Source: Alphaproteobacteria bacterium
GTDB lineage: Bacteria > Pseudomonadota > Alphaproteobacteria > Rs-D84
Direction of reading: 5' to 3'
Length of the DNA stretch: 64,000 bases
Assembly (NCBI GenBank): GCA_017629245.1
Contig: JAGBXO010000002.1
Location: 86,475-150,474, forward strand
Shown here: one piece after another, positions 1-64,000 of the stretch
How positions within the stretch are numbered: position 1 is the first letter of the stretch
Layout of the letters: the number at the start of each line of letters is the position of its first letter
The notes under the pieces: generated by a model
Databases searched by the model: none
Told to the model about the DNA's origin: nothing
Seen by the model: the letters and a program-made list of their open reading frames with translations, nothing else
Made by a program: the position numbers and the translations under genes

Positions 1-217
1 AATTGCCGGCGTACGACAATTTTACATTGTCATCAATTATGTTTTGCAGGGCAACGCGACGGTTATCAGTACTGGTTTTACCCTGGCGCGCCATTAATTT
101 TGTGCGCATTGTGATATCAGTATCTGTTATTGGTGTGCCATTAACATTTGCAACAATCGTTGCCCCAAATGATGGCAATGCAAAAAATACCGATAATAAT
201 ATTAGGATTTTCTTCAT
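1..217 (-). CDS. surA: SurA N-terminal domain periplasmic chaperone (truncated by window edge; not in ORF track)
   Basis: Manual translation from ATG 217 after an AAGGA SD: MKKILILLSVFFALPSFG-ATIVANVNGTPITDTDI...QNIIDD. Signal peptide plus SurA 'VAxVNGxxIT' motif; follows lptD. Confidence 0.75.
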   Translation of the reverse strand, partial: MKKILILLSVFFALPSFGATIVANVNGTPITDTDITMRTKLMARQGKTSTDNRRVALQNIIDDNVKLSYAGN

Positions 218-238
218 ATTAATTTTCCTTTTCTTTCA

Positions 239-2254
239 TTAATATTGTTGGCCATCAATCGCCATACCAAATCTGAATTGGAATGTTGTTGTGCCAACAT
301 AGTCTTCTTTTATCGCATTATCACGACGATATTCAACAGACAAATAATAACATGGATGATTATAGAAAAAACCACCGGTGTGACGCTGGAACGCGCCCAA
401 TTCCATGTTATATATCGCATTCCAACGCAACGCCCAACGATTTGTTATTTGCACACCTGCGCCAATGACCGCTTCGTTAATATCAATATTTTCTGTAAAT
501 TCATCACTTAAATGCTGGGACCAAATGTGGCCAACATTTAAGAAATTGCGTGCGGTTCCAATATTTGCAGTTGTTTCCATGTGACGCAGTGAAAAATCTT
601 CCTGATTCAATCTGAAACGCGATGCTATATTTAGCCATTTCATATTATTATACGAAATGCGACCAACATAGTCAGATGCACCGTTGTGAAAACCACTGTT
701 TAAATCAATTGATGGGCGTTCGGTAAAGTCATAGGATTGACCTAAAAAGACTTCGACCGTATCGCCGTCAGCACTGAATGCCGCCCAACGCGCACCATAG
801 TCTGCATATGTGCCGTTTTCCCATAAATCCAAACCCGCCAATCTGTTGTCAGAAAACAATGTTGAATCAGTTAGAATAGTACCTGCGGAATCGTTGTTTA
901 ATGCAAATTCTTCGGCATCCAGGTGGCGCATAAATGTTATGCGGGCACGCGGTTCAATTATCTGGGTCCATTTTGATGATGGACGAAACATTGGTAATCC
1001 CCATTCCAGATATCCGCTGGGTAAAAATCTGTTTTTAAACCCCGAATAAATACCACCATCAACCAATGGTGTTTTATCAAAATGATAAACATCGTATCGG
1101 GCAGACACACTGGCTGTCAGGCGATTGCCACCCCATAATGTCCACGGTGTTGTAAGTCTGGCATCACCGATTAAACGCTGGGCGGCGGTGCCATCGCCGG
1201 AAATACCTAAAACATCTGCGCCAAATGTTGCATATGTTTCACCAAACAGTGGGGCGGTTTGATGTACTGCGCGAATGTTCGGTAAAATATCACCGTCTGG
1301 GGCAGAATGCACACCTGTACTTTCACGCAATTCTTGGAATATGTGCGCATCGGCCACAACATAACTACTTTGTCCAAATAATTCCAATTTTGCACCTGAA
1401 TCCAAATATGGTTGGTCGTTATAAAACCCATACTTTTGTAAATATGTGCGGTCAGATGCGCGTTCCAGGAATATTGTTGCACGTGCATATTCGCCCAATT
1501 CTATTATATCATCGTTAAATATATGCCAACGATCAGCACCCGCACGATTGTGTGTAAAAGATGCACTGGTTCTGTATTCAGAATGCTGTGCGTTCAGGCG
1601 ATGTTCCAACTGAAACAATGGGTTTTCCTGGGTCAAATACGACAATGTCACCGTCATATCATGTGTGTCAGACAACGATATATAAAACGGCACATTTATC
1701 TGGGTTCCCATTTTGTTGGTTGATTCAAAATCAGGCATTAAAAAACCAGTTTTGTACTTTACACCAGGGTCTGGCATTTCAAAATACGGCAACCATAAAA
1801 TAGGTATATCATAGGCACGCATAACAGGGTTATAAAAATACAGTATGCGTTCTTGCATATCATGAACAATCTTGTATGTTGTGATTTCCCACGCATCGCC
1901 ATATGAATCACAATCATCACACGCGGTAAATGTCGCATTGCGTGCAATTGTTAAATCACCACGACGTGTGATATTATCAGATTCAACATATACATGATTT
2001 CCCAACCATAATTTAATTTCATCGCCAGATAATTCTGAGCCTTTACTAGAAATATAAGAATCAGTCAAGGTCATACGCTGACCTGATTTGTTGGTAATTT
2101 CTGTATCACCTGATGTTTTAATTGTTTCAGACTTTACATCATATACAATTTTATCCGCAACAATGGTTCGTGGCTCGTCCGTGTTAATGGACAAGGCATA
2201 CGATGATGCACACATAAAAATATTTGCAAAGATTATAAATAGATATCGCTTCAT
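239..2254 (-). CDS. lptD: LPS-assembly protein LptD
   Basis: N-terminal ADKIVYD/ATFTAC..W motifs, PYFEMPDP..KTGFLMP, C-terminal barrel with HPC; ATG overlaps the lptF stop (ATGA). Confidence 0.9.
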   Translation of the reverse strand: MKRYLFIIFANIFMCASSYALSINTDEPRTIVADKIVYDVKSETIKTSGDTEITNKSGQRMTLTDSYISSKGSELSGDEIKLWLGNHVYVESDNITRRGDLTIARNATFTACDDCDSYGDAWEITTYKIVHDMQERILYFYNPVMRAYDIPILWLPYFEMPDPGVKYKTGFLMPDFESTNKMGTQINVPFYISLSDTHDMTVTLSYLTQENPLFQLEHRLNAQHSEYRTSASFTHNRAGADRWHIFNDDIIELGEYARATIFLERASDRTYLQKYGFYNDQPYLDSGAKLELFGQSSYVVADAHIFQELRESTGVHSAPDGDILPNIRAVHQTAPLFGETYATFGADVLGISGDGTAAQRLIGDARLTTPWTLWGGNRLTASVSARYDVYHFDKTPLVDGGIYSGFKNRFLPSGYLEWGLPMFRPSSKWTQIIEPRARITFMRHLDAEEFALNNDSAGTILTDSTLFSDNRLAGLDLWENGTYADYGARWAAFSADGDTVEVFLGQSYDFTERPSIDLNSGFHNGASDYVGRISYNNMKWLNIASRFRLNQEDFSLRHMETTANIGTARNFLNVGHIWSQHLSDEFTENIDINEAVIGAGVQITNRWALRWNAIYNMELGAFQRHTGGFFYNHPCYYLSVEYRRDNAIKEDYVGTTTFQFRFGMAIDGQQY

Positions 2255-3309
2255 TTTTTTGATAACACCACCAATATACCGCAAAAAAATACAACCAATG
2301 AAAATGCCAGGATTACAAAGCCGGTCATACTGCTAATTATATTTGTTGCAGACATATATAATGCCATCACTGTCGCCATGGCTGCAACAGCAAGCATTGG
2401 GGCAAAACTGGTACGGCGACGCAACAATGACGAACGCAACAATATCGTTGCACATAACGCCGCCAATATTAAATTCATAAGCGGGGTTAAAAACCTGTTG
2501 CATAGTTCTGCCAAAATCATTTTGTGCTGTTTTTTCGTTTCTGCATCAAACGCGACACGCAACAAATCGCCCGTTGGAACACGGCGCACACGGAAAGATG
2601 TACTGCCCCCACGGTCAACCAAATTTAAATCCATATCAAATGTTTCAAATGTACCCGTCACACTTTGTTCACCATTAAACTGTAATGCGCCATTATTCAT
2701 TACCAACGACAGACCACGAACAGTAGAAATCAATTTTCCTTTTTCTGCAAAAATTGCCATTGGTGCCGCATCATCACGCATATCCGATAACATAACCTGG
2801 GACAGGTCATGACCAGAAACCCGGTCTACATACACAACCAGACCATCTGCGATTTCGGTAAAGGCACTTTCCTGTAATTTCATATGCGCCATACCGTATT
2901 GCAGATTCCATTGCGTGTCATAAAAAACAGACTGACTGTACGGCACAATCCAGATATTTAACAGCAAATTTAATACCATCAACACACCACCCAATCGCAG
3001 GGCAGGGCGCGCAATCTGACGCGGCGACAGCCCAGATGCCGCCATTACCGTCACTTCGTTATCAGAAATCATTTTATTGTATACAAATATAACTGCAATA
3101 AAACACACAAACGGTACAATAATAGATGCAATAAACGGTATCATCAGTGATGTAAGCCCCAAAAAACTGCCAACATCAATGCCGTATTTCAACAAAAACT
3201 TCATCATGGACATAATTTGCATCATCCATGCCAGTCCCGTTAATATCAATAACAGCATTATGAATATTGCAACCAATTGGCGCATAAAATAGCGATTTAA
3301 AATCTTCAT
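2251..3309 (-). CDS. lptF: LptF/LptG family LPS export permease
   Basis: MKILNRY start, 3 TM + periplasmic domain + 3 TM, 'DNEVTVMAASGLS' signature. Confidence 0.85.
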   Translation of the reverse strand: MKILNRYFMRQLVAIFIMLLLILTGLAWMMQIMSMMKFLLKYGIDVGSFLGLTSLMIPFIASIIVPFVCFIAVIFVYNKMISDNEVTVMAASGLSPRQIARPALRLGGVLMVLNLLLNIWIVPYSQSVFYDTQWNLQYGMAHMKLQESAFTEIADGLVVYVDRVSGHDLSQVMLSDMRDDAAPMAIFAEKGKLISTVRGLSLVMNNGALQFNGEQSVTGTFETFDMDLNLVDRGGSTSFRVRRVPTGDLLRVAFDAETKKQHKMILAELCNRFLTPLMNLILAALCATILLRSSLLRRRTSFAPMLAVAAMATVMALYMSATNIISSMTGFVILAFSLVVFFCGILVVLSKK

Positions 3310-3315
3310 ACCCGC

Positions 3316-3344
3316 AGTATATAGTATATTTTTTTCCTTTTCAA
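3316..3344 (-). promoter_or_regulatory. sigma70 promoter for lptF, probably leaderless
   Basis: TTGAAA-17bp-TATACT, 6 nt before ATG, no SD. Confidence 0.6.
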
Positions 3345-3354
3345 GGTATGAATA

Positions 3355-3373
3355 AAGGGGCAAAACGCCCCTT
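3355..3373 (-). terminator. intrinsic terminator after pheT
   Basis: AAGGGGC-loop-GCCCCTT hairpin followed by TTATT on the minus strand. Confidence 0.65.
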
Positions 3374-3380
3374 GTTATTT

Positions 3381-5684
3381 CTATTTATCACGAATTTGCG
3401 CATTACATTTGCTTTCAACCGCAGATATAACGGAATTTTGTAAATTCAACAGGTCTGAATCTGACATGTTATCCGTTGGTTGAATTGTTATTGTAAAAGC
3501 AATAGATTTGGTGCCATTCGCCATATCAAAGGCATCAAACACAATAACATCTGATATGCGCGCATCTGCCGCACGTGCAACAGATGTTAACTTTTCTGCC
3601 GGCGTGTCAGAATCAACAATAAACGCAAAGTCGCGTGAAATTGGCTGAAAATCTGACAAGATTGGCTGTTTACCACCGCGTGGTGATGGCAGATTCTTTA
3701 TATCATCTATAATTGCAATTACAACATTTGTCTTGATACGCAGTGCGCGCGCAACAGATGGGTGCAATTCGCCAAATTCTGCGATTTTCTTTTTACCCTG
3801 CATAATCGCACCATATCGATATGGATGTGCCCAGCGTGGCGCATTATCTGTTGATACGGTGAAACGCTGGCCTGCCATTAATGAAATTAGGTCAGATTTT
3901 ACATCATAAATATCAACACTGCGATTGCGCCCTGTCCAATGCTTTGGCGATGTGGCGCCGGTGCGCACAATTGCAACCTGCGTATGTTGCTGTCCCGGCA
4001 TATCGCCATCAAAAACAGTTCCTAATTCAAACAAGTTTAAATCTGGATAGCCACGCTTTTCATTATTTGACACAGCCAACAATAATCCGAACAACAAACC
4101 ATTACGCAATGTATCATAATCAGATGTAATCGGATTTGCAATTTTGATATTTGGTCTGTCCGATAGCAATTGTTCTGTTTTTTCATTGCCAAATCCAAAC
4201 GAACGACATTCATTTAGACCACGGGACGCCAATGCAGACTTAATATCCATTTCATGCGTGTTATGTGCGCGCGATTCACCAGTTGTGTGTGAAATATCCG
4301 TTCCGATATTTTCATATCCGTGTATACGCAGTAAATCTGCGACAATTGTTTCAGGGATTTCAACATCAACGCGCGATGCGTGTGGGCGCACAATCCATTC
4401 GGGTTTTGAATAATCAACCCTATACCCAAGGGATACCAATATATCACGCTGAATATCAGGGGCGATATCTATGCCTGTTTTTTTCATGAAATAATCTGGT
4501 GTGTATTCTATGACAATATCTGGTGCTGTGTCTGTGCCAGCTGCAAATGTTCCAATAATTTTCCCGCCACATGCATCCATTATAATTTGCGCAGCACGCA
4601 TTGCAGCAACACCTGTTATTGTTGGGTCAATACCGCGTTCATAGCGATAAGATGCATCTGTTGATATACCCAACCTTTTTGCAGTTTTGCGAACACAGAC
4701 AGGGTCAAAGTATGCAGATTCCAGGATAATATTTTTCGTATTTTCTGTGAATGCACCACGCGCGCCACCAACAACACCCGCTAATGCCAAAATACCAGAA
4801 TTATCTGTGATAACAATATCAGTTTCTGACAGTTTATACGTGTTGCCAAACAGGTCTGTAAATTCTTCGCCCGCGCGCGCCATACGCACAACGATATCGC
4901 CGTCTATTTGGTCCGCGTCAAAGCAATGCATAGGTTGCGCCATGTCATAGCAGATATAGTTCGTTGCATCAACCGGGGCATTTTTTGGATTAATTCCAAT
5001 TGCACGCAGACGCGATGAAATTAACTGACTGCTGGGGGCGGGGTTTATACCATGAATTTCAACCATCTTATATGCGCGACATTTTTCAGTATCCAAGATA
5101 ACACCGCGCACACCAGAAACATTTTTGAATTCAATATCATTTGGTGCGATATATTCGCCCAAACCCGCCGCAGACAGGTCGCGCGCAATACCACGCACAG
5201 ATAAATAGTCCGGTCTGTTTGGCGTAATACCTGCATCAAATACCGTTTTTGTATCAATGACAGGTGCGCCAATTTTTGTGTCTTCTGGTAATTCTATAAT
5301 ACCACTGTGTTCGTCACCAATTCCCAATTCGCGCGCAGAACACATCATACCGTTTGATACAACACCACGCAATTTGCCAGATGTGATTTCATGACCGTCA
5401 ATGACACAACCAGGCGTTGCCAATGCTGATATCAGACCAACACGAGCATTTGGCGCACCACATACAACCTGGCGCAAGGCACCAGTACCGTCATCAACCA
5501 TCAACACATGCAAGTGATCACTGTTTTCATGCGGTTTACATTCAACAATACGCGCCGCAATTGGCGATATTGGAGTGATGACATCTTCTACTTCTAGTCC
5601 GATACGGGTCAGAGTATCTGCAATCTGGGGCGCGGATGCGTCTGTTTTTAAATAATCATTTAACCAATCAAGTGTCCATTTCAT
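3381..5684 (-). CDS. pheT: phenylalanine--tRNA ligase beta subunit
   Basis: VVCGAPN, GMMCSARELG, ITPNRPD, SYRYERG, ISRDFAF motifs. Confidence 0.97.
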   Translation of the reverse strand: MKWTLDWLNDYLKTDASAPQIADTLTRIGLEVEDVITPISPIAARIVECKPHENSDHLHVLMVDDGTGALRQVVCGAPNARVGLISALATPGCVIDGHEITSGKLRGVVSNGMMCSARELGIGDEHSGIIELPEDTKIGAPVIDTKTVFDAGITPNRPDYLSVRGIARDLSAAGLGEYIAPNDIEFKNVSGVRGVILDTEKCRAYKMVEIHGINPAPSSQLISSRLRAIGINPKNAPVDATNYICYDMAQPMHCFDADQIDGDIVVRMARAGEEFTDLFGNTYKLSETDIVITDNSGILALAGVVGGARGAFTENTKNIILESAYFDPVCVRKTAKRLGISTDASYRYERGIDPTITGVAAMRAAQIIMDACGGKIIGTFAAGTDTAPDIVIEYTPDYFMKKTGIDIAPDIQRDILVSLGYRVDYSKPEWIVRPHASRVDVEIPETIVADLLRIHGYENIGTDISHTTGESRAHNTHEMDIKSALASRGLNECRSFGFGNEKTEQLLSDRPNIKIANPITSDYDTLRNGLLFGLLLAVSNNEKRGYPDLNLFELGTVFDGDMPGQQHTQVAIVRTGATSPKHWTGRNRSVDIYDVKSDLISLMAGQRFTVSTDNAPRWAHPYRYGAIMQGKKKIAEFGELHPSVARALRIKTNVVIAIIDDIKNLPSPRGGKQPILSDFQPISRDFAFIVDSDTPAEKLTSVARAADARISDVIVFDAFDMANGTKSIAFTITIQPTDNMSDSDLLNLQNSVISAVESKCNAQIRDK

Positions 5685-5700
5685 TGTCTATTCCCCCGTC

Positions 5701-6648
5701 TTAGAAACCGGCCGATTTTAACCAGCGCACATCATTGTTATACAAATCACGCAAGTCAGGCAGATTGTATTTTAACATCGCTAATCTGTCCCAACCAAAA
5801 CCAAAGGCAAAACCCTGATACATGTCTGGGTCAATACCGCAATTGCGCAATACATTTGGATGAACCATACCCGCACCCATAATTTCCAGCCATTTGTCCC
5901 CATGCCATTTTAAATCAATTTCAATAGATGGATCGGTAAACGGAAAAAAAGATGGGCGAATACGCAATTGAACATCTGACAAACCAAAAAAGCGCGATAA
6001 GAATGCACGAACATCTGCAATCAGGTCTGACATTGTTATATTTTCATCTATATACAAACCTTCGATTTGACCAAACATTGGGCCATGTGTTGCATCCCAT
6101 TCTTTGCGATATGTTGAGCCAACACCAAACATTTTAATTGGCACACCATCTGTTTCCATCGCACGAATTTGAATCGCAGATGTTTGTGTACGTAAAACAT
6201 TACCGTTTGGCAAAAAGAATGTGTCCTGCATATCACGGGCAGGATGATGGGCAGGTGTATTTAACGCGGTAAAGTTATGCCAATCGTCTTCAACTTCGGG
6301 GCCAGTGTACATTGTATATCCAAAAGACTCTAAAATCTGGGCAATTTCTGACAGGCCACGCGTCAGTGGATGTAATGTGCCACGATTTTCAGGCATTGGA
6401 TTTAACGACACATCCAATTTCTGTTTTTGCAGACCAGCCATTAAAACAGCGTTTTCAATTTCAGTCTGGCGTGTTTTAAACAATTCGCGCAATGTCTGAT
6501 TTTCAAGATTTAATGCCGCGCGCGCATCGTTATCTAAATCCTTCATCTGTTTCAGACGCGCAGTCATTGTACCATTTTTACCAAAGGTCGCACTGTAGAG
6601 TGCCTGTAATTCTTCCAACGTGTTTATATTTTTTATTTGTTCGTGCAT
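5701..6648 (-). CDS. pheS: phenylalanine--tRNA ligase alpha subunit
   Basis: HPARDMQDTFF, LRTQTS, RPSFFPFTDPS, GFAFGFG. Confidence 0.97.
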   Translation of the reverse strand: MHEQIKNINTLEELQALYSATFGKNGTMTARLKQMKDLDNDARAALNLENQTLRELFKTRQTEIENAVLMAGLQKQKLDVSLNPMPENRGTLHPLTRGLSEIAQILESFGYTMYTGPEVEDDWHNFTALNTPAHHPARDMQDTFFLPNGNVLRTQTSAIQIRAMETDGVPIKMFGVGSTYRKEWDATHGPMFGQIEGLYIDENITMSDLIADVRAFLSRFFGLSDVQLRIRPSFFPFTDPSIEIDLKWHGDKWLEIMGAGMVHPNVLRNCGIDPDMYQGFAFGFGWDRLAMLKYNLPDLRDLYNNDVRWLKSAGF

Positions 6649-6669
6649 GATAATTAACCTTAAAATTAA

Positions 6670-6692
6670 AAAGCCGTCATACGACGGCCTTT
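6670..6692 (-). terminator. terminator-like hairpin between rplT and pheS
   Basis: GCCGTC-GTAT-GACGGC + TTTT on the minus strand. Confidence 0.6.
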
Positions 6693-6726
6693 ATTATTAC
6701 AAAACAGATACCAAGCCATCAAGGTA

Positions 6727-7095
6727 TTATTTTCCTTCGGCGTTGATAAATCGTTTCGCTGTGTCAACCAATTTTACGAAGTTTGCATCACCTGCATACG
6801 CCATTTCGGCCAAAACCTTGCGGTCCAGGGCAACGCCTGCTTTCTTCAAGCCATTCATAAACTGGCTGTAAGTCATACCATTTGCGCGTACTGCGGCATT
6901 GATACGAACAATCCACAAACCACGAAATTCACGCTTTTTAACGCGACGATCGCGATATGCGTACTGTCCTGCCTTTTCCGTTTTTTCACGGGCAGCACGA
7001 TATGTTGAGTGATGACGGCCCAAGTATCCCTTGGCGCGCGCCAAAATCTTGTTATGTTTTTGTTTTACGGTTGTTCCGCGTTTTACTCTTGCCAT
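6727..7095 (-). CDS. rplT: 50S ribosomal protein bL20
   Basis: MARVKRG...AYRDRR..KREFR.LWI.RINAA. Confidence 0.98.
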
Positions 7096-7109
7096 GACGT
7101 GTTACCCCC

Positions 7110-7313
7110 TTATTTTAACCCATATGGTGCCAGGATTTTTGCCTGTCCGACCATGTTTTCGTTCAGATACTGTGGTTTTGCACCCGCTTTGTTTGCACGA
7201 GCGGACTTTTTACGCAACAGTTTCTTATGAGAGTTACGTGCAACACGGATTTTGCCGGTCGCAGTCATAGACGCACGCTTTTTCAAGTACGACTTAGTCT
7301 TTAATTTTGGCAT
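7110..7313 (-). CDS. rpmI: 50S ribosomal protein bL35
   Basis: MPKLKTKS..KKR...TATGK..., ends LAPYGLK; upstream of rplT; GAGG SD. Confidence 0.92.
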   Translation of the reverse strand: MPKLKTKSYLKKRASMTATGKIRVARNSHKKLLRKKSARANKAGAKPQYLNENMVGQAKILAPYGLK

Positions 7314-7454
7314 TTTATATCCTCTTGTTATATCTAGTAATTTTACAGTCTGATGGCAATGCCTTGCCACTTTGACCGATGGTATTGTGGCATAAATAAT
7401 ACAAAAATCAAGTTTTTATTGAATATCTGACTTTTTAGGATTAAAGTAGGCGCG

Positions 7455-8279
7455 ATGAAACAGACAAAATTATCTTCCAGATTGTATCCTATTATTCGTG
7501 CCGCCGCCGCCAGTGCGGTATTACCTGTGCTGTTTATCTATGTCATGATTGCAAAGCCAGACTATGCGATCATGAATGCGTTATCCCATGTCGTTGTACC
7601 TGTTGCACAAACAGTCGGGAATATTGTCACATGGCCAATACGCGCCGTTGGTGCCGCAATTGAAAATATAACTGAAATATCTGCAATTCGCGCAGAAAAT
7701 GAAGAACTGCGCACCAGATTAGACCAAGCGTTGGCAAATAAACATGCTTGCGATATTGCAATTGCAGAAAATAAAAAGCTAAATCGTGAACTGGGGATTA
7801 TAAGTAGCCAACCGCGCGATATTGTTATCGCAGATATTATTCATGACAACAGTGCATTGGGACATAATACATACATCATAAATCGTGGCGTTCGTGACGG
7901 GATAGAGGTTGGAATGGCGGTTGCCAGTACAGATATGGTTTTAGCGGGAATTGTTATTGATACTGCGCCAAACTTTGCACGGGTGCGCGCGCTGACAGAT
8001 TCCGATACAAATATTGCTGTACGCGTTGTTGGATCAGAAGTTTATGGTTTTATGAAAGGTAATGGTTCTGCGCGACCAACAATTGGTTTTTTCAGTGACC
8101 CTGAATTTCAACCAACATCTGGATTAAAACTGGTCAGCAGTAATATTTCAGGCGTGTTGCCGGCCGGACTGGTTATCGGAGAGTTAATTGATGAGGCAGA
8201 TGTAAAAATCTTGGATCCCATGAAATTGTCACGGGTTATGGTTCTAAAATTTGATACCCATAAAAACGAATACAAATGA
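7455..8279 (+). CDS. mreC: rod shape-determining protein MreC
   Basis: TM, coiled coil (IRAENEELR), INRG..DGI..GMAV, SGVLPAGL. Confidence 0.9.
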   Translation: MKQTKLSSRLYPIIRAAAASAVLPVLFIYVMIAKPDYAIMNALSHVVVPVAQTVGNIVTWPIRAVGAAIENITEISAIRAENEELRTRLDQALANKHACDIAIAENKKLNRELGIISSQPRDIVIADIIHDNSALGHNTYIINRGVRDGIEVGMAVASTDMVLAGIVIDTAPNFARVRALTDSDTNIAVRVVGSEVYGFMKGNGSARPTIGFFSDPEFQPTSGLKLVSSNISGVLPAGLVIGELIDEADVKILDPMKLSRVMVLKFDTHKNEYK

Positions 8280-8731
8280 ACGGAAATATAATTGGATTTT
8301 TACGCGTATCTTTCCCGTTTTTATTAACAATCGGGTTGTGGCGACTATCTGTACCTTTTTGGAATCCAGGCGGAATCCTGGCAATTGTTCCTATATTCTT
8401 TTGCACTTTTGTACGTCCTGTAAAATGTTTTGGAATATTTTCTGTGTTTATGTGTTTGTGTTTAGATTATAAATTTGAAACTGTGTGTTTTTGGGTCGCG
8501 ATGTACTGTCTGGCGTATGCAATTAATGGTTTTCAAAGTATAATTGATATGACACGCATGGATAAAAATGGAATTGGTGCATTTATGGTATTTTTAGGTT
8601 TGGCAATTTTATTCCAGCTTTTTACAAATTTATCCCTGACAACATTTGTGCGCGGAGTATGGATGTTTATATTCGTGGGCGCACTTTATATGCCAATAAC
8701 ACTGTTAATCCAAAGGGTGCAAAATGATTGA
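8276..8731 (+). CDS. mreD: MreD-like integral membrane protein
   Basis: 151 aa, about 5 TM, coupled between mreC and mrdA; positional call. Confidence 0.6.
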   Translation: MNGNIIGFLRVSFPFLLTIGLWRLSVPFWNPGGILAIVPIFFCTFVRPVKCFGIFSVFMCLCLDYKFETVCFWVAMYCLAYAINGFQSIIDMTRMDKNGIGAFMVFLGLAILFQLFTNLSLTTFVRGVWMFIFVGALYMPITLLIQRVQND

Positions 8732-10490
8732 CAAAGAGATTTCACGCACCTTTGACAGACGTAGCGCATTGTTTTTAACTGCCGGGGCGGTATTGACATC
8801 TGTGTTGGTTATGCGAATGTTGCAAATGCAGTTGGTGGGATATCAGGACTATAAAAAGAAAAGCGAAAATAATTCTTATCGTATTCAAATTAATATGCCT
8901 GAACGCGGTAAAATATTGTCACGCAGTGGCGCCCCAATTTCACGCGATGTGCCGACATATCGTATATATATTGTCCCAGAAGAAGCACGCGATATTGATG
9001 AACTGGTCGCGACGGTACAATACGAATTAAACCTGAAACAAAAGAAAGTTGATAAAATAAAAGCAAAAATAAAAAAACAAATGAAATTCCAACCGGTATT
9101 GGTCAGTGAAAATACCGATTGGGGAAAACTGGCCAAATTACAGGCAAAAAATCTGCCGGGGTTACATGTGGAAAGCGGGTATTCGCGCGTATATGAAATG
9201 GGACCTGCGGGTGCACAGATTTTTGGGTATATTGGTGCCCCTGCAAAACCTGTGCCAAATGCCCCATTCTTTACAACAGGTATAACGGGGCTGGAAAAAA
9301 AATTTAATGATGTTATGCACGGTGATGCAGGTCAAACAGTTATGATAACAAATGCGGTTGGACGCATCACTGGCGAAGACAAATCACAATATGTTGCGCC
9401 AACAATTGGCGATAATGTTCAAACAACTATTAACGAAAATGCACAACGCGTTTTATATGATGCGTTGACCCAACACCGTTCGGGGTGTGGGGTGGCATTA
9501 GATATTGATACAGGTGATATTCTGGCAATGGTATCTGTGCCCAGTTTTGACCCAAATATGTTCCAGCAAGATGATGGCGATGAATATATTGACAGTCTGC
9601 GCGACGATATCGCAAAACCTTTTATGAACAAGGCAATAGAAGGATTGTATCCACCGGGTTCTACATTTAAAATCGTTGTTGCGTTGGCCGCGTTAGAGGC
9701 AGGAGCAATCACAGAACGCGAAAAAATTTTCTGTCCAGGATACTGGGACTATGGTGACCGCAGATATCACTGTTGGGAACATAAAGGGCACGGTAAAATG
9801 GATCTGGCAGGTGCTTTGAAGCATTCGTGCGATATATACTTTTATCAAGTGGCTTTGCGTATTGGAATTGATGCGATTAAGGAAATGGCGTTGCGTTTGG
9901 GATTTACAGAAAAATATATGGACGATGTCTTATCACGCGAAATGCCCGGTGTTATTCCAGATAGATATTGGAAAGAAAAACAAATTGGATACAGATGGGT
10001 TCATGGCGATACGGTTATATCAGGTATCGGACAGGGATTTATCCTAACAAATTGTCTGCAATTGGCAACAATGATGGCACGAACCGTTTCAAATAAACGC
10101 GTTGTTCCACGACTGATTAAGACAGATGAACGTCCCAGATTCGAAAGCATGAAATTGCAGAAAAAAAATATTGATGCAGTGTTAAAAGGACTGGAAGAAG
10201 TTTTAAAAAAAGGTGGAACCGCGGCTGCTTCTGCAATTAATGTTAATGGTAAGCGTATGGGCGGAAAAACCGGAACATCCCAGGTTCGCAGTATTTCTAA
10301 AAAAGAACGCGAAAGTGGCGTTCTGACCAACGAACAATTAAAATGGCATATGCGAAATCATGGATTGTTTGTTGGATACGCACCAACAGACAATCCAAAA
10401 TACGCCGTATGCGTTGTAACAGAACATGCCGGTGGCAGTGGACCGGCCGCGAGAACAGTCGCGGCCGTGATGAAGGAATTGTTAAAATAA
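8724..10490 (+). CDS. mrdA: penicillin-binding protein 2
   Basis: YPPGSTFK (SxxK), SCD, GKTGT motifs. Confidence 0.95.
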   Translation: MIDKEISRTFDRRSALFLTAGAVLTSVLVMRMLQMQLVGYQDYKKKSENNSYRIQINMPERGKILSRSGAPISRDVPTYRIYIVPEEARDIDELVATVQYELNLKQKKVDKIKAKIKKQMKFQPVLVSENTDWGKLAKLQAKNLPGLHVESGYSRVYEMGPAGAQIFGYIGAPAKPVPNAPFFTTGITGLEKKFNDVMHGDAGQTVMITNAVGRITGEDKSQYVAPTIGDNVQTTINENAQRVLYDALTQHRSGCGVALDIDTGDILAMVSVPSFDPNMFQQDDGDEYIDSLRDDIAKPFMNKAIEGLYPPGSTFKIVVALAALEAGAITEREKIFCPGYWDYGDRRYHCWEHKGHGKMDLAGALKHSCDIYFYQVALRIGIDAIKEMALRLGFTEKYMDDVLSREMPGVIPDRYWKEKQIGYRWVHGDTVISGIGQGFILTNCLQLATMMARTVSNKRVVPRLIKTDERPRFESMKLQKKNIDAVLKGLEEVLKKGGTAAASAINVNGKRMGGKTGTSQVRSISKKERESGVLTNEQLKWHMRNHGLFVGYAPTDNPKYAVCVVTEHAGGSGPAARTVAAVMKELLK

Positions 10491-10504
10491 GGCAATAAAA
10501 ACAT

Positions 10505-11650
10505 ATGGTAAAACAAACACGCGTTTCAAATGCAAACATGATGACAATGCCAGAAAAATTGGGGCGGTTTTCGTGGGGACTGTTTGTGCCAATGTGTATG
10601 GTACTGACAATTTCTATTGTGGTTTTATATTCAGCCGGCGGTGGTAATTGGCGCCCATTTGCATTATCACAACTGATGAAGATTATTTTGGCGTTTGGTG
10701 TATTCTTTTTTGCTGCTTTTACAAATATAAAAACATGGATTAAATCTGCATATCTGATTTATGCAATTGCGCTGATTATGATTGTGTTGGTTACATTTGT
10801 TGGACATACAGGTATGGGGGCGCAAAGATGGTTAAACCTGGGATTTATACATATTCAACCATCAGAACTGATTAAAATTGCACTGGTGCTGGCACTGGCG
10901 CGATATTTCGCATGGTTTAATTCGGTTGAATTGGGACAATTTAAAAACTATCTGGCACCAGGATTAATGCTGCTGATTCCGTTTGGATTAATTGTTGCGC
11001 AGCCTGATTTGGGAACAGCGTTATCGCTGGGGATGATTACAGTTGGGATATTCTATATTGTTGGTGCAAATAAAAAATGGTTTATTATCGCGGCAATACT
11101 GGGGTGTATGGCAGCGCCGGCAATTTGGTTCGGTGGACTGCACGATTATCAACGTGGGCGCATTATTACACTGTTTAATCCAAACAGCGACCTGCAAGGT
11201 GCAGGGTATCAAATTAACCAGGCAAAAATTGCGTTTGGCAGTGGGGGTATGACAGGTAAAGGATATATGAAAGGCTCGCAATCTCAGCAATCTTTTCTGC
11301 CAGAAAAACAGACGGATTTTATATTCACTATGCTGGGGGAAGAGTTTGGTTTCATTGGTGCATTCGGTCTGCTAGCAATCTATACTTGGATTGTAGTTTT
11401 ATTGTTCTGGGCAGCAAAAAAATGCCGAAACAGATTTGGACAATTAATATGTTTTGGTTTTATGTTGAACTTTTTTGTTTATTACTTTATAAATATTTCC
11501 ATGGTTTTGGGATTACTGCCAACGGTTGGTGTGCCGTTGCCGTTAATGTCGTTTGGTGGCAGCAGTTTGTTATCACTGATGTTTGGGTTTGGACTGTGCC
11601 AAAACGCATATATTCACAAAGACCAACAATTATCTGCAAAGGGGAGTTAA
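10505..11650 (+). CDS. rodA: rod shape-determining protein RodA (SEDS)
   Basis: GAQRW, QPSE..K, QPDLGT, LPEKQTDFIF, PLMSFGGSS. Confidence 0.95.
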   Translation: MVKQTRVSNANMMTMPEKLGRFSWGLFVPMCMVLTISIVVLYSAGGGNWRPFALSQLMKIILAFGVFFFAAFTNIKTWIKSAYLIYAIALIMIVLVTFVGHTGMGAQRWLNLGFIHIQPSELIKIALVLALARYFAWFNSVELGQFKNYLAPGLMLLIPFGLIVAQPDLGTALSLGMITVGIFYIVGANKKWFIIAAILGCMAAPAIWFGGLHDYQRGRIITLFNPNSDLQGAGYQINQAKIAFGSGGMTGKGYMKGSQSQQSFLPEKQTDFIFTMLGEEFGFIGAFGLLAIYTWIVVLLFWAAKKCRNRFGQLICFGFMLNFFVYYFINISMVLGLLPTVGVPLPLMSFGGSSLLSLMFGFGLCQNAYIHKDQQLSAKGS

Positions 11651-11654
11651 AGGT

Positions 11655-13892
11655 ATGAATTTATTAATTGTGGAATCACCGTCCAAAGCAAAAACAATTG
11701 AAAAATATTTAGGGCAGGGGTGGCGTGTTATCGCATCTGTTGGTCATGTGCGCGACTTGGTTCCAGAAAATGGCAGTGTAGATACAGAAAATAATTTCAA
11801 AATGAAATGGCAAATTATGCCAGGTAAAGAAAAACAAATAAAACTGATAACCGATGAATTAAAAAAAGCAGACGCCGTATATTTAGCAAGCGACCCTGAC
11901 CGCGAAGGAGAGGCCATTGCATGGCACCTGTTGGATATTTTAAAGGCAAAAAAATTATTAAAAGATAAAAAAGTTTATCGTGTCGCTTTCCATGAAATTA
12001 CAAAAAAAGCAGTTCAGACCGCAATACAAGCCCCGCGCGAAATTGATAAAAACTTGGTGGATGCATATCTGGTGCGACGCGCGTTGGATTACCTGATTGG
12101 TTTTAGTATTTCACCATTACTGTGGCGCAGAAATTTGGGAAAATCGGCCGGGCGCGTGCAGTCTGTGGCGGTAAAACTGGTGGTTGACCGCGAAAAAGAA
12201 ATTGAAAACTTTAAGCCGGTTGAATATTGGTCACTGGAATCTGTATGCAATGTTCAAAGTGCAGAATTCAAAGCAAATCTAACTAAATTTAATGGGCAGA
12301 AAATTGAAAAAATGACCATTGAAAACAAATCAATGGTTGATGATATTTTATCACAAATTGGCAATCCTGAAATCGGGGCCAATGTTATAAATATTGAACG
12401 CAAGAAAAATCAACGAAAACCTGCAGCCCCCTTTACAACTTCAACCCTGCAACAGGAAGCAGCACGAAAATTATACTTTGCATCTAAACGCACGATGAGT
12501 GCCGCACAACACCTGTACGAACAGGGTTTAATTACATATATGCGTACGGACGCAACAAACCTGAACGCGGATGCAGTTAATGAAATTCGTGGTTTTATCG
12601 CGCGCGAATATGGTGAAAACTTTGTTCCAAAAACACCAAATATTTATGCAACAAAATCTAAAAACGCCCAGGAAGCACACGAAGCAATTCGACCAACACA
12701 CTTTGATGCGCCGGCAAAAAATCTATCGGGGGACGAAGCCAAATTGTATGACCTGATATGGAAGCGTACAATTGCATGTCAGATGACAAACGCAGAATTT
12801 GATTCCGTTGCCGCAGACATTGAAACAGATAACAAAGTTGCGATTTTCCACGCGGTTGGTTCAACACGAACTTTTGACGGATTTATGAAGGTTTATACCG
12901 AGGATAAGGATGATGAAGAAGATAAGAAAGAATCAAAGTTGCCACCGCTGAATATTGGTGATGTGATTAAAATTTCAGAACTGATTCCAGAACAACACTT
13001 TACCCAGGCACCACCCAGATATACCGAAGCGTCACTGGTTAAAAAGTTAGAAGAACTGGGAATTGGACGACCATCTACATATGCGACAATTATGTCAACA
13101 ATTGTTGATCGCGCATATGTTGAACAGGATAAACAACGACGTTTCCACCCAACAAATGGTGGATGGGTTATTGCATCATACTTGAATAAATATTTTACAG
13201 ATTTAGTTGATGTTAACTTTACCGCAAAAACAGAAGATACTTTGGACGATGTTTCAAATGGTAAACAAGATAAGATAAGCGCATTAGAAAACTTCTGGGG
13301 GCCAACAAATAATATGATTGATGGGGCGCGCGGAATTAAAACATCTGAAATAATTGATGAAATTAATGAATTTATGAATAAACACTTGTTCCCAGATGGT
13401 AATGATACATGCCCAGAATGTGGTGCAAAGTTAGGTATAAAACTTTCTAAATTTGGGCCATTTATCGGATGTGAAAAATACCCGACATGCAAATATACGA
13501 AACAGTTAGGGAAAATTGATGTCGCGGCGCAGGCGACAGAATCCGCCGTACAGACAAAATCTGATGCGGTTGAATTGGGTGATGGTATTGAATTTCGCGT
13601 TGGAAAATTCGGCCCTTATGTGACAGACGGTGCAAAGAATGTTGCAGCAAAACAATATACCAGTGACACAATAACACTGGAAATCGCACGCGATTTGTTG
13701 GCAAACGCAAACAAAAAGGCCGAACCAATTAAAATAGGTGAAAACCCAGAAACAAAAAAAATGATTTTCTTTTATCCAACGGGACGATATGGTGCATATA
13801 TTTCATCAAATCGCGTGAATGTTTCTGTCCGCGAACAGCCGGATTTAGATACTGCAATAAAACTGATTAATGACAAGGCAAAGAAGAAGTAA
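11655..13892 (+). CDS. topA: DNA topoisomerase I
   Basis: IVESPSKAK, DPDREGEAI, SAGRVQS, ITYMRTD, one Zn ribbon. Confidence 0.97.
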   Translation: MNLLIVESPSKAKTIEKYLGQGWRVIASVGHVRDLVPENGSVDTENNFKMKWQIMPGKEKQIKLITDELKKADAVYLASDPDREGEAIAWHLLDILKAKKLLKDKKVYRVAFHEITKKAVQTAIQAPREIDKNLVDAYLVRRALDYLIGFSISPLLWRRNLGKSAGRVQSVAVKLVVDREKEIENFKPVEYWSLESVCNVQSAEFKANLTKFNGQKIEKMTIENKSMVDDILSQIGNPEIGANVINIERKKNQRKPAAPFTTSTLQQEAARKLYFASKRTMSAAQHLYEQGLITYMRTDATNLNADAVNEIRGFIAREYGENFVPKTPNIYATKSKNAQEAHEAIRPTHFDAPAKNLSGDEAKLYDLIWKRTIACQMTNAEFDSVAADIETDNKVAIFHAVGSTRTFDGFMKVYTEDKDDEEDKKESKLPPLNIGDVIKISELIPEQHFTQAPPRYTEASLVKKLEELGIGRPSTYATIMSTIVDRAYVEQDKQRRFHPTNGGWVIASYLNKYFTDLVDVNFTAKTEDTLDDVSNGKQDKISALENFWGPTNNMIDGARGIKTSEIIDEINEFMNKHLFPDGNDTCPECGAKLGIKLSKFGPFIGCEKYPTCKYTKQLGKIDVAAQATESAVQTKSDAVELGDGIEFRVGKFGPYVTDGAKNVAAKQYTSDTITLEIARDLLANANKKAEPIKIGENPETKKMIFFYPTGRYGAYISSNRVNVSVREQPDLDTAIKLINDKAKKK

Positions 13893-15502
13893 TGGCAGGA
13901 TTGGATCGCAACTTTACTGATGAACTGCGAGCACGGTTATCAATACTGGACGTGGTTGGTCGTGCGATTCCATTGACTAAGAAGGGGGCAAATTATTGGG
14001 GTTGCTGTCCTTTTCATAATGAAAAAACACCCAGTTTTTGTGTCAATGAAGAAAAGGGTATTTTTAAGTGCTTTGGTTGCGGCGAAGGTGGAGATATCGT
14101 TTCTTTTACTATGAAACATAAAAATATGGACTTTCGCGCAGCAATCCAAGAATTGGCAGATATGGCTGGAATAAAAATGCCAGACTATAAACCACGTGAC
14201 CCGCGTATGGTTCAACGCGAAGAACAATTGTTGGATATATGCGAAAAGGCATGTCAGACATATATGGAAAAATTATTTACCCCTGATGGGGCGCATGCCC
14301 TTGCATACGCACGAAACCGGGGGTTTTCTGATGAAGATATAAAAAAATATCGCCTGGGGTACGCACCCAAAAATAATATTATCGCGAATAAATATGCTGA
14401 ATCAAAATGTCTGATTGATGCAGGACTGTGTCGGCGTGGCGATTATGGTATGTATGACTTTTTCCGCGATAAATTGATGTTCCCTATCTTTAATGCAAAT
14501 GGAAAGGTTGTCGCTTTTTCAGGGCGTTCGTTAGATGGTTCAGACCCAAAATATATCAATACAGTCGATACTGATATTTTCCATAAACGCAGAACTATTT
14601 TTGGATTTAACTTTGCACGCGAAGGTATTCACCGCTCCAACCGTAGTATTATTGTAGAAGGGCAGATAGATGCAATAAAAATGCAAATTGCTGGTTTTGC
14701 TGAAACTGTTGCACCATTAGGTACTGCATTGACCGAAGATCATATATCACTGTTGTGCAAATCAAATCGTAATATTGTTTTTTGCTTTGACGGGGACACC
14801 GCTGGCAGCAAGGCCGCTGCACGCGCATGTGGTATTATGCTACCGTATCTGCGTGATACATCAGATGTTAAATTTGCATTTGTGACCGGTGGCAAAGACC
14901 CAGATGAAATATTAAAAACAGGTGGCGTGGATGCCATGCGCAAAATTATAGATGATGCGGTGCCGTTGGTTGATTATATGTGGGAAATGGTAAATAACCA
15001 ATTCTTGGTCAAGACACCGGGGGGACGCGCACAGGCGGAAAAATTCTTGAAAAAAGAATTAGAAAAAATTGCAGACCCTGATTTAAAATCTGAATTTGAA
15101 AAAGAATATAATTCACGCAAGTTTAATACATGGCATAAATGGAAAAAGACAGATGTGTCTGCAAATATTAAATTACCAGACATTGATGCGATTACAAAAA
15201 ATACACTGATTTATATTGTAAATAATTTCCCAGAACTGGCTGAACGGTATTTAGATTTTCTGAGGTCATTAGGTGTAGATTTTGATGGTGCAGCCGCTGA
15301 TTTAAACATGGATATGGCAGGGGCAGAAAAATATATTGTGTCGTTAAAATTGCAAAGGTATTTAGAAAAACTTAATATGCAAAAACGCGAATATACAAAC
15401 AAACTGCTGGCCGGGGACGATGGCGCACGCACCGACATCGCGCGCATAGAAGAAGAAATAAAAAAATACACCGAAAAGTTAGAGATTTTAATTTCAATAT
15501 AA
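13892..15502 (+). CDS. dnaG: DNA primase
   Basis: CPFHNEKTPSF..CFGC Zn finger, PKYIN, VEG..D, FDGD.AG, KDPDE. Confidence 0.97.
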   Translation: MAGLDRNFTDELRARLSILDVVGRAIPLTKKGANYWGCCPFHNEKTPSFCVNEEKGIFKCFGCGEGGDIVSFTMKHKNMDFRAAIQELADMAGIKMPDYKPRDPRMVQREEQLLDICEKACQTYMEKLFTPDGAHALAYARNRGFSDEDIKKYRLGYAPKNNIIANKYAESKCLIDAGLCRRGDYGMYDFFRDKLMFPIFNANGKVVAFSGRSLDGSDPKYINTVDTDIFHKRRTIFGFNFAREGIHRSNRSIIVEGQIDAIKMQIAGFAETVAPLGTALTEDHISLLCKSNRNIVFCFDGDTAGSKAAARACGIMLPYLRDTSDVKFAFVTGGKDPDEILKTGGVDAMRKIIDDAVPLVDYMWEMVNNQFLVKTPGGRAQAEKFLKKELEKIADPDLKSEFEKEYNSRKFNTWHKWKKTDVSANIKLPDIDAITKNTLIYIVNNFPELAERYLDFLRSLGVDFDGAAADLNMDMAGAEKYIVSLKLQRYLEKLNMQKREYTNKLLAGDDGARTDIARIEEEIKKYTEKLEILISI

Positions 15503-15504
15503 AA

Positions 15505-15550
15505 CACCGGCCTTTTTGAATGTTTTTATCAAAAAAGCCGGCTTTTTTTA
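15505..15550. terminator. bidirectional terminator between dnaG and ychF
   Basis: CCGGC...GCCGG stem plus AAAAAAGCCGGCTTTTTT palindrome between convergent genes. Confidence 0.6.
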
Positions 15551-15565
15551 ACAATTTTATTTAAA

Positions 15566-16645
15566 TTAATTATTAAACAGGAAGTGGCAGATGTCGCCAG
15601 GTTGCATGATATAATCACGACCAACCAGACGCATTTTGCCGGCCTCTTTAACCGCAACTTCCCCACCCAGTGCAATAAAGTCAGATGGTGAAATTACTTC
15701 GGCACGGATGAAGCCTTTTTCAAAATCTGTATGAATTTTACCTGCCGCCTGGGGCGCAGTCATTCCGACAGTAATTGTCCAGGCATGCGCTTCCTTGGGG
15801 CCGATTGTGTAATATGTTTGCAGGCCAAGTGTTTTGTATCCGGTCTTGATAACCTGGTCCAGACCAGATTCTGATAAACCTAAATCATCCAGGAACATTT
15901 TGCGTTCATCTGGGTCAACGATTTGTGAAATCTCCATCTCTATCTTAGATGATATTACCAATACATCATTTGTTGCGCCGAACTTTTCACGGACCATATC
16001 TGAATATTTATTACCGGTGGCGGCGGACGCTTCGTCAACATTGCAGACATATATTACAGGTTTTGTTGTCAGCAAATTAAATGGGGCAGAGTCAACATCG
16101 CCCAGGCGCGCAGGAATTGATTTTTCCAGATTAGACTTTATCGTATTTGCATCGGCCAACAATTTAATCGCATCTTTATCCAGACCACGTGCTTTCTTTT
16201 CCAGGTTTTTAATTTGTTTATCTATGCTTTCCAGATCAGCTAACATTAATTCTGTTTCGATTGTTTCAATATCGCCCAGTGGATCAATTTTACCATGAAC
16301 ATGCACAATGTCATCGTTTTCAAAACATCTGACAACATGAATAATTGCATCGGTTGATAAAATATTGCCCAGGAATTTATTTCCCAAACCTTCACCGGTG
16401 GATGCCCCCTTTACCAAACCCGCAATGTCAACAATTTCCAGTTGGGTCGGCAGTATTTTTTGTGAACCCGCAACACGCGCCAATTCATGCAATGTGTTAT
16501 CAGGTACAACAACGCGTCCAGTATTTGGTTCAATAGTACAGAACGGATAGTTCTGTGCATCGGCCGCGGCACTTTGTGTCAAAGCATTAAACAATGTAGA
16601 TTTACCAACATTTGGCAGTCCAACAATTCCACAATTGAATCCCAT
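15566..16645 (-). CDS. ychF: redox-regulated ATPase YchF
   Basis: GIVGLPNVGKSTLFNALT, NYPFCTIEPN, DIAGLVKGAS.GEGLGNKFL, TGS domain. Confidence 0.97.
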   Translation of the reverse strand: MGFNCGIVGLPNVGKSTLFNALTQSAAADAQNYPFCTIEPNTGRVVVPDNTLHELARVAGSQKILPTQLEIVDIAGLVKGASTGEGLGNKFLGNILSTDAIIHVVRCFENDDIVHVHGKIDPLGDIETIETELMLADLESIDKQIKNLEKKARGLDKDAIKLLADANTIKSNLEKSIPARLGDVDSAPFNLLTTKPVIYVCNVDEASAATGNKYSDMVREKFGATNDVLVISSKIEMEISQIVDPDERKMFLDDLGLSESGLDQVIKTGYKTLGLQTYYTIGPKEAHAWTITVGMTAPQAAGKIHTDFEKGFIRAEVISPSDFIALGGEVAVKEAGKMRLVGRDYIMQPGDICHFLFNN

Positions 16646-16672
16646 TTTAAAATCCTTTATAATGGCAATAAT

Positions 16673-17353
16673 ATGTCATACATGTGGAATGAATTCAACA
16701 TAAAAACTTTTGTGGCGGAAACAATTGTTTTCCGCGATGGTGTGTATTGCGATGAATTATCAACATTACCAAATGCACCAATTAATAAAAATTATGATTT
16801 ACCCGTTCATGTTATTTATGTTGGTGAAATTGCAGGCGAAAATAATTTGGAAATCTTGGTCGGTGCAGATAATCAAAAAGTTTGTGTTAGTGTAAATATA
16901 AAAATAAAAAAGCCGGCTTTTTTTAACATTTTTATTAAAAACGCCGGGAAAAATTCTGAAGTTTTATCACATGTTATGCTGGAAAATGATTCAGAACTGA
17001 CATATAAATGTGATGCAGAACATTTATGCGAAAATACGGCCGTTTTGATAAAAAATAAGATTTTGGCCGGGAAAAATTCAAATTCTAAATTAATGGGCAC
17101 AGCAAAAATAAATAAAGATTGTGTGGAATGCCGGTCAGATATTGCATTTTCTGCAATGACCGAAGCAGGTGCAAAAATAGACTTTATGCCAGCGCAAATG
17201 ATTGCAGCAGAACCAATATCAGCCGACCACAGCGCGGGAATTTACACACCAAAAGAAAATCAAATTGTTTATCTGCGCGGGGCAGGGCTGTCCGGGGCAG
17301 AGGTGGATATTGCCATGCGCGAAGCTTTTATGGCAGATTTCGATTTATTTTAA
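16673..17353 (+). CDS. short SufD/SufB-like beta-helix protein
   Basis: C-terminal ADHSA...QIVYLRGAGLS.AE...AFM resembles the SufBD C-terminus; only 226 aa. Confidence 0.65.
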   Translation: MSYMWNEFNIKTFVAETIVFRDGVYCDELSTLPNAPINKNYDLPVHVIYVGEIAGENNLEILVGADNQKVCVSVNIKIKKPAFFNIFIKNAGKNSEVLSHVMLENDSELTYKCDAEHLCENTAVLIKNKILAGKNSNSKLMGTAKINKDCVECRSDIAFSAMTEAGAKIDFMPAQMIAAEPISADHSAGIYTPKENQIVYLRGAGLSGAEVDIAMREAFMADFDLF

Positions 17354-17382
17354 TAAAAACACCGGCAAATGCCGGCTTTTTT

Positions 17383-17994
17383 TTAATTATAACAAGAATA
17401 TAATTCTGAATTATTTTCGTTTTGATCAATTTGCTTGTTCCGGATTTCTTGGGCAGCGTTAACCTTTTGCGCAACCAATAATAAATCAGGGTGCGCACGA
17501 AATTCTTGGTTTATTTCTGTAAATGCCGTATCAATATCTGATTCTTTTTCTATAAATATCGGCATGACAGAATCTGCCGCCGCAGATAAAGATTGTTTTA
17601 TTTCAGATTTAAAATCTTCTATTATGTTCAGATATGTATCAATATGCTTTTGTTCATGATTTAATACGGCGTTATATGTACATGAATTTTCTTGGTGTTC
17701 ACGGTCAATTTCAACATCAAATTTATCAAAACCAAATACAGCATCTATTTTTTTTAGCACAACACAAAATCCATCACCACTTGAATACATGTCCAGAATA
17801 ATTTGGTAATTATTTATAAGATTTGCTGAAACATGACCATGCAACTGTTCTAATGGCTGTTTTGATACAACAATATTTGTTTCATATTCTGGCAATGCCA
17901 TATCAACAATCGGAGTTATTTTATAAGATAAACAATCATTCGCAAAACACGGAACGCAGAACAGGGCAGAAAAAATAAATAATATTTTTTTCAT
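17383..17994 (-). CDS. secreted protein with HExxH motif (DUF922-like putative Zn peptidase)
   Basis: Signal peptide MKKILF...CFA; VLNHEQKHI. Confidence 0.55.
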   Translation of the reverse strand: MKKILFIFSALFCVPCFANDCLSYKITPIVDMALPEYETNIVVSKQPLEQLHGHVSANLINNYQIILDMYSSGDGFCVVLKKIDAVFGFDKFDVEIDREHQENSCTYNAVLNHEQKHIDTYLNIIEDFKSEIKQSLSAAADSVMPIFIEKESDIDTAFTEINQEFRAHPDLLLVAQKVNAAQEIRNKQIDQNENNSELYSCYN

Positions 17995-18000
17995 ATTTGT

Positions 18001-20430
18001 TTATTCCACTGCCCCTTGGCGTTTTAAGTATTCACCAACAAAATTATTTCCATACATCTTATATAATTCTTCTGCCAATAATACAGATGAACGACCAGAT
18101 TCAAACAGACGCAACAAATTGCCCAAACCACCCAGTTCCGTATTTAAAATTACAGATTCACCATTTACCGGACGTGACAGTAATACCGCGCGCTTTAAAT
18201 TGGGATATGCCTTGCCCTGGATAAATGCCATTTCCAATGGATTTAAATTCCAATGTGCATAGTCGTTAGCGTCAGCTGCAGGATTGCGGAAGAACATAAC
18301 TGTTTGCGCCTGACCACGAACAACATCACCAATCCCCAGTTTATCCAGCACATTAGCACGCTGGAACGCGACCATGTATGCCTGGCGGTTTTTACGCCCT
18401 TCTTGCAGACCGGCAATAAAGTTGTCACGGAACATCTTGTTTTCCAGCATAGGTGCTGTTTCGTCAATCATAATCAAGGATGGATTACCACCAGATACAG
18501 TTGTATTATTAATACGATGTAGTATATAAGATATAACCGCAGGGGATAATACTTCGTCTTGCAAAATATCGGTAAAATCAAATGTTGTTAAACGCGATTC
18601 TAAATCAAGGGTATCTGACATTTCATTAAACATGTCGCCATACTGCAGTGGATCAACCCACTTTTTCAATGCAGGACGCATATTTCCAGTTGAAGAAAAA
18701 CAACTTTCCCACAGATTCTTTAATAAACGATCTTTGTCCGATAAATAATCAAAGTTCACAGATACAGCGCGCGCAATTTCATCAGCAGAATTTGCGTCAC
18801 CCTGACCAGATATAATCGCAAACCAACGGCGCAAAAATGCGCGATTTGCCGCTGTATCAGGCATTTTTAGCGGATTTAGGCGCGCCAGAAAACTTTGTGC
18901 CATTGGATCAGATTTTTTTTCTTTGCCCTGCATGGTGATGTACTTTCCACCGATGGCCATAGTAAAGATTTCTGCACCACGATTACGGTCAAAAAAGAAA
19001 GCCTTTAATTTTGGGTGACGCAATGATTGCGCAATCAAAAATGAAAATAATGTTGTCTTACCACCACCAGTTGGTCCAATTGTCATTGTATGACCCACAG
19101 CAACTGGTTTATCAGAAACATGGAATTGGAACTGATACGGTGTTCCCTGGGCGGTTGGAAATACAACCAGGGGGCCAGGACCCCAATCTGAATTTGGAAC
19201 GCCACGCGGCTGGGTTGACATAGGAATAGATATTGCCGCGGTGCGCGATAATAACTTAAAACTGCGTGGAAAAATATCAAATCCTGGAATTTGCGCAAAC
19301 CAGGAAACCTTGGATGCAAATGTTTCAACAATTGGAGAAATTCCAAAGGATGCAGAAATCTTTTTGAATTCATCAATATGTTTTTGTAGTTCTTCGCGGG
19401 TTGAACCAAATATTATGAACAAAGGATAATAATTAACCAAACTTTGTGTACCAGATAGGTTTTCATCCATTGCGGATTTTATTTCAGATATCTGTTGTTC
19501 GGTTGAATCTTGGTTGTCTTCATCGGCAGTGGAACGGCGTTGGCGGATTGTTTTTTCAACGTCTGCATTGCCCATAATACCAAACCCATTCATACAAATC
19601 ATTTCAGTTTGAATTGTGTGGACGGTGTCAAAAAATTCTTCGTCCATGTAGTCTGGTGAAATCTTGAAAGAAAGACATGCTGAAAATGTTTGGTTGCCGC
19701 CACTGATATAGCGGACAATACCGTCTTTTAAAAATTCAACATCATCAACAGTTACCAGATTTGCAATATTATTGTCGGCTGTTTTAGGTGAAGGTTTAGA
19801 TATCGGGGATAAAATCCGCCCGAAAAAGCGCGCCATATTGTCGGATGTATTGTTTTTTAATACAGTTGGTTTATATGCAGCAAAAATTGATTCAATATAA
19901 TTACTATACTGATTTAATTTTGCACGCGCATCAGGGCCGGATACAGATAATACAATATAATAACTGTTTAGAAATATCTTTAAACCCTGGCCCTGCCATT
20001 TGTTATATATTTTTTGCAAGACGGGTTGATTAAATTCATATTTCAGGTTTTCATCAGCCGCATCACGGATTGTATAAAAACGCAAAACTGTACTGCGGTC
20101 GCGAATCTGATTGAATAATTGGGCGCGCAAATCCAAGAATTTTTTGCGGGTTTCATCGTCTTGCATACTGGTTTGAATACCGGCAACACGATAAACGCGT
20201 ATTAATGACCCGTCTGTCAAAGACATGGTGTTATCGTTATACACCGTTTGAAATGGTAAATAATTTGCATACTTAGCATAACCAAAACGTGGAAATATTT
20301 TGCGAGTTAAGGTTGGTATATATATCAACATTACAATGAATAACAGCAATACTGCCATCGCCATAATAACCATTGTTAATGGAAAACCACTGCCTGCAAA
20401 ATAGTTAAAAATTTCTGAAAAATTTATCAT
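18001..20430 (-). CDS. virB4: VirB4 family type IV secretion ATPase
   Basis: SWFAQIPG, PxGTPY.F.FH, GHTMTIGPTGGGKT (Walker A), FDRNRG, LNPL, IMIDE (Walker B), GRKNR. Confidence 0.9.
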   Translation of the reverse strand: MINFSEIFNYFAGSGFPLTMVIMAMAVLLLFIVMLIYIPTLTRKIFPRFGYAKYANYLPFQTVYNDNTMSLTDGSLIRVYRVAGIQTSMQDDETRKKFLDLRAQLFNQIRDRSTVLRFYTIRDAADENLKYEFNQPVLQKIYNKWQGQGLKIFLNSYYIVLSVSGPDARAKLNQYSNYIESIFAAYKPTVLKNNTSDNMARFFGRILSPISKPSPKTADNNIANLVTVDDVEFLKDGIVRYISGGNQTFSACLSFKISPDYMDEEFFDTVHTIQTEMICMNGFGIMGNADVEKTIRQRRSTADEDNQDSTEQQISEIKSAMDENLSGTQSLVNYYPLFIIFGSTREELQKHIDEFKKISASFGISPIVETFASKVSWFAQIPGFDIFPRSFKLLSRTAAISIPMSTQPRGVPNSDWGPGPLVVFPTAQGTPYQFQFHVSDKPVAVGHTMTIGPTGGGKTTLFSFLIAQSLRHPKLKAFFFDRNRGAEIFTMAIGGKYITMQGKEKKSDPMAQSFLARLNPLKMPDTAANRAFLRRWFAIISGQGDANSADEIARAVSVNFDYLSDKDRLLKNLWESCFSSTGNMRPALKKWVDPLQYGDMFNEMSDTLDLESRLTTFDFTDILQDEVLSPAVISYILHRINNTTVSGGNPSLIMIDETAPMLENKMFRDNFIAGLQEGRKNRQAYMVAFQRANVLDKLGIGDVVRGQAQTVMFFRNPAADANDYAHWNLNPLEMAFIQGKAYPNLKRAVLLSRPVNGESVILNTELGGLGNLLRLFESGRSSVLLAEELYKMYGNNFVGEYLKRQGAVE

Positions 20431-20717
20431 GCCGCTAACTTCCCTGGGATTTTCTTTTTAAATAACTGCATTTTTGCGGTCACAATCTGGCCCAATTGCG
20501 GGTCTCGCTTGGAAAAAATTGCAATAATTGAATGTACCGCAATAACTGATAACAGGAAAAATAATGGATTAAATGGCTGGCCTGTTGCAACAAGACTTAC
20601 CACAAACAGCACCATAAAAATAATAAACTGCACGGCAAAATTTAATATTGCCAAAGAGTAAGGCACATAAAATATGTGCGCCGGATTTGCCAATGCCTTT
20701 AAAACCTGAATTCTCAT
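20427..20717 (-). CDS. virB3: VirB3 family protein
   Basis: KALANPAHIFYVP, 2 TM, KRDP; overlaps the virB4 start (ATGA). Confidence 0.8.
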   Translation of the reverse strand: MRIQVLKALANPAHIFYVPYSLAILNFAVQFIIFMVLFVVSLVATGQPFNPLFFLLSVIAVHSIIAIFSKRDPQLGQIVTAKMQLFKKKIPGKLAA

Positions 20718-20729
20718 TATCCCCCGTCC

Positions 20730-20990
20730 TGTTGATTAATTATATCATTTTTAACAATTTTCAACAAGCCCGAATGTAAAACCCTTAAAATTGTTAAAAG
20801 TGTTGAAAAGTGTTATCTTTTTCAACTGTTAATTATTTGATGTTTTTTTTAATATCAAAAACAAAACAAGCCAGAAAACCGCCATTTTTTTGTTGAAAAA
20901 CTGTGGAATAAAAGTTAAAAATAGTTTTCAACAATTTAAACACCCCCAACAAAAACAACAATTAATTAATATTATTATTTGATTTTTTAA
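20730..20990. other. putative replication origin oriC
   Basis: Four TTTTCAACA boxes (20758 +, 20801 -, 20891 -, 20925 +), TTTTCAACT (20819), TATTCCACA (20902 -), then CACCCCC, NAN-trio repeats and an AT-rich tract; visible skew change. Confidence 0.7.
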
Positions 20991-21029
20991 AAAATGTGTT
21001 TATAATCGCCTTGTAAAAAGGATTACGAT

Positions 21030-21164
21030 ATGAAATTTTTAAGTTCATTAAAGGCTTGGAAAAAACGCGGTAATGTAAAACAAATCCGTCGTGGTAAACA
21101 AGTTATCTTGATTGACCCTGATAATCCAAAGTTTAAAGCAAAACAGGGCTTTAAGAAAAAATAA
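21030..21164 (+). CDS. rpmJ: 50S ribosomal protein bL36, Zn-free (type B); not in ORF track
   Basis: MKFLSSLKAWKKRGNVKQIRRGKQVILIDPDNPKFKAKQGFKKK; AAGGA SD; TATAAT at 21001. Confidence 0.85.
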   Translation: MKFLSSLKAWKKRGNVKQIRRGKQVILIDPDNPKFKAKQGFKKK

Positions 21165-21192
21165 AAAAATTCCGCCGATTGGCGGTTTTTTT
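21165..21192. terminator. bidirectional terminator
   Basis: CCGCC-GATT-GGCGG with flanking A and T tracts. Confidence 0.7.
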
Positions 21193-21778
21193 AAAATGTA
21201 TATCTGATACCAAGTGAAAATTCATTCAGGTTTCTGACAATATCCATATTAATTGGTGTATATTTATACTGAAATAGAGCAGATACTTTATCACCGGGAA
21301 ATGTGAACATGAAACCAATCCCCAGGCGGGTTGTCACACTGTTTTCTGAAATCTTGTCTGAAGTACTTTCAAATACATTTATGTAATCGTATTTGTCATA
21401 AAAGTTATAGTTTGCAACACCAAATGTTGTAAAAAAGTCAAAATCTGGGGTGATTTTATAATATCCATAAATATCAAAACCATATCCCATATAATATACT
21501 TCGTGATTTATGGTTTCGAATTCAGATGCCAGTTCCAGATTGTTATTGCCAGAATGGGTAAAGAAAAATTCCAGACCAAAGTTTGTGCCAATTCGAGCTC
21601 CGGCGTTTATTGTGGCGGAATAATATTTTTCATCCATATTTGTTTTAATTGTATAATCTGTGATATTTAATCCGGCATTTATACCAATATATGGTCGGAA
21701 ATTATCAGTGTTGGTATAAATACCTGCAAACCCATACAGTGGAAAAATTAATGTAATAATAAATAATAATTTTTTCAT
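21191..21778 (-). CDS. outer membrane beta-barrel (OmpA-like transmembrane domain) protein
   Basis: Signal peptide, RPYIG, alternating strands, C-terminal GIRYTF. Confidence 0.8.
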   Translation of the reverse strand: MKKLLFIITLIFPLYGFAGIYTNTDNFRPYIGINAGLNITDYTIKTNMDEKYYSATINAGARIGTNFGLEFFFTHSGNNNLELASEFETINHEVYYMGYGFDIYGYYKITPDFDFFTTFGVANYNFYDKYDYINVFESTSDKISENSVTTRLGIGFMFTFPGDKVSALFQYKYTPINMDIVRNLNEFSLGIRYTF

Positions 21779-21862
21779 TTTTACCTCTTTTTATCATGTG
21801 ATTATAACTTTTTTTGTGGTATAATTGCAGTGGTAAATAATCTAATTATAAAGGATTTTATA

Positions 21863-23638
21863 ATGGTAAAAAAAGAAAATTATGTCCTGATTAAAACACA
21901 GGCGGATTTTGAAAGGGAAGCAAATAATTTTTCCCGTATGTCATACGAACGTGCAAATGCTGCAAGATATGCCTTGGCACCTGATTTTGATGTAAATATT
22001 ATATGGTCAAATGTTAGACAGCATATTATGTTTTATCCAGATTATATATCTAGGTTGATTGAAGGTACATTGGAAACAATGAAAAAAGATGAAGCAGCGG
22101 AATTTTTTAATAAAATTATGATAAGTATACGAAATCGCGAAGGATATTATTTTTCACCAGAAAATCTGAAAAAAAGTCTTGTAAATACTGATAGAAATTC
22201 TGTTTTATTGTTTTTGCAGGCGTTCTATTTTTCACAAAATAAATCGTTAAAAGATAAAAATGATTCTGGAAAATTTAACAAGGCGATAACCCCAGATAAT
22301 CAGGTGCTGTTTAATATTATTGGTGAAGCGGCCATGGGAACATTGGAATATAATTTCTCGGGGCGGCCGTTTGAAGATATGAAAATGGTTGAATCTGTAT
22401 TGCCAAAGCAAATAGATGAATGGCGTATGACAGCCAATCAAAAAAAACTGATTGAAAAATTTAATCGCGATTTTCATGTGGTTGATGTTAAGAAATTATT
22501 CCCAGGGGCAAAAGATCCACAGGGATTATATGATTTAAGGCGCGGAAAGATTCCTGCATGGAGGCCGTTTTTAGAAAAATTGGACAGGGATGACTTTAAA
22601 TTTATTCGTCCTGCCCAGGACTTTGCAGATACAGATGCGCATAATTTGTACGATTTGATGTCTATGCCGGGATTGCGATGGAATGCGGTTCAGGTGCGCG
22701 CAATCATGAATATGATTATAGATAAAGCAGATGCGTCATACTTTGAAGAAATTATTAAGGTTATTAATACAAATAAGCATATTTTCTTGACACAGACAGA
22801 AGATAATCTGAAATTGTGGGTCAAGATTGAAAATAAATTTGCAAATGAAATAAAAAAGTCAAAAGATTATGCAGGTGGTATCAAAGCCGCATTAGAGAAA
22901 GCAAAAACAAATATAGAAGAAAATGGCAAGTCTTATAAAGATGTTAAAGCAAAGGTTGATTATCTGGACGGTGAAAAAAACTTAATGGAGGCCGTAGTTG
23001 TTAAGGCGGAAAGGTTGAAAAATTTGCCAGATAATAATGGATTTTTTGCAAAACAGGCAAAGTTGGTCATAAATGCTGTAAATAGTTTTGCAGAAGATGG
23101 TTCTGTTTGTGAAATTCCAATTCCTGATAAGCCATGGAAATTGTTCGCGTTTGATAAAGAAAAGAAATTGTATGAACAATTGTTGGATGCGATTAATTCA
23201 TATAATGCCTTGGTAAAAGGTGCGACCGATAGACGCGCAGAACTGTTTGGTAATATTAAATTTAGTCATTATACAGAAAGAAATAAATTAATTGATATTT
23301 TGCAGACACTGCAACGCCAGACATATCAAAGCGAAGCCGAAATTAAAAGATATGCGGGTTGGCGGGAATCTGATATGGCGGGAATTGTGGCACAAGAAAA
23401 TATTGATACGCAAAAGGCTGCAAAACAAAAAAGGTTTGAAGCCGCAAAAAAGAAAATGCAGGAAAAAGGCATTGTTCGTGGGCAAAAAAGTGGCGTGGTT
23501 CGTGCAGATGAAATTGCAAAACAGACCAGAATAAATAATAAAGTGGCCCAGTTGCGGACTAAAAAAGCATATGCAGATATGCCGGATGAACAATTACAAA
23601 TGATTGCCACAAATATAGTATTTGGTAAAAAAAGGTAA
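21863..23638 (+). CDS. hypothetical helical/coiled-coil protein
   Basis: 592 aa ORF with AAGGA SD and terminator; no recognised domain. Confidence 0.75.
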   Translation: MVKKENYVLIKTQADFEREANNFSRMSYERANAARYALAPDFDVNIIWSNVRQHIMFYPDYISRLIEGTLETMKKDEAAEFFNKIMISIRNREGYYFSPENLKKSLVNTDRNSVLLFLQAFYFSQNKSLKDKNDSGKFNKAITPDNQVLFNIIGEAAMGTLEYNFSGRPFEDMKMVESVLPKQIDEWRMTANQKKLIEKFNRDFHVVDVKKLFPGAKDPQGLYDLRRGKIPAWRPFLEKLDRDDFKFIRPAQDFADTDAHNLYDLMSMPGLRWNAVQVRAIMNMIIDKADASYFEEIIKVINTNKHIFLTQTEDNLKLWVKIENKFANEIKKSKDYAGGIKAALEKAKTNIEENGKSYKDVKAKVDYLDGEKNLMEAVVVKAERLKNLPDNNGFFAKQAKLVINAVNSFAEDGSVCEIPIPDKPWKLFAFDKEKKLYEQLLDAINSYNALVKGATDRRAELFGNIKFSHYTERNKLIDILQTLQRQTYQSEAEIKRYAGWRESDMAGIVAQENIDTQKAAKQKRFEAAKKKMQEKGIVRGQKSGVVRADEIAKQTRINNKVAQLRTKKAYADMPDEQLQMIATNIVFGKKR

Positions 23639-23640
23639 TA

Positions 23641-23666
23641 AAAAATCCCCAAATTTGGGGATTTTA
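23641..23666 (+). terminator. intrinsic terminator
   Basis: AAAATCCCCAAA/TTTGGGGATTTT inverted repeat. Confidence 0.65.
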
Positions 23667-23683
23667 TTTAAACAGGTTTTTTG

Positions 23684-24058
23684 ATGGTGACGATTTTGTT
23701 GGCGATAAAGCCAGAATTTGTAGAAAAAATTTTAAATGGTCAAAAAAACTTTGAATTCAGGCGACGCGTTCCAAATAAGGGGGTTGATAAAATTATAATA
23801 TATGCAACTGCGCCGGTAAAAAAGGTTGTTGGCGTGGCGCGCGTGCGTGAAATTATTTCTATGTCACCAGATGATTTATGGAATGTGACACACGAATTTG
23901 CGGGAATAGGGCGGGGATTTTTTGATTCTTATTTTTTTGGTTGTGATGTTGCATATGCCTATGTTTTAGAAAATGTGCAAAAATATAAACAGCAACGGTT
24001 GTTATCTGATTTCGGAATCCGCGCCGCCCCACAGAGTTTTGTGTATATAGATGAATAA
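23684..24058 (+). CDS. ASCH domain protein
   Basis: LLAIKPEFVEKILNGQKNFEFRR, IYATAPVKKVVG, APQSFVY. Confidence 0.85.
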   Translation: MVTILLAIKPEFVEKILNGQKNFEFRRRVPNKGVDKIIIYATAPVKKVVGVARVREIISMSPDDLWNVTHEFAGIGRGFFDSYFFGCDVAYAYVLENVQKYKQQRLLSDFGIRAAPQSFVYIDE

Positions 24059-24097
24059 AAAAAACATCCACAATGGATGTTTTTTTTTATTAAATCT

Positions 24098-24118
24098 TGG
24101 TTGCGGGGAATGGATTTG
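24098..24118 (-). repeat. duplicate of the tRNA-fMet 3' end
   Basis: TGGTTGCGGGGAATGGATTTG vs tRNA TGGTTGCGGGGGTTGGATTTG (19/21). Confidence 0.8.
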
Positions 24119-24273
24119 GCTACGCTCCATCTGCGCGAATCAACCGCTGGTTGACCGGCATACTGCCGTCTGCCTTTCGCTGGCTGTGAACCATCTTGCC
24201 TCAATGGTTCAAATTCAACACAACACACGTTAAATAAAAAATGCATCACAAGGATGCATTCTTTATTTAAAAC

Positions 24274-24350
<77 letters not shown>

Positions 24351-24501
24351 ATGAAGTAAAAAGCTTTGCTATTATATATTAATTATGACAATAGTCAAAT
24401 GAAAAAATTATTTTCCTGATTTTTGACTATTTTCCTGGTCTTTCTTGAATTATTTGTTTTTTGTTGCTATGATTTGTCTAACATTTAGAAAAAGGCGCGT
24501 T

Positions 24502-25284
24502 GTGATTCAAAATAAAACTTTTAGAAAAATCTGGAAAGGTTTTTGGGAACCGATTTTGCACCTGGGGATTTTTCAATGGATTGTTGCCGTTGTAATGGCA
24601 ATTCCAATTTGGTTTGTGTATTTTACATCAATTAAAAAAATAACTAATATCAATGTGTTCTATGAATATAGAAAAAAGCCAGCTATTTTTGTTTTCTGGC
24701 ATGGGCGCAGTATGATGTTAAGTCCTATTATTTGCCTGGGGGGGATGCGGGCGTATGCGGTTGCCAGTCGCCATAAAGATGGCCGTATGATGGCAAAATT
24801 ACAGCACCTGTTCGGGTTGCGTGCGATTTATGGGTCCAGCCACAAGGGGGGGGTGTCTGTTCTGCGTGAGGGCTTGCGTGTTCTGTCGCGTGGTGATCAT
24901 GGTATTTGTATGTCGCCAGATGGGCCGGGTGGGCCATCGCTGCGTGTGCAAGATGGTGCATTATATTTTGCAAAAATGTCGGGGGCACCGATTATTCCGG
25001 TATGTTATACAACATCACGCGCGTGGTTTCAAAAGCGTTGGGACAGGTATTTGGTTGCGTTGCCGTTTTCAAAAATTGTTTGCAATATTGGAAATCCTGT
25101 CTTTGTTCCGCGCAGGGCAAATGAAGATGAGTTTGAAAAAATTCGTCATTATTTAGAAGACTTTATGGTTACACAAATGCGGGAATTGGACGCAGAATAT
25201 AATTATCCAGAAATAGAACAGGATTTAACCGCGTCAGAATTTAAGAAAAAGTTGCGTGAAGAAAAAAGTAAGAAAAACAAATGA
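24502..25284 (+). CDS. DUF374/LpxJ-type lysophospholipid acyltransferase
   Basis: FWHGR, SRHKDG, GSS.KGG, PDGPGGP, WDR...ALPFS; GTG start inferred. Confidence 0.8.
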   Translation: MIQNKTFRKIWKGFWEPILHLGIFQWIVAVVMAIPIWFVYFTSIKKITNINVFYEYRKKPAIFVFWHGRSMMLSPIICLGGMRAYAVASRHKDGRMMAKLQHLFGLRAIYGSSHKGGVSVLREGLRVLSRGDHGICMSPDGPGGPSLRVQDGALYFAKMSGAPIIPVCYTTSRAWFQKRWDRYLVALPFSKIVCNIGNPVFVPRRANEDEFEKIRHYLEDFMVTQMRELDAEYNYPEIEQDLTASEFKKKLREEKSKKNK

Positions 25285-25883
25285 AAAAGTTATTTGTGAT
25301 GTTTTTGTGTGCCTTTATTCCCACCCGAAAAGGGCGCAGGAATATCAGAAGAAAATTTTTCCAAGAAAAAATTCGCTGTGTTATGGGGCGGCATTCTTAT
25401 GTTGGCAAAGGATTTATTTGTGCGCATAAACAAACATCAGTTGGGGCCTTTTGTTCAATTGGCAGAAATGTTGCGTTGGGGCCATCACAGCATCCGATAA
25501 CATGGTTGTCTACTTCTCCGTTTAGTTATAGGGGCGGAAAAAAGATAGTAGATAATCAAAAAATGCTTAATTGGTCTTATGAACCAGTTGTTTGTGGAAA
25601 TGATGTTTGGATTGGTAATAATGCCATTATTAATGATGGTGTGAAAATTGCAGATGGTGCGATTGTTGGTGCAAATGCAGTGGTGACGCATGATGTGCCT
25701 GCGTACGCGATTGTTGTAGGGTGTCCTGCACGAATCATAAAATATAGGTTTTCGCAGGATGTTATAGAACAACTATTGAATTTAAAATGGTGGGATTTAC
25801 CAGATGAACAAATTGCAAAGTTGCCATTTGATAATGTAGAAAAATGTATAAAAATATTAAAAAAAATAAGGGCAGATAAATGA
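25281..25883 (+). CDS. CatB/Vat-like hexapeptide O-acetyltransferase
   Basis: GAFCSI, LSTSPF, GNDVWIG, VVTHDVPAYAIVVGCPA, KWWD. Confidence 0.85.
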   Translation: MKKLFVMFLCAFIPTRKGRRNIRRKFFQEKIRCVMGRHSYVGKGFICAHKQTSVGAFCSIGRNVALGPSQHPITWLSTSPFSYRGGKKIVDNQKMLNWSYEPVVCGNDVWIGNNAIINDGVKIADGAIVGANAVVTHDVPAYAIVVGCPARIIKYRFSQDVIEQLLNLKWWDLPDEQIAKLPFDNVEKCIKILKKIRADK

Positions 25884-26782
25884 AAACACCAAAGTGGTTT
25901 TTGAAAAAAAGTCCGATTGCGCTGGCGCTAATACCGGTTTCGTGGGTGTATTATATTTTTAGTCGTCTTGTTTTTATGTTTCGCAAGGGTGGGGCATTGA
26001 AATCACGCAGAAAGATTATCTGTGTTGGAAATATATTGGCCGGCGGGGTTGGTAAAACACCAATTGTAAAGCAGATTGCACAGTACTTTGATGCGCCGGT
26101 TGTTATGCGCGGGTATAAAAAGGATAAGTCTGTATCTGTCATCGGGGATGAAGCGACTATGCTGGCGCGGGCGGGTCTGGCGGTGCATGTTGGCGACAGA
26201 AAAAGTAATATAATTTTGTTGAATAATCAAAATGATGCGATTGGCCCCATTGTTATGGATGATGGTTTACAAAATCCGACAATAAAAAAAGATATAGAAA
26301 TTATTGTTTTTGATGAAGCAATTGGTTATGGAAATGGATTGCTGTTGCCGGCCGGGCCTTTGCGTGATGTAAAACGCAGTGTAAAAAAAGCGGATGCTGT
26401 TATTGTTATTCGTGCAAAAAATTCAAAAAAGAAATTAAAATTGCCGAATAATATTCCTGTGTTTTGTGCGGATAATAAAACGATTTCACCGTATGAAGAA
26501 AGTCAAAAATTGGTGGCTTTTGCAGGGATTGGGTATCCGGGTAAGTTCTTTGCGGCATTAGATAATGTGGTTGATACGCGTGCGTTTGAAGATCACTATC
26601 AATATACAAAAGACGATATAGAAAAATTGATTAGTCTGGCGAATAAAAAGGGGGCCAGGTTAATTACAACTGAAAAAGATTGGGTCAGGTTGCCGGCAGA
26701 ATATCAGGAAGAAATAAAATATGCAAAACTGGAAACGGTTATTGAAAATGTGTTTTGGGATTGGATAAAGGAGAAAATATAA
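25880..26782 (+). CDS. lpxK: tetraacyldisaccharide 4'-kinase
   Basis: VGNILAGGVGKTP, MDDGLQ, LLPAGPLR, TTEKD. Confidence 0.95.
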   Translation: MKTPKWFLKKSPIALALIPVSWVYYIFSRLVFMFRKGGALKSRRKIICVGNILAGGVGKTPIVKQIAQYFDAPVVMRGYKKDKSVSVIGDEATMLARAGLAVHVGDRKSNIILLNNQNDAIGPIVMDDGLQNPTIKKDIEIIVFDEAIGYGNGLLLPAGPLRDVKRSVKKADAVIVIRAKNSKKKLKLPNNIPVFCADNKTISPYEESQKLVAFAGIGYPGKFFAALDNVVDTRAFEDHYQYTKDDIEKLISLANKKGARLITTEKDWVRLPAEYQEEIKYAKLETVIENVFWDWIKEKI

Positions 26783-27723
26783 TGATTACTTTTAAAAGTC
26801 CGATAAATATATCAGGGGTTGGTATTCATTCAGGTAAAACTGTTAATATTGTTGTAAAGCCTGCAGATGTGCCAGGAATTTTCTTTCGTCGTGTGGATAT
26901 GGTGGGGACGGATTTGATTCCGGCGACCTTTGACAATGTTGGTGAAACAAAAATGCGTAATACGACAATTGGTAAAATGTCGGGCGCGCATGTTCAAACG
27001 GTTGAACATTTAATGGCGGCATTGTTTATGGTTGGGGTTGACAGTGCAATTATTGAAATTGATGGAGCAGAAACACCAATTCTGGACGGCAGTGCGGCAG
27101 AATTTATAACCGCGTTTGAAAATGCTGGTATCACAAAGGGGAAAATGAAGCGCGTAATAGTAAAACAGCCAGTGGTTGCGTATGCGAATGAAGTTTTAAA
27201 GCAGTTGCCGTGGTTTGTGCGTGCAAAAATATGGGTGATGAATCTGATTTCTGGACGCAAGGCAGATGGTTTTGTAAAATTAAGTCCAAATGATGAAAAG
27301 TCTTTGGATATCAAGGCGACCTTGATTTACCCAGAAAAAATTATAGGAAAACAATCTTATTCGTATTCTTGCGATGGGACAAAGAAGTCTGTAGATGATT
27401 TCAAGGAAAATGTTGCGCGGGCGCGTACATTTGGTAAATATTCAGAATGGGAATATTTAAAAAAGCACGGTATGGGGCATGGTGCATCCGAAGAAAATGT
27501 GATTGCGTTGAATGATGCGGGGGATGGAACGCTGAACCCGACAATTTGGCCAGATGAATTTGTGCGTCATAAAATTGTTGATGCTGTTGGTGATATGTTT
27601 ACCAGTGGGGGGATGATTTGCGGTTCTTTGGAATCATATAAGGGCAGTCATGCGCTGAATAATATTGTTTTGAAAAAGTTGTTCAGTGACCCAAAAAATT
27701 ATGTTATAATTGATGCAGAATAA
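26782..27723 (+). CDS. lpxC: UDP-3-O-acyl-GlcNAc deacetylase
   Basis: GVGIHSG, TVEHLMAAL, PILDGSA, ARTFG, EFVRHKIVDAVGD. Confidence 0.95.
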   Translation: MITFKSPINISGVGIHSGKTVNIVVKPADVPGIFFRRVDMVGTDLIPATFDNVGETKMRNTTIGKMSGAHVQTVEHLMAALFMVGVDSAIIEIDGAETPILDGSAAEFITAFENAGITKGKMKRVIVKQPVVAYANEVLKQLPWFVRAKIWVMNLISGRKADGFVKLSPNDEKSLDIKATLIYPEKIIGKQSYSYSCDGTKKSVDDFKENVARARTFGKYSEWEYLKKHGMGHGASEENVIALNDAGDGTLNPTIWPDEFVRHKIVDAVGDMFTSGGMICGSLESYKGSHALNNIVLKKLFSDPKNYVIIDAE

Positions 27724-27736
27724 AGGAAGGAAAAAT

Positions 27737-28153
27737 ATGAAAAAATTCTTGGCGATTATGGCGGTGGCGCTTTCGTTGGCTGCATGTGGTGGAATGATAA
27801 AGAATGAAAATGGCAGCCAGTATTTGGTACAGTTGGATGCAGAACCGATTGGATGTACTTTCTTGTATAAAATTGAATCCGAAGTGTCTGTTTATGATTC
27901 ACAGGATGCACGCAGATATCTGGAAAATCGCATTGTTGACCAGGCACGCAATGGTAATGCATATTGGATTACCAGCCAACGCACAAAGCCAAATGAATGG
28001 GTGATTTTTGGGCCAGAACGTTCTTTTATACTGGTTGCGAATGTTTATGATTGTCCACATCCGAATGCAGTGCGTACTGCGCGTGGTGGTGGTGCGGCAA
28101 CCTATACACCAGAACAGGTGGTTACAGACTGCACATATGGTAATTGTCAATAA
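27737..28153 (+). CDS. lipoprotein, DUF4156-like
   Basis: Lipobox LAAC; GCTFL...GNA...VYDC pattern. Confidence 0.6.
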   Translation: MKKFLAIMAVALSLAACGGMIKNENGSQYLVQLDAEPIGCTFLYKIESEVSVYDSQDARRYLENRIVDQARNGNAYWITSQRTKPNEWVIFGPERSFILVANVYDCPHPNAVRTARGGGAATYTPEQVVTDCTYGNCQ

Positions 28154-28264
28154 AATATACCCGCCATGTGGCGGGATTTTTAAATACATAGTTGTTTAAA
28201 ACCGTTTGCCATAGGTTGTGATTTTATGTTATAATTAAAATCAGTAATTACGAGAGAGATTTTA

Positions 28265-29527
28265 TTGGCCGGTCAAATTTTAAATATTAATCGCAAGAAA
28301 TATGCCGTTGGCTTGTTTTGGCAGCCGATGGGTGTTGGTGCAACTGTGCGCAATTATGCGCGGACTTTGGCACGCGGTGTCGATAAAAAACTGAATTTAT
28401 ACACCCAGTATCGCGCAATGATTGGGTTGGCTGCACGCAGAAATGGTGCGCGTGCAGGTATGTTGAGTGCGGCAGCCGAAGTGATGGAAAGTTTTTCAGA
28501 ATATACTTCGTTTCTGGCGGTCTTTGCGGTGCCACGCGGATTTTATATGGTGGCGGCGCGTAATGGTGTTATTCTGGTAGATAAATTGTTTGAATCAGAA
28601 ACTGATGCGCGCAGTGAATATGTAAAAATGTCTGAAATCCCAGATTGGGGGGCGTTCTTTGCGCCGGGGGCATGGGGAATGCCCAGGGCAGCGGAAAGAA
28701 ATCTGGGGGATTTGCTGAATGGGCAATCGCGTGCGGTGTTACACACAATCAGTCGATTTGGACCGCGGATGTTGTCAGGTTTATTGTTGGCTGTGTTTGC
28801 GTTGGGGATGTTTTTTATTTTCAAGGATTCTGTTGTGCAGGTGTTTGCACCACGGCCCCAGGTGGCGGAACTGAATCCAGAATTAGTAGCGGAATATAAG
28901 AAGCAAATAGAAGAAAAATCTAAAGAATTAGACGAACAGTTTGAAATTGAAAAACAATTGCCACCAGAACCGATAGTTATGCCGTATGAGTTGTTACCTG
29001 ATATGATGGCACGTGCTGGACAGTGTTATCAGGCGATTGCATTTTTAATGCAACCGATTGTTGGGTGGAATCAGGTTAATGTGGTGTGTGGCGAAACGCA
29101 TGCGATTGCTGATTTTAAACGTGATTTTGGAACCCTGGATGGTTTTTATAGTATTGCAACGGATTTAATGCCAGGGGCTTTTGTGTCCGAAGTTGATGAA
29201 GATACATTGCGTGTTCAAGTTGCTTTGCCAGAATTAGAAAGTTTTTCCAGTCAGGATGAACGCGATGCTGATACAGTTGTACGTGATGTGACATCTGTAT
29301 TTCAGGGGATAAACACAATTATTGATACGGAAATTGTAGTTGATACATTGACCAATGGGGTTGATGTGGAAACTGTTAATGTGGTAGAGGTTGGGGTAGA
29401 ATCTAAACTGACACCACAACAATTCATGGAAATCTTTGCGGATTTCGGTGGTGTGTATTTAATGCAAGCGGGATGGAATGCGCGTACGCGTTCGTGGAAC
29501 TATGAGGTGTTAATCTATGCAAAATAA
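28265..29527 (+). CDS. type IVb pilus accessory protein PilO2-like
   Basis: N-terminal YAVGLFWQ, central TM; first gene of a pilO-P-Q-R-like order; TTG start. Confidence 0.7.
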   Translation: MAGQILNINRKKYAVGLFWQPMGVGATVRNYARTLARGVDKKLNLYTQYRAMIGLAARRNGARAGMLSAAAEVMESFSEYTSFLAVFAVPRGFYMVAARNGVILVDKLFESETDARSEYVKMSEIPDWGAFFAPGAWGMPRAAERNLGDLLNGQSRAVLHTISRFGPRMLSGLLLAVFALGMFFIFKDSVVQVFAPRPQVAELNPELVAEYKKQIEEKSKELDEQFEIEKQLPPEPIVMPYELLPDMMARAGQCYQAIAFLMQPIVGWNQVNVVCGETHAIADFKRDFGTLDGFYSIATDLMPGAFVSEVDEDTLRVQVALPELESFSSQDERDADTVVRDVTSVFQGINTIIDTEIVVDTLTNGVDVETVNVVEVGVESKLTPQQFMEIFADFGGVYLMQAGWNARTRSWNYEVLIYAK

Positions 29528-30203
29528 GAAAATGTTTTTGTTGGGTGCGATTTTTTGCGGTGTTTTATTTGTAGGAAATGCGCGTGCAGATGAGTTAATA
29601 GAAGAAGTAACAGAAGAAGTTTCTGTGGAGCAGGTGTCGGCAGATGCAGTTGCGGCGTATGACCCAAATGGTTCTTTGTTTCAACAAATTACAGACTTAG
29701 AACAAGAAAAGGTTTTAATGCAATTGGAAAAGGAACGTGCGCAATTAGACCTGGAATTAGATAGGTTGGCGGCAGAAAAAATTAAACTGCATATGGAAAT
29801 TGATACGCTGTCTGGGCGTGCGGAACAACAGCAACAAGAAATTGAAACACAAAAGGCGAAGTTAGAGGCCGAGGCTGCACGTATCGAAAAAGAAAAAGAG
29901 TCTTGGTTGAAAGAAATAGAGGAAGCAGAAAAGGCGGAGGTAAAAGATTATAAATCGGCAGCAGCTCAACAAGAAGCAGCCCAGGTAGATGTGTCTAAGA
30001 ATTGGAAATTGGTTAATGTTGTTGGTGCGGGTGCACAATTGCAGGCGACGGTAGAAGATTTGAATAGCGGTCAAAAAAGACGGGTTAGTGTTGGTAAAAC
30101 ATTGGATGGAATGACAGTCAAGACAATATCATTGTATGATGGGGTTGTTTTGGTTGATGGTGATGGTAATACACAGGTATTAAATATAAGCAATGGAAAA
30201 TAA
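29517..30203 (+). CDS. PilP-like type IVb pilus protein
   Basis: Signal peptide, coiled coil, C-terminal beta domain (VVGAG..ATV...VG..DG.TVKTI). Confidence 0.6.
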   Translation: MQNKKMFLLGAIFCGVLFVGNARADELIEEVTEEVSVEQVSADAVAAYDPNGSLFQQITDLEQEKVLMQLEKERAQLDLELDRLAAEKIKLHMEIDTLSGRAEQQQQEIETQKAKLEAEAARIEKEKESWLKEIEEAEKAEVKDYKSAAAQQEAAQVDVSKNWKLVNVVGAGAQLQATVEDLNSGQKRRVSVGKTLDGMTVKTISLYDGVVLVDGDGNTQVLNISNGK

Positions 30204-30208
30204 TTAAT

Positions 30209-31843
30209 ATGGCAAAAGATAAAGAAATCTTGGCGGATATTGATTTAGCAAACAAGCCGTCTGTACCGGCGGGGTTAGAAGGGGCAGAATCTAAGGATAT
30301 TATTGATTATTTGTTTGCGAATGGTAATCGTTTGCTGACGGCGACGGGGGCAATTTTAGAATTACCACATGATACACAAAGTTTGATTGCGTATTTTACC
30401 GGTGGGGAAATTATTATTTCGCGTACGCACCGCTATGATGGGCGGGTTTTGGCGTTTTTAGATTTACTGAAACGCCGTGGTCGAAAAATGCGCGAACCGT
30501 TTTATTCTGATTTGGGGTTGATATCAAATATATATAAATCTTATGAAATGCGTTTGGGGGGTGGGGCGCGCATCCGCCAGGACTTTGATAACCAAATGCA
30601 AAAGGATTTTGTTGATATTATTGCAAAAGCAGCGGCGCAAAAAGTGTCGGATGTTCATATAGAAGTTGCAGACCAAACAACAATCTTTTTTCGAATTGAC
30701 GGCAGTATGCAGCCGGTGATGGAATATAATTCGCAATGGGGGGAATCTTTTGTTCGTGCGGCGTTTGCGTCCGCGGATATGTCAAATGCGAACTATGCCC
30801 AGAATGAATATCAATCAGCACAAAAAGATGGACGGACACCTTTGCGTGGAACCAAGGATTTGTATCTGCCAACTGGGGTTTTGGGTGTACGTATGCAATT
30901 TAATCCGATTGCGTTTGGCAGTCGGTATGTTGTTATGCGTCTGTTGTATGATAATCCGTCCGAAGGGCTGAAGACAGAACAAGAATTTGGACCATATGAA
31001 CAGCGTCTGTTGGCGCGTTTGCGTTCTTTTCCAACAGGGTTAGTTATTGTTGCAGGGCCAACCAGTTCAGGAAAATCTACGACACTGGTGCGCAATATGT
31101 CAATGATGCTGCGTGAACGAAACTATGAAATCAATATGATTACGGTGGAAAATCCGGTTGAACAAAAGATTTTTGGCGCACGACAAATGCCTGTTGTTAA
31201 TACAACAAACGAAGAACAACGTGAAGAGAAGTATGTGGAAGCATTGGCGGCTGCGTTGCGCAGTGACCCAGATACCTTGATGGTTGGGGAAATTCGTACG
31301 CTGGCCGCGGCGCAGTTGACGGTACGTGGGGCGTTATCAGGACATAATGTTTGGACGACACTGCACGCGAATTCGGCCATGGCGGCATTGACAAGGTTGT
31401 TAGATTTAGGAATAGAACCGTTTAAGTTAAAAGAAGAAACGTTGATGCGTGGATTGGTTTCAATGAGGTTGTTTAAAAAACTGTGTCCGCATTGTCGTGA
31501 GCAATTGTCGGCACACCCAGAACGTGGTGCGTATCGTCGTGTTATGGATGCGTATGGTGATATTGGTCTGCGCCAGGTTTATCAACGCGGGGCAGGGTGT
31601 GAACACTGTAATGGAACAGGAAATATTGGTCGTATTAAGGCAGGTGAAATTATCATTACAAACAGTGAATTTTTGCGTCTGGCCTTGGCAGGAAATACAG
31701 ATGCGGCGGTGCGTTATTGGATAGAAGAAATGGATGGACGCACATTGAAAGAGGCGGCAGTGTCTCTGATGTTGCAGGGGGTTATTAGTATTGATGAAGT
31801 AGAGCGTTGGGTTGGTCAATTGAATCAGCCGGGGGTATATTGA
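30209..31843 (+). CDS. type IV pilus assembly ATPase (PilQ/BfpD, GspE family)
   Basis: SDVHIE, RIDG, GPTSSGKST, ALRSDPD.LMVGEIR, GH..WTTLHANS, two CxxC. Confidence 0.9.
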   Translation: MAKDKEILADIDLANKPSVPAGLEGAESKDIIDYLFANGNRLLTATGAILELPHDTQSLIAYFTGGEIIISRTHRYDGRVLAFLDLLKRRGRKMREPFYSDLGLISNIYKSYEMRLGGGARIRQDFDNQMQKDFVDIIAKAAAQKVSDVHIEVADQTTIFFRIDGSMQPVMEYNSQWGESFVRAAFASADMSNANYAQNEYQSAQKDGRTPLRGTKDLYLPTGVLGVRMQFNPIAFGSRYVVMRLLYDNPSEGLKTEQEFGPYEQRLLARLRSFPTGLVIVAGPTSSGKSTTLVRNMSMMLRERNYEINMITVENPVEQKIFGARQMPVVNTTNEEQREEKYVEALAAALRSDPDTLMVGEIRTLAAAQLTVRGALSGHNVWTTLHANSAMAALTRLLDLGIEPFKLKEETLMRGLVSMRLFKKLCPHCREQLSAHPERGAYRRVMDAYGDIGLRQVYQRGAGCEHCNGTGNIGRIKAGEIIITNSEFLRLALAGNTDAAVRYWIEEMDGRTLKEAAVSLMLQGVISIDEVERWVGQLNQPGVY

Positions 31844-31844
31844 T

Positions 31845-32915
31845 ATGAAAAAACTGGAATTATTATATGCTAAGATGATGTTCCGGTTGAATACGGAAAA
31901 GCGTATGGCGATTTGTCGCAAGTTGGCGTCGCTGTTGCGGAATGATTTTACACTGATTGATGCGCTGGAACGGTTGGAAATGGTGGAATCTAAAAATGGT
32001 AAAAAACCAAATGAACCATTTGCAATTGTTATGCGCCAGTGGCAAAAAAATCTGGAACGCGGTATGACTTTTTCTGAGGCCACGCGTGGTTGGGTGCCGC
32101 CGAATGAAACACTGTTGGTGACATCGGGAAATTTATCAAACCTGGTGGTTGCATTGGAAAATGTTGGGCGTGTGGTTGATGGTATGCAACGCATTAGGCG
32201 TGCAATGACAACGGCGGTTGCGTATCCTTTATTTTTATTGGCGTTGACATTTGGTATTATTATTATGGTTGGAATTTACCTGGTACCCCCATTAGCCGAG
32301 GTTGCAGGAAACTCTGTTGTATGGCGTGGGTCGGCGCGCAGTTTGGTGTGGCTGTCGGATGTGTCTATTAAATATTGGTATGTTTTCTTGATCGCATTTG
32401 CATCTGGTGTTGCGATTGTTTGGTTGACATTGGCGAATTGGACCGGGCGGTTGCGTGCAACATTTGATAAATTTCCACCATGGAGTACATATAAAATTCA
32501 GGTATCGGTTGGTTGGTTGATGAGTTTAGCTGCCATGGTCAGTGCGGGTGTGACAATTCCAGATGCAATGCGTATGTTGGCAGACAGTGCAAACAGATAT
32601 CTGCGCAATATTTTAGATAGGGCGTTAAGGTTTATTGCAAATGGCGATAACCTGGGGCGAGCGTTACAAAATACAAACCGTGGTTTCCCAGATGATGAAA
32701 TTATAGGCGACTTGACAATTTATGCAGATATGAATGGGTTTGATGAAAACCTGGCCCAGGTTGCAAATGATTATTTAAATGAATCTGTTCGCAAGATGGA
32801 AAAAATTTCAAATACGCTGAACAGTATGGGGATTTTACTGGTGTCTGCGATTATTGCGTGGGTTGTTTTGGGGACATTTCAGATGCAGGACCAGATTACA
32901 TCCGCATTATCGTAA
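31845..32915 (+). CDS. platform protein PilR/BfpE (T2SSF family)
   Basis: RGMTFSEA..GWVP.NE, AVAYP, GFPDDEII; 3 TM. Confidence 0.85.
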   Translation: MKKLELLYAKMMFRLNTEKRMAICRKLASLLRNDFTLIDALERLEMVESKNGKKPNEPFAIVMRQWQKNLERGMTFSEATRGWVPPNETLLVTSGNLSNLVVALENVGRVVDGMQRIRRAMTTAVAYPLFLLALTFGIIIMVGIYLVPPLAEVAGNSVVWRGSARSLVWLSDVSIKYWYVFLIAFASGVAIVWLTLANWTGRLRATFDKFPPWSTYKIQVSVGWLMSLAAMVSAGVTIPDAMRMLADSANRYLRNILDRALRFIANGDNLGRALQNTNRGFPDDEIIGDLTIYADMNGFDENLAQVANDYLNESVRKMEKISNTLNSMGILLVSAIIAWVVLGTFQMQDQITSALS

Positions 32916-32997
32916 TTTAGTGGTTAGTGATTGTGTGCGGCATTTGCCGCACATTATTGTGCCATCACTAATCACTTGCGACTATTCACTTACACTA

Positions 32998-36041
<3,044 letters not shown>

Positions 36042-36091
36042 TTGAATATGGCGCGGTTTTCCGCGCCATGAAATTATATGTGGGGATGATT

Positions 36092-36754
36092 ATGGCAGAT
36101 AGTTCGGATGCGTTGAAGCGGGCGCAGATTGATTTGAAAAATAGATTAAGATTATTAGATAATCGTTTTGGTGAACATTCGCCAATAAACAATGATATGT
36201 TGCCAAATATGCCACAGGGCAGTATGGTTGTTATTACAAAAGAAGTAAAAGATATATTAAGTTTGATTCAAGATAAAACACAGAGAGATAAAAAAGAAGT
36301 GCCTTTTCTTTTGTTTGGTAAAAACGAGGGGCAGGTTGTTTTTATAGATAATATTGATGCAGAATTGGATAATTTAAGCGGGGTTGAAGCAAATCATGCA
36401 AATTTGTTGCCGGCACTTGAAAAATTTATAAATAAGTCAAAAAAGGACGGCAGTGATATAGTTGTGCATGGGCATTCACATCCGATGACAAGTGAATATA
36501 ATAAAAGTTTTTCACTGGGTGATATGAATGCGTATAAAGATTTTCGCCTGGATAACGGGGTTTTTAGAACTGGGAAAATAGAACTTTGTTCTTGTTTGCT
36601 GGTTGATGGTAATTATAATTTTTTGTTCTTTGATGGTAATGATTATTATAAATTTAATGATGTTTTTGTGCAGGCTGAAAACGGTGATATCATAGAACAG
36701 TTGCCGTGTTATAAGAAGAGTCTGGGTCTTTATCGTGGAAATGAACGTGGATAA
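36092..36754 (+). CDS. JAB/MPN+ (JAMM) domain protein
   Basis: E (KEVPFLLFG)...HSHP...FSLGD JAMM-type motif. Confidence 0.65.
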   Translation: MADSSDALKRAQIDLKNRLRLLDNRFGEHSPINNDMLPNMPQGSMVVITKEVKDILSLIQDKTQRDKKEVPFLLFGKNEGQVVFIDNIDAELDNLSGVEANHANLLPALEKFINKSKKDGSDIVVHGHSHPMTSEYNKSFSLGDMNAYKDFRLDNGVFRTGKIELCSCLLVDGNYNFLFFDGNDYYKFNDVFVQAENGDIIEQLPCYKKSLGLYRGNERG

Positions 36755-36769
36755 AATAGGGGAGATTAT

Positions 36770-37066
36770 ATGTTTGAATTGCCAAAGATTATTAAAAGTG
36801 GACCCAGTCAAAAAGATAAACTAAATGCGGAAAAACAGGCCCTGGAAAAAGAAATCCAGGAACTGATGGCGCATGGTGGGGTCAGTGAAAGTCAAATATG
36901 GCATAAAAAAGCACGAATACAGGCGATTGATAAAGAGATAAAGGCATTGGAAACCAAGGGCTTTAATGCAGGTAATGATAAATTAAAGTCTATGATGGAG
37001 GCGCAAAATGGGCAAAGCCTTAGTCCGGAACAGATGGCGGCGGCCATGGGGGCGGGGCGCGAATGA
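36770..37066 (+). CDS. hypothetical helical-hairpin protein
   Basis: 98 aa with GGAG SD. Confidence 0.65.
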   Translation: MFELPKIIKSGPSQKDKLNAEKQALEKEIQELMAHGGVSESQIWHKKARIQAIDKEIKALETKGFNAGNDKLKSMMEAQNGQSLSPEQMAAAMGAGRE

Positions 37067-37707
37067 TTGATTTTTCGCAGAAATGGTTTTTTGATTTAGA
37101 TGTGCGACTGCGTGGGGCGGGGTTGGACAGTGATGTGCAATCTTTTGATGATATTTTACAGAATCTGAAATCGCGAAAAATTTATAATGCAGATGAATTT
37201 GCAGGGCATTGCGCATATGTTATTTTGGCAGGTGGATTTTCGCAACAAACAGCCAAGAAAATTCATGATAAAATTATGAATATGTTGCATAAATTTGGTG
37301 CTGATTACAATTTGTTAATTGGATTATTTAATAATAAAAATAAAGTTAATGCAATTTGTAAAATCTGGGAAAATCGTATTGATTTTTGTGATGAGTATTA
37401 TAAGTTAGAATCATTAGATGAACGGTTGCGGTACCTGCAAAAGTTGCCACATGTTGGTAAAATTACCGCCAATCATTTGGCGCGAAATCTGGGCGAAGAT
37501 GTTGTTAAATATGATGTATGGATTCAGCGATTGGGGTGTGCGTTTGTTGGAAAAAAATTGCCAATTGATAATGGTAATTTATCGGATGATGTAAAGCGGG
37601 CATGTGATGATATGTTTTTGCATTTGGTAGAGCAGACTGGTTTACCGCGTGGGTATATTGATGTTGTTTTGTGGAAATCTTGTCAGCAGGGGTTGATAAA
37701 GTTATGA
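37063..37707 (+). CDS. HhH-GPD-like DNA glycosylase family protein
   Basis: LQKLPHVGKITANHLARNLG...KYDVW helix-hairpin-helix plus Asp. Confidence 0.65.
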   Translation: MIDFSQKWFFDLDVRLRGAGLDSDVQSFDDILQNLKSRKIYNADEFAGHCAYVILAGGFSQQTAKKIHDKIMNMLHKFGADYNLLIGLFNNKNKVNAICKIWENRIDFCDEYYKLESLDERLRYLQKLPHVGKITANHLARNLGEDVVKYDVWIQRLGCAFVGKKLPIDNGNLSDDVKRACDDMFLHLVEQTGLPRGYIDVVLWKSCQQGLIKL

Positions 37708-38366
37708 ATGTGAAAATTGAACAATCGTGGAAAAATGCGCTAGGTGCAGAATTTGACAAGGATTACTTTGTTAAACTGACAGATTTTGTGCGCGGTGAGT
37801 ATTTGTCGGGTAAAACGATTTATCCTGCGCCACAAAATATTTTTAATGCATTTAATTTATGTCCGTTGGACCAGGTCAAGGTTGTTATTATCGGTCAGGA
37901 TCCGTATCATGAACCAGGGCAGGCGCATGGATTGTGTTTTTCGGTTTTGCCACCAACACCAATTCCACCGTCGTTGGTAAATATTTATAAAGAAATTGAA
38001 TCTGATCTGGGGCGGAAATCTGTCACAAATGGTGATTTGACACACTGGGCAAATCAGGGTGTGTTGTTGCTGAATTCTACATTGACGGTTCGCGCACATG
38101 CGGCGGCATCGCATGCCGGGCGCGGATGGGAAGAATTTACAGACAGTGTTATTCGTGCGGTATCTGCGCGCGAAAATATTGTTTATATGCTGTGGGGTTC
38201 GTATGCCCAGAAAAAAGCAGCATTTGTAAATCCAGAAAAAAATTTGGTGCTGCGCAGTGTGCATCCGTCGCCATTGTCGGCGTATAGGGGATTTTTTGGT
38301 TCCAGACATTTTAGCCAGGCGAATGAATACCTGGCCAGGTGTGGTAAAGCGCCGATTGAATGGTAA
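37704..38366 (+). CDS. ung: uracil-DNA glycosylase (family 1)
   Basis: GQDPYH, GLCFS, PPSL.NI, VLLLN, HPSPLS. Confidence 0.97.
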   Translation: MNVKIEQSWKNALGAEFDKDYFVKLTDFVRGEYLSGKTIYPAPQNIFNAFNLCPLDQVKVVIIGQDPYHEPGQAHGLCFSVLPPTPIPPSLVNIYKEIESDLGRKSVTNGDLTHWANQGVLLLNSTLTVRAHAAASHAGRGWEEFTDSVIRAVSARENIVYMLWGSYAQKKAAFVNPEKNLVLRSVHPSPLSAYRGFFGSRHFSQANEYLARCGKAPIEW

Positions 38367-38373
38367 GGGGTGG

Positions 38374-38931
38374 TTAAAAACTGTATGTCAGGCCCAGGCC
38401 ATAAAATGCATATGAATTGTTTTCCGGTGCGGTATTGCCGTTGGAAAAATGTTGCATAAATATTTCTGCCGCAGTGCATTCAGATAGTCTGTATCCAGCA
38501 CCCAGTTTAAAACCGAACAATAATTTTGAACCGATTCGTTCATTCTGTTGTGCTTGCATCCCGACACCAAGTCCAATGAAGGTGTACCAGTTGTCCCCAT
38601 AGAATGGAATAACGTCTTCAGATAGCATGGCGATTGGAATTGTGTATTTATCCCAATGCCAACCATATTTTTTACCATGTCCCAATGTTTGGATTATGTT
38701 TAATGACTTGCGTGCGTACATTCCAAAAAAATTGGTGGGCTGGGAATACTGTGCATGCAGCATTATAAATGGTACCCATTGTGTTGGTGGTGGTAACAGA
38801 AAACCGCTGTTTACCCCATAACCAATATGGAATGCAATCTGTTGTTCGTATCCGTTAAAAAAGGGGTTGTTTTCTGCGTGTACAGGAATTATATGCAGGG
38901 TAAAAATCAGTGCGTATAAAAATTTTTTCAT
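38374..38931 (-). CDS. PagL-like lipid A 3-O-deacylase (acyloxyacyl hydrolase) barrel
   Basis: Signal peptide, HFSNG..N motif, C-terminal TYSF. Confidence 0.75.
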   Translation of the reverse strand: MKKFLYALIFTLHIIPVHAENNPFFNGYEQQIAFHIGYGVNSGFLLPPPTQWVPFIMLHAQYSQPTNFFGMYARKSLNIIQTLGHGKKYGWHWDKYTIPIAMLSEDVIPFYGDNWYTFIGLGVGMQAQQNERIGSKLLFGFKLGAGYRLSECTAAEIFMQHFSNGNTAPENNSYAFYGLGLTYSF

Positions 38932-39070
38932 AGTGATGCATATAGTATTATATTTATGGTTTGTGTTCAATTAATTTTATTAAAATAAATAATGATTTTA
39001 AATAAGAATAAAATCGTTATGTTGGTTTTTCTTGCAATTATAAAAAATATTGTTATAATGCGTGGCGTTT

Positions 39071-39145
39071 GGCAGCGTAGCTCAGTGGTAGAGCAGAGGA
39101 ATCATAATCCTTTGGTCGGGGGTCCGAATCCCTCCGCTGCTACCA
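39071..39145 (+). tRNA. elongator tRNA-Met (CAT)
   Basis: GGCAGCG...GAGGA-ATCATAA-TCCTT...CGCTGCTACCA; promoter TTGCAA/TATAAT upstream, terminator downstream. Confidence 0.9.
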
Positions 39146-39286
39146 AGATTTCCCGGTTAACCGGGATTTTTTTATTTAGTAAAAATTTTCCGATTTTGTC
39201 CGAATTTGTCAGTTTTAGCAGATATATTTACATATAGTGGACATAATTTCGGACATAGAAAACACCGCCTGTTTGGGCGGTGGGGA

Positions 39287-40168
39287 TTATCGTGTGTTTT
39301 GCTTTTCTTTGTTAAATGCAGACAGGATTTCTGTGGCATTGCGATGCAGATGTTGTTGGATGGTACGAAATGATGCTTTTTCTCCAATTTGAATCCAGCC
39401 ACGGGGGTATTTTTCAAACTGTTTGGTTTTTGGATTGTATGAAATAAACGTGCTGTAAAATATTGCTGTTAAATCATACGGATCGTCATCTTCATCAATC
39501 TGGGACGAATGATTAGGTTGGTGGGTGTATGTTCCCCAAGTGTATACTGTGGGGATGCTGGCGATAAATGCCAATTCACGACCATTGAAATCTGGGTGTG
39601 ATTCTAACAAGTGTTTTATGTTGGATAGTGCTTCTACTTCGCTATCTTTTTGGTAGTCTGGATTGTGGTAAAAATGGCATAAGTACAAATGATCCCAACG
39701 CACATTTAACATTTGTTGAATCATTTTTGGGGTTAAATCTGTTATTTTATAAGAATTAGGTGTTGGTTCGGCCGGTGTTATTGTTTTATTTACAGTAGGC
39801 GTTGTTGTCTGTGGATTGTTTTGAATATTTTTTAACTGCCAATTTTTTATAGATTCCAATATGTTCAAAATCTGTTCTGCCCTTTGTGGGGATGGTTTGT
39901 TGTCGGGGGGTAGATAGTTCCAATGAATTTTTTGCCGCCAAAGTTCTATTTGTTTTATAACATCATACATCTGGGGTGTGTTTTTAATGTGTGTTGATAT
40001 CATCAATGGATACCAATAACGAAATCTGTCATGGCATGCTTTGCGGCTGTATTTTATGTTTGATATGGTCAGTTGTCTAAATAAATCATCAGGGCATTTT
40101 GAACGAAATTCTTGGTAGGTATCTCGGTCCATATAAATATGTACATAACGCTTGTTCTGTTTTGACAT
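39287..40168 (-). CDS. hypothetical protein
   Basis: 293 aa, Thr/Pro-rich linker, no recognised domain. Confidence 0.65.
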   Translation of the reverse strand: MSKQNKRYVHIYMDRDTYQEFRSKCPDDLFRQLTISNIKYSRKACHDRFRYWYPLMISTHIKNTPQMYDVIKQIELWRQKIHWNYLPPDNKPSPQRAEQILNILESIKNWQLKNIQNNPQTTTPTVNKTITPAEPTPNSYKITDLTPKMIQQMLNVRWDHLYLCHFYHNPDYQKDSEVEALSNIKHLLESHPDFNGRELAFIASIPTVYTWGTYTHQPNHSSQIDEDDDPYDLTAIFYSTFISYNPKTKQFEKYPRGWIQIGEKASFRTIQQHLHRNATEILSAFNKEKQNTR

Positions 40169-40293
40169 GTTTGACTTTTTTAATCTTTTACATAAGTTTT
40201 ATAGCATAAAATTGCAGATTTGCAAGCGGTGTGGTGGTTTTTTATTGCGGGGGTGCGTGGGGCAGGCTAATATAATAAAAAAAGGTGCAGGTT

Positions 40294-41088
40294 ATGACAC
40301 GGCGGTTATTTATTTTTGCAGCATATGATAAAGATAATATTGTTGATGATTCTGTGATGTTTTATTTGCGGGCTTTGTCAGAGGTGGGGGATATTGTTTT
40401 TATGGCGGACAATGATTTGCCGGATGATGAATTGGCGTGTGTTAGAATGGTGCCAAATGTATTATATGCCGGGGCGATGCGACATGGGGAATATGATTTT
40501 GGTTCATATCGGCGTGCCTTTGGCTGGGCGAAAAATGCAGAAATATTAAATAATTATGATTGGGTTTGGTTTGTTAATGATTCTGTGTATGGGCCAATTG
40601 GTGATTTGAAAGGTTGTCTGGCGTGGCTGGAATCAGGTGGGGCGCAATTCGTTGGTATGGTGGCAAATTCTGATAAAAATACGCCGCCACATATTCAATC
40701 GTGGTTTATGGGTATTTGTCGCGATTTAGCATTGCAAGATTTTGTACAGGATTTTTGGGAAAATGTGACAAAATTAGAAAATAAAAATCAAATCTGTATG
40801 AAGTACGAAGTTGGATTTTCCGAACTGATGCGTGCACATGGTGTTGGGTTCAAGGCGTTGTTGGTGCAAAACAGTCATAAATGCAATATGGTTTACAGAA
40901 AACCATATCGTGCGTTACGTTGCGGATTGCCGTTTATAAAACGGTCTGGGTTGAAAAATATGTTTGATTTTGATGTTGTGGCACGGTTTGTAAAAAATCA
41001 AATTTTATTAAATGCGATAATTGAAAATGCAAATAGGTGCGGTGTTGTTTTCAAAAAGCAGGGGTGGTTTAGGCGGTTGTTTGTGTGA
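40294..41088 (+). CDS. rhamnan synthesis F (RgpF)-like protein
   Basis: FAAYDKDNIVDD, RHGEYDFGSY, NDSVYGP, HIQSWF, YEVGFS, PFIKR. Confidence 0.75.
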   Translation: MTRRLFIFAAYDKDNIVDDSVMFYLRALSEVGDIVFMADNDLPDDELACVRMVPNVLYAGAMRHGEYDFGSYRRAFGWAKNAEILNNYDWVWFVNDSVYGPIGDLKGCLAWLESGGAQFVGMVANSDKNTPPHIQSWFMGICRDLALQDFVQDFWENVTKLENKNQICMKYEVGFSELMRAHGVGFKALLVQNSHKCNMVYRKPYRALRCGLPFIKRSGLKNMFDFDVVARFVKNQILLNAIIENANRCGVVFKKQGWFRRLFV

Positions 41089-41159
41089 TGTTTGTATGGT
41101 TGACTTTTTTTGTGCATTTCACCATAATATGGGCGATGAAAGGTAAAGGATATTTAATT

Positions 41160-41657
41160 ATGTGGAAATTTTTAGTGGCCGTATTTGCATTATTGCCGGG
41201 TGTTGTGATGGCAAATCCGGCGTGTCCGGTTTGTACAATTGCCATTGGGGCAGGGCTGGATATTGCACGTCGATTGGGCGTGCCAGACAGTGTGGTTGGC
41301 CTGTGGGCTGGGGCATTGTTAACGCTGTTGGGGTATTGGATGTTGAAATGGATGGATAAGAAAAACTGGTATTTCCCGGGGCGTGATGCGATTGTGATTA
41401 TATTGTCGGTTGCGATGATTGGCTTTGCGTATTTTGGGACTGTTAAATATAATCCAGTATCTATTTGTGGTGCCTTTGTTATGGATCCTGTGTTATTTGG
41501 GACGATTTGTGGTGCATTGATATTTATTTTGACAAGTAAACTGTATCAATGGATGAAGGAAAAAAACGGTGGTCATGCACACTTTCCATTTGAAAAGGTA
41601 GTATTGCCAGTGGTCGCACTGGCGTTGGTCAGTTGGCTGATGATTGCGTGTTTATAG
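41160..41657 (+). CDS. conserved membrane protein with CPVC motif
   Basis: Signal peptide then NPACPVCTIAIG; about 4 TM; HFPFEKVVLP. Confidence 0.75.
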   Translation: MWKFLVAVFALLPGVVMANPACPVCTIAIGAGLDIARRLGVPDSVVGLWAGALLTLLGYWMLKWMDKKNWYFPGRDAIVIILSVAMIGFAYFGTVKYNPVSICGAFVMDPVLFGTICGALIFILTSKLYQWMKEKNGGHAHFPFEKVVLPVVALALVSWLMIACL

Positions 41658-41683
41658 GAATTTTAAGAAAGGGGAAAAATAAA

Positions 41684-42241
41684 ATGAAGAAAATTGAATC
41701 TGTTCAGGAATTTGTTGAAAAATTAGATGCCGCGAAAAAGGTTAATCCAAAAGATTTGTCATCTGATCAGGATTTGACAATTGGTATTATGAATCTGATT
41801 TCAATTGAAGAACATTTGATGTTTTCTGGTGCAAAGACAGGTAAAACAGAATTTTATGACCTGATTAATGAAGTGCGTGAAATGCGCAAGAATGCAATGC
41901 TAAAAATTATCCCATCGTATGAGGGGGAGGTTTGGTGTATTTCTAAGCATTTGTTGGCGGCATCAATGCGTGTATTCGAAGTTGGAACCAAGGCGTTGTC
42001 CGCCGGTGACAAGCAGACCGCGTATGATTTATTTGATCAATCGTATGGTCTGTATTGCATGTTCTGGGGGCTGAATATGGGGATGTTGACAGGTGATAAG
42101 AAGGATGTAAAGGTGTCTAAAAAGTCTGTGGCTGTTAAGGAAACAATCGTCGCAGCGCCTGTTGCAAAGTCAGAAGAAAAAGGCGGTATGAGCAAGCTGA
42201 AGAGTTGGGTTCGGAATGCGGTTAACTGTTGCATAGAATAA
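41684..42241 (+). CDS. conserved hypothetical protein with C-terminal CCIE
   Basis: MNLISIEEH, WCISKHLL, ends NCCIE. Confidence 0.75.
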   Translation: MKKIESVQEFVEKLDAAKKVNPKDLSSDQDLTIGIMNLISIEEHLMFSGAKTGKTEFYDLINEVREMRKNAMLKIIPSYEGEVWCISKHLLAASMRVFEVGTKALSAGDKQTAYDLFDQSYGLYCMFWGLNMGMLTGDKKDVKVSKKSVAVKETIVAAPVAKSEEKGGMSKLKSWVRNAVNCCIE

Positions 42242-42244
42242 AAT

Positions 42245-42354
42245 AAAAATTAAATCTAATGGCATATCTAAAGCGGGTTGGTAATGGCTCATGTAACTTC
42301 TGTACACTACGCCATTTCCAACCCGTTTATCTTATACCATTATCTTTAATTTTA
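42245..42354. mobile_element. palindromic MITE/RPE-like element, copy A
   Basis: AAAATTAAA...TTTAATTTT ends, paired arms, CTCATGTA..TGTACACTACG core; related copies at about 61 kb. Confidence 0.75.
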
Positions 42355-42382
42355 CCCCGCTGCAAGGGGGATTTTTTTATTC

Positions 42383-42410
42383 TTGCTTTTTATGTGTGTG
42401 ACGTTATAAT
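42383..42410 (+). promoter_or_regulatory. promoter of the tRNA-Thr/aspS unit
   Basis: TTGCTT-16bp-TATAAT. Confidence 0.55.
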
Positions 42411-42425
42411 TGTGAAAGTTTTGTT

Positions 42426-42499
42426 GCCCTAATAGTCTAGTGGTAAAACACGTCCTTGGTAAGGACGAGTCGCAAGTCCGATTCTTGCTTAGGGCACCA
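42426..42499 (+). tRNA. tRNA-Thr (GGT)
   Basis: GCCCTAA/TTAGGGC-ACCA acceptor, CGTCC-TTGGTAA-GGACG anticodon arm. Confidence 0.9.
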
Positions 42500-42508
42500 G
42501 ATTTTATG

Positions 42509-42641
42509 AGGCTGAACTAATCGTGTTGATGTGATTGACGACCACGGAATGATTTGTCAGTTTTGGCTAAGTTATAAATCAGGGTGGCACCGCGCAGCCA
42601 TTTTGACTTGCGCCCCTGAAATTTAACAAATGTGTGGGTGC
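42509..42641 (+). promoter_or_regulatory. T-box-like riboswitch (Asp) in the aspS leader
   Basis: TCAGGG-TGGCACC-GCGCA...TGCGC-CCCTGA perfect antiterminator with 7-nt bulge; GAC codons in an upstream short stem. Confidence 0.75.
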
Positions 42642-42695
42642 CGAAATTCCAAAAAAATCTTTTCGTTGCCCCGCAAAAACAAAAAAGGGACCGAA

Positions 42696-44465
42696 ATGTT
42701 ATCTTTGAAATCAAAGTTCAGAACACATACATGTGGTGAATTGAATACAAAAAATGTTGGTGAAACAGTTGTTTTGTCAGGTTGGGTGCATCGTAAACGC
42801 GACCATGGGTCGTTGCTGTTTATTGATTTGCGCGATAATTATGGTTTAACACAGATTGTTTTTGATGGTGGGGATGAAAATCTGGAAAAAATTCGCCCGG
42901 AATCTGTGATTCAGGTGACAGGAACTGTTGTTGCGCGTGATGCTGCGGCGGTTAATGATAAAATCCCAACAGGGGGTATTGAAATTCAGGCCACTGCATA
43001 CGAAGTGCTGACAAATTGTGAAGTTTTGCCGTTCCAGGTATTTGGTGATGATGATTCTGTGGCCGAAGATTTGCGTTTGAAATATCGCTATATTGATTTG
43101 CGTCGTGAATCACTGCATAACAATATTTTAATGCGCAACCGTATTATTAAATTTATGCGTGATAAAATGTGGGAGATGGGATTTTCGGAATTTCAAACAC
43201 CGGTTCTGACCGCGTCCAGTCCAGAAGGTGCACGTGACTTTATCGTCCCCAGTCGCAATCATCATGGTATGTTCTATGCGTTGCCACAGGCACCACAACA
43301 GTTTAAACAGTTGTTGCAGGTCGCGGGGTTTGACCGCTATTTCCAGGTGGCACCATGTTTTCGTGACGAAGATTTGCGTGCGGACAGATTGTTAGAATTT
43401 TATCAATTAGATATGGAAATGTCGTTTGTTGATTTGCCAGATATTCAGGCCGTTGGTAATGAATTAATGCCGGCAATGATACGCGAATTTGTGCCAAATG
43501 CAATTGTCGCAGATGATATTCCACATATTCCATTTGATGAAGCAATGCTGAAATATGGGTCTGATAAGCCAGATTTGCGCAATCCAATCATTATTCATGA
43601 TGTGACGGAAATATTCCGTGGGTCTGAATTTGGAATCTTTGCAAATGCAGTTGAAAATGGCAGTGTTGTTCGTGCAATTCCTGCACCAAATTCATCGGAC
43701 AAGCCGCGTTCTTGGTTTGATAAACTGGGTGATTATGCAGTCAAAGAACTGGGACTGGGCGGATTGGCGTATGTCGTTTTCGGGGAAGAGGCCAAGGGTC
43801 CCGTTGCAAAGAAGTTAGATGATGCGCGTATTGCAAAACTGCGTGAAATTGCAGGTGATAATTCGTCGTTATTCTTTGTTTGTGACGCGGCGGATGCAGC
43901 TGCGCGCGCGGCGGGTAAGTTGCGTACAAAATTGGGTGAAGATTTAGGTTTGATTAATCCAAATGAATTCCGTTTGTGTTGGATCGAATCTTTCCCGTTC
44001 TTTGAAGCGGATGAAGAATCGCCAACAGGGATTGCGTTTACACATAATCCGTTCTCGTTCCCGATGGCAACATTGGAAGAATTAAGTACTAAAAATCCAT
44101 TGGAAATCAAGGCAGCACAATTTGATATGGTATTAAATGGTGCGGAAATATGCAGTGGTGGTTTGCGCAACTATAACCCTGATATTATGGTAAAGTGCTT
44201 TGAAATTACCGGCTATGACGAAGAAATTGTAAAAGAAAAGTTCGGCGGTATGTACACTGCGTTCAAATATGGTGCGCCACCACACGGTGGTTGTGCGTTT
44301 GGTATTGACCGTTTGGTACAAATTATGTTGGGCGAAGAAAATCTGCGTGGTGTTGTGGCGTTTCCAACAAATCAGCGCGGACAAGACCTGATGTTGGGGG
44401 CACCAACAAATGTGACCGAGCAACAATTGCGCGAAGTTCATATTCAGGTCAGAAAAAAGAACTAA
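42696..44465 (+). CDS. aspS: aspartate--tRNA ligase
   Basis: RTHTCGEL, RDHG, PEGARDF, YALPQAPQQFKQLL, CFRDED.RADR, GAPPHGG. Confidence 0.97.
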   Translation: MLSLKSKFRTHTCGELNTKNVGETVVLSGWVHRKRDHGSLLFIDLRDNYGLTQIVFDGGDENLEKIRPESVIQVTGTVVARDAAAVNDKIPTGGIEIQATAYEVLTNCEVLPFQVFGDDDSVAEDLRLKYRYIDLRRESLHNNILMRNRIIKFMRDKMWEMGFSEFQTPVLTASSPEGARDFIVPSRNHHGMFYALPQAPQQFKQLLQVAGFDRYFQVAPCFRDEDLRADRLLEFYQLDMEMSFVDLPDIQAVGNELMPAMIREFVPNAIVADDIPHIPFDEAMLKYGSDKPDLRNPIIIHDVTEIFRGSEFGIFANAVENGSVVRAIPAPNSSDKPRSWFDKLGDYAVKELGLGGLAYVVFGEEAKGPVAKKLDDARIAKLREIAGDNSSLFFVCDAADAAARAAGKLRTKLGEDLGLINPNEFRLCWIESFPFFEADEESPTGIAFTHNPFSFPMATLEELSTKNPLEIKAAQFDMVLNGAEICSGGLRNYNPDIMVKCFEITGYDEEIVKEKFGGMYTAFKYGAPPHGGCAFGIDRLVQIMLGEENLRGVVAFPTNQRGQDLMLGAPTNVTEQQLREVHIQVRKKN

Positions 44466-44474
44466 AAAAAAATA

Positions 44475-44500
44475 AAACCGTCCGATTGGGCGGTTTTTAT
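44475..44500 (+). terminator. intrinsic terminator after aspS
   Basis: AAACCGTCC-GATT-GGGCGGTTTTT. Confidence 0.7.
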
Positions 44501-44577
44501 TTTGTGTGAATTCATACCTGATGCCAAAGATTTTATTCCATATATAATCTTAACAATAAAAAAGGAAGGGGAATAAA

Positions 44578-44928
44578 ATGCAAAATCGTATAAATGTTTT
44601 GGCACAAAATTTGAATTTAAGTTTGTATCAATCAAATAAACTGAAAACTAATTATGAACAGTATAATATTTCACGCCTGGTAAAGCGGGGCGGGGTGCTG
44701 TTTGCGCCGTATAATATGCCGGGGATTTTTGGCTGGATTGGGCGCGTGTTGTTTGGGGTGCGCGCAGATTTAATTGGTGAAAATAAAATACTGTTGCAAG
44801 GGATGCGTAAGATAAAATTTTGCGCGAATGGTTATCACTGTGTGCGTGTTGGACGGCATGTATATTATGCAGATGCATCAGGTAATGTTGTATCGCGTGG
44901 GGAATTTATAGAAAACACACGGTGTTAA
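44578..44928 (+). CDS. hypothetical protein
   Basis: 116 aa with SD. Confidence 0.6.
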   Translation: MQNRINVLAQNLNLSLYQSNKLKTNYEQYNISRLVKRGGVLFAPYNMPGIFGWIGRVLFGVRADLIGENKILLQGMRKIKFCANGYHCVRVGRHVYYADASGNVVSRGEFIENTRC

Positions 44929-47402
44929 AAACGGTCGTGTGTTTCAATAAATGCACGCATAAAATTGATATCAATATTTTGCATTATATCAGACAGTGAA
45001 TACTGGCGGCCACCGTTCGGCAGTATACCCAGTTCTATTGTTGCAACATCTGGTGCGGTGCCACGCATGATGATATCAAATTCTGCCGTCATTAAACCGT
45101 CTGTTATTGCCAGGCCACCAATAATATCGGTGTGACGGGCGGATAGGTTTATTGCCTCGGTCGATATAAAGTTTCCATCAGAATATGTGCCGACGATTCT
45201 CATTTCTTTGATTTTTGTTTCGCCATCAGTCAGGGCGCGTGCCAATGCGCGTTCGGCGTTTAATCGGGTTATGTTTTTAGCAGATGCGTAAAACTCGTCA
45301 GTTCCCAGACCAATTAAATAGCCGTTGTAAAATGTTAAATCAATGTCGCCAGACATATTGTAATAAATGTCATTTGCGATTTGACCAGATGTGTTCATTA
45401 CAATTTGGCCAGTTATCATTGTGTCACGAATATTCAGTGGCATTTGTGGGGATAATAATTTGCCGTTGATTACAAATTGGTTTAGTTGTGCAAATATATT
45501 GTATTTGGATTTGTCGCGTTCAATGGTTGCTAGTAAATTACCGCGTTCGGCATCTGTGATAGAAAATGTCTGGGAATTTTTTTTCAAAGAATACAGAAAG
45601 TTTTTATAACTGTTGCCGTTGTAAATCAATGTATTTGCAGACAGTGATATATTAAGCGGTAAATTAAACAGTGTTAGAACAGGTACATTTGCCAAGAATT
45701 CCATTTGTTCTGCATTTTTTATAAATTCTGGATTTATAAAAGATTCTAGGTCTAAGGATGTGGTATTTAATGTGATGTTTTGGCCGGATGCGCTGCCTGA
45801 AAATTCATGGCCTGATATCTTTATGTTCAGATTTGATATTCTGTTTTTATCATAAAATCCAGATATACTGTATGCGCCGTCGCGCAGGAATCGTGTATCC
45901 ATATCAATTGGTAACCAGGTTTTATAATTCTTGCCGGTCAGGTGAAAATAATTATCGTACATGGAAAGTTGCCATTGCTTGTTATGTGGGGCAAAGGTCA
46001 GCATGTCTTTGTTCCATGAAAAATTACCCGGTGCATTTTGTATAAAGTCGGGCAAAAAAGGCATATTGATATTTAACCATTTTAGGGTTTTGTTTTGTGC
46101 ATAACTGTATGATGGGGTTATGCCAGATGGGCTGATTTTATATGTGCCAGCAATGTCAGAGAAACGGAATTTTATAATACCGTTGGTGCCAAAATGTTTG
46201 ACCATTTCTAATAATTGGTCATCGGTTGGCATTTTCTTGTTAGATTCCATATTGATATAAAATGTGTCACCATCAACAGATAGACTGCCTGAAATGTTGC
46301 CATAGGAAAATTTACTGCATTCCCATTTCTTTGGTGTGCCAGAAAACAGGCACATTGCAGGTGTTTTATTTATTGGCATTGTTATCATCAGGTTTTTTGC
46401 ACCGTTGCCGGTTATGGTGCCACCGGTGATTGCTATATTGTCTGCGACAATGTTTGCAATTTGAAATGCGTTGTTGGTGCCGGTTGCTTGAATTCGCAGG
46501 TGGTGAAATTTATGACGCATAAAGGTCAGGTCACCATAAAAATCAAGGTTTAATTTTGTACGATTTATTAAATCGTTTGTTGCCAAAAGAAATGAAAAAT
46601 CCATATTCAGGTCATCGGATACCAATTGGATGTCTTTGTCGCCGTTTGGAAATATTTCAATGTTGCCTGATACATTGTCGGCCGTGATGTTTGTGAATTT
46701 GTATCCATTACCACCGTTCCATTCAAAATCCATATCCAGTTTAACGGTTTTTGTGATTTTAGGTTTTTGGATGTTGAACCATTCGTTTATATGGTCTGTT
46801 TCAACGGAAATATGACCGCGGATTGAACCGTCAGAAAACATTTGACCGTTGATTTCCAGTTTGTCGTTTTTGTTTACTATTTTGAATGTATCGCCAGAAA
46901 ATTCAACATCGTATTTGTGTTCGGCGGTACGGATTATGCCGTGAAATTCGTTGTCTGTAAAGTCTGCGCGAACAATATGGAATTTACGTCCCATAAAGTT
47001 TATATCACTGTTGTACAATTCTATGTTATGGTTGAAAAACGCAGGGGCCAATTTATCAATTGTTATGTCGGCATCATATACAACAACAGGGCCATTTAGG
47101 CGCGCGTTTTTGATGTCAAAGAAACTGCGAAATGGAATTGAAAATATTACAGATCCAATATGGGCGGTTGGGACATTTACATCGTGTGCGACGATTGTTG
47201 CGCCGCCAATCAGACTGAAATGTATGTCGCCATTTAATTTTGCGGGGACATTTGTTTGTTCGGCAACAGACTTTTCAACCATAGGTTTCAGGCTGTTCAA
47301 TGTTATCATCGGGGGAATAAATATCATTGCCATTACCAGTGCGGTAATGGTGCAGATTATGCTCCAAAATATTCTTCGCTTGTGTCTTGGTTTAAGTGCC
47401 AT
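44925..47402 (-). CDS. AsmA family protein
   Basis: N-terminal TM + 'GDIHFSL', beta-rich body, AsmA-like C-terminus (SGDIDLTF.NG.L.G, GET, G.YSDG). Confidence 0.65.
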   Translation of the reverse strand: MALKPRHKRRIFWSIICTITALVMAMIFIPPMITLNSLKPMVEKSVAEQTNVPAKLNGDIHFSLIGGATIVAHDVNVPTAHIGSVIFSIPFRSFFDIKNARLNGPVVVYDADITIDKLAPAFFNHNIELYNSDINFMGRKFHIVRADFTDNEFHGIIRTAEHKYDVEFSGDTFKIVNKNDKLEINGQMFSDGSIRGHISVETDHINEWFNIQKPKITKTVKLDMDFEWNGGNGYKFTNITADNVSGNIEIFPNGDKDIQLVSDDLNMDFSFLLATNDLINRTKLNLDFYGDLTFMRHKFHHLRIQATGTNNAFQIANIVADNIAITGGTITGNGAKNLMITMPINKTPAMCLFSGTPKKWECSKFSYGNISGSLSVDGDTFYINMESNKKMPTDDQLLEMVKHFGTNGIIKFRFSDIAGTYKISPSGITPSYSYAQNKTLKWLNINMPFLPDFIQNAPGNFSWNKDMLTFAPHNKQWQLSMYDNYFHLTGKNYKTWLPIDMDTRFLRDGAYSISGFYDKNRISNLNIKISGHEFSGSASGQNITLNTTSLDLESFINPEFIKNAEQMEFLANVPVLTLFNLPLNISLSANTLIYNGNSYKNFLYSLKKNSQTFSITDAERGNLLATIERDKSKYNIFAQLNQFVINGKLLSPQMPLNIRDTMITGQIVMNTSGQIANDIYYNMSGDIDLTFYNGYLIGLGTDEFYASAKNITRLNAERALARALTDGETKIKEMRIVGTYSDGNFISTEAINLSARHTDIIGGLAITDGLMTAEFDIIMRGTAPDVATIELGILPNGGRQYSLSDIMQNIDINFMRAFIETHDRF

Positions 47403-47461
47403 GAATTTGCCCCCCTTGCTTTTTAATTATACTGAATTATAATGAAAATTGTTAATAAAAA

Positions 47462-49453
47462 ATGAAGCGCGCAGAATTTTATCTTGAAAGTGATTATCAG
47501 CCGATGGGGGATCAACCAACGGCAATTTCAGAATTGGTTGACGGGGTGGATTCTGGACGACAATCCCAGGTTTTATTAGGTGTGACGGGGTCAGGCAAGA
47601 CATTTACAATGGCGAATGTTATTGCAAAACTGGGGCGGCCGGCATTGATTATGGCACCAAATAAAATACTGGCGGCGCAATTGTATACGGAAATGAAATC
47701 TTTTTTTCCACGCAATCATGTGGAATATTTTGTGTCTTATTATGATTATTATCAGCCTGAGGCATATATGCCAACAACAGATACATATATTGATAAAGAC
47801 GCATCAATAAATGAACAGTTGGATCGTATGCGACATAGTGCGACGCGCGCAATGTTGGAAGAGCGTGATGTTGTTGTGGTGTCCAGCGTGTCATCAATTT
47901 ACGGTATGGGGTCGCCTGAACAATATGCAGGTATGAAATTAATCTTGCGGGCAGGGGATATGATTTCAATGCGTGATGCAATGCGCGCGTTGGTTGATAT
48001 TCAATATAAAAGAAATGATACCGCGTTTGCGCGCGGGGATTTTCGTGTCCGTGGCGATGTGTTAGATATATTCCCATCACATGCAATGGATCGGGCGTGG
48101 AAGTTGTCTTTCTGGGGTGATGAAATAGAAGAAATATGGGAGTTTGATACCTTAACAGGGGCAAAACTGCAAAAGTTAGACAGGGTTGTGGTTTATCCGA
48201 ATACACACTATGCAACGCCAATGCCCAGTGTTATGCAGGCAATTGCCCAGATTAGAGATGACCTGAAAGAAAGGTTGGATTATTTTCATGAAAATATGAA
48301 ATATATTGAAGAACAGCGTTTGCGTGAACGTGTGAACTTTGATATTGAAATGATGGAAAGTACGGGGACATGTCGTGGGGTGGAAAACTATTCCCGGTAT
48401 TTATCAGGGCGAAAGCCAGGTCAGCCGCCACCAACACTGTTTGAATATCTGCCAAAAGATGCGGTTTTATTTATTGATGAAAGTCATGTAACTGTGCCAC
48501 AAATTGGCGCGATGAGTCGTGGTGACCGTGCGCGCAAAGAAACATTGTCGCAATATGGATTTCGTTTGCCTGCCTGTGTTGATAACCGGCCGTTAACATT
48601 TGAAGAATGGGATAGTCTGCGTCCCCAGACAATATTTGTGTCGGCAACGCCGGGTGCGTGGGAATTAGAACAATCGGGCGGCGTTGTTTCAGAACAGGTT
48701 ATTCGTCCCACAGGGTTGCTGGACCCGGTGTGCGTGGTGCGACCAACCACACACCAGGTTGATGATTTGTTAGAACAGGTGAAAAAAACATCGGGTCGTG
48801 TGTTGGTGACAACACTGACCAAAAAAATGGCCGAGCAGTTGACAGATTATCTGAATGAAAATGGGGTTCGGGCAAAATATCTGCACAGTGATATTGAAAC
48901 ACTGGAACGCATTGAATTGTTGCGCGAATTGCGTATGGGAAAATTTGATGTCTTGGTTGGTATCAATTTGCTGCGTGAAGGATTGGATGTGCCAGAATGC
49001 GAATTGGTTGCAATTATGGATGCGGATAAAGAGGGGTTCTTGCGTTCAACACGGTCGCTGATTCAGACAATTGGGCGTGCGGCGCGTAATGCAAATGGTC
49101 TGGTTATTTTGTATGCGGATAAGATGACCGATTCTATGAAAGATGCGCTGGAAGAGACGGCGCGTCGTCGTGAAAAGCAAATGGCGTATAACACTGCGCA
49201 TGGAATTGTACCAAAGACGGTAAGCAAGGCCATATTTGCCGAGGTTGGTGAGAAAAAAGAAAAAACAGACAAATTGCGAAAATTTGTTTATGATAAATCT
49301 GGTGGCGTGATGGATGCAGAATCAATTCGTCGCGAAATTAAAAAATTAACCCAGCAAATGCACAGCGCGGCAGAAGACCTGGAATTTGAACGGGCAGCAG
49401 AAATTCGCGATGCAATTCACAGACTGGAAGATGATTTGTTATTAGTGGAGTAG
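47462..49453 (+). CDS. uvrB: excinuclease ABC subunit B
   Basis: GDQP, LGVTGSGKT, FVSYYDYYQPEAY, DESH, C-terminal UVR domain. Confidence 0.98.
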   Translation: MKRAEFYLESDYQPMGDQPTAISELVDGVDSGRQSQVLLGVTGSGKTFTMANVIAKLGRPALIMAPNKILAAQLYTEMKSFFPRNHVEYFVSYYDYYQPEAYMPTTDTYIDKDASINEQLDRMRHSATRAMLEERDVVVVSSVSSIYGMGSPEQYAGMKLILRAGDMISMRDAMRALVDIQYKRNDTAFARGDFRVRGDVLDIFPSHAMDRAWKLSFWGDEIEEIWEFDTLTGAKLQKLDRVVVYPNTHYATPMPSVMQAIAQIRDDLKERLDYFHENMKYIEEQRLRERVNFDIEMMESTGTCRGVENYSRYLSGRKPGQPPPTLFEYLPKDAVLFIDESHVTVPQIGAMSRGDRARKETLSQYGFRLPACVDNRPLTFEEWDSLRPQTIFVSATPGAWELEQSGGVVSEQVIRPTGLLDPVCVVRPTTHQVDDLLEQVKKTSGRVLVTTLTKKMAEQLTDYLNENGVRAKYLHSDIETLERIELLRELRMGKFDVLVGINLLREGLDVPECELVAIMDADKEGFLRSTRSLIQTIGRAARNANGLVILYADKMTDSMKDALEETARRREKQMAYNTAHGIVPKTVSKAIFAEVGEKKEKTDKLRKFVYDKSGGVMDAESIRREIKKLTQQMHSAAEDLEFERAAEIRDAIHRLEDDLLLVE

Positions 49454-49457
49454 GGAT

Positions 49458-49871
49458 ATGCAACAACAAGAATTTATTTTAGAAAATGTTGAACAAATGC
49501 GGGCGTGGGCGCGTGGGTTTGCGCAAACCCTGACTGCGCCATGTGTTGTGGCGTTGCATGGGGATTTGGGAATGGGAAAGTCCGAGATTGCCCGTACAAT
49601 TATTCAAACATTGCGTGGGGCAGATACGGTTGTGCCCAGTCCGACATTTACAATTGTGCAGAATTATGATGGGATTTCTCATTTTGACCTGTATCGTATA
49701 GAAGATGCAGATGAATTGGTTGAGGTGGGCCTGCAACATGCGATGGAAAATGATATAACACTGATTGAATGGCCCGAGGTTGCATCTGCGGTTTTACCAA
49801 CAGACGCAATTCATATTTTTATAACGGAATATAATTCTGGTCGCAGGATGATTGTTAAGAATATATCCTGA
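49458..49871 (+). CDS. tsaE: tRNA threonylcarbamoyladenosine ATPase TsaE
   Basis: GDLGMGKS, SPTFTIV..Y, HFDLYR, IEW. Confidence 0.95.
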   Translation: MQQQEFILENVEQMRAWARGFAQTLTAPCVVALHGDLGMGKSEIARTIIQTLRGADTVVPSPTFTIVQNYDGISHFDLYRIEDADELVEVGLQHAMENDITLIEWPEVASAVLPTDAIHIFITEYNSGRRMIVKNIS

Positions 49872-49906
49872 TTGCACAATGGGATAAAAAAATATATTCT
49901 GATTTA

Positions 49907-50020
49907 TGTAAACAGTGCGCCGGAAAAACACACAGCGGACTTTCCTAGAAAAAAAGCCCCGAACCCACATCCCGACGGCGTGGTGTTTAAAGAAAATACA
50001 CCAGAAAATGGTGTATTTTT
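49907..50020 (+). ncRNA. candidate structured small RNA of unknown family
   Basis: TTGCAC-17-TATTCT promoter, terminal stem 49909-49989, terminator 49993-50020, no ORF. Confidence 0.5.
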
Positions 50021-51806
50021 AATTTTCAGAAATAGGTGTTCTTTTTAATAAACTGTGTACCGCCAATGGAAAGTCAGGACTGCGTGCTAGGTAAGAACCT
50101 GATATAAGTAAATCTGCACCTGCATCCCAACACAGTTGGGCAGTTTTATCGGTTATGCCACCATCAACTGAGATTAAAAATCTAAGTCCATATTTTTTGC
50201 GTGTCGCCGCCAAAACAGAAATTTTGTGCAGGGCGGTTGGTTCAAAGTTTTGACCCGCCGCTCCAGGGGTTACAGACATTATCATTACTTCATCAATATC
50301 GCGTAAAACAGATTTTAATAAGGATACGGATGATTCAGGATTCAGCGCAATTCCAACACGACGACCGGAATTTTTTACAACACGGATTGCGTTGCGCAGG
50401 CCAGATGTGTTGGTTGACAGTATTACTGTGTCTGCGCCTGCGGATATGGCGTCGGCCGCCCATACAGATGGACTCTCGGTCATTAAATGTACGTGTAGGT
50501 GGGCGTTTGTGTGTGCGCGAATTGTTTTTAATTCTTCTATGCCTCCGGCAATTCGGTCAACATAAAATCCGTCCATAATATCAACATGTATCATAGATAT
50601 GCCGCCGGATTTAAACATGCTGTATGTGTTCGGGTTGCGCATGTCAAAACATAGTGTGCTGGGTAAAACAGGGATAAATTTTGTTTTTTGTTTTGGTTTG
50701 CGATTAAGGATTTTGCTAAACCAACTTGTGCGTGTTGCCCATCTTTCGTGGCGCGCAATGTATTTTTGACGATGTGCATCTTCTGATTTCCAGATATGGT
50801 CGGCCAGTGCACGAACAGTCGCATCAATACCAAGAGTTTCTGTTACCACAGCAAAAGCGTTTTCAATAAAATCACGCAAACCGTCGGTTTCGGCACCGCC
50901 ACCTGTTAGTATGATTTTTGATGGTCGGTATTTTGTAAATGATGTTAGGCATTGATCTTTAATCTGACCAATGATGTCAACCAAGATTGGTAATATTATG
51001 TCGTTAACATCGCCACGTGAAAAATCGTATGCTGTATCAGCAGGGGTGAATCTGTCCATGTCGCGTGGTATCAGTGATGCGACCGCGCGCTTAATTCGGT
51101 CAGCCGATTCAGGGTCCAGATTTAATGTGTTAGATATTGCGTTTGTTATATCGTGGCCACCCAGTTTGATTTTTGTGTGCCAAACGGGGCCGCGGTCTGT
51201 CCAAATAGATGCAGATGTATATTCGTTGCCGAAATCAATGAACATTACAGTCTGTTTCTTTTCACGATAATTTGTGTTTAATAAAAACTGTGGGTCATAG
51301 AAAGATGTGGCCTGGATGTGTGCCCCACGAAGATGTTCATTGATTTTGTTTATACCATTTGCGGAATAGAAAATTGTACTAAATGCAGATACTAATTGTC
51401 GGTCAATATGTCCAACAGGTGACAACATATTGCGCGCAGTGGGGGTATCATACCGTAATGGTATAATGTGAACAGGAAAATATTTTTCGGGTGGTGTTAT
51501 TTGCGATATTTGATTGCGTATGTCTGTATTAGTGATTCTGTGTTCGCCAGACCAGGTTGTGCTTTTTGCGGTCATTTCAAACGCAGATTGTCCCAAGTTT
51601 CCCGTGATATAGGCCGAGTCAAAATGTGCGCCAATTTGTCGTTCCAGTTCATCTGTTACAGATTTTATGGCAAATATGGTATCGGTACTGTCAATTGTGA
51701 AAAATGCAGAACGATCAATTTGGGCACCGTGAATACGGTGCGCAATACCGCGCACACCATATGTGCCAATATCCAGACACAAAAAAGATGAATCATACAG
51801 GTTCAT
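50019..51806 (-). CDS. FtsA-like actin-fold domain fused to ribulose-phosphate 3-epimerase
   Basis: aa 1-~370: LDIGT, IDFG, LGGHDIT..I, ILTGGGA. aa ~378-595: HVDIMDG, HLM, MSVTPG..GQ, VDGGI, GAD..ISGS. Follows ftsQ. Confidence 0.85.
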   Translation of the reverse strand: MNLYDSSFLCLDIGTYGVRGIAHRIHGAQIDRSAFFTIDSTDTIFAIKSVTDELERQIGAHFDSAYITGNLGQSAFEMTAKSTTWSGEHRITNTDIRNQISQITPPEKYFPVHIIPLRYDTPTARNMLSPVGHIDRQLVSAFSTIFYSANGINKINEHLRGAHIQATSFYDPQFLLNTNYREKKQTVMFIDFGNEYTSASIWTDRGPVWHTKIKLGGHDITNAISNTLNLDPESADRIKRAVASLIPRDMDRFTPADTAYDFSRGDVNDIILPILVDIIGQIKDQCLTSFTKYRPSKIILTGGGAETDGLRDFIENAFAVVTETLGIDATVRALADHIWKSEDAHRQKYIARHERWATRTSWFSKILNRKPKQKTKFIPVLPSTLCFDMRNPNTYSMFKSGGISMIHVDIMDGFYVDRIAGGIEELKTIRAHTNAHLHVHLMTESPSVWAADAISAGADTVILSTNTSGLRNAIRVVKNSGRRVGIALNPESSVSLLKSVLRDIDEVMIMSVTPGAAGQNFEPTALHKISVLAATRKKYGLRFLISVDGGITDKTAQLCWDAGADLLISGSYLARSPDFPLAVHSLLKRTPISEN

Positions 51807-51813
51807 GTGTGTT

Positions 51814-52494
51814 TTATTTTATTAGAATGCGTGCATCATCACGCATGTCTATGGTTTTTATTGCCTTGCCCAGGATTCTGTGTTTGGTGTTTAATGTCAT
51901 CAGTGTGTTGATTGCAGATATTGGATTTATTTCAGGCAACATTACTGTTATGCCACCGGTTGTATATATGTTCCAACGGCGATTTTCAATCCATTCCATG
52001 TAATCTATATTGCCAACCAGGTTATGGGCGGCGCGTGTTATTTCAGATATGTCATTTGGTACAGGACCCCGAAATACAACGTCGGCTATATTGCGTACAT
52101 TTGTTGGGGTGTTTACAATTGTGCCATCTGCAGACAGTGGAAAATAATTTTCGCCATCTGTCCACAGTGCAACTGTCTGATGCATGTTCGTGCGAATGAT
52201 AATGTTGCCGTTTGGCAGACGACGAACTGCACAGTCTTTGACCCCTGGGACTGTGGATATGCGTTCCTTTAATATATTCAGGTCAACAGATTTTACCGGT
52301 GTATTTGGGGTAATAGATGCAGCCACTGCAATTGCAGAAAGATTTTGATCGCGGGTATCTGACGATATTGAAATGTTGCGAACATGTGCCAATGGGCCAC
52401 GACCACTGATTACCATGATAATGCGTGTGGCAAAATATATGCCAAAAATAATGGCGATAACAAAACACAGCCAAAACCAGATTGAACGCTTCAT
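51814..52494 (-). CDS. ftsQ: cell division protein FtsQ
   Basis: TM, POTRA (VKDCAVRRLPNG), NRRWN, IDMRD. Confidence 0.85.
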   Translation of the reverse strand: MKRSIWFWLCFVIAIIFGIYFATRIIMVISGRGPLAHVRNISISSDTRDQNLSAIAVAASITPNTPVKSVDLNILKERISTVPGVKDCAVRRLPNGNIIIRTNMHQTVALWTDGENYFPLSADGTIVNTPTNVRNIADVVFRGPVPNDISEITRAAHNLVGNIDYMEWIENRRWNIYTTGGITVMLPEINPISAINTLMTLNTKHRILGKAIKTIDMRDDARILIK

Positions 52495-52549
52495 GCGCAA
52501 TATTATATCATAAAATATATTAATAGGCAAAGATGAGAGAAAATATTTT

Positions 52550-52936
52550 TTACATCGCACGCAACAGATATCCACGACGGAACATGCAACGACGGTATGC
52601 ACCAATTGTGCGTGATGCCGTGTTGCGTGGTACAGACATCAGACTGCGTTGGCCAACATCACGATATTCGTTTGATTGAAATGTTACCCACAGGCCGTCC
52701 CAGTCGGGCATAATTCCGGCTTGGTTTGGGGATAGTAATTTTGAAATGCGGGAACGTGGCTGATATGATGGGCGGTCGATCCCCAGACATGATTTATGGT
52801 CACGAACAAATTGTTCGGTTGTGACCGCTTCGTTTTCCCAATTAAGGACGGTTGCATCATCAATACTGCCGCGGTTGACAGATGCGCAGGACGATAAAAA
52901 TAATGCCAAAAATATGGTCGGAAATTTTATTCTCAT
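52550..52936 (-). CDS. hypothetical lipoprotein
   Basis: Lipobox LSSC; D..SC...RCM..RGY pattern. Confidence 0.7.
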   Translation of the reverse strand: MRIKFPTIFLALFLSSCASVNRGSIDDATVLNWENEAVTTEQFVRDHKSCLGIDRPSYQPRSRISKLLSPNQAGIMPDWDGLWVTFQSNEYRDVGQRSLMSVPRNTASRTIGAYRRCMFRRGYLLRAM

Positions 52937-53011
52937 GTTTTTATTATAATTTATTTGCCTTTTTGGGGCAATAGTTTTTATAATATAAAAAAAGAGAGAA
53001 AGGACAACCCA

Positions 53012-53335
53012 ATGGCAGTTAATGTTCAGCAGTTTATTAAATTGGCAAATTATTATAACCAGACAGCAATGGTTATGTCAGCCGTTTGTGTGCAAAAGGG
53101 TGGGGTTGCAATAGAAAACTATGTTGGTCGTTTCTTTGTTGCGGATTTGTTGGAATATATTGTTGAGTATGGGCGACGGTTGCAGACGGCAGATAAAAAT
53201 CTGGCACCTGAGGTTGTAGCGCTGATAAATCGCTTTTCAGCACAATTTCAAGGAATGCGTGATTTGGTGACGCCAACACAAAAACCAATACATGAAATGA
53301 CACTGGCAGAATTTGAAAAAATCATGAATATATAG
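53012..53335 (+). CDS. hypothetical protein
   Basis: 107 aa, AAGGA SD, upstream TATAAT. Confidence 0.65.
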   Translation: MAVNVQQFIKLANYYNQTAMVMSAVCVQKGGVAIENYVGRFFVADLLEYIVEYGRRLQTADKNLAPEVVALINRFSAQFQGMRDLVTPTQKPIHEMTLAEFEKIMNI

Positions 53336-53355
53336 TATGATAGCAGGATAAGGAG

Positions 53356-54702
53356 ATGTTTGGGATGAAGTTTTTTAAAAATATATTTTTGGGGACTTTG
53401 TGTTTTTCTGTTCTGGCGGGGTGTTCTTTGTTAGGCAAGAAAAAAGCAGAGCAGCCGCTATTTGATAATGTGACCGTTGTTGAAGAAACGGTGATTGATT
53501 CACGGTCGGTACCAATTTTTCCGAAAAAAGCGGCGTTGACAACAGATACGGCGCGTAGGTTTTCGATAGAACTGCCGATGCGATGCGAGGTGGACTGGAA
53601 TAATCAAAGCGTTGTGTCGGTTGTACCGTCTGAAAAAATAGAAATGGTGCGTTTAGGGGTAGGGGATCCGTTGCCAGGTGATTTAAAGGTTTCTGATTAT
53701 GAGTTTAAGGATTTGACGGTTAAACGTGCATTAGACAAGTTGTTAGAGGGTACAGATATTGCGGTTGTGGAAAACGAGGCCTTGTATGAAAAAATTACAG
53801 GTACGATATCGGCGGGCGCGTTGGAAGATGCGGTTGAACTGATGACCAAGATGGGGCGGGCGTACTATTCTTATGATGCGCACAATGGTGAATTGCGTTT
53901 AACGCATCGTGGAAAGTGGTTGATAAAAATGCCGCAAAATCAGACCATTATTATGGCGTTGTTGGATGCAATGCATGGTGCAGATATGCGTAATTTGTTG
54001 GTAGATTGGGCGGATAAAACGGTCGTGTTCGAAGGTAATTATCAGACAGAACGTGAAGTGGCAAAAATAATAGCAGATATTTCTGGTAAAAAATATATGT
54101 TGGCGTGGGATATTGATGTATATCGTGTGTATCCGCGGACAGATAATCCAATTGTTTGGATGAATTTGTTGCCGGCGTTTGGTGACAAGAATGTCAAGAT
54201 GTCAATCCCAGGTGTTGTTGGGCGTGCATTGGTTGTTGGGCCAGAGATTAATACAAAAACACTGCAAGAATTTATGGCGCAACAGGCGAATGTGGTATTA
54301 GTATCCCAGGGGACATTTGCAATTCCAAATGGTTGGCAGTCACGATTTGATATTGGGCAGTGTGGGCGTGAAGAAAGATTGGAAACGGATTTAATTGTTG
54401 GTGCAACCGGTACATATGGGGATTATGCGGGGCGTAAAAAGATTGATGCAAAAATCGTTTTGCGCACCAGTCAGGGGGAATTGAGTTCGTTTAATATTCC
54501 ATCATCTGTTGGTGATAATTATGTTATTGTTGGTATTCCAACGCATTCTTTTGTGACAACACCAGAAACACTGATTTCCCCATTTGCAGAATTGGTGGTG
54601 TTTATGTCTCCACGTGTTGTATCAGTGGTTGATGGTATGGCGGATGTGTCGGGCGCAAATGAATTAATTGGTGATGCGTTGCGTGATTTCCTGAATGAAT
54701 AA
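53356..54702 (+). CDS. divergent lipoprotein secretin-like protein (PilN/BfpB-type)
   Basis: Lipobox LAGC, N0-like LTVKRALDKLL, C-terminal ELVVFMSPRVV. Confidence 0.5.
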   Translation: MFGMKFFKNIFLGTLCFSVLAGCSLLGKKKAEQPLFDNVTVVEETVIDSRSVPIFPKKAALTTDTARRFSIELPMRCEVDWNNQSVVSVVPSEKIEMVRLGVGDPLPGDLKVSDYEFKDLTVKRALDKLLEGTDIAVVENEALYEKITGTISAGALEDAVELMTKMGRAYYSYDAHNGELRLTHRGKWLIKMPQNQTIIMALLDAMHGADMRNLLVDWADKTVVFEGNYQTEREVAKIIADISGKKYMLAWDIDVYRVYPRTDNPIVWMNLLPAFGDKNVKMSIPGVVGRALVVGPEINTKTLQEFMAQQANVVLVSQGTFAIPNGWQSRFDIGQCGREERLETDLIVGATGTYGDYAGRKKIDAKIVLRTSQGELSSFNIPSSVGDNYVIVGIPTHSFVTTPETLISPFAELVVFMSPRVVSVVDGMADVSGANELIGDALRDFLNE

Positions 54703-54716
54703 AAGGAATTTTAAAT

Positions 54717-55970
54717 ATGTTTTCAAAATTGGAACGAAAAGTTGCATTTAGATATCTGGGCGCAAAAAAGCGCGGTTTTGGATCTGTGATTTCGTGGGTG
54801 TCGCTGCTTGGTATTATGTTAGGGGTGGCAACACTGATTGTTGTAATGTCGGTAATGGGTGGTTTTCATGATACCTTGTTGGGGCGTATTGTGGGAATGA
54901 ATGGGCATGTGGTTGTTTATCACCAAGATGGGGCAATTTCTGATTTTGATTATTTAATTGATAAGATGAAGCAAAATCGCGCAGTGGCAACCCAGGTGAC
55001 TTCTATTGTGCCAATTGCTGAAGGGCAGGTTATGGCGACCGCCAATGGTAATAATACAGGTGCAATGATACGTGGTATCAGAATGCCGGATTTAATTGCC
55101 AAGACACAGACAGGAACGCGTGTGTATGGTAAACCGCTGACAGAAATTGTAGATGGTGAATTGGTTGCAGGGGCATCATTAACACGCGGGTTAAAGGTGA
55201 CAATGGGGGATAATATTTCATTGGTGTCGGCAAATAATGCAACCCCGACACCATTTGGTTCAATGCCACGAATTATGTCGTACCCGGTAAAATCTTCGTT
55301 CTTTATGGGAATGTATGAATATGATTCAGGTTATATTTTTATGCCATTAGAGACAGCGCAAAAATATTTGAATATTGGTAATTCTGTGACACATATTGAT
55401 TTATTTTTGCGTAATCCAGAAGATACAACCCAGGTGTTGGAAAGTCTGGGGCATTTGTTGCCAGACGGTTTTGTGGTACGTGACTGGCGCGATTTAAATC
55501 GTGGTTTTGTTGGTGCATTGCAGGTGGAATCAAATGTGATGTTCTTAATATTGATGCTGATTGTGATTGTGGCGGCGTTTAATATTGTGTCCAGTTTGGT
55601 TATGTTGGTAAAAGATAAGAACAAAGATATTGCAGTTCTGCGAACATTTGGAGTGTCACGCAAATCAATGATGAAGATTTTTGTTCTGTCGGGGACATCA
55701 ATTGGTGTTATTGGGGCGTTTTTCGGTACGATATTGGGTGTGATAATTGCGATTTATGTTGAACCAATCAGACAGTTTTTTCAATGGCTGACAGGGCGTG
55801 ATTTATTCCCGGCAGAATTATATTATCTGTCAGAACTGCCGTCAAAGTTGGTGTGGACAGATGTCTTGGGAATTGCGTTGATTGCAATATTGTTGGCTTT
55901 TTTGGCAACGCTGTATCCCGCGTGGAAAGCAGCAAATACAGACCCGGTTGAGGTGTTGCGGGGTGAATAA
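54717..55970 (+). CDS. lolE: lipoprotein-releasing ABC permease LolC/E
   Basis: AFRYL, GIMLGVATLIVVMSVMGGF, VAAFNIVSSL.MLVKDK..DIAVLRT. Confidence 0.9.
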   Translation: MFSKLERKVAFRYLGAKKRGFGSVISWVSLLGIMLGVATLIVVMSVMGGFHDTLLGRIVGMNGHVVVYHQDGAISDFDYLIDKMKQNRAVATQVTSIVPIAEGQVMATANGNNTGAMIRGIRMPDLIAKTQTGTRVYGKPLTEIVDGELVAGASLTRGLKVTMGDNISLVSANNATPTPFGSMPRIMSYPVKSSFFMGMYEYDSGYIFMPLETAQKYLNIGNSVTHIDLFLRNPEDTTQVLESLGHLLPDGFVVRDWRDLNRGFVGALQVESNVMFLILMLIVIVAAFNIVSSLVMLVKDKNKDIAVLRTFGVSRKSMMKIFVLSGTSIGVIGAFFGTILGVIIAIYVEPIRQFFQWLTGRDLFPAELYYLSELPSKLVWTDVLGIALIAILLAFLATLYPAWKAANTDPVEVLRGE

Positions 55971-55983
55971 AGGAAATATCTAG

Positions 55984-56694
55984 ATGGCGAATATTTTAAA
56001 TTCTTTGTCAAGGGTGGCGCGTGGTGATGTGGTTATGTCGGTGCGTGATATCAAGAAAACCTTTATGGAGGGGGGGCAACCGTTGCATATTCTGCGTGGT
56101 GGTGGGTTTGATTTGCATCGTGGGGAAATTATCGCGATGGTTGGTCAATCAGGATCGGGTAAATCAACACTGTTGCAATGTGTGGGATTGTTGGACCGAC
56201 CAAGTGGGGGCAGTATCTTAATCAATGGCGCGGCCGTGCAAAAGATGGATGAAGATATGCGTACCCAAATTCGCAGAAAGAAAATAGGATTTGTTTATCA
56301 AAAGCATAATTTGTTGTCTGATTTTACAGCACTGGAAAATGTAATGTTGCCAATGTTGGCAAATGGAATGGATGAGAATTTGGCGCGTGCGCGTGCAATA
56401 AAACTGTTAAAGTCTGCAAATGTTGCACATCGTGCATCTCATCATCCAGCGGAAATGAGTGGGGGGGAACAACAACGCGTGGCGGTGGCACGTGCATTGG
56501 CAAATAATCCAGATATTTTATTAGCTGATGAACCAACTGGCAGTCTGGACCCACAGCATGCTATGGTGGTCTTTGATTTGTTGTTGGATTTGGTGCGAAA
56601 AAATAAAATGGCAATGTTGTTCGTGACACATGATATGGCGTTGGCAGAACGCGCAGACAGAAAAATTACAATTGACAACGGTGTTGTTATGTAG
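55984..56694 (+). CDS. lolD: lipoprotein-releasing ABC ATPase
   Basis: GQSGSGKST, MSGGEQQRVA, LADEPTGSLD; follows lolC/E. Confidence 0.9.
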   Translation: MANILNSLSRVARGDVVMSVRDIKKTFMEGGQPLHILRGGGFDLHRGEIIAMVGQSGSGKSTLLQCVGLLDRPSGGSILINGAAVQKMDEDMRTQIRRKKIGFVYQKHNLLSDFTALENVMLPMLANGMDENLARARAIKLLKSANVAHRASHHPAEMSGGEQQRVAVARALANNPDILLADEPTGSLDPQHAMVVFDLLLDLVRKNKMAMLFVTHDMALAERADRKITIDNGVVM

Positions 56695-56731
56695 TGTAAT
56701 ATATACATGAAATAAAAATAGGAGAGGGAAT

Positions 56732-57766
56732 ATGAAAAAATCACAAGATGTTCGTGTTGTTCATACTAAGTCGCAACGTATCTGGGGTGCTTTGGCATTG
56801 GTTGCGTTGTTTGGATGCGGTGTAATGGCTGGGGTTGGTTTTAGCAAAAAAGATGTTGTTCAAAAAACTTCTGATGGTATTGCAGTTAATTTTAGTCCAA
56901 ATGCAAATATTGACTTTACAAATATGAATGTTGGTGAAACAAAATCACACAATGTTCATGTGACAGTGTCTGCGCCATTAAAGACGTTGGCGGTTAAACC
57001 AATCGAGGGGATTAGCGGACTGAAAATTACAAATGATTGTGCAGATATTGCCCAGGTTAATGCGCGTGGGGGGTGTGATATTAATGTGGAATATACACCA
57101 CGGGTTGCGTTGGATTTAGGGCGGGTGCCTTTGATTGTTGGATGGGCAGATGCATCGGGTGAAGAATTTATTGCAGAATTGCCAATCTTGATTAAGGTAA
57201 TAGATCCGAACCAAAAGGCAACATGTGTCGTGATTGAGGAATTGTTGGCAGATAGGTTGAATCCAGAAGATTCGCCAGAGGTTTGGGCACACGAAGAAAA
57301 TATCAAAATTTATGAAAAGTTGGTTATGAATGGTTGTTCTGAAAACCAGATGAAGTATCATAAAATGGCGCAACGCGAACGGGATATTTTGGCCGCGTTG
57401 CAGCAATCGGGTACCGCACAGCAGACATGTGAACAGATTGAATCTTTGCTGATTGGGCAATTGCCGCCGGCCGATAGTGATGCGTATTACAGAATTACGC
57501 GTGCAAAAATTTATGCGAACCTGTCGGAACGTGGGTGCGCGGAAAACAGTGCAAAGTATGTTGAAATGGCAAAGCAAGAATTGGAAATCGCGCGTGCGTT
57601 AAAAGATGATGAATTTAGTAATAATGATACAATAGAAGTTGTCGAAACATACAAGCGTTTGAATATGCAGGCGGCCGCCGAAGAAATATTTGAGACTGCA
57701 AAAAAACTGACGAATCCGGCGATTGATTTTATTCTGGAAGTGGAAAAAATCATTAATGAAAAATAA
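56732..57766 (+). CDS. membrane-anchored protein with Ig-like domain and two Cys-containing helical repeats
   Basis: N-terminal TM; two TC..IE.LL...GC.EN repeats 68 aa apart. Confidence 0.7.
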   Translation: MKKSQDVRVVHTKSQRIWGALALVALFGCGVMAGVGFSKKDVVQKTSDGIAVNFSPNANIDFTNMNVGETKSHNVHVTVSAPLKTLAVKPIEGISGLKITNDCADIAQVNARGGCDINVEYTPRVALDLGRVPLIVGWADASGEEFIAELPILIKVIDPNQKATCVVIEELLADRLNPEDSPEVWAHEENIKIYEKLVMNGCSENQMKYHKMAQRERDILAALQQSGTAQQTCEQIESLLIGQLPPADSDAYYRITRAKIYANLSERGCAENSAKYVEMAKQELEIARALKDDEFSNNDTIEVVETYKRLNMQAAAEEIFETAKKLTNPAIDFILEVEKIINEK

Positions 57767-57776
57767 GGCTGTTTAG

Positions 57777-58391
57777 ATGAAGAAGTTTGTTGCGTTATTG
57801 GGAATTATGATTGCACCATCTGTGTTTGCAGATGAAGGGGCAGGGGTCGCTGCGCGTGTAACATGCGCAGATATCCAGGCCCAGATGTCAGAATTGGCTG
57901 CGGTGGAAGAACCAGATGCAGATACGGTAGATACGCTGACAAAATTAAAGGCGGATTATCGTCGCTCGTGTTCCCGGGCAGCACGTGGACGCAAAACTTC
58001 GGCAGGTGTGCGTGTTGTAAAAGAAACATCTGATGCGACAGAAAGCGCAACAGAGGTAGAATATGAAAACTCAGATGATGAAAAAGCACAAGATGCTGCA
58101 GAAGAGGTTAAAGAAGTAAAAAAGGTCGATGAAAAATCGGCAGAAGAAAAAAAAGATGTGGTGGACAAGGATGTAGATACTGAAAAAAAGCAAGAGTCTA
58201 AGCCAGAAGAACCATCAGAAGATGAGTTGTTAGAACAAGAATTAGCAAATTTGGATGCGGGTTTGTGTGCAGATGGCACAAAACCGAATAAATTTGGATG
58301 TTGTGGTGATGAATTGTTTAAAGATTTGGGAAATACTGTGTTTGCGTGTTGTCCGAAAGATGGCGGTGATTGTTTTCCACCAATAAAATAG
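57777..58391 (+). CDS. secreted protein with acidic linker and Cys-rich C-terminal module
   Basis: Signal peptide, E/D/K-rich linker, 6-Cys tail. Confidence 0.75.
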   Translation: MKKFVALLGIMIAPSVFADEGAGVAARVTCADIQAQMSELAAVEEPDADTVDTLTKLKADYRRSCSRAARGRKTSAGVRVVKETSDATESATEVEYENSDDEKAQDAAEEVKEVKKVDEKSAEEKKDVVDKDVDTEKKQESKPEEPSEDELLEQELANLDAGLCADGTKPNKFGCCGDELFKDLGNTVFACCPKDGGDCFPPIK

Positions 58392-58402
58392 GGGTATAAG
58401 AT

Positions 58403-58636
58403 ATGAAAAAAAATATTGTATTTATTATAGTGGCTTTTTTAGTTGGTGGTGTTTTTGGATGGTGTCTGCATGTAAATCGTGATGTGTTTTCCTTTGGTGA
58501 TGGGCCGTTGTGTCTTGACGGTGAAGTACCTGATAAGCACGGATGTTGCGAAGGGGAATTGTATACCGATATGGGGGATTTAGGTTTTAATTGCTGTCCA
58601 GAAAGTGGTGGGGATTGCTTTCCGCCGATTAGATAA
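58403..58636 (+). CDS. small membrane/secreted protein with the same 6-Cys module
   Basis: Paralogous tail LCxDG..P.K.GCC...CCP..GGDCFPPI. Confidence 0.75.
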   Translation: MKKNIVFIIVAFLVGGVFGWCLHVNRDVFSFGDGPLCLDGEVPDKHGCCEGELYTDMGDLGFNCCPESGGDCFPPIR

Positions 58637-58723
58637 TATGTGATATTTTTTATACGGGGTTATGGGACATGGCGACAAAAAAATGTCGTTTATGTCCTTT
58701 TTTTATGATAAAATGCATTTGTT

Positions 58724-60988
58724 ATGGCAAAGAATTCTAAATTTTTACCCGACAGTGTTTCGGGGGCGTTGAAAAGTTTGCTGTCCCGCATGTTTGGTGG
58801 GGTGGTATGTGTATTTGGTGCATGGGCGACATTGGCGTTGATTTTCTATAACCCATATTTAGACGGGGTTAGTGTGGCCAGTTCGTTTGGGGTACAATCT
58901 TGGATGGGGAATCTGGTTGGGTCAATCAGATGGTTAGTTGGAACTGTGCCGGGTGTGTTTTTATTTATGTGTTTATCACGGTGGGGTTTGGTCAAGGCAT
59001 TGGGAATGGTGGGCAGTGAAACACCAGAATATAATTTCTTGCGTGTATTTATTGCGCTGTGTGTTGGGGCTGTTGGTTTTGGATTGGTATCACCCAGTGC
59101 GACATATGGTGGAATTTTTGGTGCTATCGCAGCAAATGATTTGATGTTTGTGATGGGAAAAATAGCGATTTTACCGGGAATTTTATGTCTGGTTGCGTTT
59201 ATGTGGATGGGGGGCGTGTTGTTGCATATTAAATGGGCACATTTGCGTATGGCAATGCGGATAACATGGCGTTGGATTCGTTGGCTGGGCAGTGCGTTTC
59301 ATTTAACACGTGCCGAAGGTGCGACCACTGTATTTGAAGATGATAAAACAATAGAAGAAGAACCAGAAGCACCCAAGGAAAGTGAAGCGCCTAAGAAAGT
59401 AAGACGCGGTTTGTTGGGACGTAAAAGCATAAAGGCTGTAGCGGCTGTTGCGCCTAAGGTGGCAGAGGCCACGCCTAAAAAAGTTCGTGCAACATCGGTC
59501 TATAAATTGCCAGATACGAAATTGTTGGAACGGTCTAATTTTAGCAAATATGTTGTGACACCAGAACTGAAGCAAAATGCCCGCAGTATGGAGGTGAAAT
59601 TTGCCCAATATGGCGTGCGTGGCAAGGTTGTGGGTATCAAACCGGGGCCGATTGTGACACTGTATGAATTTATGCCAGATGATGGTACGCGTATGGCCGA
59701 TGTTAATAAGACTGTGACTGATATGACGCGCGCAATGGCAACAGAAAGTATTCGTATTGCGCATATTCCGCGCACTCAATTGATTGGTGTGGAAATGGTT
59801 AATGCCAAGCGTCAGACCGTGCGTTATCGTGGCCTGATGGAAGATGAATTGTTTGTTGATACAAAATACAAAATTCCATTGGCGTTGGGTGTGGATATTG
59901 GTGGAAATCCAATGTACTTTGATTTGGCAAAGATGCCGCACATGTTGGTTGCAGGGCGTACAGGGTCGGGTAAGTCTGTATTTGTTCAGTCAATTATTAC
60001 ATCGATTGTTTATCATTTTACGCCTGATAAATGTAAACTGATTATTATTGACCCCAAGGGGGTGGACTTTGGATTTTGGGATGATATTCCACATTTGATT
60101 ACACCAATTGTAAAGTTAGAACCAGAACCAGCAGTTAATGCGCTGAAATGGGCGGTGCGTGAAATGGAAGAACGGTACAAGCAATTGCAGGTTCTGAATG
60201 CGCGCAATATTGAAAGTTATAACGAAACTGCTGCGCAAAAACGCGCTGCGGGTGAAAGAATGACCAAGCAGGTCGCTGTTGGTACAGACCCCGAGACAGG
60301 TGAACTATTATTCGAAACCCAAGAAATAGATTTATCTGATATGCCGTATATGGTCATTATTATTGACGAGGTTGCAGATTTGATGAGCCTGGCCCGCAAG
60401 GATGTAGAAGCGTGCGTACAACGCATTGCACAAAAGGCGCGCGCGGCTGGTATTCACCTGGTGATGGCGACCCAACGACCAGACGCGACAACAATTACAG
60501 GTGTTATCAAGGCGAATTTCCCAACACGTATTTCTTTCCAGGCGCGCAGTCGCATTGACAGTGTGACATGTCTGGGCGAAGGTGGGGCAGAACAATTGCT
60601 GGCCATGGGGGATATGTTGTTTAGTGAGGCAGGACGTGTTCCAGTGCGTATCCACGGGGCATTTATCGATGACCGCGAGTTAACGCAAATTGGTAATTTC
60701 CTGCGCAGTCAGGGTACGCCAGAATATGCCGAAGGTGTGACCGACGGCGAAGGTGGTGGGGATGTTCCTGGTATGCCAGGTGCAATTCCAGGTGGTGGTG
60801 GAGATAAGGAAGCAGACCTGTATGAACGCGCCAAAGAATGTGTTATTCGTGATAAAAAGCCGACAATTTCATATATTCAGCGTCGTCTGCAAATTGGATA
60901 TAACAAGGCAGCCGGATTTATGGAACGCATGGAACAAGATGGGATTGTGTCGGCGCCGGATGCAAACAACAAGCGTCATATCCTTTAA
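58724..60988 (+). CDS. ftsK: DNA translocase FtsK
   Basis: 4TM N-terminus, DLAKMPHMLVAGRTGSGKS, IIDEVADLM, ATQRP, gamma domain (IQRRLQIGYNKAA). Confidence 0.97.
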   Translation: MAKNSKFLPDSVSGALKSLLSRMFGGVVCVFGAWATLALIFYNPYLDGVSVASSFGVQSWMGNLVGSIRWLVGTVPGVFLFMCLSRWGLVKALGMVGSETPEYNFLRVFIALCVGAVGFGLVSPSATYGGIFGAIAANDLMFVMGKIAILPGILCLVAFMWMGGVLLHIKWAHLRMAMRITWRWIRWLGSAFHLTRAEGATTVFEDDKTIEEEPEAPKESEAPKKVRRGLLGRKSIKAVAAVAPKVAEATPKKVRATSVYKLPDTKLLERSNFSKYVVTPELKQNARSMEVKFAQYGVRGKVVGIKPGPIVTLYEFMPDDGTRMADVNKTVTDMTRAMATESIRIAHIPRTQLIGVEMVNAKRQTVRYRGLMEDELFVDTKYKIPLALGVDIGGNPMYFDLAKMPHMLVAGRTGSGKSVFVQSIITSIVYHFTPDKCKLIIIDPKGVDFGFWDDIPHLITPIVKLEPEPAVNALKWAVREMEERYKQLQVLNARNIESYNETAAQKRAAGERMTKQVAVGTDPETGELLFETQEIDLSDMPYMVIIIDEVADLMSLARKDVEACVQRIAQKARAAGIHLVMATQRPDATTITGVIKANFPTRISFQARSRIDSVTCLGEGGAEQLLAMGDMLFSEAGRVPVRIHGAFIDDRELTQIGNFLRSQGTPEYAEGVTDGEGGGDVPGMPGAIPGGGGDKEADLYERAKECVIRDKKPTISYIQRRLQIGYNKAAGFMERMEQDGIVSAPDANNKRHIL

Positions 60989-61094
60989 AATTAAATATAA
61001 TAATTCATCTATGGGTGGGGGCGACATCTCATGTAGCGTTATGTACACTACGATGTCGCCCCCACCCTATATCTAAATCATTCTATTTAATTTT
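60987..61094. mobile_element. palindromic MITE/RPE-like element, copy B
   Basis: Same ends and core; arms GGGTGGGGGCGACATC / GATGTCGCCCCCACCC. Confidence 0.75.
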
Positions 61095-61095
61095 G

Positions 61096-61202
61096 AAATT
61101 AAATATAATGGCATATCTAAAGCGGGTTGGTAATGGCTCATGTAACTTCTGTACACTACGATTCCCCCATTCACTTTATCTATACCATTATCTTTAATTT
61201 TA
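61096..61202. mobile_element. palindromic MITE/RPE-like element, copy C (chimeric)
   Basis: Left arm and core near-identical to copy A; inner right arm differs. Confidence 0.75.
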
Positions 61203-61268
61203 CCCCGTTGTAGGGTGGCTTGTTTGTATAATGTTTTTATGGTATAATGACTTAGAAAGGAGATTCTT

Positions 61269-61817
61269 ATGTCAAAAAAACAGGAAATTGCAGCATTAAA
61301 AGAGGTTTTAACAGCACTGGCGGACAGTAATAATACAATATATGCAGAAACAGTTGAAGCACAATCAGATGATGGACGTAATTGGCGTTACCGTGTGAAT
61401 GGTACAGAAGGAAAGTATATTTTGCCATCTAAGAATAAGCGTGATGTTTCAAATTCAATTGCCGCGCATGTAAACAGTTTTAAGATTGGCAAAGATATTT
61501 CTGTGCGTACCGTTCGTGGAAAATGGGTCATTCGTACCCCAAAATGGGAGGTTCGATATGATCTGCAAACAGAAGAATTGAATGGTTTGTTGTCCGCGTT
61601 GCGTAAACGGTACGAAGGTAAGTCTTTGACAGATAGTCTTTATCGTTTGCGTACACATTGCCAAGACGATGAATTGCGCGAATTTGCCAAGAATTTGAAA
61701 GAAGCAAAGACAACAAAAAAATCTAAATATGAAAAAGCAATTGAAAATTTGAAAAGTTTGGGGGTTGAACCAAATAGGTTGATGGAATATATTAAGAAAA
61801 ATCAAAAAGATATATAG
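61269..61817 (+). CDS. hypothetical basic protein
   Basis: 182 aa, AAGGAG SD, TGGTATAAT upstream. Confidence 0.7.
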   Translation: MSKKQEIAALKEVLTALADSNNTIYAETVEAQSDDGRNWRYRVNGTEGKYILPSKNKRDVSNSIAAHVNSFKIGKDISVRTVRGKWVIRTPKWEVRYDLQTEELNGLLSALRKRYEGKSLTDSLYRLRTHCQDDELREFAKNLKEAKTTKKSKYEKAIENLKSLGVEPNRLMEYIKKNQKDI

Positions 61818-61934
61818 TGTTTGTATGCTGGGGATGTTAGTCCCCAGTTTTTTAATAATGCGAACATAGTCGGGGATTTTTGGCTTTTTTATGTGCAGGT
61901 TTTATGATATAATTTTTTCAAAAGGAGATTAATT

Positions 61935-63203
61935 ATGAAAAAAACATTTTTGGGTATCGCAGGTGTTTTATCTGTCTTGACGGTTTTAAATGCAAATGCT
62001 GCAACAAATTCAGGTGCGCGCGCCGCGTCCAGTGCAAACTTATCTGGGGCACCGGCCACACGTACGCGTGAAAAGGTGAACTATCAGAAATATCAGACGC
62101 GTACAACAACAAAAACATATGAATCAAAAGATACAGGGGATTTGTATTATACAAAACCCGCAAATCGTAGCGCGCTGTATAAACAGTACGAAGGGGCAAA
62201 TTCTTCTTCTGCGCGTGCAACAAAAACGACAAAACGCACAACACGCAGTGAAAAAGTTGTTAATAAATTAACGCGTAAATATTTTATCGCGCATCCATTC
62301 TATCAGCCGTTGGGTGGTGTGTTTGGTTCTGTGACCGATTTGGGTTATACAATGGGGTCGTATGATTTTACAATTAATCAAACTGTACCTGTTTATGATA
62401 TTTCAAGTGGAACAGCCGTTCCGGTTTATCCATTAAATGGTTTGGGTGGCAAATGGGATATGACCCGTCTGTCAATCAAAGAAGATTTCAGTTATGGTAT
62501 TACAGATACTATTGCAGTAATGGGTATGGCTGAATTTGATATGGACGATTATAAATTTGAATGGGAAGATAATTCACCGTCTGATGAAATGGATGACAGT
62601 GGGCTGAATCTGTTTGGTATTGGTGGTCAATGGCGTTTCATAGATAATGAAAAATGGATTGGTATGGCGTCTGCATACTATCAGCATCAACAGGATATTT
62701 CTAATAACTTTTTGTTAGAGGCGAAGTTTGGATATAAAATCGCGTCCTCAACTGTCTATGGTTTGGCGCGTGGATGGTATCTGGCGTTGGACGGTAATTC
62801 ATATGGTAATGGGGTAGAAGGTACCGACGCAAATGGTGTTCCAGCACTGATGTATATCCCATATCAGGTTGGTGATGACAAGGCCATGTATTTTGAAGGC
62901 GGAATGGGTGTGTTCAGTGTGCTGAACAAGGATTGGACGCTGAATCTGGAAGGTGTCTTTGGTCACTATGATTGGCATAATTCTGCAACAATCAAGGGCG
63001 CAATCGGATGGCAGCCAAATGATTGGTTTGCGTTGAATCTGTATGCTAAGACTGTTTTCTATGACAGTGCCGATGGTAAGGAATTAGATCTTTTCTGGAT
63101 GGAGCCAAGTGTTGGATTGGAAGCATTGACCAAAATTGGTACGGTTGATTTGGATAAATATTCTGAAACATCAATTGGTTTGCAGGTTATGTTCCAATTC
63201 TAA
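61935..63203 (+). CDS. outer membrane beta-barrel protein with basic Thr/Arg/Lys-rich N-terminal extension
   Basis: Signal peptide, aromatic-girdled strands, C-terminal VMFQF. Confidence 0.7.
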   Translation: MKKTFLGIAGVLSVLTVLNANAATNSGARAASSANLSGAPATRTREKVNYQKYQTRTTTKTYESKDTGDLYYTKPANRSALYKQYEGANSSSARATKTTKRTTRSEKVVNKLTRKYFIAHPFYQPLGGVFGSVTDLGYTMGSYDFTINQTVPVYDISSGTAVPVYPLNGLGGKWDMTRLSIKEDFSYGITDTIAVMGMAEFDMDDYKFEWEDNSPSDEMDDSGLNLFGIGGQWRFIDNEKWIGMASAYYQHQQDISNNFLLEAKFGYKIASSTVYGLARGWYLALDGNSYGNGVEGTDANGVPALMYIPYQVGDDKAMYFEGGMGVFSVLNKDWTLNLEGVFGHYDWHNSATIKGAIGWQPNDWFALNLYAKTVFYDSADGKELDLFWMEPSVGLEALTKIGTVDLDKYSETSIGLQVMFQF

Positions 63204-63272
63204 TTCAGTGTGAATTGCGCCCCGTTTTTTGGGGCGCAATTTCTGTTTTTATTGCGGGGAGAGGGGGCGCAA

Positions 63273-64000
63273 ATGCGTAAATTTTTATCTGTTTTTTTGT
63301 TGTCAACATGTGTATTAATACCATCATTATCGCATGCAAATGATTTATCACTGGATACATCTGACCCATTGTTTATTTTGGGGGACGATGGGATTTTATC
63401 TCAGTCTTCGATAACATATTGGGATCATATTTTACGTGCAGGGCAATCTGTGTCTTATGGTATGAATAATCGATTAACAATCGGTGCAAATGTTCATTAT
63501 CAGCATGACTTTAATGGCCCAGAAGATGGTTTTTCTGCAATTGATTTAGGTGCAACGTATCGTATTGGGATGGCTGATGATAATGATGCGCGTGTAATAT
63601 CAGATGTTCTGTTCGGATTTAAATTTGGTGGCAGTTCACGTGTGCGTACGCCGGATTATGCAGATTCAACATATTATGCGGGGGTGCGCTTTGGGCGTCA
63701 ATGGGTTGGTATGACATTAGCTGCGACCATTAAATCGACATGGGTTTTTGATGATACCCGAGGTGTTGCGTTTTTGGACTTTATGCCCGAGGCATATTTT
63801 CGTATTGCGCCCGATTGGCGGTTGGGTACAGGTTTGACCTTTCGTAAGGCGACGCACAAAGACCCCATAGATGATACAGATTTTGACCAGGAATGGTTGC
63901 ATGCCAAGTTGGTTCGTCAATATGGCCACACCCAGTATATAGGTCACATGGATTTTGAATTTGAATCCGATGATGTACAGGTGGGGGCACGCATCAACAT
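63273..64000 (+). CDS. outer membrane beta-barrel protein (runs off window; not in ORF track)
   Basis: Manual translation MRKFLSVFLLSTCVLIPSLSHA-NDLSLDTSDPLF...SYGMNNRLTIG...; open to the window end. Confidence 0.7.
   Translation, partial: MRKFLSVFLLSTCVLIPSLSHANDLSLDTSDPLFILGDDGILSQSSITYWDHILRAGQSVSYGMNNRLTIGANVHYQHDFNGPEDGFSAIDLGATYRIGMADDNDARVISDVLFGFKFGGSSRVRTPDYADSTYYAGVRFGRQWVGMTLAATIKSTWVFDDTRGVAFLDFMPEAYFRIAPDWRLGTGLTFRKATHKDPIDDTDFDQEWLHAKLVRQYGHTQYIGHMDFEFESDDVQVGARIN

Follow-up and report, generated by a model that had tools for sequence, protein, structure and literature searches.

T-box riboswitches have been described in Firmicutes, Actinobacteria, Chloroflexi and Deinococcus-Thermus. 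The proteobacterial exceptions named in the same surveys are the leuA leaders of Geobacter and Pelobacter, which are deltaproteobacteria and make up 2 of 125 genomes (PMC3766115, PMC2494555). According to a review of the class, nearly all T-boxes contain a K-turn or GA motif, and short Stem I T-boxes that lack the elbow clamp are known from the translational ileS leaders of Actinobacteria (PMC7583486). As these leaders are presented there and in a second account, they need Stem II and a pseudoknot for tRNA binding, which fell about 1200-fold when the pseudoknot was deleted and was lost altogether when Stem II was shortened (PMC7583486, PMC11297988). In the ileS T-box of M. tuberculosis, the purines of the RAG motif are described as contacting A76 and the antisequestrator (PMC11297988). 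The class II model of TBDB is described as having been run only on Actinobacteria and on class I matches with a truncated Stem I (PMC7778990).

Here we analyse the leader of an aspS gene from a gut alphaproteobacterium, located in a stretch of 64,000 nucleotides that is called the window below. A preliminary description of this stretch had proposed a T-box leader of aspS, and this reading is upheld by the T-box core, the match to the discriminator base of the tRNA, the specifier and four covarying helices. Judged from sequence comparison, positions 42508-42619 (~110 nt) very probably form a strongly reduced T-box that senses uncharged tRNA-Asp or tRNA-Asn and controls aspS, and we put the probability of this reading at about 85%. 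Among openly accessible papers, judged by title and abstract, no earlier report of such an element was found. The remark in the preliminary description that no T-box was known in Alphaproteobacteria is in line with this and with the phyla that the surveys list (PMC3766115, PMC2494555).

Results

The aspS locus and its host

The window comes from Candidatus Enterousia, order Rs-D84 of the Alphaproteobacteria. The nearest public contigs encoding this AspRS carry the labels Candidatus Enterousia, Alphaproteobacteria bacterium or Rickettsiales and belong to MAGs from animal guts. NCBI taxonomy places Enterousia under Alphaproteobacteria, and PMC12306168 equates it with GTDB order Rs-D84. These three lines of evidence bear out the host that had been guessed from the sequence, an apparent alphaproteobacterium. 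Genomes of the Enterousia type are reported to be smaller than 1 Mb and to lack amino-acid biosynthesis, the lineage being in genome reduction (PMC12306168). The assembly that contains the window has 934,506 bases (~0.93 Mb) in 11 contigs, is 98% complete and has 42% G+C.

The aspS gene (42696..44465, plus strand) encodes a bacterial-type aspartyl-tRNA synthetase of 589 aa (NCBIfam NF001750, 744 bits), and its start codon, the ATG at 42696-98, is fixed by the shared N-terminus MLSLKSK.RTHTCGEL. A search of the 98% complete genome found no asnS above the cut-off but did find GatB, which means that the AspRS must also make Asp-tRNA-Asn; the enzyme is thus probably non-discriminating. Immediately upstream of the leader, a tRNA-Thr gene with anticodon GGU is located at 42426..42499 on the plus strand (Rfam tRNA, 63 bits; ARAGORN). 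In this species the tRNA and the leader are probably co-transcribed. Most relatives have no tRNA gene 5′ of the leader and carry a -10-like TATAAT there instead. In RNA-library contigs of related strains, obtained from two runs, the leader of a relative is represented between its Stem I loop and the start of aspS, including the T-box. Such contigs show neither starts, strand nor level, may stem from DNA carry-over, and carry no meaning where they leave parts uncovered.

The discriminator helix and the T-box sequence

The discriminator (antiterminator or antisequestrator) extends over 42579..42619 on the plus strand and is recognized by sequence, a local Rfam match and covariation. It consists of TCAGGG (42579-84), the bulge TGGCACC (42585-91), GCGCA (42592-96), TGCGC (42609-13) and CCCTGA (42614-19). 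Helix A1 is formed by 42579-84 with 42614-19 and helix A2 by 42592-97 with 42608-13, and the 7-nt bulge UGGCACC lies between them. The T-box sequence AGGGUGGCACCGCG occupies 42581-94; the window reads AGGGTGGCACCGCG at this site, which is identical at 14 of 14 positions to the consensus AGGGUGGNACCGCG as quoted in PMC11297988. Between position 42619 and the aspS ATG at 42696 there are 77 nt. The coordinates of this antiterminator-type pairing, including the distance to aspS, had been given exactly in the preliminary description.

The UGGC of the bulge complements the G73-CCA end of both tRNA-Asp(GUC) and tRNA-Asn(GUU) encoded in the same genome. The match to tRNA-Asp that had been expected from its discriminator base G73 is therefore found, and because both tRNAs end in G73-CCA, UGGC fits either. 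The gene for tRNA-Asp is located at C9:57288-57364. Comparison with the Rfam T-box model RF00230, which had been named as a check, gave a local match of 42577-42617 to model positions 183-216. This match covers the antiterminator part, but at 19.5 bits it falls far short of the gathering threshold of 93; its E-value is 0.031 for a search of 501 nt and 0.014 for one of the entire genome. Taken alone, the match is weak and suggestive and does not constitute proof. That the element goes beyond chance is indicated by the retention of the motif in relatives and by the covariation of four helices.

Conservation, covariation and distribution

The core GGTGGCACC was found 5′ of aspS at all 25 loci of the same genus, so the motif on which the T-box reading was built is kept in relatives. 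It is also present at three of four assessable loci from other families of the order (L029 is without it, and L030 has no upstream DNA) and in 18/18 assessable Enterousia-like public contigs (L040 has no upstream DNA). Among 61 more distant AspRS loci, five carry the core, namely two gut MAGs labelled ‘Rickettsiales’ and three contigs labelled Clostridia.

To score covariation, which had been suggested as a check in the preliminary description, we used an alignment of 57 distinct leaders (alignment A1), which is also the basis of the covariance model R1. The four helices with their 22 pairs are paired in 93.2% of the cells, compared to 37.6-53.8% when the partners are slid by 1-3 columns. Changes on both sides were observed for 14 of the 22 pairs, and all four helices are supported, although such counts overstate the independent support because the leaders come from related genomes. 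The covariation score is 0.479 versus 0.202 in shuffles, and none of 500 shuffles reaches 0.479. Helices A1 and A2 are paired in 93.6% and 95.0% of the cells, respectively. Five of their 12 pairs vary on both sides (3/6 in A1, 2/6 in A2) and the remaining pairs are invariant, as is the bulge UGGCACC across the aligned leaders.

In its own genome, R1 gave one match with 105.1 bits, the next best reaching 17.1 bits, and hence no second T-box copy. A scan of the order showed one strong match each (65-118 bits) in 81/81 sampled genomes of the genus, many of them outside the training alignment, and scores in the same range in 6/6 genomes of the sister genera g12, g13 and g14. As these genomes are all related, the counts are not independent of one another. 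On other lineages, R1 gave 29-40 bits for the long-type relatives described below, or nothing; a 23-bit match in another genome (G243) is without the T-box motif and was dismissed as noise. With RF00230, 88 of 121 genomes of the order match at E ≤ 0.05 and none reaches 93 bits. Because no genome attains the Rfam threshold, standard annotation misses the T-boxes of this order. The best RF00230 score in the order, 90.4 bits, belongs to a near-canonical T-box whose bulge reads UGGU and which precedes a tyrS of the archaeal type. Across the class, two of 151 genomes match at E ≤ 0.001, one being Enterousia and the other G240 (1.1 Mb).

The genome was also searched for further T-box leaders, as had been proposed, and the pattern and R1 scans gave no second one. 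Neither GGTGGNACC nor TGGNACC[GA]CG has another site with a matching 3′ strand in this genome. A loose scan for a helix, a TGGNNCC bulge, a hairpin and a helix gave 13 sites versus 3-12 in shuffles, which is not significant. The second Rfam T-box match in the genome, at C9:111941-111993 with 14.5 bits, was rejected as a chance match, as an ORF resembling acetate kinase spans this site.

Stem I, the specifier loop and the linker

Stem I (42508..42564, plus strand) is supported by folding and covariation. Its outer helix is AU/GU-rich and is predicted by folding to pair 42508-18 with 42556-64. The C-stem, 42519-24 with 42549-54, varies on both sides in all six pairs. The NC stem, 42530-33 with 42543-46, has one U·G and three Watson-Crick pairs, of which 3/4 vary on both sides. 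Between these stems, the bulged strand 42525..42529 (plus strand) carries a 3-nt bulge, GUU at 42525-27, followed by GA at 42528-29 opposite GA at 42547-48. The GA of both strands is invariant in 57/57 leaders. By this pattern and the known T-box GA motif, 42525-29 opposite 42547-48 is read as a K-turn. A protein of the L7Ae family (PF01248) was not found in the genome. The pairing of CGTG (42522-25) with CACG (42543-46) given in the preliminary description is not supported, as it is paired in 66.7% of the cells and thereby falls under the shuffle mean of 71.5%; CACG pairs instead with UGUG at 42530-33, above the K-turn.

The stem is closed by an apical specifier loop of 9 nt, AUUGACGAC (42534..42542, plus strand), which was assigned by codon conservation. 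Positions 4-6 of the loop are GAC in 48 of the 57 leaders and AAC in the other nine, and position 7 is A or G in all 57. Positions 7-9 vary (AAC, GAC, ACC, GCC, AAA, AAU). The window contains GAC triplets at 42537 and 42540, and the position of the specifier had been left uncertain in the preliminary description. Because the first triplet is always GAC or AAC and the second varies, we assign the specifier to GAC at 42537-39, followed by the purine at 42540, rather than to 42540-42. A U directly precedes the specifier in 53/57 leaders, and we infer from these patterns a possible 5-base contact of the U to A37, the codon to the anticodon and the purine to U33 of the tRNA. The only codon change seen is GAC to AAC, both of which belong to tRNAs that this enzyme should serve. 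The indirect Asn pathway makes this alternation sensible, which argues that the triplet is read.

Stem I is followed by a single-stranded linker of ~14 nt with a conserved AAGUUAUAAA (42565..42578, plus strand), as identified by alignment conservation. Alignment positions A72, A73 and G74 are each at least 90% conserved. By analogy to the RAG purines of the M. tuberculosis ileS T-box, AAG at 42569-71 may be a candidate RAG motif. A pairing of the linker AGU with ACU of the loop was considered and dropped, as no covariation was seen by eye.

Missing accessory domains and long-type relatives

The window leader has the core features of a T-box, i.e. the T-box sequence, the discriminator, the UGGN match, the specifier followed by a purine, and the K-turn, whereas the accessory ones are absent. 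The K-turn is topped by only 4 pairs and the 9-nt loop, and the double T-loop platform that an AG bulge and a distal loop form in Stem I to bind the tRNA elbow is missing. Stem II with its S-turn and the IIA/B pseudoknot with its F-box are lacking in the window, where ~14 unpaired nt precede A1, and no Stem III hairpin is present between Stem I and A1. The absence of an elbow clamp and of Stem II, noticed in the preliminary description, is thus confirmed for the window, while Stem II does occur in sister genera.

Nine such long-type leaders were aligned (alignment A2). Their sources are further genera within the family, other families within the order, a pair of ‘Rickettsiales’ MAGs, and G240, which belongs to a further alphaproteobacterial family. 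All of them share the short hairpin with a K-turn, its terminal loop of 5-7 nt containing GAC or AAC, and they have a covarying Stem II with an S-turn-like GAAGAAC/UAGAAC. In 8/9, this is followed by a CGGG/CCCG IIA hairpin, a CCGUUA-like F-box and the UGGCACC discriminator; the exception, located on an archaeal-type aspS (L127), keeps Stem II and is without the IIA hairpin and F-box. Since sister leaders of the long type retain Stem II, IIA and F-box, the absence in the window reflects loss and not an alignment artefact. A global Rfam alignment of a leader of the genus (L117, 39.5 bits) was discarded because it forces promoter DNA onto Stem I, which makes the architecture invalid.

The region between the discriminator and the aspS start

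Downstream of the discriminator, a hairpin termed H2 (42636..42671, plus strand) folds in 54/58 minimal leaders and is supported by duplex energies. Its 5′ strand, GGGUGCCGAAA at 42636-46, is near-invariant. Its 3′ strand, UUUCGUUGCCC at 42661-71, is variable and drifts, the pairing being kept mostly via wobble. This difference between the strands suggests that the 5′ strand has another partner as well. Within this strand, GGUGCCG at 42637-43 complements the entire T-box bulge: GGUGCC(R) is the exact complement of UGGCACC, and the GCC(A) within it copies the tRNA 3′ end. A downstream bulge complement of the form GGUGCC(R)/GGUGUCA was found in 55 of 58 leaders, compared to 114 of 11600 shuffled tails (1%). 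GGUG is also simply Shine-Dalgarno-like, and as the bulge and its complement are both near-invariant, covariation cannot test their pairing. In two leaders (L017, L033), H2 is missing and the bulge complement is poor, at 5/7. The 5′ strand of H2 can also pair with GCGCCC of the discriminator 3′ strand, with a mean of -10.9 kcal/mol versus -6.9 kcal/mol for shuffled tails.

The segment 42684..42698 (plus strand) contains, by alignment conservation, an A-rich tract, the Shine-Dalgarno-like AAAGGGACCG (GGGACC at 42687-92) and the ATG at 42696-98. The window Shine-Dalgarno sequence AAAGGGACC (42684-92) resembles a copy of the GGUGCC(R) element that has diverged, and a partial cover by the H2 3′ strand is possible. 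In the genera g12 (L149, L150) and g14 (L135, L141), which are without H2, GGUGCCA or GGUGUCA lies 9-11 nt 5′ of the AUG and is itself the Shine-Dalgarno sequence. Calculated energies for these four favour pairing of the bulge with the Shine-Dalgarno sequence over the A1/A2 state by 3.2-5.4 kcal/mol, as would be expected of a leader that depends on tRNA to switch expression on. Over 61 leaders, 1.9 of 10 Shine-Dalgarno positions are paired when the A1/A2 state is enforced and 4.9 of 10 in the bulge-paired state. For the window, the calculation instead favours A1/A2 with H2 (-28.8 kcal/mol) over pairing of the bulge (-24.4 kcal/mol) by 4.4 kcal/mol, so that the ON fold would be the ground state.

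Thermodynamic modelling of the genus ensemble gave no switch, the mean Shine-Dalgarno accessibility staying the same (0.52 versus 0.53) when A1/A2 is enforced. RNAduplex on the pre-start region found no consistent Shine-Dalgarno partner, and in many rows, including that of the window, the start was set too far downstream, so that use was made only of rows with a correct start, such as L135 and L141. Folding revealed no clear Shine-Dalgarno sequestrator; a relay via 42637-43 and H2 is a candidate, and only the sister genera without H2 present a clear case. No terminator-like site was found on the plus strand from 42579 to the ATG in the window, and 5/58 leaders have weak terminator-like sites at inconsistent positions, which makes class I antitermination unlikely. 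Because a terminator is absent, the discriminator helix is probably an antisequestrator and not a transcription antiterminator. Of the ‘canonical antiterminator’ in the preliminary description, the T-box discriminator fold therefore stands and the implied function probably does not.

Discussion

Proposed mechanism

Within the T-box reading, the GUC anticodon of the tRNA would pair with GAC at 42537-39 in the apical loop of the K-turn hairpin, and the free 3′ end, G73-C-C-A, would pair with UGGC at 42585-88 in the 7-nt bulge. The latter pairing would stabilize helices A1 and A2. A charged tRNA could not dock, the leader would take a competing fold and less AspRS would be made. In species with AAC in the loop, the sensed tRNA would be tRNA-Asn, fitting an AspRS that also charges tRNA-Asn. 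It should be considered that the leader may bind tRNA too weakly, since it has neither Stem II nor an elbow contact, which are published as needed.

For the output, we prefer, at somewhat under even odds, a translational mechanism in which GGUGCC(R), as Shine-Dalgarno sequence or as a relay copy in H2, would pair with the bulge when uncharged tRNA is lacking. In the window, pairing of the bulge with 42637-43 would free the 3′ strand of H2 to cover the real Shine-Dalgarno sequence. A further-reaching reading of the sequence, which we put forward tentatively, is that this is the smallest natural T-box so far, in which the loop of the K-turn hairpin alone decodes and the Shine-Dalgarno sequence or H2 copy mimics the tRNA 3′ end. 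U-GAC-R would then contact A37-C36-U35-G34-U33, with no elbow clamp, Stem II, pseudoknot or Stem III involved. As a mimicry platform, GGUGCC(R), i.e. the Shine-Dalgarno sequence in g12/g14 or the H2 copy in this genus, would hold the bulge until it is displaced by uncharged tRNA.

Alternative explanations

The same aptamer might have another output, and we regard this as a serious possibility with perhaps a third of the weight. Here, the discriminator 3′ strand (42608-19) would cover the Shine-Dalgarno sequence, Rho loading on unpaired C-rich segments would be controlled, or an RNase would cleave in the A/U-rich linkers. Sequestration by the 3′ strand of the antisequestrator is reportedly what the ileS sequestrator uses (Sherwood, 2015). 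One long-type relative (L028/L115), as read from its sequence, has a classical sequestrator in which CCUUAUA pairs with UAUGUAAGG over the Shine-Dalgarno sequence. The favourable pairing of the H2 5′ strand with GCGCCC and the lack of a clear Shine-Dalgarno switch on folding in the genus point the same way. However, the 3′ strand in the window offers the Shine-Dalgarno sequence only CCC(U):(A)GGG, that is 3-4 pairs, and the RNAduplex comparison, with its misplaced starts, yielded no consistent partner. Another output would also leave unexplained why the full 7-nt bulge complement is so widely kept and why it coincides with the Shine-Dalgarno sequence in two genera. Transcription antitermination by a classical class I T-box is very improbable. 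The form of the helix is that of the canonical antiterminator, and other Rs-D84 genomes do contain the near-canonical tyrS T-box, which in G029 (L119) has a hairpin with a U-run that overlaps the 3′ strand. Against these stand the missing terminator in the window and the few inconsistent sites elsewhere, a tract 3′ of H2 that is A-rich and not U-rich, and the absence from the window of the long Stem I that the literature describes as generally required for transcriptional T-boxes.

A decayed relic that no longer senses tRNA, and serves as a structured 5′ leader for mRNA stability or processing after tRNA-Thr, seems improbable to us. It would agree with the loss of elements that T-boxes with a short Stem I, according to published work, require to bind tRNA, with a lineage in genome reduction (PMC12306168) and with a predicted ground state in the ON fold. 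But the parts that would touch the tRNA are the most conserved ones (GAC/AAC and the purine in 57/57, the invariant bulge, the AAG of the linker), and compensatory changes keep the helices paired. A relic would also hardly be expected to persist as one copy per genome throughout the 81 genus genomes, nor to change its codon solely between the two tRNAs that this enzyme should serve. A role in processing after tRNA-Thr is further opposed by most relatives, in which the tRNA gene upstream is missing.

Significance

Gut Alphaproteobacteria with reduced genomes extend the known range of T-boxes, as they harbour a conserved lineage of them. The structural rule that an elbow clamp, or Stem II with a pseudoknot, is needed to hold the tRNA is directly tested by a natural leader that has neither and that is under selection in more than 80 species. 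With its 110 nt, the leader offers a minimal scaffold for structural study and for the engineering of tRNA sensors. The full and reduced versions in sister genera provide a stepwise natural series of riboswitch paring during genome reduction, and the GAC/AAC alternation ties the switch to the indirect Asn-tRNA pathway.

Comparison with known T-box systems

Among the closest systems are the long-type aspS T-boxes (L114, L115, L116, L123, L143, L053, L057, L032), found in Rs-D84 or in a further alphaproteobacterial family with small genomes, which share with the window the gene, the K-turn hairpin with GAC/AAC and UGGCACC. They keep Stem II, the IIA hairpin, the CCGUUA-like F-box and, in many cases, a hairpin resembling Stem III, none of which is present in the window; their loop has 5-7 nt versus 9 nt, and they score 36-56 bits with Rfam versus 19.5 bits.

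The class II ileS T-boxes of Actinobacteria (Mycobacterium tuberculosis, Nocardia farcinica), as they are described, resemble the window in their short Stem I without the double T-loop platform, the K-turn at the base of Stem I and the same core of T-box sequence, A1, bulge and A2. They also are without a terminator and exert control at the ribosome binding site. They differ in keeping Stem II with S-turn, the IIA/B pseudoknot (F-box) and Stem III, where the window has a ~14-nt linker, and in host and gene, Actinobacteria and ileS versus Alphaproteobacteria and aspS. In the account of PMC11297988 the ileS sequestrator is described only as occluding the ribosome binding site, whereas the downstream element of the window best complements the bulge. 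The glyQS T-boxes of Bacilli, according to published descriptions, are like the window naturally devoid of Stem II and the IIA/B pseudoknot and have a flexible linker after the Stem I K-turn, but they possess a long elbow-clamping Stem I, Stem III and an intrinsic terminator, all absent here.

The ‘new compact T-box class’ of the preliminary description is accordingly to be narrowed. A short, clamp-less Stem I is known from Actinobacteria and is not new in itself; the host phylum and the combination of losses are. The window leader is a new reduced variant of the T-box class that lies outside every described subclass, and what is new about it is that Stem II, the pseudoknot and Stem III are all lost at once, and this in a phylum where T-boxes were not expected. 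It combines the short Stem I of the ileS leaders with the missing Stem II of the glyQS leaders, and dispenses with Stem III as well.

Promoter, start codon and alternative fold of the aspS leader

In the window, a perfect -10 element (TATAAT, 42405-10) with TTGCTT placed 16 nt 5′ of it (42383-42410 for the whole promoter) was found upstream of the tRNA-Thr gene (42426-42499), which ends 9 nt before the start of the T-box leader. A consensus promoter scan of the window did not return this promoter among its matches. Since a promoter of like kind stands immediately 5′ of Stem I in most relatives, the tRNA gene seems to be located between promoter and leader in some species only.

An ATG at 42630 is in frame with aspS and opens a 611-aa ORF, but as a start codon for aspS it is disfavoured. 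It falls inside the leader, over hairpin H2, and the stretch it would add to the protein (42630-42695) carries indels among relatives with lengths that are not multiples of three; given these, the ATG at 42696 is the likely start. Between H2 and the Shine-Dalgarno sequence (SD), the leaders L015, L021 and L128 contain an inserted short palindrome (CCCACUUCGCAAA.GCUUUGUGGGAC type), which is present twice in L128. Interruption of the leader by this insert was observed in a few species, and the insert looks like a small dispersed repeat.

RNAfold favours another hairpin (42579-42608), in which UCAGGGUGGC pairs with GCCAUUUUGA, over the antiterminator-type fold. This alternative hairpin is built from the T-box 5′ strand and the loop of helix A2, where GCC...GAC is kept within one subclade.

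T-box leaders in other genomes

The aspS-type leader L127 (G036:C2:2068-2248) retains Stem II, lacks the IIA/B region and presents GAC within a 5-nt terminal loop. Its SD, GGUGUUA, is also complementary to the T-box bulge with two wobbles, and the downstream ORF encodes an archaeal-type non-discriminating AspRS (NF003483, 452 bits). A long-type aspS T-box with loop AAC (L143, G240:C51:5417-5581, 55.9 bits) is carried by a member of another alphaproteobacterial family, outside Rs-D84, with a genome of 1.1 Mb; therefore, the aspS element is not restricted to this order. At three further loci (L098, L106 and L111), on rabbit-gut contigs labelled uncultured Clostridia, the AspRS shares 49-50% identity with that of the window.

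Within Rs-D84, near-canonical tyrS-type T-boxes with bulge UGGU, scoring up to 90.4 bits, occur in further families (L113, G032:C19:3851-4083; L118, G033:C85; L119, G029:C14), upstream of an archaeal-type tyrosyl-tRNA synthetase gene (NF006330, 391 bits). In L119, the 3′ strand is overlapped by a hairpin and U-run, which points to transcriptional control of this near-canonical T-box.

Follow-up and report, generated by a model that had tools for sequence, protein, structure and literature searches.

A division protein in one chain with a pentose-phosphate enzyme: FtsA-Rpe in a family of Alphaproteobacteria without detected FtsZ

FtsA is chiefly understood as the membrane tether and the regulator of FtsZ. 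What can it be doing in one open reading frame with ribulose-phosphate 3-epimerase (Rpe), in a genome in which no FtsZ was detected? The question is raised by a locus in a stretch of 64,000 nucleotides, hereafter the window, from a metagenome-assembled genome of 934,506 b that is 98.35% complete (code G000). The organism belongs to the Enterousia family (Candidatus Enterousia; here f1) of the order Rs-D84, which are tiny-genome Gram-negative gut bacteria. The fused gene is a single ORF of 595 codons that runs on the minus strand from an ATG at 51804–51806 to a TAA stop at 50019–50021, 7 nt behind the stop codon of an ftsQ-like gene (51814–51816). A first-pass annotation had described one 595-aa ORF 7 bp past ftsQ, and both the ORF call and the Pfam matches to FtsQ_DivIB_C and POTRA_1 agree with it. 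At its maximum length the ftsQ-like ORF opens with TTG; its real start is likely the ATG at 52494, giving MKRSIWFW... and then a transmembrane segment. On the 3' side tsaE converges on the fused gene, in the place where ftsZ had already been noted to be missing, while ftsK, mreC, mrdA and rodA all lie within the window. The fused protein has a size of 66 kDa. The features are collected in Table 1.

Table 1. Features of the fused gene and its upstream neighbour, in window coordinates.
Feature	Position	Strand	Evidence
ftsQ-like gene	51814..52605	-	POTRA_1 E 3.2e-4 and FtsQ_DivIB_C E 8.7e-9 (Pfam)
Fused ftsA-rpe	50019..51806	-	ORF call, contigs of three studies, 94 related loci
FtsA domain, aa 1-342	50781..51806	-	Predicted actin-like fold with FtsA-type 1C subdomain
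Basic amphipathic helix, aa 343-367 (...YIARHERWATRTSWFSKIL)	50706..50780	-	Long helix in model
Lys-rich coil, aa 368-378, NRKPKQKTKFI	50673..50705	-	Coil 368-379 in model
Ribulose-phosphate 3-epimerase (beta/alpha)8 barrel, aa 379-595	50022..50672	-	Pfam, phmmer, structural alignment

At the level of the gene, the tethering of Rpe to a division protein is established. The reading towards which we lean, and which we hold to be probable though far from secure, is that of an old single-chain FtsA-Rpe that is bifunctional: the FtsA half would act in a division without FtsZ, and the Rpe half would be an active epimerase. In the AF2 model, residues 3–344 align structurally with FtsA structures at Z scores of 29.4–32.8 over 327–339 residues (335–339 for the best of them), compared to Z 21.6–25.1 for PilM and about 20–21 for MreB, to which some 255 residues align. 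The predicted fold is actin-like, with subdomain 1C (SHS2) in the place of actin 1B. The motifs DIGT (12–15), DFG (191–193) and GGG (302–304), presumably the phosphate 1, phosphate 2 and adenosine motifs, are nearly constant among 86 distinct relatives: D12 and G14 are found in 85/86, D191 in 84/86, G193 in 86/86 and G302–304 in 85–86/86. A deep lineage (G087, P0147, P0160) has exchanged the phosphate-1 Asp for Tyr and D191 for His or Asn, so that nucleotide binding is not universally kept. PF14450 matches the fused protein with 35.2 bits (cut-off 31.8), TIGR01174, the NCBIfam model of FtsA, gives 66.2 bits, below its curated cut-off of 175.85, and Pfam SHS2_FTSA has no match to the window's fused protein, while it matches 7/7 sister FtsA and 5/7 of the full-length deep fused relatives that were scanned. 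Fused and sister-family FtsA are 18% identical, versus 25% among the sister families, and the fused half is about 40 aa shorter, lacking some 10 aa in subdomain 2B and again close to the C-terminus. The description as a divergent FtsA, made at first sight, is thereby borne out by the Z scores and by the 66.2 bits on TIGR01174 alike, and a divergence of this strength means that the function may have shifted. FtsA normally tethers FtsZ to the membrane by binding the FtsZ C-terminal peptide, and subdomain 2B is the FtsZ binding site (PDB 4A2A). The gene context is that of FtsA, directly downstream of ftsQ, with the same order in the sister families.

FtsZ is missing from far more than this locus. 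PF00091 finds it in none of 63 f1 genomes, compared to 25 of 29 sister-family genomes. For the window genome, searches with PF00091, TIGR00065, PF13809, an order-specific FtsZ HMM at --max and tblastn gave no FtsZ; counterparts of the genes that flank ftsZ in the sister genomes G028, G038 and G040 all lie on one of its contigs (C9:88936-99878), where ftsZ is missing. Given this genome-wide lack in f1, the surprise is as much that FtsA was kept without FtsZ as that it was joined to Rpe. Other division genes are present: two SEDS genes occur in 52/52 f1 genomes searched, the window genome included, ZapA is found in 24/25 f1 genomes, and the window genome carries mraY-ftsW-murG and a 545-aa class B PBP (FtsI-like). 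For FtsB, Pfam DivIC gives no more than a sub-threshold match of 19.9 bits. One may ask whether the FtsA half has left division and now serves as an anchor in the membrane, as a module for the folding or regulation of Rpe, or in some new function altogether. We consider this unlikely. It would be in line with a divergence beyond that of sister FtsA, with the deletions in subdomain 2B, the missing SHS2_FTSA match and the nucleotide-binding residues lost in one lineage. Other FtsZ-less bacteria are without FtsA, according to the available part of PMC10591338, and FtsA is thus not obviously needed after FtsZ loss, judging from Chlamydia, Wolbachia supergroup J and G027, a genome of family f4 in which FtsZ, FtsA and Rpe are all absent. 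However, ftsQ still lies 7 nt ahead of the gene, the entire FtsA fold including 1C is kept over 335–339 residues versus about 255 for MreB, dN/dS is as low as in the enzyme half, and FtsQ, FtsW, the FtsI-like PBP, FtsK and ZapA are all retained. Moreover, the stand-alone Rpe of the sister families needs no anchor. We prefer an FtsA half that would still serve division without FtsZ, perhaps by linking or activating the late divisome, namely FtsQ, FtsW, the FtsI-like PBP and FtsK, with ZapA also kept; a direct activation of FtsW by FtsA has been proposed (Park et al. 2021, cited through the available part of PMC10591338).

The Rpe half is by comparison a well-preserved enzyme. PF00834 matches aa 394–573 with E 2.4e-42 and 145.1 bits (cut-off 21.1), phmmer aligns aa 379–586 with residues 5–214 of the S. 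pyogenes Rpe 2FLI (E 8.6e-37), and model residues 377–590 superimpose on 2FLI with Z 32.9 and an rmsd of 1.4 over 214/218 residues at 32% identity, with a TM of 0.93 when normalised by target. Among the more specific models, NF004076 scores 172.4 bits, above its cut-off of 165, and the stricter TIGR01163 scores 152.8, below 212.6. The model thus predicts a full Rpe-family (beta/alpha)8 barrel, which had been proposed to begin at about aa 378 and to retain its metal ligands. The motifs H407-x-D409, H440-L-M442 and V-D548-G-G are invariant in all 86 distinct relatives, as is S383; we take H407, D409, H440 and D548 to be metal-binding/catalytic residues and M442 to be the Met cushion. The 2FLI entry holds 12 chains of one sequence. 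Rpe relatives crystallise as dimers or hexamers. A separate rpe does not accompany the fusion in the window genome, where PF00834 has a single match, so that the fused copy is the only rpe. With the genes for transketolase (tkt) and RpiB (rpiB) present as well, the Rpe half would be an active epimerase. No Rpe was found in the sister-family genomes G027, G030, G034 and G064, which means that Rpe is not indispensable in Rs-D84. In two deep fused relatives, P0132 and P0136, the Rpe domain is still there although its catalytic His/Asp are replaced; the host genomes of these two were not found among 26 relatives of G076, in which the best match is 36% identical.

How far does the fusion reach, and how could it have arisen? 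A fused-gene match is found in 41 of 42 f1 genomes from 16 genera. The only miss, G005, is 70% complete, and in G105 the fusion is split across two contigs. None of 16 genomes from the sister families of Rs-D84 has it, which indicates that the fusion is confined to this one family, and among the best 120 of 768 matches of the Rpe half to longer proteins the Enterousia-family fusion is the only fusion listed. In the tree the FtsA domains of the fused proteins group as a single clade with an SH-aLRT of 100, and the fusion requires 1 change; this tree has long branches and an unresolved backbone, and the fused clade does not stand beside the sister FtsA of Rs-D84, so that the orthology of fused and sister FtsA rests on gene order. 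In G025, ftsQ, ftsA and rpe are consecutive, in G028 ftsA adjoins rpe, in G029 and G032 the two overlap by 1 nt, and in G038 and G040 (family f3) a single ABC-exporter gene separates them. Since ftsA and rpe are neighbours in the sister families, and often overlap by 1 nt, a lost stop codon would be enough for the origin of the fusion. We conclude that the f1 ancestor lost the ftsA stop codon, whereby the C-terminal amphipathic helix of FtsA and the basic N-terminus of Rpe became an internal linker.

The first-pass annotation had gone further and suggested that pentose-phosphate metabolism is tethered to the divisome or that Rpe oligomerisation has been co-opted. Of this only a part is supported, namely the covalent tether, which is old and under selection; a functional coupling of the two activities and a use of the oligomerisation are hypothetical. 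That the joining is adaptive in this sense, with Rpe as an oligomerisation hub that turns membrane FtsA into a multivalent scaffold in place of FtsZ, or with a pentose-phosphate report to the divisome, appears unlikely to us. The fusion and the absence of FtsZ are co-distributed exactly, in the 16 sampled f1 genera and in no sister family, yet with a single event for each, both on the same branch, this gives no statistical evidence. FtsA and ZapA are both retained without FtsZ, and the 12 chains of 2FLI would suit such a hub. The Rpe domains kept by P0132 and P0136 despite their replaced catalytic residues hint at a non-catalytic use; however, the hosts of these two, with or without another rpe, were not located, and in 86/86 genome-derived family members the catalytic residues are invariant, as they would be in a plain enzyme. 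One may speculate still further that division has its cytoplasmic organiser in FtsA-Rpe instead of FtsZ: a membrane array of FtsA, cross-linked by Rpe and possibly bundled by the retained ZapA, would position and activate FtsQ/FtsW/FtsI. This, too, we regard as improbable. If it were true, a metabolic enzyme would have been recruited as a structural component of a tubulin-free proteobacterial divisome, and pentose-phosphate supply could gate division.

Returning to the bifunctional single chain that we favour, its two halves meet in a basic linker. The segment WFSKILNR occupies aa 362–369 and is followed by the Lys-rich RKPKQKTK; both had been singled out early on, the former as an FtsA-like membrane-targeting helix that is now internal. 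The model continues the helix to residue 367, and its pLDDT drops to 68–74 across aa 361–380. This basic amphipathic helix is placed like the C-terminal membrane-targeting helix of FtsA, but 228 residues follow it, and the fused protein does not end there. Medians for the linker are +11 for the net charge over 33 aa and 0.70 for the peak hydrophobic moment, the latter at the 98th percentile of the protein to which it belongs; at the matching place the C-termini of sister FtsA have amphipathic helices, with moments of 0.57–0.83. The Lys-rich coil resembles the basic N-terminal extension of stand-alone sister Rpe, which starts with MFKKRKQKIQISPS..., MKRRKVLIGAS... or MKKNILISAS.... From this composition we infer membrane binding via the internal helix, which would place the bifunctional protein on the inner membrane face. 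Could the ORF instead yield two products, through an internal start, slippage in the A-rich linker or cleavage of the linker by a protease, so that the fusion is merely genetic? The linker is the least conserved stretch of the protein (mean pairwise identity 0.38), the one of lowest confidence and the most basic, and 26/86 relatives have Met381 just ahead of the first barrel strand. This Met is absent in the other 60/86. As already observed for the junction, the window has no in-frame ATG, GTG or TTG between aa 321 and 388, and the first start codon, M389, lies past barrel strand 1 and carries no SD-like motif, which rules out an internal Rpe start in this genome. Programmed slippage is ruled out as well, because the longest A-runs measure 2–8 nt in 86 sequences and are not conserved. 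All in all, we judge two products from this gene to be very improbable.

The idea that the fusion stems from misassembly or from a chimeric contig, or that the gene is a pseudogene, deserves next to no weight, because the junction is spanned with 0 gaps by contigs of the runs X4, X5 and X6, which come from three independent studies, 94/94 related loci (86 distinct) hold an intact fused ORF of 540–640 aa with no stop or frameshift at the junction, dN/dS in 14 close pairs is 0.03–0.07 for FtsA and 0.01–0.06 for Rpe, pointing to strong purifying selection on either half, and the AF2 model of the fused protein, in which both folds are recovered, reaches a mean pLDDT of 95.5. The support at the junction consists of assembled contigs of X1, X4, X5 and X6, of which X1, possibly the source sample, does not count as independent. 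Among the listed substitutions in the X4/X5/X6 contigs (6 more are unlisted) none introduces a stop. Additionally, the best 120 clusters are all 584–598 aa long with identical Pfam architecture (120/120). Among the sequencing runs listed as containing the gene, none is an RNA run. Predicted docking of FtsA aa 1–345 against Rpe aa 376–595 gave a score of 0.00, which bears neither way. From these sequence comparisons we conclude that the fusion is a genuine feature of the gene and not an artefact. It would have been retained because both halves are needed.

In summary, what the compared genomes add here is the family limits of the fusion, its origin by stop loss from adjacent genes and the absence of FtsZ in f1. 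We found no account of an FtsA-Rpe fusion or of FtsZ loss in the Enterousia group in the open-access literature searched; the available part of the text of PMC12306168 has 0 occurrences of FtsZ, FtsA or 'division'. Public databases label the fused proteins as 'ribulose-phosphate 3-epimerase' only, so that automatic surveys of division genes may score f1 as FtsA-less too. An FtsZ-less family that keeps a selected FtsA together with ZapA, FtsQ, FtsW, FtsK and an FtsI-like PBP offers a natural system for the role of FtsA alone, and a way into the tubulin-free division of a walled proteobacterium. The fused protein is small enough to be expressed, assayed and imaged, and the main questions are hence testable without culturing the organism.

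Compared to canonical FtsA (E. coli 7Q6D, Vibrio maritimus 7Q6F, Thermotoga maritima 1E4G/4A2A, S. aureus 3WQT/3WT0), the fused FtsA has in common the actin-like fold with 1C, the nucleotide motifs, the position after ftsQ and the amphipathic helix behind the core, at only 14–16% identity to the solved structures. Canonical FtsA ends in this helix, whereas the fused one runs on into an enzyme and has no FtsZ to bind. With solved Rpe (2FLI and others) the fused Rpe shares the complete barrel and the His/Asp/His/Asp/Met set; it differs in having no start codon of its own, with 378 residues of FtsA and linker ahead, and it probably sits at the membrane. Its closest counterparts in arrangement are the sister Rs-D84 genomes G025, G028, G029 and G032 (G038 and G040 with the intervening gene), which have the same order ftsQ-ftsA-rpe, an Rpe with a basic N-terminus and an FtsA with an amphipathic C-terminus. 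There, however, FtsA (398–426 aa) and Rpe (195–258 aa) are two proteins, FtsA has a free C-terminal helix and an SHS2_FTSA match, and FtsZ is present in all six genomes. Finally, Chlamydia and Wolbachia supergroup J, as described in the available part of PMC10591338, resemble f1 in being FtsZ-less, in keeping MreB, RodA and PBP2, and in having reduced genomes and a host- or partner-dependent life. According to the same part of that source they are without FtsA, while f1 keeps its FtsA, fused and under selection, and in contrast to them also keeps ZapA and FtsW.

The ftsA-rpe gene is a single open reading frame that starts 7 nt behind the stop of an ftsQ-like gene, just as the first-pass annotation had described it. 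Its one protein product matches the Pfam models FtsA (PF14450, aa 189–319), PilM_2 and Ribul_P_3_epim (aa 394–573, E 2.4e-42). The NCBIfam ftsA model TIGR01174 reaches 66.2 bits, under its cut-off of 175.85, and the rpe subfamily model NF004076 reaches 172.4 bits, over its cut-off of 165. The WFSKILNR segment and the Lys-rich stretch, as well as the three motifs H-x-D, HLM and VDGG, indeed occupy the positions in the 595-aa translation at which they had been reported. The same annotation had seen neither an internal start at the junction nor an ftsZ gene downstream: the window sequence holds no in-frame start codon across aa 321–388, and the next gene is the convergent tsaE. Upstream, the longest ftsQ ORF (TTG at 52605) overlaps the 3′ end of a 128-aa lipoprotein-like ORF (region 52550–52936). 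The ATG at 52494, right before the transmembrane segment, is the likelier start and would leave FtsQ with almost no cytoplasmic tail.

Coordinates of the fused gene, its modeled domains and the division gene loci
Feature	Position	Strand or location	Description
ftsA-rpe ORF	window 50019–51806	minus	single ORF, 595 codons
ftsQ-like gene	window 51814–52605	upstream of ftsA-rpe	Pfam POTRA_1 and FtsQ_DivIB_C
N-terminal domain	aa 3–344		AlphaFold2 model
25-residue helix	aa 343–367		AlphaFold2 model; confidence falls toward the coil
Coil	aa 368–379		AlphaFold2 model
(beta/alpha)8 barrel	first strand at aa 380		AlphaFold2 model
mreC, mrdA (PBP2), rodA in a row; ftsK further on	window 7455–11650 and 58724–60988		NCBIfam
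ftsZ neighborhood, sister family genome G040 (L124)	G040:C2:140500–154500		
ftsZ neighborhood, sister family genome G028 (L125)	G028:C7:14500–28000		
ftsZ neighborhood, sister family genome G038 (L122)			

AlphaFold2 gave a model of the fused protein with a mean pLDDT of 95.5 and a pTM of 0.64 (66-row alignment). Structural alignment of this model with FtsA structures furnished Z scores of 29.4–32.8 over 327–339 residues, well above those obtained with PilM (21.6–25.1) and MreB (about 20–21, about 255 residues aligned), so that the N-terminal half is an FtsA rather than a generic actin-like protein. The C-terminal half is a complete Rpe, because it superimposes on S. pyogenes Rpe (2FLI) with a Z score of 32.9 and an rmsd of 1.4 over 214 of 218 residues.

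The fusion is real, and both relatives and independent assemblies bear out the in-frame junction of the first-pass annotation. The fused ORF is intact in all 94 related loci examined (86 distinct), of which 14 came from the genome search and the best 80 from a related-locus search, where a relative was encoded in 291 of 311 stretches. For the independent assemblies, we compared assembled contigs, not raw reads, from sequencing runs of three independent studies. They cover ftsA-rpe from 50019 to 51726 (X4), completely (X5) and from 50019 to 51244 (X6) with substitutions only and no gaps; among the substitutions listed (6 further ones are not shown) none introduces a stop. The best 120 clusters in a collection of 5.8 billion proteins all measure 584–598 aa with identical architecture and, where named, are called "ribulose-phosphate 3-epimerase". 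The related loci stem from metagenome-assembled genomes of ruminant, horse and human gut, titled Candidatus Enterousia or "Alphaproteobacteria bacterium". An excerpt of PMC12306168 equates the Candidatus Enterousia group with the GTDB order Rs-D84.

Within this order, the fusion is restricted to one family, f1 (Enterousia). We detected it in 41 of 42 f1 genomes from 16 genera and in 0/16 genomes of the sister families f2–f6. The f1 genome lacking a match, G005, is 70% complete; in G105 the fused gene is split across two contigs. The FtsA domains of the fused proteins group in a single clade (SH-aLRT 100), for which one change on the tree suffices. In the sister families, wherever both genes were found, ftsA and rpe are separate but linked: ftsQ-ftsA-rpe are consecutive in G025, ftsA adjoins rpe in G028 and overlaps it by one base in G029 and G032, and a single ABC-exporter gene separates the two in G038 and G040 (f3). 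The C-termini of sister FtsA proteins are classical amphipathic helices, and sister Rpe proteins carry a short basic extension ahead of strand 1. Joined together, these two elements make up the fused linker, and thus loss of the ftsA stop codon suffices to explain the fusion.

Both halves are under purifying constraint, as judged from 14 close pairs with dN/dS values of 0.03–0.07 for the FtsA part, 0.01–0.06 for the Rpe part and 0–0.49 for the linker. The nucleotide-binding residues of the FtsA half are conserved in 84–86 of 86 sequences, and Rpe S383, H407, D409, H440, M442 and D548 in all 86. The linker has a variable sequence (mean identity 0.38) but keeps its character, with a median net charge of +11 in 33 residues and a median peak hydrophobic moment of 0.70, similar to the 0.57–0.83 of sister FtsA ends. 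Exceptions occur among 19 deep representative clusters. P0132 and P0136 keep the Rpe domain with the catalytic His/Asp positions replaced (P0132 matches PF00834 at just 28.8 bits); these sequences may point to a non-catalytic role of the barrel, and our search for genomes carrying them, among 26 relatives of G076, returned none. In the lineage of P0147, P0160, P0161 and genome G087 (L024, G087:C4), Tyr stands in for the phosphate-1 Asp of FtsA and His or Asn for D191, with the Rpe residues intact.

No member of the Tubulin/FtsZ family was detected in 63 f1 genomes, several of them comprising 1–5 contigs at 97–100% completeness; 25 of 29 sister family genomes have one. For G000, the whole genome of the organism (934,506 b, 98.35% complete), we obtained no match with PF00091, TIGR00065 or Tubulin_2, none with an HMM built from six sister family FtsZ proteins with filters off, and none by tblastn (best E 0.95 and 0.57). 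An assembly gap does not account for this. In G028, G038 and G040, ftsZ is flanked by a phage-type portal gene (Head-tail_con) and split terminase pieces; the counterparts in G000 lie on one contig (C9:88936–99878), where just a 111-aa ORF separates terminase piece and portal. We conclude that ftsZ was deleted. FtsZ loss and fusion fall on the same branch, with one event each. The G028 neighborhood also holds an AmiC-type amidase. As a side observation, at G000:C9:88936–95557, where the phage-type genes are kept without ftsZ, the two terminase pieces are separated by dnaB and an HTH gene.

Other division genes are retained. Two SEDS genes per genome are present in 52/52 f1 genomes searched, including G000, which also keeps MreB, mraY-ftsW-murG and a 545-aa class B PBP. 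The mraY-ftsW-murG genes sit behind a class A PBP on a contig other than that of the window, which itself holds mreC-mrdA-rodA and ftsK; the dcw cluster is thus dispersed. ZapA normally binds FtsZ. Unexpectedly, it was found in 24 of 25 f1 genomes (in G000 at C9:165094–165288, outside the window). It is also kept in G027 (f4), in which FtsZ, FtsA and Rpe were all not found. Elsewhere in the window (18001–20430 and 28265–32915), a gene for a VirB4-type type IV secretion ATPase occurs along with clustered PilP-like, GspE/PilB-like and GspF/PilC-like genes, in a genome below 1 Mb. Several nearby ORFs of 200–600 aa had no NCBIfam match, and neither, at E <= 1e-5, did an ORF of 825 aa (44925–47402) whose N-terminus carries a membrane segment.

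The fused rpe is the only copy in G000. Together with the transketolase and RpiB present, it agrees with the statement, in an excerpt of PMC12306168, that the non-oxidative pentose-phosphate steps, apart from transaldolase, are encoded in most Rs-D84 genomes. Rpe was not found in G027, G030, G034 and G064 and hence is dispensable within the order.

Most likely, the fused product is a bifunctional, membrane-associated protein of which both halves are needed. The internal helix would bind the membrane and the Rpe half would serve as the epimerase of the cell. The FtsA half would act independently of FtsZ on the retained late divisome; direct activation of FtsW by FtsA has been proposed (cited in an excerpt of PMC10591338). 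The tethering might itself be adaptive, including through a co-opted Rpe oligomerisation as the first-pass annotation had put forward. Our literature searches found no earlier account of an FtsA-Rpe fusion and none, for this group, of a loss of FtsZ. The present analysis adds that the fusion is restricted to one family and arose from neighboring genes, often with a 1-nt overlap, and that ftsZ has been lost across the whole family, as synteny supports, while ZapA is kept. Chlamydia and Wolbachia supergroup J are without both ftsZ and ftsA, according to a table excerpted from the review PMC10591338. This is different in the FtsZ-less f1 family, which has kept FtsA.
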